Assembly: GCA_018241445.1 (NCBI GenBank)
Contig: JAFEDT010000002.1
Location: 66,855 to 130,854 of the forward strand
DNA length: 64,000 nucleotides
Origin: Pseudomonadota bacterium
Lineage (GTDB): Bacteria; Pseudomonadota; Gammaproteobacteria; Steroidobacterales; Steroidobacteraceae
Direction: 5' to 3'
Translations under genes and position numbers: made by a program
Part shown: positions 1 through 64,000 of the stretch, in pieces
Layout: each line of letters starts with the position of its first letter
Numbering within the stretch: position 1 is the first letter of the stretch
The notes under the pieces: generated by a model
Told to the model about the DNA's origin: nothing
Seen by the model: only the letters and a program-made list of their open reading frames with translations
The model's database searches: none

Positions 1-371
1 CAGCGCGCCTCGTCCCACAGCTCGAAGCGGTTGCCCTGGCCGATCAGCATTCCGTGCCGCTGCAGCCGCGCGAATTCGCGCAGCTCAGGCGGCAGGAGAA
101 TCCGTCCGTGCCCGTCCAGGGGCAGATCCGTGGCATGGCCCACCATCAGCCGCTGCAACCGTCGCGCGGTGGCATTCAGGCTGGGCAAACCCATCAGCTT
201 GCGCTCGATCTGCTCCCACTCGGGCAGGGGGTAGATGAGGAGGCACTGATCCTTGTCGACGGTGACAACCAGCTTCCCTTCGGCGGCTTGCGCGAGCTGC
301 TCGCGATACCGCGTCGGCAGGACCATCCGGCCCTTGTCATCCAGGGTTATTTTTGTTGCACCGCGGAACAT
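1..371 (-). CDS. mraZ: Transcriptional regulator MraZ (3' end runs off the left edge of the window)
   Basis: Own reverse-strand translation from ATG 371-369: MFRGATKITLDDKGRMVLPTRYREQLAQAAEGKLVVTVDKDQCLLIYPLPEWEQIERKLMGLPS..., collinear with E. coli MraZ (MFRGAT..., YPLPEWE). Absent from the ORF track because no stop codon lies inside the window. Confidence 0.9.
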   Translation of the reverse strand, partial: MFRGATKITLDDKGRMVLPTRYREQLAQAAEGKLVVTVDKDQCLLIYPLPEWEQIERKLMGLPSLNATARRLQRLMVGHATDLPLDGHGRILLPPELREFARLQRHGMLIGQGNRFELWDEAR

Positions 372-392
372 GACCTGTGGGGTGCTATTGCA

Positions 393-417
393 CCCAGATT
401 CCCCCACCTGCACCCAC
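393..417 (-). promoter_or_regulatory. Putative MraZ operator: three (G/C)TGGG boxes with 10-bp phasing
   Basis: Reverse strand reads GTGGG-TGCAG-GTGGG-GGAAT-CTGGG (plus-strand CCCAG 393-397, CCCAC 403-407, CCCAC 413-417). The boxes lie 22-46 nt upstream of the mraZ ATG and just downstream of the -10 element. This is the same TGGGN-N5 direct-repeat layout described for the E. coli MraZ operator. Confidence 0.7.
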
Positions 418-425
418 TTGGTGCC

Positions 426-455
426 ACTATAGGAATCGAACAGGAACTATGTCAA
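426..455 (-). promoter_or_regulatory. Sigma70-type promoter of mraZ/dcw cluster (Pmra-like)
   Basis: Reverse strand has TTGACA (455-450), an 18-nt spacer, then TATAGT (431-426). It sits in a locally AT-richer 400-bp intergenic region, directly upstream of the GTGGG repeats and mraZ. Confidence 0.65.
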
Positions 456-778
456 TTGAAATAGTGAGAAATTCGTCGCAGTCACAACGACTTATGTGTA
501 AATCACCAGTGGGGCAGCCGTCTTGGCGCAGCTTTCGTTTTAGCAATCATCGACTTGGCTTTGGAAGCTTATACAGTTCCTTATAAATTCGCGGCCTGTA
601 CGCGGCGTTCCGTGTTGATTGATTCATCTTTGAGCCAATATTGGTTTTAATCAGATGATTTGTTTCGGTCATTTTTTCACCTGCGCACCCCGCGGGGCTC
701 GCCAAACCAACCACACGGGGTAACCAACAACCAACACACGCAGCAGCGCCTGGCAGGGGCGCCAGCGCCTGGCAAGGA

Positions 779-1147
779 TCACGCCTGGAAAGCGTGTTTG
801 ATCCACTGGATCGCCGGCTGTTCGCCGAATGCATCCTTGACCACGATCACATCGAAGCGCGCTGGCAGGCGCGCCAGCGGCGGCTGCCGCTGCAGCAGCT
901 GCGCTGCCGCGCGGATCAGATGTTGTTGCTTGCGGCGATTCACGCTCGCCGCCGCGCCGCCGTAGCGCTCACCGCTGCGGCAGCGCACTTCCGCGATGAG
1001 CAGCACCTTGCCGTCGCTGGCGACGATGTCGAGCTCACCGAGGCGGCGCCGGTAGTTGCGATCCAGGACCTGCCAGCCGCGCGCCTGCAGGAACTCGCAC
1101 GCCAGGCTCTCGGCGCGCTGTCCCAGCTGTGCTCGTGCGGTGCTCAT
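779..1147 (-). CDS. yraN: YraN/UPF0102 family endonuclease-like protein
   Basis: ORF 779..1195, probable start at the internal ATG 1147 (MSTARAQLG...). The motifs GELDIVA, YGGAAASV, RFDVIVV and WIKHAF match E. coli YraN (YGGAAASV, RFDVV, WIKDAF). It lies directly downstream of lpoA, as in enterobacteria. Confidence 0.85.
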   Translation of the reverse strand: MSTARAQLGQRAESLACEFLQARGWQVLDRNYRRRLGELDIVASDGKVLLIAEVRCRSGERYGGAAASVNRRKQQHLIRAAAQLLQRQPPLARLPARFDVIVVKDAFGEQPAIQWIKHAFQA

Positions 1148-1163
1148 GCGGGTGCTAGCGCCT

Positions 1164-2411
1164 CTACTGCGCCGCCGCCAGCGGCCGCGGCTCACCGCCG
1201 TGTATCTGCACCCACGACAGCTCGCGATGAACCCGCCGCTCGTCGTCGAGCGTCAGGCGCCCCGTCAGCCCTTCAACACTGACATTGTTGGCAACACCAC
1301 GGTGCTGCAGCGCCTGCGCCAGCAGCCAGGCGTCGTAGCCGAACGCATACAGCCGGCCGCGATACGGACCGCCGCTGGGCCAGGCCTCGCGGGCCGCCGC
1401 GCGCACGGCATCAGGCAGGTCGCCGCCAAGCATCCACGGCATGTCAGGAAACATCAGTCCGTCCAGGTCGTCATTGGCGCGCAGGTCGGGCTCGAAGGCA
1501 TCGGAAGTCGCATACGCGGGGATATCGCCGGCGTAGTGGAAGCGCAGTTGCGGGCGCAACTGACGCTCGATGTTGGCCTGGGCGGGCGAGAAGATGAACT
1601 CGATGTCGCCGCGGCGGCGCGGTTCGAACTGCAGCTTGCTGCCCAACACCGACTCCAGTCGCCGGTAGCGCGCCTTGCTGGCGCTGATCCCCAGCACCTC
1701 GGTGATTGGCGCGCTGAAGTCGGTGCGTGCGCTGTCGATCACTCCCGTTCCGACCAACTCGCCGCCGCCGGCCAGCAGCTCCTGGCGGAAAGCCGCGAGC
1801 ACCCGGTTGCCCCAGTCACCGGCCGGCACCAGCGCGACTCCGCGGCGGTGGTGATCCTGCAGCACGCGCTGCGCCGCCAGGCGCGCCTCGTTTTCGGGCG
1901 ACAGCGCGTACTGGAAGAAATCCGCGGGCGAGGCCTGTTCGGCCGGCAGGTAGTTCAGGGCCAGCAGAGGCACGTGGCGGTCGGCGCGCTGCGCGGCAGC
2001 AACGACCTCTTCGCGGATAAGCGGTCCGACGATGAAGACCGCGCCCTGGTGTGTGGCCTCGGCCAGTGCATCGGCAACACTCTGCACCCCGGTGTCGTAG
2101 ATGCGCAGCGCCGGCCGCTGCGCCGGCGGGACCTGGTAATACGCTGTCAGGAAGCCGTCGCGCACGCTCACCGCGGCGGAGTTGGCGCGCCCGGTGATCG
2201 GCAGCAGCAGCGCAATGTGCGCGCTGCCGGCTGCAACAGCCGCCGGCGTCGTCGGCCCGCCGCTGGCGGGCGATGCGTTGGCCGCCGGTGCCGTCGCGGA
2301 CCCCGGCTCGGGCGGCGGGACGAAGTCCGGACGCTGGCTCAGACTGCAGGCGCCGAGCAAAGCGGCCACACCAGCGGCCGCGAGGCGCGTGATCGAGCGG
2401 GCGGGGTGCAT
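1164..2411 (-). CDS. lpoA: Penicillin-binding protein activator LpoA-like lipoprotein (C-terminal binding-protein-like domain only)
   Basis: Part of ORF 1164..3032, start at ATG 2411 (MHPARSITRLAAAGVAALLGAC, lipobox LLGAC). An Ala/Pro-rich linker is followed by HIALLLPITGRANSAAVSVRDGFLTAYY and a type-I periplasmic-binding-protein-like fold. It is divergent from rsmI and upstream of yraN, the conserved lpoA position. Confidence 0.75.
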   Translation of the reverse strand: MHPARSITRLAAAGVAALLGACSLSQRPDFVPPPEPGSATAPAANASPASGGPTTPAAVAAGSAHIALLLPITGRANSAAVSVRDGFLTAYYQVPPAQRPALRIYDTGVQSVADALAEATHQGAVFIVGPLIREEVVAAAQRADRHVPLLALNYLPAEQASPADFFQYALSPENEARLAAQRVLQDHHRRGVALVPAGDWGNRVLAAFRQELLAGGGELVGTGVIDSARTDFSAPITEVLGISASKARYRRLESVLGSKLQFEPRRRGDIEFIFSPAQANIERQLRPQLRFHYAGDIPAYATSDAFEPDLRANDDLDGLMFPDMPWMLGGDLPDAVRAAAREAWPSGGPYRGRLYAFGYDAWLLAQALQHRGVANNVSVEGLTGRLTLDDERRVHRELSWVQIHGGEPRPLAAAQ

Positions 2412-2444
2412 CGGGTATCCTGCGGCGGTGGAAGGGAGACTATA

Positions 2445-3329
2445 GTGGCCAAGGGGCGTGGGCGGCTGCAAGTTGTCGCTACACCGATCGGCAACCTCGC
2501 GGACTTCAGCCCGCGCGCGCAGGAATCCCTGGCTGCAGCGGACGTGATCGCCGCGGAGGACACGCGCCACACCCAGATCCTGCTGCAGGCATTCGGAATC
2601 AAGCGGCCGTTGCTGTCCGTGCACGATCACAACGAGGCGCAACGCATCCCGGAAGTCATGGCGCGGCTGGCGGCCGGTGAGACCGTGGCCTTGGTGAGCG
2701 ATGCCGGAACACCTCTGCTGTCCGATCCGGGGCTGCAACTGGTGCGTGCCGCTGCGGCCGCCGGCTTCGAGATCAGCGCGATACCGGGGCCGAGCGCGAT
2801 CACCACGGCGCTCGCGGCCGCGGGCCTGCCGACCGACCGCTTCTGTTTCGAGGGCTTCCTGCCCGCCAGTGACAGCGCGCGGCGCAGCGTGCTGGCGGCG
2901 CTGGCCACGGAGCCACGTACCCTGGTGTTCTTCGAGGCGCCCCATCGCATCCTGGCGACGCTGGGCGACCTGGTGGAGCAGTTCGGCGCAGGGCGCGCCG
3001 CCGTCATGGCGCGGGAGCTGACCAAGAGCCACGAGACTTACTATCGCGGCTCACTGCAGGAACTGCTGACACGGGCGCAGACCGAAGACAACTTTGCCCG
3101 CGGAGAGATCACGCTCATCGTGCAGGGAGCGCCGACGGAGGCCGGCGGTGGCGTCGATACCGCGCTGCTGCGGCGTGCGGTGGACCTGCTGTCGCGAGAA
3201 CTGCCGCCCGGCCGTGCCGCGGCCGTGGCGGCACAGCTCACCGGGGCCACGCGTGCTGCCGCTTATGCACTGTTGCGCGACAAACACGCGGCTCCTGACG
3301 AGCCGGATGAGCACCCCGGCGCTGACTGA
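2445..3329 (+). CDS. rsmI: 16S rRNA (cytidine1402-2'-O)-methyltransferase RsmI
   Basis: C-terminal 294 codons of ORF 1056..3329, starting at GTG 2445 (VAKGRGRLQVVATPIGNLADFSPRAQESL...AEDTRHT). This is the typical RsmI N-terminus. The upstream part of the ORF is antisense to lpoA. Confidence 0.9.
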   Translation: MAKGRGRLQVVATPIGNLADFSPRAQESLAAADVIAAEDTRHTQILLQAFGIKRPLLSVHDHNEAQRIPEVMARLAAGETVALVSDAGTPLLSDPGLQLVRAAAAAGFEISAIPGPSAITTALAAAGLPTDRFCFEGFLPASDSARRSVLAALATEPRTLVFFEAPHRILATLGDLVEQFGAGRAAVMARELTKSHETYYRGSLQELLTRAQTEDNFARGEITLIVQGAPTEAGGGVDTALLRRAVDLLSRELPPGRAAAVAAQLTGATRAAAYALLRDKHAAPDEPDEHPGAD

Positions 3330-3673
3330 CCCGGCGGCGGCGAACCAGCCGCGACTGGCGAATCAGTCGGACCGACGCGATTTCCACGGGTGCGCTGGCA
3401 GGCAGCCGAGGGCCCGGCGGCAGGCTCTCGCAAGAAGTGCCCGATCGGAGTCGATTAAGGGAATCATTCACTGATCGCCCTCATCTGCGCGGGAGAAAGC
3501 GCTTTGAATTCCGGCAGTTGTCGTGCTGTTGTACGCCAACAATACTCAAGTCGCTGCTTAACTGATCGCGGGCGAACTCATGCTGCGGGCACCCTGGTGG
3601 TCGCGCGCGTCGACCGAACGCGCCGGGCCGCAACCACTGGACCCGCACCGGCCAGACCCGTATCGTTGGCGTC

Positions 3674-4057
3674 GAGAGTCGGCCGGGCAATCGCTGTTGC
3701 GGGCGCGCAAGCGCCGGTGGCGGAGGAAAGTCCGGGCTCCGGCGGATCGGGTGCCAGGTAACGCCTGGGGGGCGCGAGCCCACGGAAAGTGCAACAGAGA
3801 ACAGACCGCCCAAGTCCCTCGCGGGACCGGCAAGGGTGAAACGGTGCGGTAAGAGCGCACCGCGCCGGTGGTAACACGCGGCGGCACGGCAAACCCCACC
3901 TGGAGCAAGGCCAAATAGGGAAGCAGTCCGCACCGCAAGGTGCAGGCGGCGTTGATCCGCACGCGCTTCCGGGTAGGCCGCTTGAGGTCTGCGGTGACGC
4001 AGATCCCAGAGGAATGATTGCCCTCGACAGAACCCGGCTTACAGGCCGACTCTTACC
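3674..4057 (+). ncRNA. rnpB: RNase P RNA, bacterial type A
   Basis: Universally conserved blocks are present: GAGGAAAGTCCGGGCTC, GGGTGCCAGGTAACGCCTGGG, AGTGCAACAGAGAAC, GGTGAAACGGTGCGGTAAGAGCGCACC, GGAGCAAGGCCAAATAGGG and ACAGAACCCGGCTTA. P1 pairs AGAGTCGGCC (3675-3684) with GGCCGACTCT (4044-4053). The RNA is collinear with E. coli M1 RNA. Confidence 0.95.
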
Positions 4058-4080
4058 AGGCGCTGGCGCGCCACTGCTCA

Positions 4081-4103
4081 GCCGGTTCGCTTCGCGAACC
4101 GGC
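4081..4103. terminator. Perfect 10-bp stem / 3-nt loop hairpin between rnpB (+) and sspB (-)
   Basis: GCCGGTTCGC-TTC-GCGAACCGGC. There is no U-tract on either side, so it may act as a processing or stability element, or as a bidirectional terminator. Confidence 0.45.
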
Positions 4104-4141
4104 TACATATAGCCCGGAGCAAGACCGGAGGCGCTGGCGCC

Positions 4142-4534
4142 CTACTTCACGACTTTGAGTTGCGGGCGCCGCGGCGTCGCTGGCTCGTCGGCCGGCGGCG
4201 GCTCCGGCCCGAGGTCCTGTTCGGAGAACACCATCCCCTCCCCGGTCTCGCGCGCGTAGACACCGAGCACCGCCGCGACCGGAAAGCTGACGTGATGGGT
4301 CACGCCGGAGAAGCGCGCGTCGAACTCCACCACGTCATTTCCCATGCGCAGCGCCTGGGTGGCGCCGTCGCTCAGGTTCAGCACAATGCGTCCGTCCTTG
4401 ACGTACACCGGCGGCACGTTGGCGCCGGCATGGGAGGCGTCGACGATGACGTGCGGCGTGTGTCCCGACTCGCTGATCCACTGGTGCATTGCGCGCAGCA
4501 GGTAAGGCCGCTTTGGCAGGGTTTTTGTCTTCAC
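4142..4534 (-). CDS. sspB: Stringent starvation protein B (ClpXP adaptor SspB)
   Basis: Part of ORF 4142..4666. RPYLLRAMHQWISESGHTPHVIVD, DGRIVLNLS and the C-terminal RPQLKVVK match E. coli SspB (RPYLLRAFYEWL..., RPALRVVK). The probable GTG start at 4534 overlaps the sspA stop (GTGA). Confidence 0.9.
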   Translation of the reverse strand: MKTKTLPKRPYLLRAMHQWISESGHTPHVIVDASHAGANVPPVYVKDGRIVLNLSDGATQALRMGNDVVEFDARFSGVTHHVSFPVAAVLGVYARETGEGMVFSEQDLGPEPPPADEPATPRRPQLKVVK

Positions 4535-5154
4535 AGCAGCCGCATCTCCTGCTCGTGCCCGGACAGCGCCTCGCGAAAAGCGGGCCGCGCGAACACCGTG
4601 CGCGCATACTTTTCGATCGCCTGTGCCTGCGGACCCAGGTCGATCTCGTAGTGCGGCAGGCGCCACAGGATGGGGGCGATGCTGGCGTCCACCAGCGAGA
4701 ACTCATCCGACATGAAATAGGGCTTCACCTTGAACAGGTCTGCGCCCTGCACGATGGTGTCGCGCAGGATCTTGCGCAGCTTCACCGTCTGCTTGCGATC
4801 GGGCTCCTGGTCGATCTGGCGCGCCAGCGCGTACCAGTCGCGCTCGATGCGATACAGCGCCACGCGGAACTGCGCCCGGGTCACCGGATCGACCGGCATC
4901 AGCGGCGGATGCGGAAAGCGCTCGTCCAGGTATTCGATGATGACGCGCGAGTCGTACAGCACCAGGTCCCGGTCCACCAGCGTCGGGACACTGTGGTAAG
5001 GGTTCAGGTCCAGCAGGTCCTCGGGAAACCGGCCCGGCTCGACACTGACGATGTCGATGCCGATGCCCTTCTCCGCCAGCACGATGCGTGTACGGTGACT
5101 CCACGGATCGTCCGGGGCGGAGAACAGAGTCATCACCGATCGCCTGCTCGACAA
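4531..5154 (-). CDS. sspA: Stringent starvation protein A (GST-like RNAP-associated protein)
   Basis: 207 aa. RSVMTLFSAPDDPWSHRTRIVLAEKG...LNPYHSVPTLVDRDL...IIEYLDERFPHPPLMP...REMRLL is nearly collinear with E. coli SspA. Confidence 0.95.
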   Translation of the reverse strand: MSSRRSVMTLFSAPDDPWSHRTRIVLAEKGIGIDIVSVEPGRFPEDLLDLNPYHSVPTLVDRDLVLYDSRVIIEYLDERFPHPPLMPVDPVTRAQFRVALYRIERDWYALARQIDQEPDRKQTVKLRKILRDTIVQGADLFKVKPYFMSDEFSLVDASIAPILWRLPHYEIDLGPQAQAIEKYARTVFARPAFREALSGHEQEMRLL

Positions 5155-5220
5155 GGTTTCCGCTCCCGTCCCCTGCCTGCGGCCGCGACCCGCGGCAAGC
5201 GGGTCACAACCGGCGCCAGG

Positions 5221-6042
5221 TCAATGGACGTCTTTCCAGTACTCGCGTTTCATCTGCCAGGCGAGCCAGGTGAACAGCAGCAGGAACAGCACCACCCATA
5301 GGCCCAGGCTGCGGCGCGCCGCCTGGGTCGGCTCCGAGGCGTAGTCGAGGAAGTTCACCGTATCGCGCACGAAGCTGTCGTACTGCGCGGGCGTCAGGCG
5401 TCCCGGCGCCACCGGCTCGAAGTGATCGAACACCAGGGTGTGATTGACCTCTCCACCCTCGCCGCGCTCCTGCACGTCGCGGAACACCGCGCGCTTCAGG
5501 CCCTCCAGCTCGGACAGCACGTCCGGCATGGCGGTGGTCGGCAGGCGCAGGTTGTTGGCGCCGGTCTGGCGCGTGCTGTCGACGTAGAACGTCTTGAGAA
5601 ACTGGTACAGGTAGTCGCGGCCGCGGGCACGCGCCATCAACGACAGGTCCGGCGGCACCTTGCCGAACCAGGCCTCCGCATCCTTCGCCGGCATCGTCGT
5701 CAGGATGTAGTCGGTCGGCTTGTCGCCCGGCGGGATGAGCTGCTTCTGCAACACCTCTGCCGGAATCCCCAGGTCCGCGCCCAGGCGCGACCAGCGCTCG
5801 TACTTGATCGAGTGGCAGCCCATGCAGTAACTGACGAAATTGCGGGCACCCCGCTGTACCGACGCCACGTCGGTGACCTCGTTGTTGACCTGCCAGGTCT
5901 TCCAGTCGGCGCCGTCCTTGTTCTCCCCGGCCGCCGCAGCCGATTCCGTCGGTTCGGCGCCGCGGGCGCTGCCAGGCAGCGTCGCCGCCGCAACCAGGGC
6001 CAGCAGCAGACCCGTGCGCAGGCAGGTCAGGTCAATGCGCAT
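5221..6042 (-). CDS. petC: Cytochrome c1 of the ubiquinol-cytochrome c reductase
   Basis: 273 aa with a signal peptide, the haem motif CMGCH, PPDLS and a C-terminal membrane anchor (LGLWVVLFLLLFTWLAW). It follows petB. Confidence 0.9.
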   Translation of the reverse strand: MRIDLTCLRTGLLLALVAAATLPGSARGAEPTESAAAAGENKDGADWKTWQVNNEVTDVASVQRGARNFVSYCMGCHSIKYERWSRLGADLGIPAEVLQKQLIPPGDKPTDYILTTMPAKDAEAWFGKVPPDLSLMARARGRDYLYQFLKTFYVDSTRQTGANNLRLPTTAMPDVLSELEGLKRAVFRDVQERGEGGEVNHTLVFDHFEPVAPGRLTPAQYDSFVRDTVNFLDYASEPTQAARRSLGLWVVLFLLLFTWLAWQMKREYWKDVH

Positions 6043-7285
6043 GGTAGACCACTCTTTCAGGCACGGGCTTCACCGAATCGATCTTCGAGTACCACGGCAT
6101 CAGCCAGAAATAGGCGAAATAGATCACCGCGAAGATGCGCGCCAGTATGACGTACAGCCCTTCCGCCGGCTGCAGCCCCAGGTAACCAAGCGCCACGAAG
6201 GCGATCGCGAACAGCGTCAGCGCGATGCGCGACAGCGGTCCGCGATAGCGCATGGACTTGACCGGCGAGCGATCCAGCCACGGCAGGAACAGGAACGACA
6301 CCACCGCCAGCAGCATCAGCAGCGCACCCATACGCTGGTTGGGGACCGCGCGCAGGATTGCGTAGAACGGGGTGAAGTACCACACCGGCGCAATGTGCTC
6401 GGGGGTCGACAGCGGGTTGGCCGGCTCGAAGTTGGGGCCCTCGAGGAACAGGCCGCCGAAGGTCGGCACGAAGAACACCACGATGGCGAACAGCACGAAG
6501 AACACGCCCACGCCGACCACGTCCTTCACGGTGTAGTAGGGATGGAACGGGATGCCGTCGAGCGGCTTGCCGTCCGCCCCCAGCTTCTCCTTGATCTCGA
6601 TGCCGTCGGGATTGTTGGAGCCGGTGCGGCGCAGCGCCACCAGGTGCAGCGCCACCAGCAGCAGCAGGCCCAGCGGCAGCGCCACGACGTGCAAGGCGAA
6701 GAAGCGGTTGAGGGTGGCGTCCGCAATGCCGTAGTCCCCGCGGATCCACTCCACCAGCCCGGGCCCGATGCCGGGGATGGTGCCGAACAGGTTGACGATC
6801 ACCTGCGCGCCCCAGAACGACATGTTGCCCCACGGCAGCACGTAGCCCATGAAGGCCTCCGCCATCAGCGCCAGGTACACCAGCATCCCGAACAGCCACA
6901 GCAGTTCGCGCGGCTTCTTGTACGACCCGTACAAAAGAGCGCGGAACATGTGCAGGTACACGACAATGAAGAACGCCGAGGCGCCGCTGGAATGCAGGTA
7001 GCGGATCAGCCAGCCGAAGCGCACCTCACGCATGATGTACTCGACCGAGTCGAACGAGGTCGCCTCCCCCACCTTGTAGAACATGGTGAGGAAGATGCCG
7101 GTTACGAGCTGCAGCACCAGCACCAGCAGCGCCAACGAGCCGAAGAAGTACCAGATGTTGAAATTCTTGGGCGCGTAGTAGCCGGTGAGCTGCTCCTCGA
7201 TGAACTCCGAGACCGGCAGGCGCTTGTTGATCCAGGCCCACAACCCGGACTTTGCCGGCGCGGTGCCGGCAGGCTGAGCGGCCAT
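6032..7285 (-). CDS. petB: Cytochrome b of the bc1 complex
   Basis: 417-aa polytopic protein with typical cytochrome b features (YAPKNFNIWYFFGSLAL..., RYLHSSGASAFF, PEWYF-like APVWYFTPFYAILR). It overlaps petC by 11 nt and petA by 1 nt. Confidence 0.95.
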   Translation of the reverse strand: MAAQPAGTAPAKSGLWAWINKRLPVSEFIEEQLTGYYAPKNFNIWYFFGSLALLVLVLQLVTGIFLTMFYKVGEATSFDSVEYIMREVRFGWLIRYLHSSGASAFFIVVYLHMFRALLYGSYKKPRELLWLFGMLVYLALMAEAFMGYVLPWGNMSFWGAQVIVNLFGTIPGIGPGLVEWIRGDYGIADATLNRFFALHVVALPLGLLLLVALHLVALRRTGSNNPDGIEIKEKLGADGKPLDGIPFHPYYTVKDVVGVGVFFVLFAIVVFFVPTFGGLFLEGPNFEPANPLSTPEHIAPVWYFTPFYAILRAVPNQRMGALLMLLAVVSFLFLPWLDRSPVKSMRYRGPLSRIALTLFAIAFVALGYLGLQPAEGLYVILARIFAVIYFAYFWLMPWYSKIDSVKPVPERVVYHAH

Positions 7286-7893
7286 CAGGCGGCTCCTTTC
7301 TCGTCAGCCCCGATGAGCAGGGTGCGCGGGTTGGGATAGGAGTACGGCGGCACGCGCAGGTTTATGGAAGCGGGCGAACCGTTGAACACCCGCCCCGCCA
7401 GGTCGAAGCGCGACCCGTGGCAGGGACAGAAAAATCCGCCCGGCCAGCTTGCGTACAGTTCCCCGGCGGCGAAGCGTTGCTTGGGCAGGCAGCCCAGGTG
7501 GGTGCAGGTGCCGACCAGGACCAGGAACTCGCTGGTGCGCGAACGCTGGTCATTGCGGGCGTAGGCAGGCTGGTCAGACTGGGTGGACTGCGGATCCTTG
7601 AGGTCGGCATTGTGCCCCTCGATCCGCGCGACCATGTCGGGCGTGCGCCGGACCACGTAGATGGGCTGCTTGCGCCACACGGTGGTGGCCATCTGGCCCG
7701 GGTCGATCTTGGCCAGGTCCAGCTCCACCGGGGCGCCCTGCGCCCTTGCGCGCTCCGAGGGTGCCCAGGACTCGATGAAGGGGACTACCGCGAATACGGC
7801 GCCCACCGCACCGGTCGCCGCGGTGGCCTTCGTCAGGAATTTGCGCCGATCCAGGTCGATGTCGCCGTCGGCAACGGCTGCGTGATCCGCCAT
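7285..7893 (-). CDS. petA: Rieske 2Fe-2S subunit of the bc1 complex
   Basis: 202 aa with a Tat-like RRKFL signal anchor and the Rieske boxes CTHLGC and CPCHGS. Confidence 0.95.
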   Translation of the reverse strand: MADHAAVADGDIDLDRRKFLTKATAATGAVGAVFAVVPFIESWAPSERARAQGAPVELDLAKIDPGQMATTVWRKQPIYVVRRTPDMVARIEGHNADLKDPQSTQSDQPAYARNDQRSRTSEFLVLVGTCTHLGCLPKQRFAAGELYASWPGGFFCPCHGSRFDLAGRVFNGSPASINLRVPPYSYPNPRTLLIGADEKGAA

Positions 7894-8048
7894 CCCACCC
7901 TCTGTATTCTGCTGCTGTCAGACCCGCCGCACTGCCTGCCAGCCACCGCTGCTCATTCTCAATCAGAGCCGGCGGGCGCAGTTTCGTACCTTGCGGGGGG
8001 CGGCGCATTATACACAGGCGTCCCGTCACCCGGGGCAGGAGTGATCCC

Positions 8049-9299
8049 ATGCCGAGCGGCCTGTCGCGCGGATTGTTCTTCCTCGCGAGCTCGGTGGTCG
8101 CGGGCCTGGCGCTGGCATTCGTGATCATTGCTGTGCGCCCGCAGCTGTTGCGCCCTGCCATCCAGGCGGCGGCGCCGGAAGTCGCCCAAGCCCCCGCAGC
8201 ACCTGCGGCGCCTGCGTTGCCAGCGGCGCAAACCCTCGCCGCGCCGACAACGGCAGTCCCGCCGCCCTCCGTGCCGACGGCTGGCCCGACCCCCGGCATC
8301 GCCGCACAAGCTGCCCTTGCCGTCCACGGTTCGCTGTCCAGCGCCGCTGCGCGGGCCGCCCCGGCGGTAGTGAACATCTACACCGCGCGCGTGGTGACAG
8401 AACGCCTCAGGCCGACGCTCGGGGAGCTGTTCGGCGATTACCTGCCCCGGTACCGGCAGCGCATCGAACGCAGCCTGGGCTCCGGGGTGATCGTGGACGA
8501 GGCGGGCCACATCGTCACCAATCATCACGTCATCGCCAACGCCGATTCCGTGCGCGTGCAGCTGGCGGACGGCAGGGTGGCAAACGCCCGCATCGTCGGC
8601 CGCGACCCGGATACCGACCTGGCGGTGCTGCAGATCGATATCCGTCCGCTGCCGGTGGCGGTATTCGGCCGATCGGACCAGCTGCGCGTGGGCGACCTGG
8701 TGCTGGCGATCGGCAACCCCCTCGGCCTGTCGCAGACGGTCACCCACGGCATCGTGAGCGCCACCAGCCGCCAGCAGCTGGGGATCGCGCCGCTGGAGGA
8801 TTTCATCCAGACCGATGCGCCGATCAATTTCGGCAACTCCGGTGGCGCACTGGTTGACGCCAGCGGCGCCCTGGTGGGCATCAATACCGCCATCGTCGCC
8901 AAGAACCTCGGCGTCGAGGGCATCGGCTTCGCCATACCGGTCAACATGGTGCGCGGTGTGCTGCGCGAGATCGTGGCGCACGGCCACGTGATGCGCGGCT
9001 GGATCGGCATCCTCCCCGAGGACCTGAACGACGAGCAGGCCGGGCAGCTCGGGCTGGCGCAGGCAGGCGTGGTCATCGGCAACCTGTATGCGGGCAGCCC
9101 CGCGCAGCAGGCCGGCCTGCAGCCCGGGGACCTCCTGCTCGCCATCAACGCGGTGCCGCCGCGCAATGCGCAGGACGCACTCGGCCGCATTGCCACCTTG
9201 AAGCCCGGCGCCACCGTGTTGCTGCGTGGACTGCGCGGACGGCAGGTGTTCGAGACCCGGGCGACGGTCCGGGAGCGGCCACGCGGCGCCGGCGGCTGA
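8049..9299 (+). CDS. DegS/AlgW-like membrane-anchored trypsin-fold serine protease with one PDZ domain
   Basis: 416 aa. It has an N-terminal TM helix (GLFFLASSVVAGLALAFVIIAV), a ~55-aa Ala/Pro-rich linker, the catalytic triad context (IVTNHHV, DTDLAVLQ, GNSGGALV) and a single PDZ (GVVIGNLYAGSPAQQAGLQPGDLLLAIN). Confidence 0.85.
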   Translation: MPSGLSRGLFFLASSVVAGLALAFVIIAVRPQLLRPAIQAAAPEVAQAPAAPAAPALPAAQTLAAPTTAVPPPSVPTAGPTPGIAAQAALAVHGSLSSAAARAAPAVVNIYTARVVTERLRPTLGELFGDYLPRYRQRIERSLGSGVIVDEAGHIVTNHHVIANADSVRVQLADGRVANARIVGRDPDTDLAVLQIDIRPLPVAVFGRSDQLRVGDLVLAIGNPLGLSQTVTHGIVSATSRQQLGIAPLEDFIQTDAPINFGNSGGALVDASGALVGINTAIVAKNLGVEGIGFAIPVNMVRGVLREIVAHGHVMRGWIGILPEDLNDEQAGQLGLAQAGVVIGNLYAGSPAQQAGLQPGDLLLAINAVPPRNAQDALGRIATLKPGATVLLRGLRGRQVFETRATVRERPRGAGG

Positions 9300-9329
9300 C
9301 CAGGAGCGCGCATGACCGCTGGAGCCTGC

Positions 9330-10049
9330 ATGACCGAATTGACCGTCCGCCGTTTCCCCACCCGTGCCGCGCTGGATGCGGCGCTGGAAGAGCGCCTGAT
9401 CGCGGCACTGGCCAGCTCCGCAGGTGCGGGCGCGGGCGCAGGTGCGAGCGCGGGTGCGGGGGCGACGTCCGCGATCATGCTCTCGGGCGGGACTACGCCG
9501 ATGGGCGCGTACAGGGCCGTGGCGACCCGGCTGCCAACGCAGACGCTCGGGCTGCAGGTGTTCTTTTCCGATGAGCGTTACGTGCCTGCGGACTCGGAGC
9601 GCAGCAACTATCGTCAGGCCGCCCCCCTGCTCGACGCCCTGCAGCAACGCGGGGCGACCATCGTACGCGTGCCCACGCAGCTGACGCTCGAAGCAGCCAC
9701 CGCACAGTACGAGGAGCAGCTTGCCGCTTTGCTGCGCAGTGGCACGCCGATCGGACTCGGACTGCTTGGACTGGGCGCCGACGGTCACACGGCGTCGCTC
9801 TTCAGCCAGGCCGATCTGCAGCGCGCCCGCGGCCGGCTCACCCTCTCCGTACAGCGCCCGGACGGCTTGTCGGCCGTCAGCGTGACGCCCGATCTGCTGG
9901 AGCGCGTCGACGATCTGCTCTTCGTCACCGTGAGCGCCGGGAAGGAGGAGGCCTTGCGTCGGCTGCAGGCGGGGGATTCGACCCTCCCGGCCTGGCAGGC
10001 GGTCAGCCGCCGGCCGCGCACGATGCTTTGGGTGGCCGAGACGGGCTAG
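9330..10049 (+). CDS. pgl: 6-phosphogluconolactonase
   Basis: ORF 9312..10049; the likely start is MTELTV at 9330 (9312 also possible). It carries LSGGTTP and the signature GLGADGHTASLF. An Ala/Gly low-complexity insert (SSAGAGAGAGASAGAGA) precedes the LSGG motif. Confidence 0.85.
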   Translation: MTELTVRRFPTRAALDAALEERLIAALASSAGAGAGAGASAGAGATSAIMLSGGTTPMGAYRAVATRLPTQTLGLQVFFSDERYVPADSERSNYRQAAPLLDALQQRGATIVRVPTQLTLEAATAQYEEQLAALLRSGTPIGLGLLGLGADGHTASLFSQADLQRARGRLTLSVQRPDGLSAVSVTPDLLERVDDLLFVTVSAGKEEALRRLQAGDSTLPAWQAVSRRPRTMLWVAETG

Positions 10050-10057
10050 AATCCGCT

Positions 10058-10077
10058 CTGTGGCGACGACGCCACAG
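10058..10077 (+). terminator. 8-bp stem hairpin just after the pgl stop
   Basis: CTGTGGCG-ACGA-CGCCACAG, 9 nt after the pgl stop. It has no clear U-tract (followed by TCGTT). Confidence 0.35.
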
Positions 10078-10240
10078 TCGTTGCGGGCTTGCACCTGCCG
10101 CTGGGGTGAGTACTATCCACGCCCATGGGTGCGCTTAGGTCTTCAGGGGGCGCGCACTGGGACAGCGGGGATTCGATTCTTTTTTCAGGGTATCGGGTCG
10201 GTCGCTTCTAACCTTTTACGATCTCAGGGGAGTTGTTTAC

Positions 10241-13200
10241 ATGAGCAATTCAAGTCGCAGCGTGCGACAGGCCGTGAGGCTTGCGCTGACAGTGTGCGCC
10301 ACCACCACGGCGGCACCGTTGGCTTTCGCCCAGACGGCGCCGGCCGCGGCTGCAGCGCAGAACGGGCCCATCCTTCAGGAAGTGGTGGTTACCGGATCGC
10401 GCATCAAGTCCGCGAGCCTGGAAGCGATCAGTCCCGTAACAGCGGTGGGCGCGGAGGAAATCAAGGACTCCGGCGTGACCCGCGTCGAGGACCTGCTGAA
10501 CAGCCTGCCGCAGGTCGTTGCTGACCAGGGATCGGGCCTGTCCATGGGATCAACGGGTGTCGCCAACCTCAACCTGCGCGGCCTGGGCGTGCAGCGCACC
10601 CTGGTGCTGGTCAACGGCCGGCGCCTGATGCCCGGCGACCCGACCGGCGGCGGGGCGAGCGTCACCAACCTCGGTTATGCCTCCGCGGCGGACGTGAACC
10701 AGATTCCCGTGGCACTGGTCGAGCGCGTCGACGTGCTCACCGGGGGCGCGTCGGCGACCTACGGCGCCGATGCGGTCGCAGGCGTGGTCAACTTCGTCAT
10801 GAACGACCACTTCGAGGGAGTGCGCCTCGACGTCAACGCCGGCATCTACAATCACGAGAATCACAACAAGTTCATCAACGGGCTGCTGACGAAGCGCAAA
10901 TTCCCGACGGTCAGCGGCAGCAACTGGGACGGGCAGAACAAAGACCTGACCCTGGTGATGGGGCACAACTTCGCCGACGGCGCGGGCAACTTCGAAGGCT
11001 ATCTCGGGTACCGCCGGTCATCGCCGATGACGGCCGATCACCGCGATTTCGCCTCCTGCGTACTCACTTCGACCCCCTCGACTTCGTTCACCCCGTACAC
11101 CTGCGGCGGTTCGAGCAACTCCGCGCCGGCCGTCGTCTACAATCAGACGACCTTCGCCTCGGATCAGGTCGACGCGAACGGCAACCTGGTGAAGAAGTAC
11201 CAGCGCTTCAACTACGCCGCCAGTCACTACCTGCAGCGCATCGACGAGCGGTACACGGCCGGGTTCTTCGGGCATCTGAAGTTCAACCAGCACGTCGAGG
11301 CGTACACCGAGTTCATGTTCATGGACGACTCGACCCGTGGCAACTACGCTCCCGCGGGCATCTTCCTCGCCAGCGGCTTCGCCAAGGATCCGAACACGGG
11401 GCTGCGCGACGGCAACTGGCTTGTTAACTGCGGCACGGGTGGCTTCGGCAACGCGGGGATGAACCCCTTTCTCACGCAGAACGAGTACACCACGCTGTGC
11501 AGCCCGGGCTCGCCCTTCGGGGTGTTCCCCGCCGCCAATGGCGACGTACAGCTCCTCATGGCACGCCGCAACGTCGAAGGCGGCCCGCGCCAGGACGAGT
11601 ATCTGCACACCACCTGGCGCATGCTCGTCGGCGCGCGCGGCGATATCACCGACGCCTGGAGCTACGATGCCTCCTGGGCCTCGAGCCGGGTGCGCACCAG
11701 CGACTACCACAACAACGACACGTCCTCGAGCCGCATGCAGAATGCTCTGCTGGTGATCAAGGACCCTGTCACCGGGCAGCCCGTTTGCCGCGGCGGACAG
11801 AACGGCTGCGTGCCCTGGAATATCTGGAATCCGGCAGACCCGCTCCACCCGGCTGCAGCCGCCGTCCCGTACTTCTCCGCGCCCGGACTGCTGCTTGGTT
11901 ACGGGCAGGAGGACGTCTTCAACGCGTTCGTGAGCGGCGACCTCACGAATTCCGGTGTCAAGCTCCCGACTGCGAAAGAGGGATTGAAGGTGGTGGTCGG
12001 CACCGAGTACCGCCGCGAGACGGCCCAGTTCCGGCCGGACGAGGAATTCATCACCGCCGACCTGGCCGGGAATGGCTCGCCGATCATCGGCTACGATGCC
12101 GGCCTGCACGTCTGGGAAGGGTTCGGCGAACTCCGGATGCCGCTGGCAAGCGATCTGCCGGGCGCCAAGTCGCTGGACTTCGAGGCGGGCTACCGCTACT
12201 CGAATTACACGACAGGCTTCAGCACGAACACCTACAAGTTCGGCCTGACCTGGGCGCCCATCAGTGATGTCCGCCTGCGCGGCAGTTACAACCGTGCTGT
12301 GCGCGCACCCAACGTCGCGGAGCTCTTCAAGCCGCAATACGTAGGACTGGACGGCGGTGGCGATATCTGCGCCAACACGCAGTTCCCACCGGCCACCTGC
12401 GCGCTCACGAACGGCGGGAATCCTCTGCCGGTCTACCCGGCGCCCTCGTCACCCGCAGGCCAGTACAACGGGTTGATCGGCGGCAACACGAAGCTCCAGC
12501 CTGAGGTCGGCAAGACCATCAACTTCGGGCTCGTGTTCACGCCGACGTTCATGCCGGGGTTCTCCCTGACGGTCGATTACACCGACATCAAGATCTCGCA
12601 GGTCATCACCTCGTATGGCCCGAACCTCATCCAGGCCAATTGCATTGCGAGCAACGACCCGAACAGTGTCTGGTGCCAGACCAACCCGCCGCTGGGTGGG
12701 GTGGGCATCCATCGCGATCCGGGCGGAACGCTGTGGGCAAGCCCGCAGGGCTACACGATCGATCCGCTGATCAACCTCGGCCAGCTCGAGAACAAGGGGA
12801 TCGACGTCGGCCTCGCCTACAATGTCGGCATGGGGCGTGCGGGCCGGCTGCGCACCCGTCTGGACGGCGGGTACCTGCTGAACCTCAAGATCACCCCCGG
12901 GGGCGGGGAAAGCTACGACTGTTCCGGCTTCTTCGGCCCGGACTGCTCGCCGGCGACCCCGAAGTGGCGGCATCGCCTGGCGCTGGACTGGGACACGCCG
13001 CTCGCGGGCCTCAGCGCGGGAGCCATCTGGCGGTATTTCGGGGAGACCAAGAACGAGCTGGTCAACCCGGGCTTCCCGTCATACCTGGGCGCGGCGTTGG
13101 CCGCCGTTGGCCGGCCGGACAACCGGATCCCGACCATCAGCTACCTGGATCTGCACGCCTCGTACTCGTGGGACAAGTACACCGTGCGTATCGGTGCCAA

Positions 13201-13342
13201 CAACGTGCTCGACAAGGATCCGCCGCTGTTCGATACCATCAACTCGGGCGGCAATTCGGCTTACGCCGAGAGCAACACGTTCTCGTCCATGTACGACACC
13301 GGCGGCCGGTTCCTGTACCTGCACGTGACGGCGGATTTCTAG
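10241..13342 (+). CDS. TonB-dependent outer-membrane receptor (large, ~1030 aa)
   Basis: It has a signal peptide (AAPLAFAQT), plug motifs (VVVTGSRIK, NLNLRGLG, TLVLVNGRR, VERVDVLTGGASATYGADAVAGVVNF), a long beta-barrel and the terminal YLHVTADF with a C-terminal aromatic residue. Confidence 0.9.
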   Translation: MSNSSRSVRQAVRLALTVCATTTAAPLAFAQTAPAAAAAQNGPILQEVVVTGSRIKSASLEAISPVTAVGAEEIKDSGVTRVEDLLNSLPQVVADQGSGLSMGSTGVANLNLRGLGVQRTLVLVNGRRLMPGDPTGGGASVTNLGYASAADVNQIPVALVERVDVLTGGASATYGADAVAGVVNFVMNDHFEGVRLDVNAGIYNHENHNKFINGLLTKRKFPTVSGSNWDGQNKDLTLVMGHNFADGAGNFEGYLGYRRSSPMTADHRDFASCVLTSTPSTSFTPYTCGGSSNSAPAVVYNQTTFASDQVDANGNLVKKYQRFNYAASHYLQRIDERYTAGFFGHLKFNQHVEAYTEFMFMDDSTRGNYAPAGIFLASGFAKDPNTGLRDGNWLVNCGTGGFGNAGMNPFLTQNEYTTLCSPGSPFGVFPAANGDVQLLMARRNVEGGPRQDEYLHTTWRMLVGARGDITDAWSYDASWASSRVRTSDYHNNDTSSSRMQNALLVIKDPVTGQPVCRGGQNGCVPWNIWNPADPLHPAAAAVPYFSAPGLLLGYGQEDVFNAFVSGDLTNSGVKLPTAKEGLKVVVGTEYRRETAQFRPDEEFITADLAGNGSPIIGYDAGLHVWEGFGELRMPLASDLPGAKSLDFEAGYRYSNYTTGFSTNTYKFGLTWAPISDVRLRGSYNRAVRAPNVAELFKPQYVGLDGGGDICANTQFPPATCALTNGGNPLPVYPAPSSPAGQYNGLIGGNTKLQPEVGKTINFGLVFTPTFMPGFSLTVDYTDIKISQVITSYGPNLIQANCIASNDPNSVWCQTNPPLGGVGIHRDPGGTLWASPQGYTIDPLINLGQLENKGIDVGLAYNVGMGRAGRLRTRLDGGYLLNLKITPGGGESYDCSGFFGPDCSPATPKWRHRLALDWDTPLAGLSAGAIWRYFGETKNELVNPGFPSYLGAALAAVGRPDNRIPTISYLDLHASYSWDKYTVRIGANNVLDKDPPLFDTINSGGNSAYAESNTFSSMYDTGGRFLYLHVTADF

Positions 13343-13370
13343 AAGAAACGCAGCGAAGACCTGAAGGTAC

Positions 13371-15257
13371 TCAGACGGCGGGCGCGAGCCCGCCGTCTTT
13401 TTTTGGGTGCCCGAAAGTCGCCTGCCAGGTGGCGGAATAGCCCCAACGCTCGATCCACGGCATGAGCGTAGCGAGCACTTCGCCGCTGAAGTGAGGTGCG
13501 TAGTGCCTCCACCTGCCGACGGCGCGGTTCGTGACCGGCTCGACGACCTGGGCGTAGCTCGGGGTCGTGATGAACTTGCCGCGGGCGTGCTCCCCGGGCG
13601 CTAGCATCGCATCGTCCCAGGGCAACTCGAGAAATGCGCTCAGCTTGCGCACCTCGGCAGGGAAATCCGCGGTGAGCTGCTCGTAGCGCAACTCATAGCT
13701 CGAAGGGCGCAGCAGCGGCCATTGGGCATACCAGAAGGAGAAGCAGCGGGAGTAGACCCTGGCCAGCGTCTCCAGGTCGCGGCACGCGAGCGCCAGCGGG
13801 GGGGCGGCGAAGTGCTGCATGTAGCAGCTGAGCAATACGTCGCAGGGATGCCGGATGGCGAGAACGATGCGCGCATTGGGAAACAGCCGCCGGATCACTG
13901 GCACGAAGATCATGTTCAAGGGGGCCTTGTCCACCAGGCGCTGGCCCGGCAACAGGTGCGCGCGCCTGCGGGCCCGCTCCCAGTAGCCGGCACGGATCTC
14001 CTCCAGATCCCGTGCGCTCAGTTTCCCGAGCTCGGTGGGATAGTGGATGCCCCGATCCCTGATCTCGGTGAGTGCGCGCAGCACCAGGCCCTGCTCGTCC
14101 ATGGACCGCAGCAGGGGATGCGCATCGAGCACCTGCTCCAGCAGAGTCGTCCCCGAGCGCGGAAACCCCACGATGAAGATCGGACTCTCGGCGACTCCCG
14201 GACCGTCGCTCCCCCAGCTGCCCACATCCCCGGGATCGCAGCTCTCCGCCGTGAACACCCAATAGTTGGACTGCTCCAGCGTTTTGTCATGTGCGCGTTC
14301 GAGGAACTGAAGCTGCGACCGGTGTGCCTCCTCGGCGGCCGAGTACGCCTCTTCGTAGCGCCCCAACGCGTCGCACGTCCGGGCAAACAGGAACAGCAGC
14401 TTATGCCGGTGGACGAATTCCTCGTGGTGCTTCAGCGCCAGCGCCAGGTGTCGGTAAGCCTCCTCGTGCTGGCCGGCTCTCGCAGCCAGCGCCGCAGACA
14501 TGAGCCGCCGGGCGGGATCCGGCTCCGCACGGCGGTCTTCGAGCTCGAGCCGCTCCAGCGCCGCGCGCGCCTCGTCCAGGCGGCTCAGCCGCTCCAGGAT
14601 CGACACGCACCCGAGTGCCGCAAGCCCCTGCCGCGGGGGATTCGCCAGGAGCCTCTGCACCTCCGGCTCCGCTGGATCCACCGCCGCCATCCCTCCAAGG
14701 AGCAGGATGATGCGGACGGTGAACTCGACCGTGAGGCCCTCGAGGTCCTGCCACCCTTCCAGGGCTTCGAGGGCCTCCTCGCGCTGGAAGACGTCGAAGC
14801 AGCATTGGGCGAAGGCCCAGCGAATCCGGCCGTCGGCCGGCGCGAGCTTCACCCCGTCGCGCAGGGCGAGGTACGCCGCGCCGTAGTCACAGCGATCCAT
14901 CTGCAGGACGCCCAGGTTGTACAGCACCCCTGGCGTGGGCGGAGCGAGCTTGAGCGCCTGCTCGAACGCCGCCAGGGCCTGCTCGTAGCGATTGGTCGGG
15001 CGCAGCACGGTGCCAAGATGTTCCCAGTGCCTGGCCACCGTCGGCTCCAGCAGCGTCAGCGCGTTGAAGACCCGCACCGCGTCCTCGTGTCTTCCCTGGG
15101 ACGAGAGGACGGTGCCGAGTACCTCCAGCGCCCCCGGGTGATGCTGGTGTGCCGCGAGGACCTGCAGGCACTTCTCCTGGGCGGCGCCGGGCTGTCCGCT
15201 GGCGAGATCCTGCTGCGCAAGCTGCAGGAGCAATTCGGGGTCGGCAGAAGACAACAT
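13371..15257 (-). CDS. TPR-repeat protein fused to a PAPS-type sulfotransferase domain
   Basis: Part of ORF 13371..15602; the likely start is MLSSADPELL at 15257 (alternative 15299). The N-terminal ~400 aa are TPR-like repeats. The C-terminal domain carries a 5'-PSB-like FPRSGTTLLEQVLDAHP and a 3'-PB-like LAIRHPCDVLLS. There is no signal peptide. Confidence 0.8.
   Translation of the reverse strand: MLSSADPELLLQLAQQDLASGQPGAAQEKCLQVLAAHQHHPGALEVLGTVLSSQGRHEDAVRVFNALTLLEPTVARHWEHLGTVLRPTNRYEQALAAFEQALKLAPPTPGVLYNLGVLQMDRCDYGAAYLALRDGVKLAPADGRIRWAFAQCCFDVFQREEALEALEGWQDLEGLTVEFTVRIILLLGGMAAVDPAEPEVQRLLANPPRQGLAALGCVSILERLSRLDEARAALERLELEDRRAEPDPARRLMSAALAARAGQHEEAYRHLALALKHHEEFVHRHKLLFLFARTCDALGRYEEAYSAAEEAHRSQLQFLERAHDKTLEQSNYWVFTAESCDPGDVGSWGSDGPGVAESPIFIVGFPRSGTTLLEQVLDAHPLLRSMDEQGLVLRALTEIRDRGIHYPTELGKLSARDLEEIRAGYWERARRRAHLLPGQRLVDKAPLNMIFVPVIRRLFPNARIVLAIRHPCDVLLSCYMQHFAAPPLALACRDLETLARVYSRCFSFWYAQWPLLRPSSYELRYEQLTADFPAEVRKLSAFLELPWDDAMLAPGEHARGKFITTPSYAQVVEPVTNRAVGRWRHYAPHFSGEVLATLMPWIERWGYSATWQATFGHPKKDGGLAPAV
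13374..13404 (+). terminator. Rho-independent terminator of the TonB-dependent receptor gene
   Basis: GACGGCGGGC-GCGA-GCCCGCCGTC followed by TTTTTTT (13398-13404), 32 nt after the receptor stop. The same sequence encodes the last 12 codons of the convergent sulfotransferase gene. Confidence 0.85.
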
Positions 15258-15397
15258 CAGGCAGTTCCACTCATCCGGGCCACGCGTTCGGTGAAGCATA
15301 AGACAAAACGGCCCGGGACCGCTCCCGCCGTCGGGGCTCAAAGTCGATGAACATCGTGGTGGTGTATCCTCGCGTGCGTGTGGCGGAGGCAAATTCC

Positions 15398-17638
15398 ATG
15401 AGCGCGACTGATCCTGCCGGTCACGCGAGCCTTGCCGCCGCGGTGCGCGACCATCGCGCCGGACGCCTGCGCGAAGCGGTCTCGGCCTACGAGGCTCTGC
15501 TGCTCCGTACGCCCAACGATGCCGATCTGCTGCAACTGCTCGGGGTCGCGCTGGCTCAACTCGGACGTCATGCGGAAGGAGCCGTGCGCCTCGCGCGTTC
15601 ACTGGAGCTGCAACCGGGGCGCCCTGGCGTGCTGCTCAATCTCGCCCAGGCACTGCACACGCTCGGGCGGGAGCAGGAGGCGCTGCGCGCCTGCGAAAGT
15701 GCGCTCGCCCTGGATCCGTCGCTCGCGGGGGGCTACCGGACGCGCGCCGCGGTGCTCACGGCGCTCGGTCGCCGGGACGAGGCGCTTGCCAACGCCGGCC
15801 AGGCGGTGCGTCTCGCGCGCCAGGATGCCGGTGCGCACGCGGATCTCGGGGCGGCGCTGGAGGCCGTGGGGCGCGAGGGCGAAGCCCTGGAGTGCTTTGA
15901 ACGGGCCACGACCCTCGATCCGAACCTGGTCGCGGCGCATCACAACCAGGCCGTCCTGCTGGCGCGCCAGGGTCAGCACGAACGTGCGCTGCAGAGCCTC
16001 GATCGCGCGCTCGCCCTGCAACCCCACAAGGCTGCGCTGCACGGCAATCGGGGTAATGCCCTGAAAGCCCTCGGACGTCTGCCCGAAGCCGCGGAGAGTT
16101 ACTCGCTCGCGCTCGCGCTCGAACCGGGCAACCCCGCGACCCTGCACAATCGCGCCGTCGTACATGCGCTGCTGGGGAAGCACACCGAAGCGCTGCGCGA
16201 CTACGATGCCCTGGCGGCCCAAGGCCAGGAGAGTGGCGCTGACCTGATCGGCCGCGGCGCCGCACTGGTTGCGCTGCGCCGCTACGACGAGGCGCTGGCG
16301 CCGCTCGAGCGAGCCACGAAGCTGCTGCCTGGGGAGGCGGAGGCGCACATCCAGTGTGGCATGGCGCTGCTCAACGTCGAGCGCAATGCCGAGGCCGTCG
16401 AAAGCTTCGACCGCGCGCTCGCGCTCCGGCCGGACGTGCCTGAAGTGTTGAACAACCGCGGCATTGCGCTGACGGTGACGGGACGGCTGTCCGAGGCGCT
16501 CAGCAGCTTCATTCGCTCCTCGGTCCTGGATGGCAACACCGCTGACACCCATACCAACCTGGGCATTGTCCTGAAGAGTCTCGGACGTCCCCTGGAAGCG
16601 GCCACCAGCTTCGACCGCGCACTCGCGCTCAAGCCCAACGACGCTTCAGCGAGATTTGCGCTGGCGTTCCTGTACCTGTCCCTGGGTGAATTTGCCCGTG
16701 GGTGGCCGCTTTACGAAGCGCGCTTCGACGTCCCGGCACTCGGAAACCCGGCGCGCCGCTTCAACGCGCCGCGCTGGCGCGGCAGCGAGCCGCTGTCGGG
16801 CAAGACACTGCTGGTCCACGCCGAACAGGGCCTGGGTGACGTCATACAGTTCTGCCGTTACCTGCCGTTGCTCACAGCGCAGGGAGCCGTCGTCGTGTTC
16901 GAGGTGATGCCCTCGCTCGAAGCATTGCTGGCTACTTTGCCGGGTGCGATCCGCATTATCGGCCGGGGCGAACCCGCGCCCCCGATCGACTATTACTGTC
17001 CGCTGCTGAGTCTCCCACACGCTCTCAAGACCCGATTCGATACGATCCCGGCTCCGGTGCCGTACCTCGCGGCGCAGCCCGAGCGCATCGCCAGGTGGGC
17101 GCAGCGGCTGCGGGCGCTCCCGGGAATGCGCGTAGGGATCGCCTGGCAGGGTAACCTGCAGGTGGAAAAGCTCGTCTGGGCCCGCGGACGGTCGATTCCA
17201 CTGGCGGCCCTGGAGCCGCTGGCGCGGCTGCGGGGCGTCAGCCTGGTGTCGCTGCAGAAAGGGCCCGGTCTCGAGCAGCTGCGCCAGGTGCCGTTCGCCG
17301 ACCGGATCGTCGACTTGAGTTCCGAGCTCGACTCCGGAGCTGATGCGTTCCTCGACACTGCAGCCGTCATGGCGGGTCTCGACCTGGTAGTGAGCAGCGA
17401 CACCGCCATCGCGCACCTTGCCGGAGCGCTCGGTCGGCCGGTCTGGACGGCTCTCAATGCGTCACCCGAATGGCGATGGCTGCTCAAGTGCGACGACAGC
17501 CCGTGGTACCCGACCATGCGCCTGTTCCGGCAGACGACCGCCGGTGACTGGAGCGGGGTGGTAGACGAAATATCCGCTGCGCTGCAGGCGCTCGCCCCCG
17601 CGTGGCCCGTGGGCAACCGGGCTACTGAGAACGTGTGA
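15398..17638 (+). CDS. TPR-repeat protein fused to a GT9 (heptosyltransferase)-like glycosyltransferase domain
   Basis: Part of ORF 15347..17638, start MSATDPAG at 15398. About 430 aa of regular 34-aa TPR units (ALxLxPxxxxAxxNxG...) come first. The C-terminal domain has LVHAEQGLGDVIQFCRYLPLL and LVVSSDTAIAHLAGALGRPVWTAL. These parallel RLSALGDTSHVVPIVRTL and LVSPDSGPAHMATMAGTPCIGL of the GT9 enzyme at 61258-62322 in this window. Confidence 0.75.
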   Translation: MSATDPAGHASLAAAVRDHRAGRLREAVSAYEALLLRTPNDADLLQLLGVALAQLGRHAEGAVRLARSLELQPGRPGVLLNLAQALHTLGREQEALRACESALALDPSLAGGYRTRAAVLTALGRRDEALANAGQAVRLARQDAGAHADLGAALEAVGREGEALECFERATTLDPNLVAAHHNQAVLLARQGQHERALQSLDRALALQPHKAALHGNRGNALKALGRLPEAAESYSLALALEPGNPATLHNRAVVHALLGKHTEALRDYDALAAQGQESGADLIGRGAALVALRRYDEALAPLERATKLLPGEAEAHIQCGMALLNVERNAEAVESFDRALALRPDVPEVLNNRGIALTVTGRLSEALSSFIRSSVLDGNTADTHTNLGIVLKSLGRPLEAATSFDRALALKPNDASARFALAFLYLSLGEFARGWPLYEARFDVPALGNPARRFNAPRWRGSEPLSGKTLLVHAEQGLGDVIQFCRYLPLLTAQGAVVVFEVMPSLEALLATLPGAIRIIGRGEPAPPIDYYCPLLSLPHALKTRFDTIPAPVPYLAAQPERIARWAQRLRALPGMRVGIAWQGNLQVEKLVWARGRSIPLAALEPLARLRGVSLVSLQKGPGLEQLRQVPFADRIVDLSSELDSGADAFLDTAAVMAGLDLVVSSDTAIAHLAGALGRPVWTALNASPEWRWLLKCDDSPWYPTMRLFRQTTAGDWSGVVDEISAALQALAPAWPVGNRATENV

Positions 17639-18077
17639 CCCGCAGCTTGCGATGCTTTTCCCCCACCAGCCACAGGGAACTCATCGCACCGTGCTCGATG
17701 TGCACTTCCTCGCCGACCGCGAAGGACATGTTGGGCCGGGCCTCCGCGGCACGCCACACCTGCTGGTTATCCAGGGTAAATACCAACTCGCCGTAGGGAG
17801 TCTGGCTCAGCCCGGCGATCTTTGCGGTCAGTCGCTCGGCGCGCGCCGCCGGCACGGCTGCCGGATCGCGCTGGTGGCGGATCTCGGCCGTCATGCCGAT
17901 GCGGTCGGCCTCGACCTGCGGCAGGCGCTTCACGACCGCGTCAAAACAATCGAGCCGTTGCGCCGGATCGCCCTGCTGCGCACAGTGGCGGAGCGCCTTG
18001 TCGAGATCCTCGGCGGCGCAAAGAGCGGGCAGGCAGACTGCCAGCAGCAAGGCCGCGGCGGCGGCTGCGCGGGTCAT
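17622..18077 (-). CDS. Small secreted protein of unknown function (151 aa)
   Basis: C-terminal part of ORF 17622..18560, with ATG 18077 overlapping the stop of the upstream hydroxylase gene (ATGA). Signal peptide MTRAAAAAALLLAVCLPALCAAED, a Cys pair in LRHCAQQGDPAQRLDCFD, then a beta-rich C-terminal half (GELVFTLDNQQVWR...EEVHIEHGAMSSLWLV). Confidence 0.6.
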   Translation of the reverse strand: MTRAAAAAALLLAVCLPALCAAEDLDKALRHCAQQGDPAQRLDCFDAVVKRLPQVEADRIGMTAEIRHQRDPAAVPAARAERLTAKIAGLSQTPYGELVFTLDNQQVWRAAEARPNMSFAVGEEVHIEHGAMSSLWLVGEKHRKLRVTRSQ

Positions 18078-19378
18078 CGTGACCCCAACACAGGTGCATC
18101 CTCGCCGTAGTGGCGTCCGATGCCGACGGTCAGCGCGCTGACGAGATCCCGCTCCGCGGCGGTCAGCAACGGATTCCAGATATCGAAGATCAGGATGATG
18201 CGCAGCTGATCGCTGTCGTTGTGCGCCTCGTGCTCGATGGTGTCGTCGAACACCCAGGCCTGTCCCTTCTGCCAGGTACGCACGGCCGTGCCCACACGGA
18301 AGGTGCAGCCGTCCGGCACCACGAGTGGCAGGTGCACGATGGAGCGCGTGTTGGTGGTACCGGTGTGCGGCGGCAGTCGCGTGCGTGGCTTGAGCACCGA
18401 GAAAAATGCGCCGGGGGCGTAGCCGGGAATCTCGCACAGCGGCAGTTGCGCGAGCACCGCGGCCGTTCGTGGACACTTCGTAAGGTGAGCCGCAATCGGC
18501 GTTCCGTCGTGCCACAGCGGGTAGACGCTCCAGTCCATGGAGTGATTCAGCGGGGCCCACTGGTCGATCGGGGCGCCGGGCGGAAAATCCACGTAGGGCT
18601 TGAACCCGACGCCATCGCTTGCCAGGACACCCCGGGCCTCGGCGGCAATTTCGTCCGTGGCGGCTTCGAGAGTCCCGAGCCAGGGGAAGTATTCGCGGCC
18701 GAAGAATTCCAGCGCTGGCAGATAAGGGAACAGGACCTGTTTCGGCTGGCTGTAGTAGACCGGGCGCTTGCGCAGATAGAGATCCCGGCAGGCCTGGTAG
18801 CGGCTCAGGTCCGCGCCCGCGTGCCGCTCGCGCACCGTGGCCGCCTCCTGCTCCAGCAATCCTTCCAGTTCGCGCCGGCTTGCGGCGACCACGTCGCGCG
18901 CATGGTCGATCGCTCGCGCCGCCTGCTGCGGAGCCGGCGCCCCCGAGGCCATGGAATCGAGGGCTGCCTCGTAGAGAGTTACCGCCGCCCTGGATTGTCC
19001 GCGCTGCTCTGCAAGTTGACCCTTCTGCAACAGCGCTACCACATAGCGCGGCTCGATGGCCAGTGCCCGATCAAGGGCCGCGGTTTCCGACTCCGCATCC
19101 CCGAGCGCCCGACAGGCATTGGCCAGGTTGAGCCACAGGACCTTGGAACCCGCATCGATGGCACTGGCCCGCTCGAACAGCTCGCGGGCATCCCGGGGTC
19201 TGCCGGCGCGCATCATGTAGCCCGCAGCCGCATTCAACACCAGCGGTTGGCGCGGCCCGCGCTGCAAGGCCTGATTCACAAGCTTGCTGGCCAATTCGGG
19301 TGACTCGACCCGCGATACCTGTTCGATGGCGTCGGCAAGGGCACGAGCTTCGGCTTCGCCGAGCGGGCTCTGGTCCAT
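18074..19378 (-). CDS. TPR-repeat protein fused to an aspartyl/asparaginyl beta-hydroxylase-type Fe(II)/2-oxoglutarate oxygenase domain
   Basis: 434 aa. The N-terminal ~150 aa are TPR-like (LWLNLANACRALGD..ALAIEPRYVVALLQKG). The C-terminal domain has the Asp/Arg-hydroxylase signatures LKPRTRLPPHTGTTN, HLPLVVP and WVFDDTIEHEAHN. There is no signal peptide or TM segment. Confidence 0.8.
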   Translation of the reverse strand: MDQSPLGEAEARALADAIEQVSRVESPELASKLVNQALQRGPRQPLVLNAAAGYMMRAGRPRDARELFERASAIDAGSKVLWLNLANACRALGDAESETAALDRALAIEPRYVVALLQKGQLAEQRGQSRAAVTLYEAALDSMASGAPAPQQAARAIDHARDVVAASRRELEGLLEQEAATVRERHAGADLSRYQACRDLYLRKRPVYYSQPKQVLFPYLPALEFFGREYFPWLGTLEAATDEIAAEARGVLASDGVGFKPYVDFPPGAPIDQWAPLNHSMDWSVYPLWHDGTPIAAHLTKCPRTAAVLAQLPLCEIPGYAPGAFFSVLKPRTRLPPHTGTTNTRSIVHLPLVVPDGCTFRVGTAVRTWQKGQAWVFDDTIEHEAHNDSDQLRIILIFDIWNPLLTAAERDLVSALTVGIGRHYGEDAPVLGSR

Positions 19379-19548
19379 GAGTCTTTCACTCGTGGGTCTG
19401 GCTGCGGAGGTCCGCAGTGTAGCTGTTGCCGGATTCCGGCGTCAGTGGTGTGCCAGCCACGGCCTGATGGGCAGGATTGCGACGGAAGGCGCAAATTGAT
19501 CGACAAACCCCAGGGGACAAGCACCACGTCCCGTGATAGGTTCAGCGC

Positions 19549-20598
19549 ATGGCTCCCATCATGTCCGCCCGTCGCCGGGGCGCACTGGCGCCGGTGCTGA
19601 TCCTCGCCGCCCTGTGCTTGGGCGGGGCAACGGTGTGTGATGCGCGCGACCTGGCGGAGGACCGGCCGCAACAGCTCAGCAGCGAGCTGTCCGACATGCT
19701 GTCCCCGCAAGACGCGGCGCTGCTGGCGCTGCCCACCACGCGCGATCACATCGGCCGTATCGTCGTGCAGGCGATGGTCAACGGCAAAGGACCTTTCCGC
19801 TTCGTCGTGGACACCGGGGCCACCCAGTCGACCCTGTCCCCGGGGCTGGTGCGCACCCTGGGGCTGACGCCTTCGGCCACACCGTCCATTCTCGTCAATG
19901 GGATCACCGGCTCCGAGCCGGTTTCCGCGGTGTCGCTCGACACCCTGCGGGCGGGCGACCTGACCTTCGATGACGTCGTTGCGCCCATCGTGTGGGCGCC
20001 GGTGATGGCGGGCGCGGACGGGATTCTCGGTATCGCGGGGCTCAGGGAGAAGAGCCTCTCGGTCGACTTTCTGCGCAACCGTGCGGAGATCGCCCGCGCA
20101 GTGGATTCGGGTGTGCGCCAGGCTGGGCTGCGCATTCACGCCAGCCAGATGACCCACGGCCTGATGACCCTGGAGATGCGGGTCGGCGGGGTGCGCGCCC
20201 TGGCCATCATCGATACGGGAGCGGAACGCACCCTGGGCAATCACGCGCTGTACGAGGCCCTGCATCTGCACCGGCGGGCGGGCGCGGTGACCCGCGTGAC
20301 CTCAGTCTACGGCGCCACGCCGGAAATCGAACCCGGGGAGATCTGGCGGGCGCCGACGCTGGTCATCGACACGCTGCGGATCAACGACGTCGACGTGGTG
20401 TACGGAGACTTCCACATCTTCAAGGTGTGGCAGATGCAGGACCAGCCGGCGATGATCGTCGGCATGGACGTACTCGGCACGGTCGCCTCGCTCGGCATAG
20501 ACTTCAAGAACCGGGACGTGTACTTCACCAACTCGCGCAGCAGCAGCGAGACCCTGCGCTCCACCGGCAACCTGGCATCCCCGGGACAGAGGCGATAA
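19549..20598 (+). CDS. Secreted tandem retropepsin-like (clan AA) aspartic protease, two DTGA lobes in one chain
   Basis: 349 aa with signal peptide RRRGALAPVLILAALCLGGATVCDA. Lobe 1 has FRFVVDTGATQS ... DGILGIAGL. Lobe 2 has ALAIIDTGAERT ... AMIVGMDVLG. Confidence 0.75.
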   Translation: MAPIMSARRRGALAPVLILAALCLGGATVCDARDLAEDRPQQLSSELSDMLSPQDAALLALPTTRDHIGRIVVQAMVNGKGPFRFVVDTGATQSTLSPGLVRTLGLTPSATPSILVNGITGSEPVSAVSLDTLRAGDLTFDDVVAPIVWAPVMAGADGILGIAGLREKSLSVDFLRNRAEIARAVDSGVRQAGLRIHASQMTHGLMTLEMRVGGVRALAIIDTGAERTLGNHALYEALHLHRRAGAVTRVTSVYGATPEIEPGEIWRAPTLVIDTLRINDVDVVYGDFHIFKVWQMQDQPAMIVGMDVLGTVASLGIDFKNRDVYFTNSRSSSETLRSTGNLASPGQRR

Positions 20599-20634
20599 CC
20601 CTGCTGGCCGGATCCGCGCTATCCGCGCGGCAGC

Positions 20635-21840
20635 TCAACGCATGCCGTAGGCGTCGGCAACCACATCACCGATCTGTTCGCCCATGTGCCTGCCCACCTC
20701 GCCCGAGTGGCGGTAATGTACGCCCGCCCAGATGCGGGCCATGAATACCTCCTGAACCAGATCGTCGGTGCTCGCCCAGTGGTGAGTGACTCCCGGCAGG
20801 GTATTGCTGGTGGTGCTGAGGGCGATCTGCGGCTTGCCGCCATTGTCGGCGCGGATCACGGTCGCGATAACCGCGGCCAGCATGCAGTGCGCGCAGGGAT
20901 ACTCGGGCTGCATCGGTGTAGTGATCAGCGGCACCCAGTTGGCCTCGCGCTCGGTGGCGGCGTTGTTGTCCTTGTCGCCGTTGCGCAGCGCTGTGATGGG
21001 CCGCCAGAACAGGTAGTGGTACTTGGCATCGAAGGCCGCAATTTCACTGTCACTCATCGCCGCGGTCGCCGCCGCGTACAGTCGCGCGTTGCGCGTCACC
21101 TCGCGGCCCGGTGCGGTGGCTACGGAGCGGATCACTCCCACGTCGATATCCGGCAGCGCGGTAGCCCAGAACCGGGCGATGCTGGTCTGCTCCGCCGTGC
21201 GCACCGTGCTGTTGACGCCGCCCACCGTCTTGAGCTCGTTATAGTCGCGCGCCCAGACCGCCCCGGTGAGATCCGGCGGCGGACCGGGCCGCAGCTGTGC
21301 AGCACTCTTCAGGAACCAGGGCCGATGCTGCGCCAGCGACCACCCGGTGGGGATGGTCGTCGGTACGTACAGGCCCGGCGGCCCGGCAGGCCGGTACGGC
21401 TCCAGCGGCGGGATCTCACCTGCGTGTTTGGCAAGTACGTCTGCGGCGGCACGCTCCCCAACTTCCATACCGCGCTTTTTTGCCTCGCTGTCACCGATCC
21501 CCGCCAGCGCCCGCTGGTACGCGTCCTCGACGCGAGCCGCCAGGGCCGGCTCCTCGTGCAGTAATATCTTGCGGCTCGCCGCGGCCACCGCCGCGTCGAT
21601 CGAGGCGCCCTGCGCCGGGCCCAGGTCGACATGATCCCGCGGATAGCGCCGCGTAATGGCGTTGACCGCTTCGTAGACCGCGCTCTGCGCCAGAGCCATG
21701 GTACGGATGGTGTTGGCGCCGTCGTCCGCGATCTGGGTGGTCGTATCGGCCCAGTCGGCAACCACATCGGCGGTTGCCACGGACGTGGTCATAAGGAGAG
21801 CGGCAGCCGCTGCGGCCAGAGCGAGGTTCTTGGTGTGCAT
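20635..21840 (-). CDS. Secreted PAP2-superfamily protein, vanadium-dependent haloperoxidase / acid-phosphatase-like
   Basis: ORF 20635..21876, likely start MHTKNLALAAAAAALL at 21840 (signal peptide). The PAP2 motifs are KYHYLFWRP (K-x6-RP), PEYPCAH (PSGH position) and ARIWAGVHYRHS (R-x5-H). Confidence 0.65.
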   Translation of the reverse strand: MHTKNLALAAAAAALLMTTSVATADVVADWADTTTQIADDGANTIRTMALAQSAVYEAVNAITRRYPRDHVDLGPAQGASIDAAVAAASRKILLHEEPALAARVEDAYQRALAGIGDSEAKKRGMEVGERAAADVLAKHAGEIPPLEPYRPAGPPGLYVPTTIPTGWSLAQHRPWFLKSAAQLRPGPPPDLTGAVWARDYNELKTVGGVNSTVRTAEQTSIARFWATALPDIDVGVIRSVATAPGREVTRNARLYAAATAAMSDSEIAAFDAKYHYLFWRPITALRNGDKDNNAATEREANWVPLITTPMQPEYPCAHCMLAAVIATVIRADNGGKPQIALSTTSNTLPGVTHHWASTDDLVQEVFMARIWAGVHYRHSGEVGRHMGEQIGDVVADAYGMR

Positions 21841-21895
21841 GGGTTTAATGGTAAGCAAGGGGAAACAGTGCGGCAACCCGCCGGCCCGGGGCGAT

Positions 21896-23323
21896 CTACC
21901 CAGGAGGGATCACCCGGCGGCAGGAGCGCAGCCAATCCGGGGCCTTGGCCCCCGGGTTGTGCCAGCCGCAACGTCCGGTCAGCAGCTTCTCCGCCTCCGG
22001 GGGGCCCCAGCTCGCGGGGGCATATTCGATGACCGGCGGCTTCAATCCCAGCACCGGATCGACGATGGCCCACGCGGCCTCGACCTCGTCCTGGCGGGCG
22101 AAGTGCGCGGTGTCACCGATCATCGCCGAGCTGATCAGCACTTCGTAGGCGTCCATGTCGTCGCCCGGCTGCTGCGCCATGAACAGTTCGATTTCCCGGC
22201 CGGTCATCACCGGGCCCGGCTTCTTGACCGAGGCGCCCAGCGCGATCGCCACGTCCGGGCCGACGCGGAAACGCAGATAATTGGGTTCGTCGGGACCTAA
22301 GTCCCCGAACACGTTGACGGGAGGCGCCTTCAGCTCCACCACCACCTCGGTGGCGGTCACGGGGAGGGATTTTCCCGCCCGCAGGTAGAACGGCACGCCA
22401 CTCCAGCGCCACGAGTCGATCTGCAGGGCTAGGGCGGCGTAGGTCTCCACCTGCGAATCCGGTGCCACGCCGGCTTCGGCCCGGTAACCGCGGAACTGCC
22501 CGCGTACCAGCTGCGACACGGATGCCGGCCGCACCGCCTTCAGCAGCTTCACTTTCTCGTCGCGCAGCGACTCGCCCTCGCGGTTCAGGGGCGGTTCCAG
22601 CGTCAGGAGTGCCATGATCTGCAGCAGGTGGTTCTGGATCACGTCGCGGATCGCGCCGGCCTCGTCATAGAACTTGCCGCGGCCGGCGACGCCGAGCGTC
22701 TCCGCCATGGTGATCTGCACGCTGGCGACGAAGTTGCGGTTCCAGATCGGTTCCAGGAAGGAGTTGGCGAAGCGGAAGTACAGGATGTTCTGCACTGCCT
22801 CCTTCCCGAGGTAGTGGTCGATACGAAAGATCGCACTTTCGGGAAAGTGGGCATGCAGCGCGGCGTTGAGCTCCCGGGCGCTCGCCAGGTCGCGGCCGAA
22901 GGGCTTTTCCACGACCACGCGCGCGCCGCGGCCGGCGCCGGAGTTGGCGAGGTGCGCCACCACCACCGGGAACATGCTGGGCGGAATCGCCAGGTAGTGC
23001 AGCGGCCGCTGCGCCGTACCCAGCGCCTGGCGCAGTACCTTGAAGGTCGCCAGGTCGTTGTAATCGCCGTCGACGTAGCGCAGCAGACCGGTCAGCCGCG
23101 CCACCACTGCCGGGTCGGCCGCCGGCACGAAGGCTGCGAGGCTTTCGCGCACGCGGCCCGCGAGTTGTTCCAGTTTCCAACCCTGGCGCGCGACACCGAC
23201 CACCGGGACCGTCAACAGTCCGCGGCGCACCAGCTGGTACAGCGCCGGAATGATCTTGCGGTAACACAGATCGCCCGTGGCGCCGAACAGCACCAGGGCA
23301 TCGCAGTCCTGGCGTTCCATCAT
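21896..23323 (-). CDS. zwf: Glucose-6-phosphate 1-dehydrogenase
   Basis: Part of ORF 21896..23518. The start [19 protein letters not shown] at 23323 overlaps the gnd stop (ATGA). It carries the RIDHYLGKE signature and the NADP fold GATGDL. Confidence 0.95.
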
Positions 23324-24369
23324 GAAGCCCTCGTCGGACCCGGCGCTGCCGGCCCAGCCCCGGCGGGCTTCTCCACGTGTCCGCCGAATCCCAGCCGCAT
23401 GGCTGACAGCACCTTGTTGGCAAAGTCGGCCAGGCCGCGCGAATCGAAGCGCGAGTACAGGGCCGCGGTCAGCACCGGCGCCGGCACGCCGACCTCGATG
23501 GCGGCCTGCGCGGTCCAACGGCCCTCGCCGGAATCGGCCACGTTACCGGAGAACCCGGCCAGCGCCGGGTCATTCACCAGTGCGGCGGCGGTCAGGTCCA
23601 GCAGCCGCGAGGAGACGATGCTGCCGTGGCGCCACACTTCGGCGATGGCCGCGACGTCGAGCGGATACTGGTAGTACTGCGGGTTGGCCAGCGGCGCGGT
23701 CTCCGCATCCGCGGTGGCGGCGCGCGTGCCGGCATTGGCGTGCGCCAGCAGGTTCAATCCTTCCGCGTAGGCGGCCATCAGCCCGTACTCGATGCCGTTG
23801 TGCACCATCTTGACGAAGTGGCCGGAGCCCGCGGGACCGCAGTGCAGGTAGCCCAGTTGCGCGGCTGCGTGACTTGCGGCCCCGGCGCCGCCGGCGGCCA
23901 TGCGCCCGCCCGGCGCCAGCGTGGCCAGCGCCGGCTCCAGCAGCGCGACGGCGTGCGCCTCGCCTCCGACCATCAGGCAGTAACCCTGCTCGAAACCGAG
24001 CACTCCGCCACTGGTGCCGGCGTCCACGTAGGCAATGCCGTCAGCCTTGAGGTTCGCGGCGCGGCGGATGTCGTCGTGGTAGTGGGAGTTGCCGCCGTCG
24101 ATCAGCACGTCGCCGGTGCGCAGCAGCGGCCGCAGCTGCGCGATGACGCCATCGACGATGGCGGCGGGCACCATGATCCACACGGCGCGCGGCGGCGCCA
24201 GCGCCTGCACCAGCGCGGCGGGTGAATCGACACTGCGTGCGCCGTAACCGGCGGCGACCTGCCGCGCCTGCGCGGAAGGATCGTAGGCGACGCACTCGTG
24301 CCCACCCTGCACCAGCCGGCGCACCATGTTGGCGCCCATCCTGCCCAGTCCGATCATCCCTATCTGCAT
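23320..24369 (-). CDS. gnd: 6-phosphogluconate dehydrogenase, decarboxylating (short ~350-aa form)
   Basis: 349 aa: [19 protein letters not shown] (Rossmann), [30 protein letters not shown]. Confidence 0.9.
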
Positions 24370-24406
24370 GGTAGAGCCCTCCGTGCGATTTTCGCCATGC
24401 CCTGAA

Positions 24407-25909
<1,503 letters not shown>

Positions 25910-25913
<4 letters not shown>

Positions 25914-26311
25914 GGACTGTCACTCCCGCCACGACGGCTGTGATGGGCAAAATAGCGTACCCCGGGGACCCCTTCGAAATCCGCATCCTGGGTCCAGAAC
26001 ATGGCCGAGTGCCGCTGCGCGGTCGCGAGCATGATGCCGTCCGCCATGGCGATGCGCAGCTCCAGCGACAGGCGCGCGGCGGCCACGGCGGTGGCGCGGT
26101 CGAGGTCCACCACCCGGCCCTGCTCCATGACAGCTATGGCGCGCAGGGCGTCGTCCTCATCGCGCTGCTCGGCGACGCGCCTGAAGACTTCGAACAGTGA
26201 CAACGTGGGCACCAGCAGCGATCGCGTGGCTTCAATGGGCCTGGCGAACTCTGCGGCGTTGGGGCCGTCGGCGAAATACTCCAGCCACGCCGACGAATCG
26301 ACGACATTCAT
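25910..26311 (-). CDS. vapC: PIN-domain ribonuclease toxin VapC
   Basis: 133 aa. PIN acidic residues are in context: MNVVDSSAW (D5), LSLFEVF (E), AMADGIMLATA (D), WTQDADF (D). The start overlaps the vapB stop and the stop overlaps the ibaG start (ATGA at both junctions). Confidence 0.85.
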
Positions 26312-26517
26312 ACGCGGTCGGGGTGGCGGGCAACGTCGGTGGCCAGACCCTTGAGCGACCCGCGGCTTGCCTTGACCGACTTCAGCGGCACCAGCTCGAT
26401 CCGCCCCCGGTACTCGATGGCGTGCAGCTTTTCCCCGGGGCGGATCCCCAGCGCCGCGCGGATCGCGCGCGGGATCACGATCTGGAACTTCGGCGACACC
26501 GTGATGGTGGTCGTCAT
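26308..26517 (-). CDS. vapB: AbrB/SpoVT-type antitoxin VapB
   Basis: 69 aa. MTTTITVSPKFQIVIPRAIRAALGIRPGEKL is a typical swapped-hairpin AbrB/MazE DNA-binding N-terminus. It lies immediately upstream of the PIN gene. Confidence 0.85.
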   Translation of the reverse strand: MTTTITVSPKFQIVIPRAIRAALGIRPGEKLHAIEYRGRIELVPLKSVKASRGSLKGLATDVARHPDRV

Positions 26518-26567
26518 ACGATTCTCCTATCGATCGCTGAATTGTAATACACGCTGCCGCGCGTCAC

Positions 26568-26601
26568 CACCTGGCCCCCGGCCGCACCTGGCCCCCGGCC
26601 G
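26568..26601. repeat. Perfect 17-bp direct tandem repeat (2 copies)
   Basis: CACCTGGCCCCCGGCCG occurs twice (26568-26584 and 26585-26601) in the vapB/kdsD divergent intergenic region, about 50-85 nt upstream of the vapB start. Confidence 0.9.
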
Positions 26602-26649
26602 CCGGCAATGGTCGCGCAGACCGGTCAGGCAGACATGTTCTGCGCCGAA

Positions 26650-26669
26650 GTGTGTACAGATATACACAC
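26650..26669. promoter_or_regulatory. AT-rich inverted repeat (possible operator) in the vapB/kdsD intergenic region
   Basis: GTGTGTA-CAGATA-TACACAC has 7-bp perfect arms and is the most AT-rich spot of the spacer. Its function is unknown. Confidence 0.35.
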
Positions 26670-26811
26670 TACTGGCTGGGAAACCCCAACGGCGAGCCAG
26701 GCGCAGCGCGCGTGCGCTCCCTCCTTCAGGTAATCCGCACCCGGATCGGCAGTGCGAACGTCGGGTGGATCCGGTGGGCAGCGCCTGGAAACTGCCGCCT
26801 ATAATGCCGGC

Positions 26812-27792
26812 ATGGACGCCACCGACGACACCCGCCTGCTGGCCTCGGCGCGCCGCGCGCTCGAGGTGGAAGCGCGCGCCCTGCAGGCACTGGTACCGCG
26901 CCTGGACGCGGCCTTCGCGCGCGCCTGCCGCCTGTGCCTCGACTGTCCGGGGCGGGTGGTGGTCACGGGCATGGGCAAGTCGGGACACATTGCCGGCAAG
27001 ATTGCCGCAACCCTCGCCAGTACCGGCACGCCGGCCTTCTTCCTGCATCCGGCCGAAGCCGGTCACGGCGACCTGGGCATGATCACGCGCAGCGACGTGG
27101 TGCTGGCGCTGTCCAACTCCGGCGAGACCGCGGAACTGGTCCTGCTGCTGCCGCACCTGAAGCGCCTGGACGTGCCCTTGATCGTCATGAGTGGCCGCCC
27201 CAACTCGACACTGGCGCGCGCAGCGCACGTCAGCCTCGACGTCAGCGTGCCCGAGGAGGCCTGCCCGCTCAATCTCGCCCCAACCGCCAGCACCACGGCG
27301 ACTTTGGCCATGGGTGATGCCCTTGCCGTGGCGCTGCTCGAGGCGCGTGGCTTCACCCGCGAGGAGTTCGCCCGTGCCCACCCCGGCGGCACCCTCGGGC
27401 GCAAGCTGCTGTTGCACGTACAGGACCTGATGCGTACCGGGGCCGCCCTGCCGCGCGTGGGGCCGGATGAGCCGCTGTCCGCCGGCCTGATGGAAATGTC
27501 GCGCAAGGGACTGGGCATGACGGTCATCGTCGCACCCGATGAACGCATCCTGGGCGTATTCACGGACGGGGATCTGCGGCGCGCGCTGGACCGCCAGATC
27601 AATGTACACGACACCACCATGCGCGCGGTCATGACCGAGGGCGGCCGGCGCATCGGGCCGCACGAGCTGGCCGCCGAAGCGGTGCACCTGATGGAGGTGC
27701 ACCGCATCACCGCGCTGCCCGTTGCGGACGCGCAGGGACGTCTGGTCGGCGCACTCAACGTACATGACCTGATGCGTGCGGGAGTCGTGTGA
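26812..27792 (+). CDS. kdsD: Arabinose-5-phosphate isomerase KdsD
   Basis: Part of ORF 26752..27792, start MDATDDTRLL at 26812. It has a SIS domain (VVVTGMGKSGHIAGKIAATLASTGTPAFFLHP) plus a tandem CBS pair, followed by kdsC-lptCAB. Confidence 0.92.
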   Translation: MDATDDTRLLASARRALEVEARALQALVPRLDAAFARACRLCLDCPGRVVVTGMGKSGHIAGKIAATLASTGTPAFFLHPAEAGHGDLGMITRSDVVLALSNSGETAELVLLLPHLKRLDVPLIVMSGRPNSTLARAAHVSLDVSVPEEACPLNLAPTASTTATLAMGDALAVALLEARGFTREEFARAHPGGTLGRKLLLHVQDLMRTGAALPRVGPDEPLSAGLMEMSRKGLGMTVIVAPDERILGVFTDGDLRRALDRQINVHDTTMRAVMTEGGRRIGPHELAAEAVHLMEVHRITALPVADAQGRLVGALNVHDLMRAGVV

Positions 27793-28301
27793 GGAGGCCT
27801 GCTGCAGCGGCGGCGGACATCCGCCTGCTGGTCCTGGACGTCGACGGCGTGCTCACCGACGGCCGCCTGTACTTCGGGGCGCGCGGCGAGGCCCTCAAGG
27901 TCTTCCACGTGCGCGATGGACACGGCATCGTGCAGATCCTGCGCGCCGGATTGGCGGTGGCGGTGATTTCCGGCAGGCGCTCGCCGATGGTGCGGGCACG
28001 CTGCCGCGAGCTGGGCATCCGCCACCTGCACCAGGGCGTCGCGGACAAACTGCTGCCGTTCACACGGCTGTGCACGCGCCTGGCGCTTGCGCCCTCGCAA
28101 TGCGCCTGCATCGGCGATGACCTGGCGGACGTGCAGCTGATGCGGCGGGTGGGACTGGCCTTCGCGGTGGCCGACGCGCACGCGGGCGCACGTGCGGCAG
28201 CGCACGCGGTCACGCGCCTGCCGGGCGGAGCTGGCGCCGTGCGCGAAGTCTGCGACCTGCTGCTGGCGGCCCGCGGCGCCCGGGCGGGGGGCCGCCGGTG
28301 A
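27789..28301 (+). CDS. kdsC: 3-deoxy-D-manno-octulosonate 8-phosphate phosphatase KdsC
   Basis: 170 aa with the HAD motif LLVLDVDGVLTDGRLYF and GDDLADV. The start overlaps the kdsD stop. Confidence 0.9.
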   Translation: MRRPAAAAADIRLLVLDVDGVLTDGRLYFGARGEALKVFHVRDGHGIVQILRAGLAVAVISGRRSPMVRARCRELGIRHLHQGVADKLLPFTRLCTRLALAPSQCACIGDDLADVQLMRRVGLAFAVADAHAGARAAAHAVTRLPGGAGAVREVCDLLLAARGARAGGRR

Positions 28302-28861
28302 TGCAACGCATTGCGGTTGGCCTGGCGCTGGTGGCGCTGATTGTCGCCGTGGTGGTTATGTCCGGCGGCCAGCGCGAGACGGCGATGCCCGCCGGTACGG
28401 GTGAGGAAATCCGCGACCCCGGCTACTCGGCGCTGGATGCGCACCTGGTGCAGACCGGTGCCGATGGCCAGCCGCGCTACACCCTGGATGCGCAGCGCAT
28501 CCAGCAGGAACCGGGTGGGGGCAAGGTCGACATGCAGCAGGTGCGTCTGCACCTGCGCGACGACAACGGCAACCCATGGACCGCCCAGGCCCAGCGCGGC
28601 CAGCTGGCGCAGGACAGCGGCATCGTGCAACTGGACGGCAGCGTGGTGGTCACCGGCATCGTACCGGGTACGCAGGACGACACGCAGATCACCACCGAGC
28701 ACCTGGCCTTTGACACCCACGCGCAGGTGCTGGCGACGCCCACCGACACGACCATCAGCATGTCGGGGCGCCAGTTGAGCGCGCACGGCATGACGGCCAG
28801 CTTGAAGGACCGGCACGTGCAGCTAGAATCCGCGGTACATGGTACGTTCCTGCCTCATTAG
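28298..28861 (+). CDS. lptC: LPS export protein LptC
   Basis: 187 aa with an N-terminal TM anchor (IAVGLALVALIVAVVVM) and a beta-jellyroll-like remainder. It sits in the conserved position between kdsC and lptA. Confidence 0.8.
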   Translation: MMQRIAVGLALVALIVAVVVMSGGQRETAMPAGTGEEIRDPGYSALDAHLVQTGADGQPRYTLDAQRIQQEPGGGKVDMQQVRLHLRDDNGNPWTAQAQRGQLAQDSGIVQLDGSVVVTGIVPGTQDDTQITTEHLAFDTHAQVLATPTDTTISMSGRQLSAHGMTASLKDRHVQLESAVHGTFLPH

Positions 28862-29654
28862 CCGCCTGCTGCTGTCCGCCGGCGCGGCCCTGGCGACGGC
28901 GGCGCCCGCCGCGGCACCGGCGACCCCCGCGACGACCCCCGCGACGACCCCCGCGGCGACGACTGCGCCCGCTGCAGCGCCCGCGACGGCGCCGGCGACC
29001 GCGCAGACGCCCGTGACAGCCGCGGCGCCCTCCACGCAGCTGCCGATCAAGGTCGACGCCGCCAGCTCCGACGTCGACTACAAAACCAACACCGTCAACT
29101 TCCGTGACGTGGTCATCTCGCAGGGCGCCACACGGGTCCAGGCCGATCGCGCGCACGCCACCGGACTTACCTTCGGCAACAGCCGCTGGACCTTCAGCGG
29201 CAACGTGCGCATCGACGCCGAGCAACGCGGCAGCCTGCGCTCCGACGAGGCGGTGGTGGAATTCCGTGACGACCACATCGCACGCGCCACCATCAGCGGC
29301 ACGCCGGCGCAGTTCGAGCAGGCGCGCGAGGGTGCGGCGCCGCCGGCCCGCGGCCGCGCCGGGCAGATTGTCTACGACCTGAACGACGGCACCGTGCGCC
29401 TGTCGGGTGACGCCTGGCTGTCGGACGGCAAGAGCGAGATTTCCGGGCCGACGCTGGTCTACAACATCCGCGCGCAGCGCGTGCAGGCGACGGCAGCGCC
29501 CGACGGCGGCAAGCGGGTGCAGATCACCATCGACCCCAACAGTGGCGCCATCATCGACCACTCAGCGGCGACGCCACCGCGCGGCGCGACTGATCCGGGC
29601 GCGAAACCCGCGCCGCCTCCGTCGCCCCCGCCACAGCTTCCCCCTCGCTCATGA
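28839..29654 (+). CDS. lptA: LPS transport periplasmic protein LptA (extended, low-complexity termini)
   Basis: 271 aa. A signal peptide and a ~45-aa Ala/Pro/Thr tract precede the OstA-like core ([27 protein letters not shown]...VEFRDDHI...[10 protein letters not shown]). A Pro-rich C-terminal tail follows. It lies between lptC and lptB. Confidence 0.85.
28922..28957 (+). repeat. 12-bp tandem repeat x3 inside lptA
   Basis: GACCCCCGCGAC / GACCCCCGCGAC / GACCCCCGCGGC, encoding (A)[12 protein letters not shown]. Confidence 0.9.
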
Positions 29655-30376
29655 TCTCGCTGCGGGCGCAGGGACTGGCCAAGAGCTACAAGTCGCGGCA
29701 GGTGGTACACGACCTGTCGCTCGCGGTCAACGCCGGGGAGGTCGTGGGCCTGCTGGGCCCGAACGGCGCTGGCAAGACAACAGCCTTCTATATGATCGTC
29801 GGGCTGGTGAATTGCGATGCCGGCCACGTACAGCTCGGCGACACCGACCTGACGACGCTGCCAATGCACCGTCGTGCCCAGCTCGGCCTCGGTTACCTGC
29901 CGCAGGAGGCTTCGGTCTTCCGCAAGCTGACGGTGGAAGACAACATCATGGCCATCCTGGAAACCCGCGCGGAACTGGAGCGCGGCACGCGCGAACAGCG
30001 CCTGGAGCGGCTGCTGGAAGACCTGCGCATCGGCCACGTACGCACCAGCATGGGACTGTCGCTGTCCGGCGGCGAACGCCGACGCGTGGAGATCGCGCGG
30101 GCGCTGGCGGCCGAGCCGCGCTTCATCCTGCTGGACGAGCCGTTTGCCGGCGTCGATCCGCTCTCCGTGCTGGACATACAGCGGATCATCCGCGAACTGG
30201 CCGGTCGCGGCATCGGCGTGCTGATCACCGACCATAATGTGCGCGAAACCCTGGGGGTGTGCAACCGCGCCTACATCGTCAACCAGGGAACGGTGATCGC
30301 CGCCGGCAGCGGGGAGGACATCCTGGCCAATCCGACCGTCCGCGAGGTCTACCTGGGGGAATCCTTCCGGCTCTAA
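29651..30376 (+). CDS. lptB: LPS export ABC transporter ATPase LptB
   Basis: 241 aa with Walker [10 protein letters not shown], signature [10 protein letters not shown] and Walker [11 protein letters not shown]. Confidence 0.97.
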
Positions 30377-30455
30377 GGCCTTGTTTCGGCAAGCCCGCGG
30401 CACCCATTGCCGCAGGCCCTTGCCACCCCCCGCCCCTTCAGGTGTACTTGGGGCA

Positions 30456-31889
30456 ATGCTCAAACCTTCCCTGCAGCTGAAGCTCGGTCAGCAACTGACC
30501 ATGACTCCGCAGCTGCAGCAGGCAATACGCCTCCTGCAGATGCCCGCCCTGGAGCTGCAGGCGCACATCCGCGAATTGATGGAAAGCAACGTCATGCTCG
30601 AGCCGCTCGAGGAGAGCGAGGGCACTGGCACCTTCGAGGCCGTGGTGACTGCGGCGGAGCAGCCGCCCGCACCCGAAAGCGCCGCAACCCAGGTGGAAGT
30701 CCTGGACGACGGCTGGGGGGAGCGCAACACCGGTCCCGCCGATTCGCCCTGGAATCCCGACGAGGACGAGCGCCAGCAGGAATACGCCGACGACTCCGGA
30801 AATTCACTGCAGGATTACCTGCTGTGGCAGCTGGAGATGGCGAAGCTGGAAGCGCGCCAGCTGGCCATCGCCCGCGCCATCGTCGATGCCATCAGCGACG
30901 ACGGTTACCTGACCGAGACGCTCGAGGACATCGCGCAGACGCTGCGGCCGGAGCTGGATTGCTCCGGGGAGCAGATTGCCCCGGTGCTGGAGCGCGTGCA
31001 GGCGCTGGATCCCCCCGGGGTCGCGGCCCGCTCGGTAGGCGAGTGCATTGAGCTGCAACTGCGCCAGCTCGACCCCGCGACGCCGGGCCTGGAACTGGCG
31101 CTGCAGATTGCGCGCAAGCACCTGGAGCAGGTCGCGGAACGCGAGCTGACGCTGCTGCGGCGCGAGCTGCGCGCTTCCGAGGAGGAACTGGCCGAGGCGC
31201 TGGCGCTGGTGCGCGCCTGTCATCCGCGCCCCGGGGCCACGGTAAACACCGGCAAGGCCCAGTACGTGATACCGGACGTGTTCGTGCGCCGCACCGATCA
31301 CGGCTGGGGTGTCGAGATCAACTCCGCCACCCTGCCGCGAGTGCGGGTCAACCAGGGCTATGCCAGCCTGATCGGCCGCAATGCCAGCCACGCCAGCATG
31401 CGCGCCCAGCTGCAGGAGGCGCGCTGGCTGCTCAAGAGCCTGGAGATCCGCAACGAGACCCTGCTGAAGGTGGCGCGCTGCATCGTCGAGCGCCAGACCG
31501 CCTTCCTGGAGCACGGCGAGGAACAGATGCGCCCCATGATCCTCAAGGACGTCGCCGAGGCGATCGCGATGCACGAGTCCACCATCTCGCGCGTGACTTC
31601 GGGAAAGTTCATGCACACCCCGCGCGGGGTGTTCGAACTGCGTTATTTTTTTTCCAGCCAGGTCGAGGGCGCCGACGGTTCCGGCACCTCCTCGACCGCG
31701 ATCCGCGCCAAGATCAGGAAGCTGGTCAGGGACGAGGACCCGGAGGCTCCGCTGAGCGACGGCCGCATTGCCGAGCTGCTCTCGATCGAGGGGATTCCGG
31801 TGGCACGCCGCACGGTCGCCAAGTATCGCGAGGCCCTGAGGATCGCAGCTTCGAGCGAGCGGCGCCGCGCAGGATTGAAGCAGATGTGA
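30456..31889 (+). CDS. rpoN: RNA polymerase sigma-54 factor
   Basis: Part of ORF 30381..31889, start at MLKPSLQLKLGQQLTMTPQLQQAIRLLQM (30456). The C-terminal RpoN box is ARRTVAKYRE. Confidence 0.97.
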   Translation: MLKPSLQLKLGQQLTMTPQLQQAIRLLQMPALELQAHIRELMESNVMLEPLEESEGTGTFEAVVTAAEQPPAPESAATQVEVLDDGWGERNTGPADSPWNPDEDERQQEYADDSGNSLQDYLLWQLEMAKLEARQLAIARAIVDAISDDGYLTETLEDIAQTLRPELDCSGEQIAPVLERVQALDPPGVAARSVGECIELQLRQLDPATPGLELALQIARKHLEQVAERELTLLRRELRASEEELAEALALVRACHPRPGATVNTGKAQYVIPDVFVRRTDHGWGVEINSATLPRVRVNQGYASLIGRNASHASMRAQLQEARWLLKSLEIRNETLLKVARCIVERQTAFLEHGEEQMRPMILKDVAEAIAMHESTISRVTSGKFMHTPRGVFELRYFFSSQVEGADGSGTSSTAIRAKIRKLVRDEDPEAPLSDGRIAELLSIEGIPVARRTVAKYREALRIAASSERRRAGLKQM

Positions 31890-31924
31890 AAGTGAAATTG
31901 GCATAACTGAAGAGGAGACGGACT

Positions 31925-32242
31925 ATGCAGCTCAACGTCACCGGCCATCACGTCGACGTCACCCCCGCCCTGCGGGGTTACATCGAGAAGAAGCTCGAAC
32001 GCATAGGCAGGCACTTTGACCAGGTGATCGACGTGCATTGCGTATTGACGGTTGAAAAGCTGCGCCAGAAGGCCGAAGCCACCCTGCATGTCAGCGGCAA
32101 TTCGATCCACGCGGACGCCACGCAGGAGGACATGTACGCCGCCATTGACCTGCTGACCGACAAGCTTGATCGCCGCGTGAAGAAGCACAAGGAGAAGCGC
32201 GGCGATCACCACGCCGCCCAGGCGCGGGCATTGCGCGTATGA
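31925..32242 (+). CDS. hpf: Ribosome hibernation promoting factor (short HPF/YhbH type)
   Basis: 105 aa (MQLNVTGHHVDVTPALRGYIEKKLERIGRHFD), directly after rpoN. Confidence 0.92.
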   Translation: MQLNVTGHHVDVTPALRGYIEKKLERIGRHFDQVIDVHCVLTVEKLRQKAEATLHVSGNSIHADATQEDMYAAIDLLTDKLDRRVKKHKEKRGDHHAAQARALRV

Positions 32243-32324
32243 TCCGGGCTTAGGTTTTGGCTCCGTGCCCCGGGTTCGCTCCCGGCGAACCCGGGTGGGT
32301 CCGGCGCGCAGCGCCCAGGAAGTC

Positions 32325-33242
32325 GTGCGCATCATCATCCTCAGCGGACTCTCCGGCTCCGGCAAGAGCGTGGCCCTGCACATGCTCGAGGACCTCGGGT
32401 TCTACTGCATCGACAACATCCCGGCAGCCCTGCTCAAGGCCTTCGTCTCGCACACCGTGCGCAGCCCGGAGGTCAGCTACGAACGTACCGCGGTGGGCCT
32501 GGACGCGCGCAACACGGCGGCCGAGATCGCCAGCGTGCCGCGCCTGGTTGACGAGCTGAAGAAGAGCGGCATCTCCTGCGAGGTGATCTTCCTGGTGGCC
32601 GCCGAGGACGAGCTGCTGCGGCGCTTCGCTGAAACCCGCCGCAAGCACCCGATGGTCCGCAGTGACCTGAACCTGCGCGAGGCCATGACACTCGAACGCG
32701 AACTGCTCGAGCCGCTGGCGGCGGTGGCCGACCTGATCATCGACACCTCGCGCCTGTCGGTGCATGCCCTGCGCGACATCATCCACAAGCGCGTCGAGCA
32801 GCGCAGCACCGGCCGACTTTCGATCACCTTCGAGTCCTTCGGCTTCAAGCGCGGCATTCCCGCGGATGCGGATTTTGTCTTCGATGCGCGCGCGCTGCCC
32901 AACCCCTACTGGGAGCCCGGCCTGCGCAATCTCACCGGGCGCGACGCCGAGGTGGCGCACTTCATGCAGACCCAGACCAACGTCACGGCCTTCATCGCCG
33001 ACATCGCCCGCTTCGTGCGCGGGCGTATCCCGGAATACGCCGCCGGCAACCGTGGTTACCTGACGGTGGCGGTAGGTTGCACCGGCGGCCAGCACCGCTC
33101 GGTGTACATCGTGGAGCGCCTGGCGGAGATCTTCGCTGCGGAGTTCGAAGGCGTCACGGCGCGCCACGGCGGCCTGCCGGACGCCAAGCTGTTCGGCGCG
33201 CGCGCGCGCGCGCCGACCGAGCCGCTGCCCACCACCGGCTGA
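32325..33242 (+). CDS. rapZ: RNase adapter / nucleotide-binding protein RapZ (YhbJ)
   Basis: ORF 32265..33242; the probable GTG start at 32325 gives VRIIILSGLSGSGKSVALHMLEDLGFYCIDNIP (P-loop). Further on are RKHP, FGFKRGIP and GCTGGQHRSV. Confidence 0.9.
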   Translation: MRIIILSGLSGSGKSVALHMLEDLGFYCIDNIPAALLKAFVSHTVRSPEVSYERTAVGLDARNTAAEIASVPRLVDELKKSGISCEVIFLVAAEDELLRRFAETRRKHPMVRSDLNLREAMTLERELLEPLAAVADLIIDTSRLSVHALRDIIHKRVEQRSTGRLSITFESFGFKRGIPADADFVFDARALPNPYWEPGLRNLTGRDAEVAHFMQTQTNVTAFIADIARFVRGRIPEYAAGNRGYLTVAVGCTGGQHRSVYIVERLAEIFAAEFEGVTARHGGLPDAKLFGARARAPTEPLPTTG

Positions 33243-33289
33243 TCGGTACGCGGCCACAGGCACAAGGATGTGCCCCGCCACCAACCAGC

Positions 33290-34489
33290 TCAGCTCGCCT
33301 GCGCGATTGCCACCCCGCGCACGGTTTCAGGCAGCGGTTCGCCGTTGACGAAGGCGCGCAGGATGTCGCGCGCCTCCATTGCGTCGCTGTAGCCCAGGTC
33401 GATCAGCGCACGGGTGTAGCCGGCCTCGAACATCAGGTAGCTGGCGAGCTGCGAGTCGGCCGCATCGCGGCCGCCGATGACGCGCAGCAGCGCACGCAGG
33501 CCCGGCGGCATTTCCTGCGTATGCGGCGCCGCCAGCGTGCGCGGATCGACGCTCGGCGCCAGCATCAGGGTATCGACCGTACGCTCGCCCTGCACCGCCG
33601 CCGGCGCCGCGTGTATCAGGGCGTTGATCCGGTCGAGCTGCTCCAGGTCCGCGTACACCTGGTCGGTGATCAGCGTGTCGAGCATGTAACCGAAGATCTC
33701 CCCCGGCGTGGGCATGCCGGTGTGTCGCCGGTCCACGGCCAGCCCCGCGTCGCGCGCCCGCACCCCGATCACCAGTACCCGGTCCGCACCGAGGTGTACG
33801 GCCGGGCTCAGCGGATGCTGCTGGCGCATGGCGCCGTCGCCGAAGTAATCGTTGCCGATGGGCACCGGGGTGAACAGCAGCGGCACCGCGGCACTGGCCA
33901 TCAGGTGGTCCAGGCTCAGGCGGCAGCGCTGGCCGATGCGCTGCACCCGCGACCAGTCGGCGATGGCATCGACCCCGTCGTAGAAGGCCACCGAGGTGCC
34001 GACACTGTAGCTGGTGGAGCACAGCGCCACCGCGCGCAGATGCCCGCGCGCGATGCTGCGCCCGATGCCGTCGAAGTCGATGCGCGCCGTCAGCAGCTGG
34101 CGCAACGGCGTGTTGTCGAGGATCGCCTTCGGCGGCGCCAGCAGCAGCCCGCCCGACAGCAGCGACAGCACCCAGTGCGCGCCGGCGCGCAGCATGTGCG
34201 GCGCGTCGACCTGGAACACCTGGCTGGAGCGGAAGTTGGCCCACACCTCGATCAGCCCGGCGACCGCGCGTCGCCACTGGTGCGCCTCCGCCGCCAGTAC
34301 ACTGGCGGCTACCGCGCCCGCGGAGGTGCCGACGATGATCTGGAAGGGATTGCGCGTGCGCGGCACCAGCTCGGTGAGTGCCTTGAGGACTCCGACCTGG
34401 TAGGCGGCGCGCGAGCCGCCGCCCGTAAGCACCAGGGCCAGCGTCGGGCGCAGCCCCGGCAACCGCACTGATTCGCTTGCTACGTCCAT
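33290..34489 (-). CDS. Patatin-like phospholipase
   Basis: ORF 33290..34504, likely start MDVASES at 34489 (34504 possible). It has an oxyanion-hole LTGGGSRAAYQVG, a nucleophile elbow GTSAG and the catalytic Asp motif FGDGAM. Confidence 0.85.
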   Translation of the reverse strand: MDVASESVRLPGLRPTLALVLTGGGSRAAYQVGVLKALTELVPRTRNPFQIIVGTSAGAVAASVLAAEAHQWRRAVAGLIEVWANFRSSQVFQVDAPHMLRAGAHWVLSLLSGGLLLAPPKAILDNTPLRQLLTARIDFDGIGRSIARGHLRAVALCSTSYSVGTSVAFYDGVDAIADWSRVQRIGQRCRLSLDHLMASAAVPLLFTPVPIGNDYFGDGAMRQQHPLSPAVHLGADRVLVIGVRARDAGLAVDRRHTGMPTPGEIFGYMLDTLITDQVYADLEQLDRINALIHAAPAAVQGERTVDTLMLAPSVDPRTLAAPHTQEMPPGLRALLRVIGGRDAADSQLASYLMFEAGYTRALIDLGYSDAMEARDILRAFVNGEPLPETVRGVAIAQAS

Positions 34490-34507
34490 GCGCGGATACC
34501 CCATCCA

Positions 34508-35761
34508 TTATGGGGCCGATGAATCCCCGGCGGACGTGACCGGCGTCGCGGCTGGCGGCGGGGGCGGCGCCAACGGCGTCACGGCCGCCCGTCGCAGGGC
34601 GGCGATGGCCTGGTCGAGCCCCGCGAGGGTCAACGGAAACATCCGCCCGCCGAGCAGCTCGCGCACCAGCTGGATGGACTGGCCGTATTCCCACTGGCGC
34701 GTCGGCGCCGGATTGAGCCACACCAGGTGCGGAAACGCGGCGCACAGGCGCTGCAGCCACACGGCACCCGCCTCGGCGTTCCAGTGCTCGATGCTGCCCC
34801 CGGGCTGCGTGATCTCGTAGGGACTCATGCTGGCGTCGCCTACCACGACCACGCGGTAGGCGCGCCCGTAGGTGCGCAGGAGAGTCGTGGTATCGATGCG
34901 GCTGGCGGCGCGCCGCTGGCTGTCCTGCCACAGCCGCTCATAGATGCAGTTGTGAAAATAAAAGTAGTGCAGGTGCTGGAACTCGCTGCGCGCGGCGCTG
35001 AACAGCTGTTCGCAGACGCGCACGTGCTCGTCCATGGAGCCGCCGACGTCCAGGAACAGCAGCACCTTCACCGCGTTGCGTCGCTGCGGCACCAGGCGCA
35101 GATCGAGCAGTCCCGCGCGTCGCGCCGTGGCCTCGATGGTGCCGGGCAGGTCCAGTTGATCCGCGGCGCCCTCGCGCGCGAAGCGCCGCAGGCGGCGCAG
35201 TGCCAGCTTGAGATTGCGGGTGCCCAGTTCCACGGCGTCGTCCAGGTTGCGGAAGGCGCGTTCCTCCCAAACCTTGACGGCGCGGCGCTGGCCACCCTCG
35301 CCGCCCATGCGGATGCCCTCGGGATTGAAGCCGTGGGAGCCGAACGGCGAGGTGCCGCCGGTGCCGATCCACTTGTTGCCGCCGGAGTGGCGCCCCTGCT
35401 GTTCTGCCAGCCGCTCGCGCAAGGTGTCCAGCAGCTTCTGCCAGCCGCCGAGTGCCTGTACGCGGCGCTTCTCCTCCTCGCTCAGGAACCGTGCCATGGC
35501 GTGCTCCAGCCATTGCGCTGGCACCTGTGCCAGCAGCTGCCCGACGGTGAGCTCGGCCCCGGCGAAGGATCTGGTGAACACCAGGTCGAACCGGTCGTAG
35601 TAGCGCTCGTCCTTCACCAGGCAGGCGCGCGCCAGGTGGTAGAACTGCAGCGCAGAGGGCCGCGCCACGCCGGCCTGCAACGCCTCCAGCAGCAGCAGCA
35701 GTTCGTTGAGTGCCACCGGCACGCCGGCGGCCCGCAGGTCGAGGAAGAACCTGACCAGCAC
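34508..35761 (-). CDS. vWA-domain protein (CoxE-like partner of MoxR ATPases)
   Basis: 417 aa. NKWIGTGGTSPFGSHGFNPEGIRMGG is followed by a vWA fold with a MIDAS-like LLFLDVGGSMDEH and VVVGDASM. It lies 11 nt downstream of the MoxR-type ATPase gene. Confidence 0.8.
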   Translation of the reverse strand: MLVRFFLDLRAAGVPVALNELLLLLEALQAGVARPSALQFYHLARACLVKDERYYDRFDLVFTRSFAGAELTVGQLLAQVPAQWLEHAMARFLSEEEKRRVQALGGWQKLLDTLRERLAEQQGRHSGGNKWIGTGGTSPFGSHGFNPEGIRMGGEGGQRRAVKVWEERAFRNLDDAVELGTRNLKLALRRLRRFAREGAADQLDLPGTIEATARRAGLLDLRLVPQRRNAVKVLLFLDVGGSMDEHVRVCEQLFSAARSEFQHLHYFYFHNCIYERLWQDSQRRAASRIDTTTLLRTYGRAYRVVVVGDASMSPYEITQPGGSIEHWNAEAGAVWLQRLCAAFPHLVWLNPAPTRQWEYGQSIQLVRELLGGRMFPLTLAGLDQAIAALRRAAVTPLAPPPPPAATPVTSAGDSSAP

Positions 35762-35772
35762 GTGTCAGGCTC

Positions 35773-36624
35773 CTAGCGCGCGCGGCGGTGCATGAACACC
35801 AGCTGCTCGAACAGCTGCACGTCCTGCTCGTTCTTCAGCAGCGCGCCGTGCAGAGCCGGTATCAGCTTGCGGCTGTCGTCGCCGCGCAGTACTTCCGGGG
35901 CGATGTCCTCCGCCAGCAGCAGCTTGATCCAGTCGAGCAGCTCGGAGGTCGAGGGTTTCTTCTTCAGCCCCGCCGTGCCGCGCACCTCGAAGAAGGTGGC
36001 GAGCGCCTGCGACAGCAGCTCCTGTTTCAGGTCGGGGAAGTGCACCGCGACGATGGCGCGCATGGTGGCCTCGTCGGGGAAGCGGATGTAGTGGAAGAAG
36101 CAGCGGCGCAGGAAGGCGTCCGGCAGTTCCTTCTCGTTGTTGCTGGTGATCAGCACGATCGGGCGCTGGCGCGCCTGCACCAGTTCACGCGTCTCGTAGA
36201 CGTAGAACTCCATGCGGTCGAGCTCGCGCAGCAGGTCGTTGGGAAACTCGATATCCGCCTTGTCGATCTCGTCGATCAGCAGCACCGGCCGCTGCTCGCT
36301 GCGGAACGCCTCCCACAGCCGTCCCTTGACGATGTAATTGCCGATGTCGTGCACGCGCGCGTCGCCGAGCTGCGAGTCCCGCAGCCGCGACACCGCGTCG
36401 TACTCGTACAGGCCCTGCTGTGCCTTGCTGGTGGACTTGATGTGCCACTCGAACAGCGGGCAACCCAGCGAGGTGGCGATCTCCTGCGCCAGCTGGGTTT
36501 TGCCGGTCCCCGGTTCGCCCTTGATCAGCAGCGGCCGGCCCAGGGTGATGGCGGCGTTCACCGCCAGCGTCAGGTCGTCGGTGGCGACATAGCGGTCAGT
36601 GCCGCTGAAGCGTTGCGTAGTCAT
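35773..36624 (-). CDS. MoxR-family AAA+ ATPase
   Basis: 283 aa with Walker A GEPGTGKT, Walker B VLLIDEIDKA, sensor region ITSNNEKELPDAFLRRC and no other domains. Confidence 0.88.
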   Translation of the reverse strand: MTTQRFSGTDRYVATDDLTLAVNAAITLGRPLLIKGEPGTGKTQLAQEIATSLGCPLFEWHIKSTSKAQQGLYEYDAVSRLRDSQLGDARVHDIGNYIVKGRLWEAFRSEQRPVLLIDEIDKADIEFPNDLLRELDRMEFYVYETRELVQARQRPIVLITSNNEKELPDAFLRRCFFHYIRFPDEATMRAIVAVHFPDLKQELLSQALATFFEVRGTAGLKKKPSTSELLDWIKLLLAEDIAPEVLRGDDSRKLIPALHGALLKNEQDVQLFEQLVFMHRRAR

Positions 36625-36667
36625 GGTGTGGGGCCAGTCTAATGCGCGCGGCCCCGTTACACGACCG

Positions 36668-39085
36668 TTATGGCGTTAGCGTCAGGATGTGCTGCGCCGG
36701 GCCGGGCAGCAGCGGCAGCGGCTGCCCGCGCGCCCACGCCATGAAGCCGGCGCGATAGTACGGCGACAGCGGGTGACCGCTCTGCCCGCCCGGAATGTGC
36801 AGGTACCCCTCACTCTCGTGTCCGGGCGCGACGGCGAAGCGCTCCGAGGCGCCGAACTCCTGCCGCTGCACCCGCGGCATGTCCTGGTCGCCGGGCAACT
36901 GCACCACCGGCATGTTGAGTGGCGCGCCCAGCCCGCCGGGCAGCGCCTGCGCCAGCGGATGGGCAATTCGCACAGTGTTGTAACGGCCCCAGGTGCAGGT
37001 GGGCAGGTCCGCGCATTCGTGCGCCAGCTGCGCGGCGGCGGCGTCCACCTGCGCCAGCAGGAACTCGCGCCAGCTGCCATAGCGTGCCACCAACAGGTGC
37101 TGCGGCTGGGAAATGACCAGGCGCCACAGCGGCCCCTCGAATTGCGCCGGCCGCAGCCGGCCCTGCGGGTCGAGTCCGGCGCCCGCCAGCAGCATCTCCC
37201 AGGCGGCCTGGGCACTGTGTTCGTGGAAAGCGCGCACCAGGCGGTAGCCGACTGAATCGACACTGGCGCGCCCGTTCCAGTGCGCCACCAGGTCGCGGAA
37301 CGCTCCACGCTGCGGATGTCCGGCGAGCGCGGCGCGGTCCAGCAGCCCGAGCAGCAGCGCCTGCCAGCGCGCGAGGAATACGGCGCGATCATCGAGCTGG
37401 ATGCGCAACATATCCGCCGGGGTCGCCGGGCCGCGCAGGCCCGCCAGGTCGTCGCGGATCTGGCTGGCGCGTGCGCCGAGGTCATAGTCGGCCCCCAGAT
37501 CCGCAATGGGCCCACCGAGCAGCTGCAGTTGGCGCGGATCAGCGGTGGGACGTGCGTTGGCGGTCCAGATGCGGCCGGCGCGCGGATCCAGCAGGCGCGG
37601 ATGCGTGGTGGCATCGGTCCAGGGGGACTCGCCCGCCGCGCGGCGCGCGCCGGTCTGAAGGGGGATCCGCCCGAAAATCGTCCAGCCGATGTGACCGGCC
37701 GCATCCCCGAGCACCGCGTTCTGGTGCGGAATGCCTATCTGCGGCGCCAGGTCCAGTGCGGCGGCGGCCGAGTCGACCTGCTCGAGCGCCAGCGCATTCA
37801 TGTTGGTGGCCGCGGGCAGCTGCGCCAGCCAGCGGCCGAACCAGCAGATTCCGCGGGCACTATCGCGCTCCAGCAGGACGCCGGCCTCCCCGCTGCGCAC
37901 CGCCAGGTCATCCGGGGCGGCGCCGCGCACCGCGATACGCTCGTGCACGGTGGTCAGTGCGACACGCGTCGTCCCGCTGACGAAGTGATCGTCGCTCACC
38001 TCGCCGCACGCGATTCGCTGCACATCTGCCCAGTCGCCGTAGCTGTTGGTGAAGGCCCACGCGACATGGCCGTTGGAACCGGCCACCAGCAGGGGCGTGC
38101 CCGGCAGCGTCACGCCGTTCAGATCCAGGGCCGGGGCCGTAGCGCTGGCACGCAGGCGCAAACGTGCGTGATACCACACGGCCGGCACGCGTTGATTCAG
38201 GTGCATGTCGCTGGCCACGAGTGCCGCGCCACTGGCTGTCAGGCGGCCGGCCACCGCCCAGTTGTTGCTTCCCGAGACCGGCTCGGTGCCTGCGCCGCCC
38301 GCTGGCGACGGCGCGGGCGGCGCCGCGCGCACATTCAGCGCCTCCGGCCCCGGGATGGCGGGCTCCGGCAGCGGCGGCGGGGCATCACCGGGCGCGTTCG
38401 GAGCATCCCAGGACGTACCTTGCGGGTAGAAGAACTGCAGTGCGCACTTCCAGCCACCCGCGCACAGCGGGCCACCCAGGGCGCTGTTCAGGTCCAGCCG
38501 CACCATGGCGCGTTTCAGGCTGTTGACCTGCAGGTCCCACCACATGGCGTGTATCACCAGGATGGTGTCTTCGGGCTTCCAGGGCTCCACGCGCGCGCGC
38601 AGCACCCAGTATTCCCACGGGCGCGCACCCAGGTCCGCAAGCCCGGCGTTGACCCCGCGGGCATAGGCGGCAGCTATCGCCTGCTGCCGGGGCGTCGCCG
38701 CCGCCATCACCGCGCGCGCCACGGCGCGAAAGCGGAACAAACGCGCGATGCGGTCGTGCTCCAGGGCCGCGCGCCCAACCAGCGCGGAGAGTTCGCCGGC
38801 GGCCGCGCGGCGCGACAGGTCCATCTGGAAGAACCGGTCCTGGGCGTGCACGAAGCCGGTGGCAAAGGCCAGGTCCTCGCGATTGGCCGCCTCGATGGTC
38901 GGCACCCCCCGCCAGTCGCGCTCGATGCGCACCGGCGCAACAAGCCCCGCCTGGCGCAGCGTGCCGGACAGCCGCGGCAGTGAAGCGCGCAGTGTCAGGT
39001 AGCCGGCGAGCAGCACCGCCACCAGCAGCAGGGCGATGACCGCGGCCACCATCCCCCACACCCGCCTGGCGCGCACAGCACTCAC
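36668..39085 (-). CDS. Penicillin acylase-family Ntn hydrolase (penicillin/AHL-acylase-like)
   Basis: 805 aa with an N-terminal signal anchor (VWGMVAAVIALLLVAVLLAG). The alpha-chain region FVHAQDRFFQMD is present. The putative autoprocessing site GSNNWAV makes Ser the N-terminal nucleophile of the beta chain. Confidence 0.82.
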   Translation of the reverse strand: MSAVRARRVWGMVAAVIALLLVAVLLAGYLTLRASLPRLSGTLRQAGLVAPVRIERDWRGVPTIEAANREDLAFATGFVHAQDRFFQMDLSRRAAAGELSALVGRAALEHDRIARLFRFRAVARAVMAAATPRQQAIAAAYARGVNAGLADLGARPWEYWVLRARVEPWKPEDTILVIHAMWWDLQVNSLKRAMVRLDLNSALGGPLCAGGWKCALQFFYPQGTSWDAPNAPGDAPPPLPEPAIPGPEALNVRAAPPAPSPAGGAGTEPVSGSNNWAVAGRLTASGAALVASDMHLNQRVPAVWYHARLRLRASATAPALDLNGVTLPGTPLLVAGSNGHVAWAFTNSYGDWADVQRIACGEVSDDHFVSGTTRVALTTVHERIAVRGAAPDDLAVRSGEAGVLLERDSARGICWFGRWLAQLPAATNMNALALEQVDSAAAALDLAPQIGIPHQNAVLGDAAGHIGWTIFGRIPLQTGARRAAGESPWTDATTHPRLLDPRAGRIWTANARPTADPRQLQLLGGPIADLGADYDLGARASQIRDDLAGLRGPATPADMLRIQLDDRAVFLARWQALLLGLLDRAALAGHPQRGAFRDLVAHWNGRASVDSVGYRLVRAFHEHSAQAAWEMLLAGAGLDPQGRLRPAQFEGPLWRLVISQPQHLLVARYGSWREFLLAQVDAAAAQLAHECADLPTCTWGRYNTVRIAHPLAQALPGGLGAPLNMPVVQLPGDQDMPRVQRQEFGASERFAVAPGHESEGYLHIPGGQSGHPLSPYYRAGFMAWARGQPLPLLPGPAQHILTLTP

Positions 39086-39120
39086 CGCAAGGATGCCCGG
39101 CTCACCCGCCCTGAAGGCTG

Positions 39121-40143
39121 TCAGGAGTGCGACTGCGTGGACAGCGGGCCCGTAACCTTCGGCAGGTGCGTCTCGCGGACCAGTGCGCCCCAGTGCTGGC
39201 GCTCGCTGCTCAGAAAGTGGGCAAAATGTTCCGGTGTCCTGCCGCCCGCCTCGCCACCTTCGGTGGCGATGGCCCGCTTGATCTGCGGCGATTGCACGAT
39301 GGCGCGAACGGCCCCGTTCAACCGCGCAATGATGGCGTCAGGCGTGCCAGCCGGGGCCAGCACCCCGGTCCAGATGCGCAGCTTGTAATCAGGCACGCCA
39401 ATCTCCGCGAAGGTCGGTGTTTGCGGCAGGTCCGCGAGCCGGTGATCCGCAGCCACGGCCACGGGCTTCTGCGCGCCGCGAAGAATCGCCGGCAACGCAC
39501 CCTTGCACGGATCGAACATCAGCCCCGCCTGCCCGGCAAGCACCGCCTTGCGCGCAGGCCCGGCGCCGTCAAATGGAATGTGCCGGATGTCGAGCTTCAG
39601 CCGCGCCTTGAAGATCTCGCCCGCAACCTGTTCCGGGCTGCCATCGCCGTTTGAGGCATAGGCAAGACTGCCGGGTTTCGCACGGGCCAGCTCGATCAGC
39701 TCTCGCGCGGAGGAGACGGGAACGGACGACGACGCAACCAGCACGATGGGCGAGGATTCAAGCAGCGCCACGGGCACGAAGTCGCGTTTGGGCTCAAACG
39801 GCAGCGAAACGTAGGTGGACGGATGTACGGCCAGAGGACCGGTCGAACCCAGCAGCAGCGTGTATCCGTCCGCCCGTGCCCTGGCCGCTACCGCGGTGCC
39901 ATTGTTGCCGCCGTTGCCCGGAATGTTATCGACCACGACCGGCTGGCCCAGGTTCTTTGCCAGTTCGCCCGCAACCAGGCGTCCCCAGTAATCGGCGCCC
40001 CCACCCGCGGGGAACGGCACCACCAGGTGGACGGGCCTGTCCGGATACTGGCCCTGCGCCACCGCGGCTTGAGCCAGGCCGCAAGCGGTGATGGCGAATG
40101 CCCCCGCAGCAAGCGTCAGCAGCGGCGAAATGCGTGCCCTCAT
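39121..40143 (-). CDS. Bug/TctC-family tripartite tricarboxylate transporter substrate-binding protein (orphan)
   Basis: ORF 39121..40182, start MRARISPLLTLAAGAFAITA at 40143 (signal peptide). Bug-family features are YPDRPVHLVVPFPAGGGADYWGRLVA, VVDNIPGNGGNNG and YASNGDGSPEQ. No tctA or tctB lies nearby. Confidence 0.85.
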   Translation of the reverse strand: MRARISPLLTLAAGAFAITACGLAQAAVAQGQYPDRPVHLVVPFPAGGGADYWGRLVAGELAKNLGQPVVVDNIPGNGGNNGTAVAARARADGYTLLLGSTGPLAVHPSTYVSLPFEPKRDFVPVALLESSPIVLVASSSVPVSSARELIELARAKPGSLAYASNGDGSPEQVAGEIFKARLKLDIRHIPFDGAGPARKAVLAGQAGLMFDPCKGALPAILRGAQKPVAVAADHRLADLPQTPTFAEIGVPDYKLRIWTGVLAPAGTPDAIIARLNGAVRAIVQSPQIKRAIATEGGEAGGRTPEHFAHFLSSERQHWGALVRETHLPKVTGPLSTQSHS

Positions 40144-40222
40144 CTGAAACCCCCGGAATTGCGATGGGCCGGATGCTACCAAATCGCCGCCCTCTGGATC
40201 CGGTCTACCGCTGGAAATGCGC

Positions 40223-41698
40223 TCAGTCGAGCATCACTCTCAGTATCTGCATGCAGTTGGTGCCGCCCTGCACGCCCGACAGGTCGCCCTTGGTCAGGAT
40301 CACCAGGTCGCGCAGTTTGACCAGCTTGAGGTCGAGCAGGCGGGTGAACAGCGCGCGATAGAGCGCATTGCTCTGGTCCGCGACCCCGGTGACGTCGAAG
40401 TGCACGGGGTAAACGCCGCGATACAGCGTCACGCGGCGACGCGTGGCCTCGTGCCGGGTGAAGGCATACACCGGAATGTCCGAGCGGATGCGCGACATCC
40501 ACAGCGGCGTGGCGCCCGACTCCGTCAGGGCGACGATGGCGCGCACCTTCATGTGATTGGCGGTGTACATCACCGCCCGCGCGATGGCCTCCTCGGTGCC
40601 CTTGAACATGCCCTCGACCATCCGCTGGCGGGCCCGCGTGTGGGTGAGCTGGTACTTCTCCGCGCCCTCGATGACCTGCGCCATGGCCTCCACGGCCTTG
40701 ACCGGGTAGCGCCCGGTGGCGGACTCCGCCGACAACATCACCGCATCCGTGCCGTCAATCACCGCGTTGGCCACGTCGCTGACCTCGGCGCGCGTCGGCA
40801 CCGGGTTCTGGATCATCGACTCCATCATCTGCGTGGCGGTGATCACCACCTTGTTGCGCAGGCGGGTCTCGTGAATGATGGTCTTCTGCAGGCCGGTCAC
40901 CTCGGCGTAACCCATTTCCACCCCCAGGTCGCCGCGCGCCACCATCACCGCATCCGCCGCGTCGATGATCTCGGCGAGATTGTCGATCGCCTCGTGACGC
41001 TCCACCTTGGCGACGATGCGCGCCTCGCCGCCCGCGCGGTGCAGCAGCTCGCGCGCATGCTTGATGTCGCCGGCGTCGCGCGCGAAGGACACCGCCACGT
41101 AGTCGATGCCCTCCGCGGCGGCAAACTGGATGTCCTCACGGTCGCGTTCCGACAGCGCCGGCGCCGAGATGCCCCCGCCCTGGCGGTTCAGGCCCTTGCG
41201 GTCCGACAGCTCGCCGCCGACCCGCACGCGCGTACGAATGGCGCTGCCTTCCACGTGCTCCACGTCCAGCACTATCTGGCCATCCGCCAGCAACAGGCGG
41301 TCGCCGGCGCTGACGTCACGCGGCAGGTTCTTGTAGGCCACGCCCACCGCCTGCGCCGTACCGGCGCGTGTATCGAGCTGCGTATCCAGGGTGAAAGTGG
41401 CGCCTTCGGCCAGGGTCACCGGCCCGTCGCGAAAGCACTCGATGCGGATCTTGGGGCCACCCAGGTCCAGCAGCACGCCGACACAGCGTCCGGTATGCGC
41501 CGCCGCCTCGCGCACCAGCCGCAGGCGCCGGCGCCGCTCCTCCACCGTGCCGTGCGAGGCGTTGAGCCGTACCACGTCCAGCCCGGCCCCCATCATGCCC
41601 TCCAGCACCCCCGGCTGGTCGGTGGCCGGCCCCACCGTGGCGACGATCTTGGTGCGGCGCAGTTCCGCGGCCGGCCGTGGCGCTGGCCGCTCAGCCAC
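40223..41698 (-). CDS. pyk: Pyruvate kinase
   Basis: Part of ORF 40223..41770. The probable GTG start at 41698 overlaps the pgk 3' end by 8 nt. It carries [21 protein letters not shown] and MLSAESA. Confidence 0.92.
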
Positions 41699-42869
41699 GG
41701 GCGCGCTGCTCCAGTATCGCGACCGCCGGCAGGGTCTTGCCTTCCACGAACTCCAGGAACGCACCGCCACCGGTGGAGATGTAGGAAATGCCCTCCTCCA
41801 CCCCGTACTTCTCGATGGCAGCCAGGGTGTCGCCGCCGCCGGCCAGCGAGAATGCCTTGCTGCGGGCTATCGCCTGCGCAATGGCGCGGGTGCCCTCGCC
41901 GAACTGCTCGAACTCGAACACGCCCACCGGCCCGTTCCAGATGGTGGTGCCGGCGCCGGCGAGCAGCGCGCTGCAGTGATCGGCGCTGTCGGGTCCGATG
42001 TCCAGGATCATCTCGTCGCTGCGCACCTCGGCGACGGCGCGCACGTCGGCGTGCGCGGTGGCGGCGAACTCACGCGCGACCACTACGTCGGTAGGCAGCG
42101 GGATCTCCGCGCCGCGTGCGCGGGCGCGTTCCATCAGGCGGCGCGCCACGTCCAGCATCTCCATCTCGCAAAGCGACTTGCCCACGGCCACGCCGCTGGC
42201 GGCCAGGAAGGTGTTGGCGATGCCGCCGCCGACGATCAGCTTGTCGACCTTCTCCAGCAGCGCCTCCAGCACCAGCAGCTTGGTGGAGACCTTCGAGCCG
42301 CCGACCACCGCCACCAGCGGCCGCGCCGGGCTCTGCAGGGCGCGCTCCAGCGCCTGCAGCTCCCCGAGCAGCAGCGGGCCGGCGCAGGCCACGGGAGCGA
42401 AGCGCGCTACACCGTGGGTGCTGGCCTCGGCGCGATGCGCCGTGCCGAAGGCATCCATCACGAACACGTCGCACAGCGCCGCCATGCGGCGCGCGAGCTG
42501 CTCGTCGTCTTTCTTTTCGCCCTTGTTGAAGCGCACGTTCTCGCACAGCACCGCACTGCCCGGCGGACAGTCGACGCCGTCCAGCCAGTCCTTGCGCAGC
42601 GGTACCGGCTTGCCGAGCAGCTCCGACAGGCGCGCCGCCACCGGTGCCAGCGACAGCGCCGGGTCGACCTGGCCTTCCTGCGGGCGGCCCAGGTGCGACA
42701 TGACGAAAACCTTCGCGTGCTGGTCGAGGGCATAGCGGATCGTGGCCAGCGCGGCGCGGATGCGCGCATCGCTGGTGACCACGCCGTCGTGCACCGGGAC
42801 GTTCAGGTCCTCGCGGATCAGGACACGCCTGTTGCGCAGGTCCGCGTCCGCCATCCGCAATAACTTCAT
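41691..42869 (-). CDS. pgk: Phosphoglycerate kinase
   Basis: Part of ORF 41691..42923. The start [26 protein letters not shown] at 42869 matches E. coli [26 protein letters not shown] and overlaps the gap stop (ATGA). Confidence 0.95.
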
Positions 42870-43882
42870 GATGCCTTCGACCACGCCAGCGTGGTGTCGA
42901 GCATGCGGTTGGAGAAGCCCCACTCGTTGTCGTACCAGGCGAACACCTTGACCAGCGTGCCGTCGATCACCTTGGTCAGGGTGGCATCGAAGATCGAGGA
43001 GTGCGGGTCGTGGTTGAAGTCAGTGGAGACCAGCGGCGCATCGGTCCAGGCCAGCACGCCCTTGAGATTACCCGCGGACGCGGCCTCCTTCATCAGCTTG
43101 TTGACCTCTTCAGCGCTGGTGGCGCGCCGCGCGCTGAAGGTCAGGTCGACCAGCGACACGTTGATGGTCGGTACGCGGATGGAGTAGCCGTCCAGCCTGC
43201 CCTTCAGTTCCGGCAGCACCAGGCCCACCGCCGCCGCGGCGCCGGTCTTGGTCGGGATCTGCGACATGGTGGCGGAGCGCGCGCGCCGCAGGTCCGGGTG
43301 ATAGACGTCGGTCAGCACCTGGTCGTTGGTGTAGGAATGGATGGTCGTCATGATGCCGCTGATCACGCCGATGCGATCGTGCAGCACCTTCACCACCGGC
43401 ACCAGGCAGTTGGTGGTGCAGGAGGCGTTGGAGATGACGGTGTGGCTGGCTTTGAGGATGTTGTGGTTGACGCCATAGACGATGGTGGCATCGACGTCAT
43501 CGCCGCCCGGAGCGGAGATGACCACCTTCTTCGCCCCGCCCTTGAGGTGCGCGCCGGCCTTGGCCTTGCTGGCGAACAGGCCGGTGCACTCCAGCACGAA
43601 CTCTGCGCCGACCTCGCCCCACGGCAGCCTGGCCGGATCGCGCTCGGCAAACACCCGGATGCGATCGCCGTTCACCACCATGGCGTCGCCGTCCACCTGT
43701 ACTTCGCCGTGGAACTTGCCGTGCACGGTGTCGTAGCGGGTCAGGTGGGCGTTGGCCTTGGGATCGGCCAGGTCGTTGATGGCCACGATCTGCAGCTCGC
43801 CGGTGCGCTTGCCTTCGTACAGGGCGCGCAGCACGTTGCGACCGATGCGCCCATAACCGTTGATGCCGACCTTGATTGCCAT
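42866..43882 (-). CDS. gap: Glyceraldehyde-3-phosphate dehydrogenase
   Basis: 338 aa with [21 protein letters not shown] and the active site [10 protein letters not shown]. Confidence 0.97.
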
Positions 43883-43886
43883 GCGC

Positions 43887-45884
43887 TCAAGCCTCCAGTA
43901 GTTCGCGGATCTGTTGGGTGATTCTATCGGCGCTGAAGCCGAAGTGAGCCATCACCTCGGCGCCCTTGCCGGAAGCGCCGAAGTCGTCGATGCCCACCAC
44001 GCGCCCGCCGCTGCCGACGTAGCGCCACCAGCTCTGCCGGCAGCCGGCCTCCACCGCCACGCGCCGGGTCACCCGCGTGGGCAGGACCTGCTCGCGCCAC
44101 GCGGCATCCTGGGCGTCGAAGACGTCGGTGCTGGGCATGGACACCAGCCGCACGCGCCGCCCGGCGGCGTTGAGCGCCGTGACGGCCTGCGCCGCGATGC
44201 CCACTTCGGAGCCGGTGGCGATGACGATGCATTCCGGGACGGCGGCGCAGTCGATCAGCACGTAGCCACCGCGGCGGATGTCGGCGAGCTGCTGCGCGCT
44301 GCGCGGCTGCTGCGTCAGGGCCTGGCGCGTCAGCACCAGCGCCGTCGGGCCCTGGTGCTCGAGCGCGATGGTCCAGGCGCTGGCGGTCTCGGCGGCATCG
44401 CAGGGACGCCACAGGCTCAGGTGCGGCATTGCGCGCAGGCTGGCCAGGTGCTCGATCGGCTGGTGGGTGGGCCCGTCCTCGCCCAGGCCGATGGAGTCGT
44501 GGGTGTAGACCAGGATCACCCGCTGGCGCATCAGGCTGGCGAGGCGCACTGCGTTGCGCGCGTAGTCCGAGAACACCAGGAAGGTGCCGCCGTAGGGAAT
44601 ATGCCCGCCGTGCAGCGCCAGGCCGTTCATGACCCCGGTCATGCCGAACTCGCGCACCCCGTAATGAATGTAGTCGCCGCTCTCGTTCTGCGGCGTGACT
44701 GTGACCGCGCCCTTGAACAGGGTGTTGTTGGAACCGGTCAGGTCGGCCGAACCGCCCAGCACTTCCGGCAGCGCCGGGCCGAGGATGTTGAGCACCGCCT
44801 GCGAGGACTGGCGGGTCGCCTGCGGCGCGCTCTGCTTTGCCAGCTCCGCCTGCACACGCGCCGCCGTCGCCGGCCAGTCAGCCGGCAGTGCGCCGCTGCT
44901 GCGGCGCTCGAACTCGCGCGCCAGCTCCGGGAAGGCCGCCGCGTAGCGCGTAAACAGTGCGCGCCACCCGGCCTCGGCCTGCGCGCCGCGCGTGCGCTGG
45001 TCCCAGGCGCTGCGGATCGGATCTGGAATCTCGAACGGCGGGTACGGCCAGCCGAGGGTCTTGCGGGCTGCGGCCACTTCCTCGACGCCGAGCGCCTCGC
45101 CGTGGGCTTCCTTGGTGCCCTGTTTGTCGGGAGCGCCGAAGCCGATGATGGTCTTGCAGCAGATCAGGGTGGGCCGCTCGCGCTGCCCGCGCGCCGCGGT
45201 GATCGCCCGGACCACGGCCTCGCCGTCCATACCGTCCACGTCCGCTATCACGTTCCAGCCGTAGGCGGCGAAACGCCTCGGCGTGTCATCGGTGAACCAC
45301 CCTGACACCCTGCCGTCTATGGAGATGCCGTTGTCGTCGTAGAAGACGATGAGCTTGCCCAGGCCCAGGGTGCCCGCCAGCGAGCAGGCCTCGTGCGAGA
45401 CGCCCTCCATCAGGCAGCCGTCGCCACAGAAAGCGTAGGTGTAGTGATCCACCACCTCGAAGCCCGGGCGGTTGAACGCCAGGCCGAGGGACTTCTCCGC
45501 CAGCGCCATGCCGACCGCATTGGACAGGCCCTGGCCCAGCGGCCCGGTGGTGGTTTCGATACCCAGGTGCGGATCGTGCTCCGGATGGCCGGGCGTGCGG
45601 CTGCCGAGCTGGCGGAAGCCCTTGATGTCGTCGATGGTGAGTGGGTAGCCCGTGAGGTAAAGCACCGAGTAGAGCAGCATCGAGCCGTGGCCGTTGGACA
45701 GCACGAAGCGGTCGCGGTTCGGCCACAGCGGATTGCCAGGATTGTGGCGCAGAAAGTCGCCCCACAGGGCCTGGGCGATGTCCGCCATGCCCATGGGCAT
45801 GCCCGGGTGGCCGGAATTGGCCCGCTGCACGGCGTCCATGGACAGTGCGCGGATGGCGTTGGCGAGATCGCGGCGTGTGGTCAT
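43887..45884 (-). CDS. tkt: Transketolase
   Basis: Part of ORF 43887..45956, start [37 protein letters not shown] at 45884. It also has the GDGCLMEG ThDP motif. Confidence 0.96.
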
Positions 45885-46203
45885 GCGGCTCTCTACAGGC
45901 GCGGGGGCGCGCATTCTCCACCACTGGGGCCCTGGGCTCAATCGCGGCCCACCCACGCCTTCCCGCGGCGCCCTGCAGCCGCTGGCGGCGCCCTCCGGCC
46001 CGCGGGGCGTGGCGCAGAGCCCCGCGCCGGGCGCCCCAGGATGAGCCGGCCCGGCGGGGAACGGGCCTGTTTCACATTATTGCCATTGCGCACGGCCGGC
46101 AGTGGAACCAGCGCGCGTGACCGGTGCCTCACCTCGCACCGGCGGGTGCCGCCGCGTGAAGCCGGTCCGTGCCACCCAATACCCCTCTGTTACGCTTTCC
46201 ACC

Positions 46204-46995
46204 ATGAGTTCAGTGCGCCTGATCCAGTTCACCGACCCGCACCTCTACGGAGGCGCGGACGGGGCCCTGCGTGGCGTCGCCACGCTGCCCGCGTTGCGCT
46301 CCGCCCTGGCGGCGGCGCAGACGCAGGACTGGCCGCCGCAGGCCGTGCTGCTCAGCGGCGACCTGGTGCAGGACGACCCGGCCGGCTACCAGCACTTCCG
46401 TCCCCTGTTCGGCAACCTGGGGGTTCCGGTGCTGTGCCTGCCGGGCAATCACGACGAACCCCAGGCCATGCGCCAGGTCCTCAGCGGGGCACCCTTCGTC
46501 CTGGATGACCATTTCGACCTGGGCCGCTGGCGCATCGTGCTGCTGGACTCCACCCTGGCCGGTTCCGCCAGCGGCACACTCAGCGCCGCCAGTCTGCAGG
46601 CGCTGTCGCGGTCGCTCGCCGCCGCGGGCAACCGTCATTGCCTGGTCTGCCTGCACCATCACCCGGTGCCCATGGACAGCCGCTGGCTGGACCGGGTGGG
46701 GCTGACCAACGCGTCGCAGTTCTTCGCCACGCTCGACCGCTTCAGCAACGTGCGCGGCGTGGTGTTCGGCCACGTGCACCAGGCGCACGATGCCCTGCGC
46801 CGCGGCGTGCGCCTGCTGGGCACGCCCTCGACCTGCGCGCAGTTCCTGCCGCATTCGGATGATTTCGCGATCGACCCGCGGCCCCCCGCGTGGCGCCCGC
46901 TGGAGCTGCGGGCGGACGGCTCGATCGTCACGGAAGTGATGTGGGTCGACCCGCACCAGGCCGGCATTTCGCGCGGTGCCTCCTCGGCCGCGTGA
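46204..46995 (+). CDS. cpdA: 3',5'-cyclic-nucleotide phosphodiesterase CpdA-like metallophosphoesterase
   Basis: Part of ORF 46102..46995, start MSSVRLIQFTDPHL at 46204. The motifs are DPH, SGDLVQDD, GNHDE, CLHHHP and GHVH. Confidence 0.85.
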   Translation: MSSVRLIQFTDPHLYGGADGALRGVATLPALRSALAAAQTQDWPPQAVLLSGDLVQDDPAGYQHFRPLFGNLGVPVLCLPGNHDEPQAMRQVLSGAPFVLDDHFDLGRWRIVLLDSTLAGSASGTLSAASLQALSRSLAAAGNRHCLVCLHHHPVPMDSRWLDRVGLTNASQFFATLDRFSNVRGVVFGHVHQAHDALRRGVRLLGTPSTCAQFLPHSDDFAIDPRPPAWRPLELRADGSIVTEVMWVDPHQAGISRGASSAA

Positions 46996-46996
46996 T

Positions 46997-47884
46997 TCAG
47001 GTTACCGCGGACACTGCCCTGCCACGGTAGAACCGCCACAACGGCACCGCGAGCAGCACTGTCCAGCCGAACACCAGCCAGCCGACGAAGCCGTCGAAGC
47101 GGCTGAGCAGGAAGCCCAGCGGGGCGCCCCGCAGCGGCTGTGTCAGCTCGTGCACCACCAGGATCACCCATACCCAGCCGGCGTGCAGGCCCAGGCAGGC
47201 GGCGATATTCCCGGTCGCGCTGCGCACCAGCGCCAGAACCACCCCCACGGCAAAGAGCGCCAGGAAGGCATCCAGGATCAGCAACGGCCGCGCAAAGGCC
47301 TGCAGCGTGCCGGCGAGCAGGTCGATGCCGCTGTGCGCACTCACCTGTGCGGGAGCGATGTGATAGCTGGCGAAGAAGTGTGTAGCTGAATACACAACAG
47401 CCGTCAGGATAACCGCCGCACGGGTCCCGGACTCGCGCGCGATGGCGCTGAACATTGCGCCGCGCAGGAACGACTCCTCGATCAGCGCCACGGCCAGGCC
47501 GCTCAGCAGCCGCATCACCAGCAGTTTCGCCAGCGCCGTGCCGGTAAGCGCCGAGGCGCGCCGCCAGTCGAGCAGCCCAAGCGCGCTCATCAACGCCACC
47601 ACCGCCAGCATGGTGGCGACGCCGAGGGCCAGGCCCACGAGCAGCTCGCGCAGGAACAGCCGGCGTGGCAGGCCATAACCCAGGCTGGCGCGGTCCGACA
47701 CCCCCAGCCGCCGCGCCACCAGCAGGAAGCCGGCCAGCAGCACCAGCATGCCGATGCGCGCGCCGATGCGGTGGAACGGGAAGTCGAAGTGCGGGTGCAG
47801 CAGCAGCCAGGCCGGGTACGTCAGCAGGCCCATGCCGAGGATGGCCAGCACCATGAGCCCGAAGAACCAGAGGAACGCGCGCAT
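46997..47884 (-). CDS. CPBP-family (CAAX-like) intramembrane glutamic endopeptidase
   Basis: ORF 46997..47935, likely start MRAFLWFFGL at 47884. It is polytopic, with IEESFLRG (EExxxR), YSATHF (FxxxH) and LGLHAGWV motifs. Confidence 0.75.
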   Translation of the reverse strand: MRAFLWFFGLMVLAILGMGLLTYPAWLLLHPHFDFPFHRIGARIGMLVLLAGFLLVARRLGVSDRASLGYGLPRRLFLRELLVGLALGVATMLAVVALMSALGLLDWRRASALTGTALAKLLVMRLLSGLAVALIEESFLRGAMFSAIARESGTRAAVILTAVVYSATHFFASYHIAPAQVSAHSGIDLLAGTLQAFARPLLILDAFLALFAVGVVLALVRSATGNIAACLGLHAGWVWVILVVHELTQPLRGAPLGFLLSRFDGFVGWLVFGWTVLLAVPLWRFYRGRAVSAVT

Positions 47885-47955
47885 GGCGCGCACGTTACGC
47901 GTCAGGGCGCCGGCAGTGCAAATCGGGGCCCGCACGATCGGATGTTGTTATATTC

Positions 47956-49035
47956 ATGCGGATGGATCTGTTGTTTGCCGAATCGAGCATCAAGGGCTGG
48001 GGCACGGAGCAACACTTCGCCGCGCTCGCGACTGCCATGAAAGAGCGTGGCCACGACGTACGTTGCCTGCTGCGGGCGGGAAGCCCGCTGCAAGCGACAC
48101 TGCGCGCCGCCGATGTTGCGGTCACGGCGTTGCCGTTCGGGGGCGGCGCCGATCCGCGGGCGATACTGGCGCTGGCGAGGATGATACGACAGCGTCGACC
48201 CGACTGGCTGGTTACCAACGACGGCAAGTTTTACTGGCCGTTCGTACTGGTCTCGGCGCTGACGGGCGCCCGCAGTGCGCTGTTCCGCCACTGGCCCGAC
48301 ATGCCCAAAAGCGCAATTACCCGCAGGCTGATCGCGAGGTTTGCCGATCGCTTCATCCTGGTGTCCCGGTTTCAGCGCGAACGCCTGCGCCAACGGGGCG
48401 TCGATGTCTCACGCATGGTGATTCTCTACAATCCCATCGACACCGCGCGCCTGAGCCCGTCCGTGCAGGCGCGCGCGCAGATGCGGCAGGCATTGGGGAT
48501 CGCCGAAGACGAATTCGTCGTCGGCTACGTGGGCCGCCTGGTTGCTGACAAGGGTGTGCATGCCCTGCAGCTGGCAGCCATGCAAGCGCTGACGGGGCAA
48601 CCGCGCGCCCGATTGCTGTGGGTCGGCGACGGCAGCGAACTGCCGCGGCTGCGTGAGCGGGCCGCGACGGGCGCAATCCGGCAACAGTTCGCCGGCTGGA
48701 ATGCGGACGTACGCGGCGTCTACGCGGCCATGGACGTGGTGGCGGTGCCGTCGGAATATCCCGATCCGTGCCCGCGGGTACCGGTGGAAGCGCAGGCCTG
48801 CGGAGTCCCGGTGGTGTGCAGCGACGCCGGCGGACTGCCCGAGACCTTCAGGCCCGACGCCAGCGGCCTGCTGGTCCCCGAGGGTGACCGGCAGCAGCTG
48901 GCGGCCGCGCTGCTGGCCCTGCTGCGCGACCCTGTCCGCCGCACCAACATGGGCCAGGCGGGGCGCGAGTACGTCACCGGGAAATTTTCCTTTCAGCGCA
49001 TCGCCATGGACTTCGAAGCGCTGCTGCAGGGATGA
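47956..49035 (+). CDS. GT4-family (GT-B, RfaG/WaaG-like) glycosyltransferase, probable LPS core
   Basis: 359 aa with GTEQHFAALATAMKERGHDV and a C-terminal EX7E-like region (PSEYPDPCPRVPVEAQACGVPVV). Confidence 0.8.
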   Translation: MRMDLLFAESSIKGWGTEQHFAALATAMKERGHDVRCLLRAGSPLQATLRAADVAVTALPFGGGADPRAILALARMIRQRRPDWLVTNDGKFYWPFVLVSALTGARSALFRHWPDMPKSAITRRLIARFADRFILVSRFQRERLRQRGVDVSRMVILYNPIDTARLSPSVQARAQMRQALGIAEDEFVVGYVGRLVADKGVHALQLAAMQALTGQPRARLLWVGDGSELPRLRERAATGAIRQQFAGWNADVRGVYAAMDVVAVPSEYPDPCPRVPVEAQACGVPVVCSDAGGLPETFRPDASGLLVPEGDRQQLAAALLALLRDPVRRTNMGQAGREYVTGKFSFQRIAMDFEALLQG

Positions 49036-49065
49036 CGCGGGCCGGCGGCAGCGCCGCCACCGCGC

Positions 49066-50130
49066 CTACTGGTGCAGCAATTGCCGCCACGCCGCCGCGA
49101 CGCTTGCCAGGCGAAACCGCGGATCGGCGTGAACCTGGGGCCGTGCACCCCGGCGCCAGGCGTCGACCCGTTCCACCCACGGTTCGAACAGGCCGATGCG
49201 GGCGGCCAGGCGCGCCGGCACGGCGCGCCACGCCGACGGCAGCGCACCGGCGAGTCCCTCGTAGACACGCCAGGCGCGCCGCACGGGCAGCACCTGGCGT
49301 TCGTCGGCGATGACCTCGCGTGCTGCACCACAGTCCACTGTCAGCACCGGGGTGCCCAGCGCCAGGGACTCGGCAAACACCAGCCCGAAGGTCTCCGGTA
49401 TGAGAAAGTTGGGAGAGAAGGTGCACAGCGACGAGCGCACCTCGGCGTGGATGCGCGCCTGCGGCAGCGGCCCGAGGAACTCCACCCCGGCCAGCTGCAC
49501 GGGGCGATCGGCCTTGTAGCCCGGATTACCCACCACGAGCCGCAGGCCGGGCAGGCGGCGGCGCATCGCTGCGAAGGCGTCGAGTGCGAACGCCAGCCCC
49601 TTGTTGGGCGAAGAAAAGAACGCCAGCTTGTCCGGATCCACCGGCGTGCCATCCGGTGCCAGCTGCTCATCGACCGGGTTGTAGATGGTGACGGTGCGCA
49701 CCGCGTCGGACAGGCCGATGCTGCGCAGGGTGGCTTCGACCCCGGCGCGTTGCGAGTCCGATACGCACACGATGGTCACCGCCATCTCGCGCAGCCAGCG
49801 CGCGCTGCTGGCCAGCCGCCGCGCGCGCTTGGAGCCCGGATTGAGCTGATCGTGGACCCACAGGTAGTAGCGCGCATCCGGGAACAACTCGCGGACCCGT
49901 GGCAGGGCGCGCGAATCGCGGTTGAGTATCACCCGCTCGATGCCCGGCCGGGACTGCGGCGGCAGATAACGGCCCCAGGCCTCGGTGCGGTTGTGCTGCT
50001 GCACCCAGGCGCCCAGTGCGTCGGCAACGCGCGTCACGCTCGCCTCGGTACCCCCGGTCGCCCGGGTCGTCAGCGTGCGCGTGTCGTAAGCTCCCTGACA
50101 GACGGGGTCGAAGAAAAGCACGGAGCTCAT
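49066..50130 (-). CDS. GT4-like glycosyltransferase, probable LPS core
   Basis: ORF 49066..50196, start MSSVLFFDP at 50130. It has GGTEASV near the N-terminus and the C-terminal donor-binding region PETFGLVFAESLALGTPVL. Confidence 0.7.
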   Translation of the reverse strand: MSSVLFFDPVCQGAYDTRTLTTRATGGTEASVTRVADALGAWVQQHNRTEAWGRYLPPQSRPGIERVILNRDSRALPRVRELFPDARYYLWVHDQLNPGSKRARRLASSARWLREMAVTIVCVSDSQRAGVEATLRSIGLSDAVRTVTIYNPVDEQLAPDGTPVDPDKLAFFSSPNKGLAFALDAFAAMRRRLPGLRLVVGNPGYKADRPVQLAGVEFLGPLPQARIHAEVRSSLCTFSPNFLIPETFGLVFAESLALGTPVLTVDCGAAREVIADERQVLPVRRAWRVYEGLAGALPSAWRAVPARLAARIGLFEPWVERVDAWRRGARPQVHADPRFRLASVAAAWRQLLHQ

Positions 50131-50149
50131 TGCGTGTATTCTACGGCCG

Positions 50150-50926
50150 ATGCTCCCGGAGCCAATGCCTGCCGCCCTGTCGGCCTGCGTGATCACCTAC
50201 AACGAGGCGGATCGCATCGAGGCCTGCCTGGAGTCGCTCGCCTTCTGCGACGAGATCATCGTAGTCGACTCCCACTCCAGCGACGACACGCGCTCGCTCG
50301 CCGCCGGGCGCGGCGCCACCGTGCTCGAGCGCGACTGGCCCGGCTACCGCTCGCAGAAGCAGTTCGCGGTCGAGGCGGCGCGCCATGACTGGGTGCTGTG
50401 CCTGGACGCCGACGAGCGTGTCAGCCCGGCACTGCGGGCACAGATCGAGCGCTTGCGCGCGGGCGGTTTTGCACAAATGCATGGCTGGTCGCTGCCGCGC
50501 AGCACCTGGTACTTCGGCCGCTTCCTGCGCCACGGCAATGCCTTTCCCGACCGGCTGGTGCGGCTGTTCGACCGCCGTCACGGCGGCTGGCGCGGCTACG
50601 AGATCCACGAGAACACGCGTATCGCAGGCCCCGTCGGGCGGCTTGCCGGCGCCCTGGAGCACTATCCCTACCGCAGCCTCGCCGACCACCAGCAACGCAT
50701 GCAGCGCTATGCCGACCTGATGGCGCAGACACTGTATGAGCACGGCAAGCGCTGCGGCCTGCTGAAGGTGCTCGTCAATCCGCGATGGCGCTTCGTGCGC
50801 GGCTACCTGCTGCGGCTGGGATTTCTCGATGGCTGGCGCGGCCTGGTGTTCGCCCTGGTGGAGTCGGGCTACGTGCGCCGCAAGTACCTGGGACTGTACT
50901 TCCGCAGCCGCGGGTTGCCGACCTAG
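50150..50926 (+). CDS. GT2-family glycosyltransferase (KdtX/WaaE-like LPS core enzyme)
   Basis: 258 aa with LSACVITYNEADRIEACLESL, IIVVDSHSSDDT and CLDADERV (DxD). Confidence 0.8.
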   Translation: MLPEPMPAALSACVITYNEADRIEACLESLAFCDEIIVVDSHSSDDTRSLAAGRGATVLERDWPGYRSQKQFAVEAARHDWVLCLDADERVSPALRAQIERLRAGGFAQMHGWSLPRSTWYFGRFLRHGNAFPDRLVRLFDRRHGGWRGYEIHENTRIAGPVGRLAGALEHYPYRSLADHQQRMQRYADLMAQTLYEHGKRCGLLKVLVNPRWRFVRGYLLRLGFLDGWRGLVFALVESGYVRRKYLGLYFRSRGLPT

Positions 50927-50933
50927 CTGACTG

Positions 50934-50960
50934 GCCAAAATTGCAGGAAGCAATTTTGGC
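50934..50960. terminator. 11-bp stem hairpin downstream of the GT2 gene
   Basis: GCCAAAATTGC-AGGAA-GCAATTTTGGC, 8 nt after the GT2 stop, in the spacer between convergent genes. Confidence 0.6.
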
Positions 50961-50979
50961 AGACATCGCCTTCGCTTCC

Positions 50980-51007
50980 GCCGGCAAAAGGCGCGACTTT
51001 TGCCGGC
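50980..51007. terminator. 11-bp stem hairpin downstream of the LON-N-domain gene
   Basis: GCCGGCAAAAG-GCGCGA-CTTTTGCCGGC ends 3 nt from the stop of the minus-strand gene at 51011. Together with the first hairpin it forms a back-to-back terminator pair. Confidence 0.6.
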
Positions 51008-51010
51008 TGC

Positions 51011-51595
51011 TCAGTTGCCACCCCGGACGAGGGCCGCGATGCGCTCGAGCCGCTGCAAGGGGTCGGCGATGCCCAGCAGCGCCAGGCGCGCGCCGTTGTC
51101 CAGCGGCAGCAGCTCGGTCCAGCGGTTGGCAACCCAGGCAGCATCACTGAAGTCGCCCGCGCGGACTTCGCCATACACCGCGGCCAGCTTTGCCAGCACC
51201 GGCTGCAGTTGCTCAGTGAGCCACGCGTACTGCTGCGGCAGCGGTTGATGCAGGCCGACCGGCAGGTACTCGACGTCACCGACATACAGTCCGTCCGGCT
51301 GGCTGTGTCGGCCCAGCAGGTGGAAGCGCCGCCCGCCGCGGCAGCGGATGCCGAGCAGCCCGCCCGGCAACGCATCGAAGTCGACGATGCGCGCCGTGGT
51401 CCCCAGCGGCGCCAGGGCCTCGACCGCCCCGGCCTCGGTGCCTGAAAGGATCAGCACCACACCGAATTCGCTGCCGCCCCTCAGGCAGTCGCGCACCAGC
51501 CCCAGGTAGCGCGGCTCGAATACCCGCAGTGCCAGAGGCCCTCCGGGGAACAGTACGCAGTTGAGCGGGAACAGCGGCAACGGCTGCGGCTGCAT
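51011..51595 (-). CDS. LON N-terminal (substrate-binding, PUA-like) domain protein
   Basis: 194 aa. LPLFPLNCVLFPGGPLALRVFEPRYLGLV is the hallmark start of stand-alone Lon-N domain proteins. There is no ATPase or protease domain. Confidence 0.75.
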   Translation of the reverse strand: MQPQPLPLFPLNCVLFPGGPLALRVFEPRYLGLVRDCLRGGSEFGVVLILSGTEAGAVEALAPLGTTARIVDFDALPGGLLGIRCRGGRRFHLLGRHSQPDGLYVGDVEYLPVGLHQPLPQQYAWLTEQLQPVLAKLAAVYGEVRAGDFSDAAWVANRWTELLPLDNGARLALLGIADPLQRLERIAALVRGGN

Positions 51596-51600
51596 GGCCG

Positions 51601-52974
51601 TCAGCCGCCGCGCAACTCGCCGAGCAGCCGTTCGTGCAGCCCCGCAAACCCGCCGTTGCTCATGACCACGACGTGGTCGCCGGGCCGTGCCGCGCGCGCC
51701 AGCTCGCGCGCCAGTGCCGCAACGTCCGTGCTGGCGTGGCCACGCGCTCCCAGTCCGGCCAGCACGCCGCCCGCATCCCAGCCCAGGTCAGGTGGCGTGT
51801 ACAGCCACACCTGGTCGGCCAGCTGCAGCGACGGCGCCAGCGTGTCGCTGTGCACGCCCATGCGCATGGTGTTGGAACGCGGCTCCAGCGCGACCAGGAT
51901 GCGCGCCGCGCCGACGCGGCGGCGCAGGCCATCGAGCGTGGTGTGGATCGCGGTGGGGTGGTGCGCGAAGTCGTCATAGACACGCACGCCGTTCACCTCG
52001 CCGCGCAGCTGCATGCGCCGCGCGATGCCGCGGAAGTGCGCCAGGGCCTCGATGGAGCGCGCCACCGCGACACCGGCATGACGCGCCGCGGCGATCGCCG
52101 CCAGCGCGTTCTCCATGTTATGCGCCCCCAGCAGCTGCCAGTGCAGCGTGCCGTGCGACCGGCCGTCCTCGAGCACCTCGAAGCTGGAGTAATCCCCGCT
52201 GGCGCCGACCGTGCGCGCGCTCCAGCGGGTCTGCGGCCCGCTGTCGCGCCCGAAGCCCTCCAGCGGTGTCCAGCAACCGAGCTCCAGGGTCTCGGCCAGC
52301 CGTGCGTCGCCGCTGTTCCACACGATGCGCCCGGATCCCGGCACGGTGCGCACCAGGTGGTGGAACTGCCGCTGGATGGCCGCGACGTCGGGGTAGATGT
52401 CGGCGTGGTCGAACTCGAGGTTGTTGAGCACCGCCGTGCGCGGACGGTAGTGCACGAACTTGGCGCGCTTGTCGAAGAACGCGGTGTCGTACTCGTCAGC
52501 CTCGATGACGAAGAACCGCCCGCCGCCCAGCCGCGCGCTGACCCCGAAGTTCTCCGGCACGCCGCCGATCAGGAAGCCGGGGTCGAGCCCGGCGTGCTCC
52601 AGGATCCACGCCAGCAGCGAACTGGTGGTGGTCTTGCCATGCGTGCCGGCGACCGCCATCACCCAGCGATCCTTGAGCACCTCGCGCGCCAGCCATTCCG
52701 GCCCCGAGATATAGGGCAACCCCACGTCCAGCAGCGCCTCGATGACCGGCATGCCGCGCGTCATGACATTGCCGACCACGACCATGTCGGGCGCCGGCGT
52801 GAGCTGCCGTGCATCGAAGCCCTCGGTCACCCGGATACCCAGTTGCTCGAGTTGCGTGCTCATGGGCGGATAGACGTTGCGGTCGGAGCCGGTGACCGTG
52901 AATCCCGCGGCGCGGGCGATGGCGGCCACGCCCCCCATGAAAGTTCCGCAGATGCCCAGAATGTGGACGTGCAT
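51601..52974 (-). CDS. mpl: UDP-N-acetylmuramate:L-alanyl-gamma-D-glutamyl-meso-diaminopimelate ligase
   Basis: 457 aa with MHVHILGICGTFMGGVAAIA and the Mur ligase P-loop AVAGTHGKTTTSS. Confidence 0.92.
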   Translation of the reverse strand: MHVHILGICGTFMGGVAAIARAAGFTVTGSDRNVYPPMSTQLEQLGIRVTEGFDARQLTPAPDMVVVGNVMTRGMPVIEALLDVGLPYISGPEWLAREVLKDRWVMAVAGTHGKTTTSSLLAWILEHAGLDPGFLIGGVPENFGVSARLGGGRFFVIEADEYDTAFFDKRAKFVHYRPRTAVLNNLEFDHADIYPDVAAIQRQFHHLVRTVPGSGRIVWNSGDARLAETLELGCWTPLEGFGRDSGPQTRWSARTVGASGDYSSFEVLEDGRSHGTLHWQLLGAHNMENALAAIAAARHAGVAVARSIEALAHFRGIARRMQLRGEVNGVRVYDDFAHHPTAIHTTLDGLRRRVGAARILVALEPRSNTMRMGVHSDTLAPSLQLADQVWLYTPPDLGWDAGGVLAGLGARGHASTDVAALARELARAARPGDHVVVMSNGGFAGLHERLLGELRGG

Positions 52975-52981
52975 CCGCGTA

Positions 52982-53521
52982 TCAGCCCTTGAGGACGGGA
53001 AACAAGGCCAGCAGCAGCAGCTGCGCGGCGACGATCTGCAGGATCACCAGCGCGACGCTGGCGGAGATGGACCACTCCAGCGCGGCCCGGACGATGTGCG
53101 CGTTGACGGCAATCAGCCAGATCACCAGCAGCATGCCTGCCAGCGCGATCGGCAGGCGCCAGGCGTCGTCGTCGATGAAGCGCCGCATCAGCCATTCCGA
53201 GCCGACCAGGAGCGGCGCCACCAGCAGCTGGAATCCGAACAGTGCCGTCAGCGTCTGCACGCTGCGCTCCGCCCTGCCGACGCTGCGCAGCAACACGCCG
53301 TACCAGGTCAGCGTGAACAGCGCGTCCACCAGCAGTTGCAGCGGCCAGCTCGCCGGCGCCGCGCGCCCCTGCGGCAGCGGCGGCAATGCCGCACCCATCG
53401 CCAGGTTGAGGGCCAGGTAGGCCAGCACCGTCAGCGCCAGCAGCAGCGGTGAGGCCGGCAGATCCTGCGGACCCCGCCGCAAGGCCGCGATGCGCGTCAG
53501 AAGATGCAGGTACTCGCTCAT
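52982..53521 (-). CDS. Inner-membrane protein of unknown function (Yip1-like topology)
   Basis: Part of ORF 52982..53668, start MSEYLHLLTRIAALRRGPQDLP at 53521. About five hydrophobic helices follow. I recognised no catalytic motif. Confidence 0.5.
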   Translation of the reverse strand: MSEYLHLLTRIAALRRGPQDLPASPLLLALTVLAYLALNLAMGAALPPLPQGRAAPASWPLQLLVDALFTLTWYGVLLRSVGRAERSVQTLTALFGFQLLVAPLLVGSEWLMRRFIDDDAWRLPIALAGMLLVIWLIAVNAHIVRAALEWSISASVALVILQIVAAQLLLLALFPVLKG

Positions 53522-53552
53522 GACTTCCGCAACTGCCCGTCTACCTCGCATA

Positions 53553-54668
53553 ATGAACCGCAGGATTGTACAGGCCCTGTTCCGTTTGCACGCCCCCGTA
53601 ACAACACCATCGCAACTGAACGATCTGGCAGCGCAGCTTGGCGCCGCCGCGCGCGTCGGGCTCGACACTGAATTCCTGCGCGAGCGGACCTACCGGGCGC
53701 AGCTGTGCCTGGTGCAGCTCGCCGGGGCGGACACCGCCGCCTGCGTCGATCCGCTGGCACTGGCCGACCTGGAGCCGCTGGCCGGGGTGCTCACCGAGGC
53801 AGGCGTCATCAAGGTGATGCATGCCTCGCGGCAGGACCTGGAAGTCCTGCTGCCGGTTGCCGGGCTGGTGCGCCCGGTCTTCGACACGCAGATCGCCGCA
53901 GCGCTGGCCGGACTGCCGGCGCAGATCGGCTACGCCGAACTGGTGCGCAGACTGCTGGGGCACGAACTGCCGAAGTCCCATACGCGCACCGACTGGTCGC
54001 GCCGGCCCCTGCACCCCGAGCAGATCGAGTACGCGCTGGATGACGTGCGCTACCTGCTGCCGCTGGCCGCAGCGCTGGAGGAGCAGCTCGCCCGGCTGGG
54101 GCGTCTGGGCTGGCTCACGGAGGAGCTCGCCGCCCTGGGCTCACCGGAGCTGCTTGCGGTCGATCCGCAGCGCGCCTGGCTGCGGCTGAAAGGCCTGCAG
54201 CAGCTGGACCAGCCGCGCCAGCGGCTGGCACAGCAGCTGGCGGCCTGGCGCGAGCGCACCGCGATGGCCGACGACCGTCCGCGCGGCTGGATCCTCGATG
54301 ACACGCTGCTGCGCGCGATCGTCGCCCAGGTGCCTCGCAGCGTCGAGGCACTGGCGCAGATCCCGGACATGCCGGCCGGACTGGTCAGCCGTCGCGGCGG
54401 CGAACTGCTCGCCTGCGTGGAGGCCGCCGATATTCCTGATCCGCCGGCACCGCTGCCCGGCCGCACGCGCCCCGACGCCACACGCGAGGCGCTGCTGCGC
54501 CGGCTGGGTGGAATCAATCAGTCAGTCGCGCGGGAACTGCAGATTGCACCGGAGGTCCTGGCCACGCGCCGCGACCTGGAGCAGTTCGTCGAGCAACCCG
54601 GCCGCAACGCGCTGGTGCGCGGCTGGCGCGCCGCGGTCGTCGGCGAGAAACTGCGGGCCGCGCTGTAG
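53553..54668 (+). CDS. rnd: Ribonuclease D
   Basis: Part of ORF 53490..54668, probable start MNRRIVQ at 53553. It has the DEDD exonuclease motifs (GLDTEFLRERTYRAQLCLVQL, YALDDVRYL) and an HRDC region. Confidence 0.88.
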   Translation: MNRRIVQALFRLHAPVTTPSQLNDLAAQLGAAARVGLDTEFLRERTYRAQLCLVQLAGADTAACVDPLALADLEPLAGVLTEAGVIKVMHASRQDLEVLLPVAGLVRPVFDTQIAAALAGLPAQIGYAELVRRLLGHELPKSHTRTDWSRRPLHPEQIEYALDDVRYLLPLAAALEEQLARLGRLGWLTEELAALGSPELLAVDPQRAWLRLKGLQQLDQPRQRLAQQLAAWRERTAMADDRPRGWILDDTLLRAIVAQVPRSVEALAQIPDMPAGLVSRRGGELLACVEAADIPDPPAPLPGRTRPDATREALLRRLGGINQSVARELQIAPEVLATRRDLEQFVEQPGRNALVRGWRAAVVGEKLRAAL

Positions 54669-55340
54669 TCAGCCCAAGGACCTGGCAGGGCTCAGCGCCG
54701 CGGTCAGCCGCCGCGTCACCTCATCCGGGTCCCCCTGGGCATCGATACTGCGCAGCAGTCCACGGCTGCGGTAGTACTCCACCAGCGGCCGCGTCTGCTC
54801 GTCGTACACCCGCAGCCGTTCGGTGACCGTGGCCTCGTTGTCGTCCGGCCGCTGTACCAGCCGATGCGGCTTGCCGGTCTTCGGGCACGGTTCGGCCGGG
54901 TCACAGGCCTGCGCGGCGGTCAGCACGTTGCACACCCGGCCGCAGTCCGCGCAGCTGCGCCGCCCGGAGATGCGCGGCACCAGTTCGCGGTAGTCGACTT
55001 CCAGCTGCACCACGGCATCCAGCGGCTGGCCGAGCGAGGTCAGCATCTCCTTGAGGGCCTGCGCCTGGGCGAGATTGCGTGGGAAGCCGTCGAGGATAAA
55101 ACCCGCACGGGCATCGGGCTCGGACAGGCGCTCGCGGATCATGCCCAGCACGATGCTGTCGTCCACCAGGCGGCCGGCGTCCATCGCAGCCTTCGCCTGC
55201 AGGCCCAGGGGGGTGCCACGGGCCAATGCCGCCCGCAGCAGATCACCGCTGGAAATCTGGGGGATGCCGAGCTTCTGTACGAGACGCTGGGACTGGGTGC
55301 CCTTGCCGGAGCCTGGGGCTCCCAACAGAACAATGCGCAT
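54669..55340 (-). CDS. adk: Adenylate kinase (long, Cys-rich LID)
   Basis: Part of ORF 54669..55400, start MRIVLLGAPGSGKGTQ at 55340. It has ILDGFPR. The LID is GRRSCADCGRVCNVLTAAQACDPAEPCPKTGKPHRLVQRPDD. Confidence 0.95.
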   Translation of the reverse strand: MRIVLLGAPGSGKGTQSQRLVQKLGIPQISSGDLLRAALARGTPLGLQAKAAMDAGRLVDDSIVLGMIRERLSEPDARAGFILDGFPRNLAQAQALKEMLTSLGQPLDAVVQLEVDYRELVPRISGRRSCADCGRVCNVLTAAQACDPAEPCPKTGKPHRLVQRPDDNEATVTERLRVYDEQTRPLVEYYRSRGLLRSIDAQGDPDEVTRRLTAALSPARSLG

Positions 55341-55492
55341 TAACGACGAAACCCCCTGAAATCCGCGGCCGCCCTGCGGGGCGATACCGCTGGCCGGCAA
55401 CGTTACCGACGACCCCCGCGCAGGTCAAACCCGCGGCCGGGCACACCGATCGCGAGCCGTCGCGGGTACGGCTTGCGCTATCCTTCCACCCC

Positions 55493-56761
55493 ATGAAGAA
55501 GAACGCTCCGGTCCGTAACGCCTTTTACGCCCAGTCCGGGGGCGTATCCGCCGTCATCAACGCCTCCGCCTGCGGGGTGATCGAGACCGCGTTGCGATCG
55601 AAGCACATCGGCAAGGTGTACGCCGGGCGCGACGGCATCGTCGGCGCACTCACCGAGGACCTGATCGACACCACCCGCGAGAGCGCCGCCACGATCCGCG
55701 GGCTGAAGCACACCCCGGCAGGGGCCTTCGGTTCTGCGCGTTTCAAACTGAAGGGCCTGGAGCAGAACCGCGCCGAGTACGAGCGCCTGATCGAAGTGTT
55801 TCGCGCCCACAACATCGGCTACTTCTTCTACAACGGCGGCAACGACTCGATGGACACGGCCCTGAAGGTGTCGCAGCTGGGCGCCTCGCTCGGCTACCCG
55901 GTGACCTGTGTCGGCGTGCCCAAGACCGTCGACAACGACCTGCCGCACACCGACTGCTGCCCGGGCTTCGGCTCGGTGGCCAAGTACGTCGCCGTGTCCA
56001 CGCGCGAGGCGTCGCTCGACGTGGCCTCCATGGCGCGCACTTCCACCAAGGTGTTCGTGCTGGAAGTCATGGGCCGCCACGCCGGCTGGATCGCCGCCGC
56101 CGCCGGCCTGGCGGGGCGCGGACCCGAGGAGACACCGCACATCATCCTGCTGCCGGAGGTTCCCTTCGAGCAGCAGAAATTCCTGGACCGCGTGCGCCAG
56201 TGCGTCACCGACCACGGCTACTGCGTCATCGTGGTCTCCGAGGGCGCCGCCTGGGCCGACGGCCGGTTCCTGGCGGATGCCGGCACGCGCGACGCCTTCG
56301 GCCATACACAGCTGGGGGGCGTCGGCCCGGTCGTGGCCAACATGGTGCGCGAGGCGCACGGCTACAAGTACCACTGGGCAGTGGCGGACTACCTGCAGCG
56401 CGCCGCGCGGCACATCGCCTCGCGCGTCGACGTCGAGCAGGCCTATGCCGTCGGCAAGGCCGCGGTGGAACTGGCGGTCAGGGGTGTCAACGCCGTCATG
56501 CCGACCATCGTGCGCAAGTCCAGCAAGCCCTATCGCTGGACGATCGGCCATGCGCCCCTGTCGGAGGTCGCCAACAAGGAGAAGAAGCTGCCGCCGGACT
56601 TCATCCGCACCGACGGTTTCGGCATTACCGCGAAGTGCCGCCGTTACCTGGAACCGCTGATCGCGGGTGAGTCCTACCCGCCATACCGTAACGGGCTGCC
56701 GCAGTACGCGCGTATCAGGGGCGTGCGGGTACGCCGCAAGCTGGGAGACTTCAAGGTGTAG
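55493..56761 (+). CDS. pfp: Pyrophosphate-dependent 6-phosphofructokinase
   Basis: Part of ORF 55226..56761, start MKKNAPVRNAFYAQSGG at 55493. GGNDS (Asp where ATP-PFKs have Gly in GGDGS) and PKTVDND (Lys where ATP-PFKs have Gly) are the PPi-type discriminators. Confidence 0.85.
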   Translation: MKKNAPVRNAFYAQSGGVSAVINASACGVIETALRSKHIGKVYAGRDGIVGALTEDLIDTTRESAATIRGLKHTPAGAFGSARFKLKGLEQNRAEYERLIEVFRAHNIGYFFYNGGNDSMDTALKVSQLGASLGYPVTCVGVPKTVDNDLPHTDCCPGFGSVAKYVAVSTREASLDVASMARTSTKVFVLEVMGRHAGWIAAAAGLAGRGPEETPHIILLPEVPFEQQKFLDRVRQCVTDHGYCVIVVSEGAAWADGRFLADAGTRDAFGHTQLGGVGPVVANMVREAHGYKYHWAVADYLQRAARHIASRVDVEQAYAVGKAAVELAVRGVNAVMPTIVRKSSKPYRWTIGHAPLSEVANKEKKLPPDFIRTDGFGITAKCRRYLEPLIAGESYPPYRNGLPQYARIRGVRVRRKLGDFKV

Positions 56762-56862
56762 GCAGCGCTACGGGCCCCAGGCAGCGCCCACCGCTGCCCC
56801 GGCGGCGCTGAAGGCCCGGCCCCGGGGCATGTTATAGTCCGCGGCCATTTTCAGGGGGAGAA

Positions 56863-58920
56863 TTGCCGATGGATGCCACGACGTGGCTTTGGGCCGCCAT
56901 TGCGGCCGGTATTCTGGCGGTGGTCTACGGCGTGCTGTCCATGGGGGCGATCCTGCGCCTGCCGGCCGGCAACGAACGCATGCAGGAAATCGCGGCGGCA
57001 GTGCAGGCCGGCGCCAAGGCCTACCTCAACCGTCAGTACTCCACCATCCTGCTGGTCGGCGTGATCCTGTTCCTGGTCATCGGCTTCTGGCTGGGCTGGC
57101 CGACTGCCGGCGGCTTCGCGGTCGGCGCGGTGCTCTCGGGCCTGACCGGCTACATCGGCATGAACATCTCGGTGCGCGCCAATGTACGCACCGCGCAGGC
57201 CGCCACCGGCGGCCTGAACGCCGCGCTCAGCGTGGCCTTCCGCGGCGGCGCCATCACCGGCATGCTGGTGGTGGGCCTGGGCCTGATCGGGGTGGCCGGC
57301 TACTACGCGGTGCTGCGACAGATCCCCTCGGTCGGTCCCGAGGGTGCGCTGCACGCGCTGATCGGGCTGGCCTTCGGCGGCTCGCTGATCTCGATCTTCG
57401 CCCGCCTGGGCGGTGGCATCTTCACCAAGGGCGCCGACGTCGGCGCCGACCTGGTCGGCAAGGTGGAAGCCGGCATTCCCGAGGACGACCCGCGCAACCC
57501 GGCGGTGATCGCCGACAACGTCGGTGACAATGTCGGCGACTGCGCCGGCATGGCGGCCGACCTGTTCGAGACCTACGCGGTGACCATCGTGGCCACCATG
57601 TTGCTCGGCGGCCTGCTGTTTGCGAAGGACGGCGCGGCCGCGGTGCAGGCGGCGGTGATTTATCCGCTCGCCCTCGGCGCCGCCTCGATCGTCGCCTCCA
57701 TCATCGGCACCTTCTTCGTTTCGACCCGCGAAGGCGGCAAGATCATGAACGCGCTCTACAAGGGCGTGATCGTGTCGGCAGTGGTGTCGGCGATCGCTTT
57801 CTGGTTCATCACGCGCCAGATCATGCCCGGCAGCTTCGCCACGCTCTACGGCTGCTCGCTCATCGGCCTGGGCCTGACGGCGGCCATGATCATGATCACC
57901 GAGTATTACACCGCCACCGAGTACAGCCCGGTGCGCAAGGTCGCCGCGGCCTCGCAGACCGGGCACGCCACCAACATCATCGCCGGCCTGGGCGTGTCGA
58001 TGAAGGCCACGGCACTGCCGGTGGTGGCGGTGTGCCTCGCGATCTGGGGCGCCTACACCCTCGACGGGCTGTATGGCATCGCCATCGCTGCCACCTCCAT
58101 GCTGTCGATGACCGGCATGATCGTGGCGCTGGACGCGTACGGTCCGATCACCGACAACGCCGGCGGCATTGCGGAGATGGCGGGTTTACCCAGGCAGGTG
58201 CGCGACATCACCGACCCGCTGGACGCGGTGGGCAACACCACCAAGGCCGTGACCAAGGGCTACGCAATCGGTTCGGCGGGCCTGGCGGCGCTGGTGCTGT
58301 TTGCCGACTACACCCACAACCTGGAAGCGGCCGGCAAGCTGGTTACTTTCTCGCTGTCCGATCCGGCCGTGATCATCGGCCTGTTCATCGGCGGCCTGGT
58401 GCCCTACCTGTTCGGCGCCATGGCGATGGAGGCCGTGGGCCGCGCCGCCGGCGCGGTGGTCACCGAGGTGCGGCGCCAGTTCCGCGAGATCAAGGGCATC
58501 ATGTCGGGCGAAGCCAAGCCCGACTACTCGCGCGCAGTGGACCTGCTGACGCGCGCCGCCATCCGCGAAATGATCGTGCCGTCGTTGTTGCCGATCCTGG
58601 TGCCGATCGTGCTGGTCGTGGTCCTCAACCTGCTGATGGGACCGGGCGCCGGCGTGCGCGCCCTGGGGGGACTGCTGATCGGCACCATCGTCACCGGGCT
58701 GTTCGTGGCCATCTCCATGACCACTGGCGGCGGCGCCTGGGACAATGCCAAGAAGTACATCGAGGAAGGCAACTTCGGCGGCAAGGGCTCGGACGCGCAC
58801 AAGGCCGCGGTGACGGGCGACACGGTCGGCGATCCCTACAAGGACACCGCCGGCCCTGCAATCAACCCGCTCATCAAGATCATCAACATCGTTGCGCTGC
58901 TGTTGGTCCCGCTGCTTTAA
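56863..58920 (+). CDS. hppA: Membrane H+-translocating pyrophosphatase, K+-independent type
   Basis: 685-aa polytopic protein with [29 protein letters not shown] and [13 protein letters not shown]. Lys in GNTTKA marks the K+-independent class. Confidence 0.95.
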
Positions 58921-59211
58921 CTGGCCCCCGCTTACAACCGCGACCGTGGCCCGGCGTCCATCTTCGCCGTGCGGGTGCACGCGCAGGTCTGAGGCGGATG
59001 GCCGCGCCACGCAAGAGATGCATTCCCCGAGCGAAAGTTGAGCACTGACTTCACTGTCCGGAGCGCGCCCCTCCGACCCATGGATTGATTTTAAAAGAGA
59101 TTCTGGCGTTGAGGACCTGCTGTTCACTGAAGCGGATCGTTGAATAAGCCGCTACGGACCTGCTCCATCCCCCCTCTGCGCTGACGCGGGAGGCAGGTGC
59201 GACCTGCCGCC

Positions 59212-60483
59212 CTATCCGTCCCGCAGCAGCGGCTCGATCAGCTGCAGCAGGTGCTGCAGCGCGCCGCGGTTGGCCTCCACCACCGCGCGCCCCGCCGCCC
59301 CCATGCGTTCGCGGGCCGCCGCGTCCGCCAGCAGACCGCAGACCTGCCCGGCCAGCTCCGACGCATCGTTGACGATGCGCGCTGCACCGCTGTCGATCAG
59401 CAGCCGCGCCACGGCGGCCCCGTTGGAATTGCTGGGCCCGGTCAGCACCGGCACGCCCAGCGCCGCCGGCTCCAGCAGGTTGTGGCCACCGATGGGCACC
59501 AGGCTGCCGCCCACGAAGGCCACCTGCGCCGCGGCGTAAAAATCCAGCAGCTCGCCCAGTGTGTCCAGCAGCAGGGCGACGCACCCCCGCGGCAGCAAGC
59601 CCCCGCCCGCCATGGTGCGGCGTTCGAAGGGCAGGCCCGATTGCTGCAGCAGTTGCGCAACTTCGGCGAAGCGCGGCGGGTGGCGCGGGGCGAGCACCAA
59701 CAGCGCCTGAGGATGCTGTCGCAGCACCGTGCGATGCGCCTCCAGGACCGCCCGCTCCTCGCCGGCGTGCGTACTGCCCGCGACCCACAGCCCCCGTGTC
59801 CCCGAGTAGTGGTTGCGCACCTGCGCGGCGCGGATCCCGATGTCGGCTGGCAGCTGGAAATCGAACTTGAAGCTGCCGGTGACGTGCGTGCCGTCGGGGC
59901 GCGCGCCCAACTCGCGGAAGCGCTGTGCGTCCGCCTCGCCCTGGGTCGCCAGCACGCTGACCTGCGCCAGCGTGTCGCGGAACAGGCTGCCCAGCCGCGC
60001 GTAGCGCTGCGCCGAGCGCGGCGAGATGCGCGCACTTGCCATGACCAGGGGTATGCGCTGCCGGCCGCACTCGCGGTACAGGTTGGGCCACAGCTCCGTC
60101 TCGATGATCACCGCCAGCCGCGGCTGCACCCGGCGCAGGAAGCGCCGCACTGCACCGGGCAGATCGAAGGGCAGGTAGCGCACCTGTGCCTGCGTGCCGA
60201 ACAGGCCGCGCGCGCGCGCCGCGCCCGTCGGGGTCACCACCGTCACCAGCAGCGGCAGGTCGGGGTGACGCTGGCGCAGTGCGGTCACCAGCGGTGCGCA
60301 GGCCTGCACCTCGCCAACCGACACGGCGTGCAGCCACACGCCGCCGGCGGGCAGCGGCGCGCCGAATCCGAAGCGCTCGCCGAAGTTGCCCCGCCAGGCG
60401 CGGTCGCGCAGGCCGCGCCACAGGAACAGCAGCGATATCAGTGGCGCGGCCAGCCAGACCGCGAGCAGGTACAGCAGGCGCAC
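59212..60483 (-). CDS. waaA: 3-deoxy-D-manno-octulosonic acid (Kdo) transferase
   Basis: Part of ORF 59212..60948, probable GTG start at 60483 (VRLLYLLAVWLAAPL). It has WLHAVSVGE, ETELWPN and GGSLVPIGGHNLLEPA. Confidence 0.92.
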   Translation of the reverse strand: MRLLYLLAVWLAAPLISLLFLWRGLRDRAWRGNFGERFGFGAPLPAGGVWLHAVSVGEVQACAPLVTALRQRHPDLPLLVTVVTPTGAARARGLFGTQAQVRYLPFDLPGAVRRFLRRVQPRLAVIIETELWPNLYRECGRQRIPLVMASARISPRSAQRYARLGSLFRDTLAQVSVLATQGEADAQRFRELGARPDGTHVTGSFKFDFQLPADIGIRAAQVRNHYSGTRGLWVAGSTHAGEERAVLEAHRTVLRQHPQALLVLAPRHPPRFAEVAQLLQQSGLPFERRTMAGGGLLPRGCVALLLDTLGELLDFYAAAQVAFVGGSLVPIGGHNLLEPAALGVPVLTGPSNSNGAAVARLLIDSGAARIVNDASELAGQVCGLLADAAARERMGAAGRAVVEANRGALQHLLQLIEPLLRDG

Positions 60484-60485
60484 CG

Positions 60486-61184
60486 TCAGCCCGTCAGGGG
60501 CCCCGCCCCGCTGGACTGGCGGTAACCGTCCAGCAGTGCAAACCAGTCCGACTCGGTGAAGCGCTCCGGTGGCAGACCCCAGGTGATCTTCTCCAGCGAA
60601 CGGCGCAGGCGCACCAGGTTGCCGTCGCGCCATAAGCCCGGCGCGCGCAGCCGGCAGCGATCGAAGTCGATGAGGTAGACTTCGTCCTCGCTCAGCAGGA
60701 TGTTGTGGGCATTGAGGTCGGCGTGGCACACGCCCAGGTCGTGGAAGCGGCGGATGCAGCGGCCAATGGCAATCCAGGTGACCACCGACAGGGCGCCACG
60801 TGCCAGGCACTGCGCCAGCGAGCCCACGGCCGCCAGGCGCTCGGTGATGATGTCGCCGGTGTAGCGCGCACCCTGGCGCTGGTAGCGCGCCGCCACCGGC
60901 GCCGGCACCGGCAGTCCGGCGCGGTGCAGGCGGTAGGTCAGTTGCCATTCGGCGAACGGACGGGTCGCCTCCTCGCCGCGCCAGGAATAACGGTCGCCCC
61001 GCAAATGCGCCAGCATTCCGCCGCGCCGGTAGTGGCGCAGCACGCAGGCGCGGCCCTGGGCGCGAATGAAGTATGCGGTGCCGCGGCCGCGCGACCCGCC
61101 CTCCAATTCGTTGCGGCCCTGCCAGTATTTCGGCTCGAACCAGCGGGCACTCAAATTGCCCGCGCGCGAGCTGTCATATAGCAT
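60486..61184 (-). CDS. kdkA: Kdo kinase
   Basis: Part of ORF 60486..61706, start MLYDSSRAG at 61184. It has VLRHYRRGG and the kinase catalytic loop GVCHADLNAHNILL...YLIDFDR. The stop is 2 nt from the waaA start. Confidence 0.85.
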   Translation of the reverse strand: MLYDSSRAGNLSARWFEPKYWQGRNELEGGSRGRGTAYFIRAQGRACVLRHYRRGGMLAHLRGDRYSWRGEEATRPFAEWQLTYRLHRAGLPVPAPVAARYQRQGARYTGDIITERLAAVGSLAQCLARGALSVVTWIAIGRCIRRFHDLGVCHADLNAHNILLSEDEVYLIDFDRCRLRAPGLWRDGNLVRLRRSLEKITWGLPPERFTESDWFALLDGYRQSSGAGPLTG

Positions 61185-61257
61185 GGCGCCGCCCGCGTCG
61201 GCCTCGCGCTTCACCTCCGGACCCAGCGCCCAGCGCCCCGTCATCGCCTTGCTCCCG

Positions 61258-62322
61258 ATGTTGTCTTCCGCCGAACCGCCGCGCAGTGTCTGCATCCTCA
61301 GGCTGTCGGCTCTCGGCGATACCTCGCACGTCGTGCCGATCGTGCGCACGCTGCAGCAGGCGTGGCCGGCGGCGGCGATCACCTGGGTGATCGGCAGGAC
61401 CGAGGCGCGCCTGATGAGCCCGCTCGACGGGGTGGAGTTTATCATCGTCGACAAGCGCGCCGGACTCGGCGCGCTGCGCGCCCTGCGTCGGCAGCTGCGC
61501 CACCGGCACTTCGACCTGCTGCTGCATATGCAGCTGGCGCTGCGCGCCAGCCTGGTCGCCGCCTGTATTCCGGCGCGGCTGCGGCTGGGATTCGACCGGC
61601 CCCGCGCCCGCGAGCTGCAGTGGCTGTTCACCAATGCGCGCATCGCACCGCGGCGCCGCGAGCACGTCCTCGACAGCTTCTTCGGCTTCACCGACGCGCT
61701 TGGCATTGCGACACGGGTGCTGCGCTGGGACCTGCCGCTGCCCGCCGCGGCGCTGGACTACGCTGCCGGCCTGATCCCGGACGCCACGCCCACCCTGGTC
61801 ATCAGCCCCTGCTCCAGCCACCCGCTGCGCAACTGGCGCAGCGCACGCTACGCGGCGCTGGCGCAGTACGCGTACCGGCGCCATGGCATGCGGGTGATCC
61901 TCGCCGGCGGACCCACGCCGATGGAGCGCCAGGCAGGCGCGCAGATCGAACGCGACTGTGCCGCGCCGCTGATCAACCAGATCGGCCGGGATACGCTGCC
62001 ACAACTGCTGGCGCTGCTGGCGCGGGCCACGGCGCTGGTCAGTCCGGACTCCGGTCCTGCGCACATGGCGACCATGGCGGGCACCCCCTGCATCGGCTTG
62101 TACGCCGCCACCAACCCGGCGCGCAGTGGCCCATACCTGTCGCGCCAGTGGTGTGTAGACGCATACACACTCGCCGCGCGCACGTTCCGCGGCTGCGAGC
62201 CCGAGGCCCTGCCCTGGCACCACAAGATCGAGGAACCGGGTGTGATGGACCTGATCGGGGTCGACGAGGTGATCGCCAGGCTCGACGCGCTCATGGCAGC
62301 CCGTATACTGCCGCCCCCATGA
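61258..62322 (+). CDS. GT9-family LPS heptosyltransferase
   Basis: Part of ORF 61066..62322; start uncertain (MLSSAEPP at 61258, or 61183). It has ILRLSALGDTSHVVPIVRTL, DLLLHMQ and LVSPDSGPAHMATMAGTPCIGLY. It is divergent from kdkA-waaA. Confidence 0.85.
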   Translation: MLSSAEPPRSVCILRLSALGDTSHVVPIVRTLQQAWPAAAITWVIGRTEARLMSPLDGVEFIIVDKRAGLGALRALRRQLRHRHFDLLLHMQLALRASLVAACIPARLRLGFDRPRARELQWLFTNARIAPRRREHVLDSFFGFTDALGIATRVLRWDLPLPAAALDYAAGLIPDATPTLVISPCSSHPLRNWRSARYAALAQYAYRRHGMRVILAGGPTPMERQAGAQIERDCAAPLINQIGRDTLPQLLALLARATALVSPDSGPAHMATMAGTPCIGLYAATNPARSGPYLSRQWCVDAYTLAARTFRGCEPEALPWHHKIEEPGVMDLIGVDEVIARLDALMAARILPPP

Positions 62323-62711
62323 AGGACATCCTGGTACCGATTTCCCCGGGCGAGCTGCTGGACAAGATCACCATCCTGCGCATCAAGGCCGCGCGCATGG
62401 AGGACCCCGCCAGGCTGGCCAACGTGAGGCTGGAACTGTCGCTGCTGGAGCAGACCTGGCGGGAATCCGGTGCCGCGACCGCCGAGGTGAGCGCGGACGA
62501 GCGCGCACTGCAGGCGGTCAACGAGCAGCTGTGGGACATCGAGGACCGCATTCGCGACAAGGAGGCCCGCCAGAGCTTCGACCGCGATTTCATCGAGCTG
62601 GCGCGCGCGGTCTACGTGTCCAACGACGAACGCGCCGCCATCAAGAAGCGCATCAACGCGCAGCTCGGCTCGCGCCTGGTCGAGGAAAAATCCTACCGGC
62701 AGTATCGCTAG
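62319..62711 (+). CDS. Small conserved hypothetical protein, helical/coiled-coil, coupled to the heptosyltransferase gene
   Basis: The last 130 codons of ORF 61362..62711. The ATG at 62319 overlaps the GT9 stop (ATGA). The sequence is MKDILVPISPGELLDKITILRIKAARM...NEQLWDIEDRIRDKE. From memory it resembles a DUF family found next to LPS core genes (unverified). Confidence 0.6.
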   Translation: MKDILVPISPGELLDKITILRIKAARMEDPARLANVRLELSLLEQTWRESGAATAEVSADERALQAVNEQLWDIEDRIRDKEARQSFDRDFIELARAVYVSNDERAAIKKRINAQLGSRLVEEKSYRQYR

Positions 62712-62714
62712 CCG

Positions 62715-64000
62715 TCACGAACCCGGCGGGACCACCGGCGTCAGACTCTGGGGCGTCTCCTTCACCGGTGAAGTGGCCGCGGTCGCCGTCAACCAGGCGT
62801 TGATCTCGTTGAGCTGCTGGCGATCCAGCGTGCCGGCCGCGAGTCGCAGCAGCATCGTACTGATGATGTAGTCGTAGCGGCTGGCCGAGTAATCGGTGGA
62901 GGCCTGCACCAGGTTGCGCCGCGCGTTCAGGACATCCACCGACGTGCGGGTGCCGACCTGGTAGCCCGCCTCGGTCGCCCTGAGCGCGGTGCGGCTGGAT
63001 TCCAGCGCCTGGCGCAGCGCCTGCACGCGCGCAATGCCGCTGATCACACCCAGGTAGGCGTCGCGCGCCTGCCGTTCGGTGGCGCGTGAACTCTGCACCA
63101 CCGCTTCGCGCGCGGCCTGCCAGCGATACTCGCTCTCGCGAACCTTGGACTGCGCATGACCGCCGGAGAATATCGGCAGGGAGAACTGCAGCCCGATCTG
63201 CCGATCGTTGAACTTGTCGTTCACGTTGGGGAACGGCAGGCCGTCGAACACCTGGTCCGCGATACCCTTGGTGTAGCTGCGCCCGGCTACCAGGTCGAGT
63301 GTCGGCAGATGCCCGCCTATGGCGCTGCGCACGTTGTCGCGCGCGATGTCCGCCGCCAGGCGGCTGGAAATCAGCGACAGGTTCTGGTCCAGCGACACCT
63401 GCACCCAGCGATCCTCGTCCGCGGGCGCGGGGTTGCGCAGCGGCATCTGCTCGCCGGGTTTGGCGAGACTGTCGTACTTCTGGCCGGTGATCTCACGCAG
63501 CTGATCCTCGGAGGTTGCGCGCACGCGCTTGGCGGCGATCACCGCCGCGGCGGCGGTATCGCGCGCCGCCTGTGCATCCTGCACGTCCGTCACCGCGATC
63601 AGTCCGACGTCGAAGCGCTTGTTGGCCTGGTCGAGCTGGCGGGAAATCGCCTCGAGCGCGGCCTGGTTGGCGTCCAGGCTGTCGTCCGCTGCCAGCACAT
63701 TGAAGTAGGCGCGCGCCACACGCAGGATCAGGTCCTGCTCGGCGGCCTGGTAGTCGGCCTCCGCCTGCGCCACCTGGCTGCTGGCCGCCTTGAGCGCCAT
63801 CCAGTTGGACCACGAGAACAGGTTCTGGCGGAGGTTGAGCGACCAGTTGCGCGTGGTGGTGTCGATCGTGATCGGAAACGGCAGCACCTGTGGGTGCGGC
63901 AGCCCGGTGACCGGGTCGTTGAGCACCGTCACCTGGTCCTGGTTGCCGCTGTTGTGGTCGCGGGTGATCCCGGCGGTCCCGGTGACCTGCGGCAGCAGCG
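62715..64000 (-). CDS. tolC: TolC-family outer-membrane channel (5' end beyond the right edge)
   Basis: ORF 62715..63932 stays open to the window end. It shows the duplicated OMF repeat structure (ADYQAAEQDLILRVARAYFNVLAADD...; ...ARDAYLGVISGIARVQAL...VGTRTSVDVLNA). Confidence 0.85.
   Translation of the reverse strand, partial: LLPQVTGTAGITRDHNSGNQDQVTVLNDPVTGLPHPQVLPFPITIDTTTRNWSLNLRQNLFSWSNWMALKAASSQVAQAEADYQAAEQDLILRVARAYFNVLAADDSLDANQAALEAISRQLDQANKRFDVGLIAVTDVQDAQAARDTAAAAVIAAKRVRATSEDQLREITGQKYDSLAKPGEQMPLRNPAPADEDRWVQVSLDQNLSLISSRLAADIARDNVRSAIGGHLPTLDLVAGRSYTKGIADQVFDGLPFPNVNDKFNDRQIGLQFSLPIFSGGHAQSKVRESEYRWQAAREAVVQSSRATERQARDAYLGVISGIARVQALRQALESSRTALRATEAGYQVGTRTSVDVLNARRNLVQASTDYSASRYDYIISTMLLRLAAGTLDRQQLNEINAWLTATAATSPVKETPQSLTPVVPPGS

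Follow-up and report, generated by a model that had tools for sequence, protein, structure and literature searches.

The window, a stretch of 64,000 nucleotides from a soil gammaproteobacterium, encodes three enzymes of a common build, an N-terminal TPR array followed by a catalytic domain that differs from one enzyme to the next, and their genes stand among genes for exported proteins. This raises the question of what these enzymes act on and whether they form one system with their neighbours. The literature was searched and no account of such a cluster was found.

Layout of the locus and its TPR-fused enzymes

The original prediction had placed the three enzymes and a secreted protein of 151 aa at 13371-19378, flanked by a TonB-dependent receptor (TBDR) and a secreted aspartic protease. 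This span is only part of a conserved unit, 10241-21876, with seven genes: TBDR, sulfotransferase (ST), glycosyltransferase (GT), small protein, oxygenase (AspH), protease and a haloperoxidase-like protein, the last absent from that prediction (Table 1). The predicted architecture was otherwise recovered, as Pfam, AF2 and Foldseek confirmed three TPR-fused enzymes with differing catalytic domains, all catalytic motifs quoted earlier are present and Pfam verified both flanking genes (plug and barrel in the TBDR, two Asp_protease_2 matches in the protease). An N-terminal hydrophobicity and TM scan showed no signal peptide or convincing TM window in ST, GT or AspH, whereas the four partners, the 151-aa protein included, carry export signals. 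Both divergent intergenic regions are presumed to be promoter regions.

Table 1. Features of the conserved unit, with predicted functions and the evidence used.
Feature	Position	Strand	Evidence
TonB-dependent receptor (TBDR)	10241..13342	+	Pfam, synteny
TPR + TPST-like sulfotransferase (ST)	13371..15263	-	Pfam, structure-database alignment
Divergent intergenic region ST/GT	15264..15397	.	sequence reading; promoters presumed
TPR + GT9-like GT-B glycosyltransferase (GT)	15398..17638	+	Pfam, AF2, Foldseek
Small Sec-exported protein, 151 aa	17622..18077	-	signal-peptide-like N-terminus, family HMM
TPR + ASPH-like 2OG/Fe(II) oxygenase (AspH)	18074..19378	-	Pfam, human ASPH match
Divergent intergenic region AspH-small operon/protease gene	19379..19548	.	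sequence reading; promoters presumed
Secreted retropepsin-like aspartic protease	19549..20598	+	Pfam, hydrophobic N-terminus
Secreted vanadium-haloperoxidase/PAP2-like protein	20635..21876	-	weak Pfam, 4cit match, synteny

The ST (~630 aa) matches several TPR families and Sulfotransfer_3 in Pfam (2.6e-34, residues 361-551). A long GTG ORF reaching up to 15602 was rejected as over-extended, and the start was put at ~15263 because the orthologues are 563-616 aa long. Among solved structures, protein-tyrosine sulfotransferases come closest (8w5z, 1.9e-21; TPST1/2, ~1e-14), with an alignment that covers the whole domain and retains PRSGTTL, LDAHP..R..DE, DKAP (Lys), IRHP (Arg) and PSYAQVVEP (Ser); the best non-TPST match, CurM ST, reached only 3e-5. 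By this alignment the domain is TPST-like, and its PAPS-binding motifs and catalytic-position residues are intact.

In the GT (746 aa) a TPR_1 match of 1.7e-57 is followed by a short Pfam match to Glyco_transf_9 (2.2e-5, residues 670-701). Translation probably starts at 15398, since called orthologous genes encode 736-740 aa; an alternative ATG lies at 15347. For the C-terminal 322 aa, an AF2 model (pLDDT 88, pTM 0.89) matched WaaF (9e-8), the GT9 structure 3tov (1e-7), WaaC (1e-5) and TibC (4e-5) in Foldseek, a slightly better fit to LPS heptosyltransferases than to TibC. The model places the domain among the GT-B glycosyltransferases, its fold being of the GT9 (WaaC/WaaF/TibC-like) type, and G56-D57 (GLGD), D244 and H249 (SSDTAIAHLAGALG) are unchanged in 36 homologues.

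AspH (434 aa) combines TPRs with Asp_Arg_Hydrox (1.8e-38, Pfam) and matches the oxygenase domain of human ASPH at 1.8e-25. There are more than 5900 homologous clusters, and H338-T-G340, H383, R345 and R393 are invariant over homologues 43-100% identical. We take the Gly of HTG to sit where other 2OG oxygenases have Asp/Glu, with residue roles assigned as in ASPH structures. Judged by its HTG...H motif and nearest relative, human ASPH, the enzyme is predicted to be a cytoplasmic 2OG/Fe(II) oxygenase. When the alignments were checked for degeneracy, catalytic and cofactor motifs proved intact.

Exported partners and conservation of the cluster

The TBDR (1033 aa) has a signal peptide, a TonB box, a plug (Plug, 1.1e-21), a 22-strand-type barrel (TonB_dep_Rec_b-barrel, 1.5e-30) and five conserved Cys pairs. 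An orthologue was found in all complete related loci, and the conserved positions in the receptor alignment are generic only. The protease (349 aa; Asp_protease_2, 3e-29) is kept in orthologous loci. The haloperoxidase-like protein, which probably starts at 21840 (~400 aa), gave weak Pfam matches to VCPO_2nd and PAP2 and matched the Zobellia vanadium haloperoxidase 4cit at 5.3e-15; its gene stays in the cluster though its position shifts. The small protein consists of a signal peptide, a Cys-x11-Cys helical hairpin (CA..RL.C[FY]D), a linker with an FG motif and a small C-terminal beta domain. It has no match in Pfam or NCBIfam, its N-terminal motif resembles VasI below threshold only, and its AF2 model (pLDDT 78) found no fold counterpart in the PDB, while its family comprises 4574 representative clusters at E<=1e-3. 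The AspH stop overlaps its start as cgATGAcc, an ATGA overlap that points to translational coupling of the two genes, as the original prediction had it.

All seven genes occur together, in shuffled order, in related Steroidobacteraceae genomes (loci L001, L002, L003, L005 and L007). Fourteen of the distant loci extend 4 kb or more to both sides of AspH; of these, 13 have the TBDR (within 8 kb), 13 the small protein, 12 the ST and nine a 2OG-FeII_Oxy_5 oxygenase (OG5), and GT and protease were found in only two. The general core is TBDR, small protein, TPR-AspH and one to three TPR-STs, often joined by the 2OG-FeII_Oxy_5 oxygenase, which in a syntenic variant is itself fused to TPRs and forms a fourth TPR-fused enzyme type. 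In the window's subfamily, to which the set of three enzymes is specific, this core is extended by the GT, protease and haloperoxidase-like genes. The minimal trio of TBDR, small protein and AspH is present in the genome of a cultured alphaproteobacterium of the Sphingomonadales. Paralogous modules stand side by side, each with its own receptor, in L005 and L014. The flanks examined at the long loci hold housekeeping genes (RNase II, 6-phosphogluconolactonase) or ORFs without a Pfam match.

Relatives of the enzymes were found in other neighbourhoods. In three separate assemblies, GT-domain paralogues with 55-57% identity immediately follow TpsA exoproteins of >3500 aa and stand among TPR-Glyco_transf_41 (GT41) genes, and an Enterobacter plasmid carries a TPR-ST with GT8 and autotransporter genes downstream of it. 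These are classic adhesin-modification contexts.

Proposed modification before export and its rivals

Taken together, the conserved neighbours, the intact motifs, the likeness to TPST and ASPH and the TpsA/autotransporter contexts of the paralogues lead us to favour modification of exported proteins. Of the original prediction, the proposed type of target gained support from these domains and contexts, and the families do stay neighbours across genomes and rearrangements; the three-enzyme toolkit does not hold in general, being confined to one subfamily. Our tentative proposal, to which we give somewhat less than an even chance, is that the TPR-fused enzymes modify co-encoded exported proteins before export and that the cluster is a self-contained envelope module. 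The cofactors needed, PAPS, nucleotide sugars and 2OG/Fe(II), are found in the cytoplasm. The TPR arrays would dock unfolded or extended segments of the exported protein(s) before Sec translocation, and the catalytic domains would add a beta-hydroxyl (+16), sulfate (+80) and a sugar. The main candidate substrates are the receptor and/or the small periplasmic protein, and possibly also the protease or the haloperoxidase-like protein; we know of no precedent for pre-export modification of a TonB-dependent receptor. Once exported, the same product(s) might be acted on in the periplasm by the retropepsin-like protease and the vanadium-haloperoxidase-like enzyme, and the modified product may function together with the receptor, whether built into it or acting as its periplasmic or surface partner.

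A special case of this proposal makes the small VasI-like protein the dedicated substrate. It would receive all three modifications in the cytoplasm and, after Sec export, be stapled by a disulfide and perhaps cut by the protease before serving its own receptor as a hemophore-like partner or ligand carrier. Besides the ATGA overlap, its gene is adjacent to AspH on the same strand at 45 of 65 loci (tblastn), is present at 71 of 89 (family HMM) and adjoins a TBDR even without AspH (L071, L014). Its linker carries different motifs in different subgroups, in step with the enzymes present, FGLY.AEHP occurring with the ST_b1 type and FGMTADI.R.RDP with the GT-containing type. The small protein is nevertheless not an obvious common substrate, because the family alignment shows no Tyr or Asp/Asn kept across all subfamilies: Tyr is confined to the FGLY.AEHP subgroup, leaving the window type without a conserved one for the TPST-like enzyme, the Asp of C[FY]D is Lys in one clade and the Asn of LDNGQ is Gly in another. 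The positions that persist across the 4574 clusters (Cys pair, FG, GQ.W, G..V.I) look structural, and the protease is missing from most subfamilies. We consider a dedicated role unlikely.

Remodelling of an envelope glycolipid or polysaccharide is more doubtful. Here the GT would extend the LPS core by heptose or some other sugar, in line with its best fold matches, AspH would hydroxylate an acyl chain like OlsC and LpxO, lipid hydroxylases that it matches below threshold in NCBIfam (2.9e-20 and 2.1e-14), the ST would sulfate the glycan and the PAP2/haloperoxidase-like protein, by its weak PAP2 match, would dephosphorylate lipid A, the TPRs merely assembling the enzymes. However, the ST matches protein-tyrosine sulfotransferases over its full domain length, AspH is nearer to human ASPH and lacks the TM segments of LpxO, and the haloperoxidase-like protein, unlike the integral-membrane LpxE/F type, is a soluble secreted protein. 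Side-by-side modules with their own receptors are hard to fit to a single lipid target, and the paralogues adjoin TpsA and autotransporter genes.

It is also quite improbable that the receptor imports a compound or peptide for processing in the cytoplasm, by hydroxylation and then sulfation or glycosylation, as a route of detoxification or catabolic conjugation. The tight TBDR linkage would suit such a route, as would the precedent of piuA-piuC, a receptor and its cytoplasmic 2OG oxygenase partner, the latter with effects on uptake-related phenotypes (PMC11878004), but no inner-membrane transporter, regulator or periplasmic binding protein was seen in the cluster or the flanks examined, no riboswitch was found, and both the fusion to TPRs and the closeness to TPST and ASPH suggest that the substrates are polypeptides. 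A chance neighbourhood in genomes rich in TPR proteins and TBDRs, of which extra copies flank L001 and L007, has very little probability given the translational coupling, the trio in an alphaproteobacterium and a membership that survives inversions and reshuffling down to 45-50% AspH identity.

Comparison with known systems

The three chemistries have been listed together in a proteobacterial cluster before, as sulfotransferase, Asp beta-hydroxylase and glycosyltransferase genes of Pontixanthobacter lasso-peptide clusters (PMC10040529). The window enzymes differ in being TPR-fused, its intergenic gaps have no space for a short precursor ORF, and Pfam/NCBIfam scans of the locus gave no match to a lasso cyclase (asparagine-synthase-like), B protease or PqqD.

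Receptor genes adjoining cytoplasmic Fe(II)/2OG oxygenase genes are known from fiu-ybiX and piuA-piuC. PiuC is, however, a PKHD/prolyl-hydroxylase-type oxygenase without TPRs, and neither pair includes a sulfotransferase, a glycosyltransferase or a small secreted partner. Mutations in piuC alter PiuA-related phenotypes (PMC11878004).

The window AspH resembles human ASPH in the order of TPR region and oxygenase domain, the HTG...H motif and the conserved Arg residues. Human ASPH is an ER-lumenal type II membrane protein, whereas the window AspH is predicted to be cytoplasmic and soluble, which would make disulfide-dependent substrate recognition impossible; no EGF-like C-x-[DN]-x4-[FY]-x-C site was seen by eye in the co-encoded proteins.

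Sulfation of a secreted peptide is known in bacteria from RaxST, whose substrate is RaxX. The window ST aligns over its whole domain with TPSTs such as the animal TPST1/2, but its N-terminal TPR array is new, and genes for a RaxX-like precursor and a RaxA/RaxB-type exporter are absent from the cluster, as was a short precursor gene from all loci examined.

The GT9-like heptosyltransferases AAH/TibC with the autotransporters AIDA-I/TibA, and HMW1C (GT41) with the TpsA protein HMW1, likewise have a dedicated cytoplasmic glycosyltransferase encoded beside an exported protein, in those systems the substrate, an adhesin modified in the cytoplasm before secretion. The modelled GT-B fold of the window GT matches TibC, and its paralogues adjoin TpsA and GT41 genes. 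In the window the place of the adhesin is taken by a TonB-dependent receptor and a small periplasmic protein, and the GT carries a TPR array of ~440 aa and has a sulfotransferase and a hydroxylase beside it.

Gene content and catalytic domains

The cluster comprises seven genes in a region of high GC (about 0.67-0.69). The original prediction described three neighbouring TPR-fused enzymes around a small secreted protein, namely a sulfotransferase (ST), a GT9-like glycosyltransferase (GT) and an ASPH-like 2OG oxygenase (AspH), and this observation was correct: the domains, the topology and the ATGA overlap of the AspH stop with the small-protein start were all confirmed. Adjustment was needed for the start of ST, for the probable start of GT and for one conserved member that had been overlooked, the haloperoxidase-like gene. 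A scan of N-termini and TM windows showed neither a signal peptide nor a credible TM window in ST, GT or AspH, and hydrophobic N-termini are present on the TonB-dependent receptor (TBDR), the small protein, the protease and the haloperoxidase-like protein. Elsewhere in the window, RNase P RNA was the sole Rfam match, with no riboswitch or other regulatory RNA, and for anti-phage defence there was nothing past weak generic matches.

Features of the cluster, its flanks and related loci (L, loci in other genomes, plasmids or metagenome contigs)
Feature	Location	Strand	Remarks
RNase P RNA, bacterial class A	window 3675-4057	+	300 bits (Rfam)
DegP-like protease and 6-phosphogluconolactonase	window 8049-10049		left flank; named after Pfam-annotated L096 flank
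TonB-dependent receptor, 1033 aa	window 10241-13342	+	Plug 1.1e-21, barrel 1.5e-30
ST, TPR + Sulfotransfer_3	window 13371-15263	-	2.6e-34
GT, long TPR array + short Glyco_transf_9 match	window 15398-17638	+	alternative ATG 15347
Small protein, 151 aa	window 17622-18077	-	hydrophobic N-terminus, no family match
AspH, TPR + Asp_Arg_Hydrox	window 18074-19378	-	1.8e-38
Secreted protease, two Asp_protease_2 domains	window 19549-20598	+	Pfam
Secreted vanadium-haloperoxidase/PAP2-like protein	window 20635-21840/21876	-	
G6PD and 6PGD-like gene	window 21896-24369		right flank
Second, paralogous module	L005 1-8656		
TPR array fused to 2OG-FeII_Oxy_5, 601 aa	L096 5506-7311		syntenic variant of locus
TPR-AspH paralogues	L027 9953-14340		
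TPR-AspH paralogues	L087 8325-10933		
2OG-FeII_Oxy_3 (prolyl-hydroxylase-like) gene	L027 11221-11895		
Locus in short gene calls	L092 178-11263		1.1-Mb contig
TPR-AspH, 48% identical	L008 11929-13152		plasmid
TPR-sulfotransferase, GT8 gene, autotransporter	L094 6810-13023		plasmid pENTE01
TpsA island	L090 1-21408		TPS + DUF3739 giant TpsA first
TpsA island	L095 1-17041		TPS + DUF3739 giant TpsA first
TpsA island	L097 1-17695		TPS + DUF3739 giant TpsA first

ST scored 119.8 bits with PF13469 (Sulfotransfer_3; gathering cut-off 27), fully covering profile positions 1-216, and its domain aligned over the full length with protein-tyrosine sulfotransferases from animals (8w5z, 1.9e-21; TPST1/TPST2, about 1e-14), whereas the best non-TPST structure, the CurM ST, reached only 3e-5. 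In the alignment with TPST1/2 and 8w5z the PRSGTTL loop (5'-phosphosulfate, PAPS loop) is identical, and LDAHP..R(S/C)..(D/E)E, (D/N)K(A/D)P, (I/V)R and (P/R)S..QV(V/I)(E/K)P are shared. Glu, Lys, Arg and Ser are retained at the positions used by TPSTs, including the 3'-phosphate Arg/Ser, and we take the roles of these residues to be those assigned from TPST2 structures. By its domain ST is a TPST-like sulfotransferase, and sulfation of peptidyl-Tyr is predicted.

AspH scored 132.3 bits with PF05118 (Asp_Arg_Hydrox; gathering cut-off 22.6) and matched the oxygenase domain of human ASPH at 1.8e-25. Residues H338, G340, H383, R345 and R393 were invariant among homologues down to 43% identity, and the conserved residues align with human HTGPTNCR / FDDSFEHEV / FRLIFIVDVWHP, so that the Fe(II) ligands H...H (ASPH-type HTG) and the 2OG-binding Arg are retained. 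Read by eye, the Cys loops of the receptor and the small protein lack the EGF-like ASPH substrate consensus C-x-[DN]-x4-[FY]-x-C; the nearest stretch, CANTQFPPATC, is shifted in register and lacks conservation in L005, a locus with an orthologous cluster. This suggests that AspH is ASPH-like in its predicted chemistry and differs from ASPH in substrate class. An identity as LpxO/OlsC lipid hydroxylase was rejected, with scores of 72.5 vs 450 bits (OlsC) and 53.3 vs 500 (LpxO) in NCBIfam and no TM window. The AspH family is large (>5900 protein clusters).

The Pfam match of GT was short, with PF01075 giving 24.4-25.7 bits (cut-off 22) over profile positions 176-207 only. A model of the C-terminal 322 aa (pLDDT 88, pTM 0.89) had as Foldseek neighbours WaaF (1psw, 9e-8), the GT9 protein 3tov (1e-7), WaaC (1e-5) and TibC (4e-5), with TMq of 0.5-0.59 to GT9 structures. 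Invariant in 36 homologues were G56, D57 (the GLGD Asp), D244, H249, the A251-G252-A253-L254 run and the SSDTAIAHLAGALG motif. Judged from this model, which is closest to GT9 structures and has the N-terminal GD Asp and the C-terminal D..H.A.A.G motif, GT is a member of the GT9-like GT-B group; the roles of the motifs (catalytic Asp, nucleotide-sugar motif) are presumably those in WaaC. There is no autotransporter in the window that could be a BAHT (AAH/TibC)-type substrate, and the match to TibC is one of fold.

Exported partners and conservation of the locus

The receptor qualifies as a TonB-dependent receptor by its Pfam Plug and barrel domains, its signal peptide and its TonB box, the N-terminus reading LQEVVVTGSRI. 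In the receptor alignment conservation was confined to generic positions and Cys pairs, and no receptor-specific motif emerged. The two Asp_protease_2 stretches of the protease, a putative clan AA retropepsin-like enzyme, matched at 3e-29 and its TIGR02281 score was 41.3 vs a cut-off of 57.95 bits. For the haloperoxidase-like protein the nearest solved structure was the Zobellia vanadium haloperoxidase (4cit, 5e-15).

The small protein belongs to a family of 4574 representative clusters at E<=1e-3 (1046 at E<=1e-10). Its layout is a signal peptide, a Cys-x11-Cys helical hairpin (CA..RL.C[FY]D), a variable Pro/Ala-rich linker containing FG, and a small beta domain with the pattern ..LDNGQVW..G[DE].V.I..G..GS... 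The linker motif varies by subgroup, tracking enzyme content, and in the alignment no universal Tyr or Asp/Asn that could be a modification site was conserved across all subgroups. A structure search with the model returned no significant neighbour (best E 0.05). Membership in VasI (PF11319) was rejected for the window protein, which had no match; 11 of 31 diverse relatives matched the VasI N-terminal motif only, with a best E of 9e-5, below the 26.5-bit cut-off.

The window AspH has an identical counterpart on a 302-kb MAG contig labelled 'Proteobacteria bacterium', and its named relatives are from Steroidobacteraceae. Scanning genome contigs with a single protein gave only five close loci, so that the range of taxa is drawn from metagenome loci and from two plasmid/chromid records. 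The profile-based scan of metagenome contigs returned 80 loci, on which family members were placed by tblastn and family HMM; about 16 were orthologous (62-78% identity), and the remaining ones were paralogous groups (45-52%). All seven genes were present in five long related loci, in altered order. The haloperoxidase-like gene shifts position among related loci, and in L006, a contig that stops short of the remaining members, ST and GT are swapped. What recurs is a modular core: a receptor, a small protein directly downstream of AspH and between one and three TPR-sulfotransferases, often joined by 2OG-FeII_Oxy_5 oxygenases (one or two). Of the loci, 14 extend for at least 4 kb to either side of AspH, and in these the receptor and the small protein were each found in 13, ST in 12, Oxy_5 in nine, and GT and the protease in two each. 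In the cultured alphaproteobacterium Polymorphobacter megasporae the module takes a minimal form with three genes, for the receptor, the small protein and AspH, the last two overlapping.

Modules can also lie side by side. In L005 the cluster orthologous to that of the window is directly adjoined by a second, paralogous module, in which a 182-aa small protein is accompanied by a receptor, a TPR-AspH, a 2OG-FeII_Oxy_5 and two TPR-sulfotransferases; L014 is similarly doubled. The TPR-fused Oxy_5 in L096 indicates that these enzymes are generally built as TPR fusions. In four loci (L027, L087, L043 and L047) a module has two or three paralogues of TPR-AspH, and L027 has an extra prolyl-hydroxylase-like gene. 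On a plasmid of Niveispirillum cyanobacteriorum (L008), a record nearly without annotation (one feature in total, zero in the stretch), a TPR-AspH stands with no usual partners within 12 kb. On the contig of L092 the genes for receptor, ST and AspH are each broken into pieces, more probably by frameshifts in the assembly than by pseudogenisation.

The flanks examined at long loci were housekeeping genes or ORFs without Pfam match, and none of the genes that travel with the module in the window and these loci encodes an inner-membrane transporter, a binding protein, a regulator or an enzyme of PAPS synthesis. One flank of L092 repeats G6PD and the 6PGD-like gene, and one flank of L096 has the lactonase and DegP-like genes, as in the window. 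This recurrence suggests that the cluster sits at a fixed place in the chromosome and not on a mobile island.

Candidate substrates and competing explanations

A gene for a modifying enzyme beside that of an exported surface protein is the classic layout of cytoplasmic modification (AAH/TibC, HMW1C), and paralogues of the cluster enzymes are found in such settings. In three assemblies (L090, L095 and L097) a GT paralogue, 55-57% identical in the GT domain, lies immediately downstream of a TpsA exoprotein of >3500 aa, among several TPR-Glyco_transf_41 (OGT/HMW1C-like) genes. Besides the four to six TPR-Glyco_transf_41 genes and the single TPR-GT9-like gene, those that follow TpsA include one with a T2SSC domain and one that is DsbC-like; these arrangements resemble large islands for glycosylating adhesins in Steroidobacteraceae-like genomes. 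A 159-aa gene beside a TpsA-linked GT paralogue fell outside the small-protein family. On pENTE01, a conjugative IncFIB plasmid of Enterobacter sp. 638, the genes of a TPR-sulfotransferase, a GT8 enzyme and an autotransporter stand in a row, with the sulfotransferase gene immediately upstream of the other two. The autotransporter passenger is Gly/Ser/Thr/Asn-rich and has no obvious acidic-Tyr motif.

Three intact cytoplasmic TPR enzymes are encoded together, and over wide evolutionary distance they remain associated with a receptor and with a small exported protein. On this basis we propose, at somewhat less than an even chance, that the enzymes modify co-encoded exported proteins in the cytoplasm. 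The TPR arrays would bind extended segments of the pre-proteins, which the catalytic domains would hydroxylate, sulfate and glycosylate ahead of Sec export; the periplasmic protease and the haloperoxidase-like enzyme would act afterwards, and the modified product would work together with the receptor. Within this model we consider the receptor about as plausible a target as the small protein. The specific case in which the small protein is the modified ligand or partner is on its own rather unlikely.

We give a similarly low probability to a broader proposal, that many receptor-rich Proteobacteria have an unrecognised class of receptor accessory. A Sec-exported VasI-like protein or the TBDR itself would then be given animal-extracellular-type modifications (beta-hydroxy-Asp/Asn, sulfotyrosine and O-glycan) in the cytoplasm by TPR-targeted ASPH-/TPST-/GT9-like enzymes; these would be needed for receptor recognition or transport, and each paralogous receptor would have its own enzyme set.

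The GT9-like fold resembles LPS enzymes as well as TibC, and the enzymes may instead remodel an envelope glycolipid or polysaccharide, which we regard as improbable. Cytoplasmic conjugation of an imported compound is, by a shade, even less probable. It is very doubtful that genes associated over such evolutionary distance are adjacent by chance. A RiPP/lasso cluster was rejected, since among the window genes and flanks examined with Pfam there is no lasso B/C, PqqD-like RRE or exporter and the intergenic gaps within the cluster, at most 170 bp, leave no room for a precursor ORF.

Significance and relation to known systems

Sulfation of Tyr and beta-hydroxylation of Asp/Asn in proteins are viewed as mainly eukaryotic extracellular modifications, and to our knowledge, among the tyrosine sulfotransferases of bacteria, RaxST alone has been studied well. 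The locus type described here is common and couples TPR-docked modifying enzymes to TonB-dependent receptors; if the proposed cytoplasmic modification is true, sulfotyrosine and beta-hydroxy-Asp chemistry would reach bacterial envelopes. With envelope proteins as targets, a widespread hidden layer of envelope protein chemistry would come to light, the unexplained enzyme genes next to receptors in soil and aquatic Proteobacteria would become easier to approach, and there would be new TPR-guided tools for sulfo-, hydroxyl- and glycosyl-transfer. Should the targets prove to be lipids or compounds taken up by the cell, the locus would still assign a function to several uncharacterised families of very large size.

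We found no description of such a cluster in the full-text literature searched, and these families are not mentioned in Blanvillain 2007. A comparative-genomics table for Pontixanthobacter lists clusters of sulfotransferase, Asp beta-hydroxylase and glycosyltransferase adjoining lasso-peptide genes (PMC10040529); the chemistries are the same, but there is no lasso machinery at the window. As a precedent, piuA-piuC pairs a receptor with a cytoplasmic 2OG oxygenase (PMC11878004). The EGF-like substrate and the ER-lumen setting that are features of ASPH do not apply to AspH, and the cluster lacks the defining features of LpxO/OlsC and of RiPP/lasso clusters. We infer that it belongs to a known kind, the dedicated cytoplasmic modification of exported proteins, and the systems that come closest to it are adhesin-modifying enzyme/adhesin pairs, RaxST-RaxX and piuA-piuC, of which not one unites these chemistries with TPR targeting and a TonB-dependent receptor.
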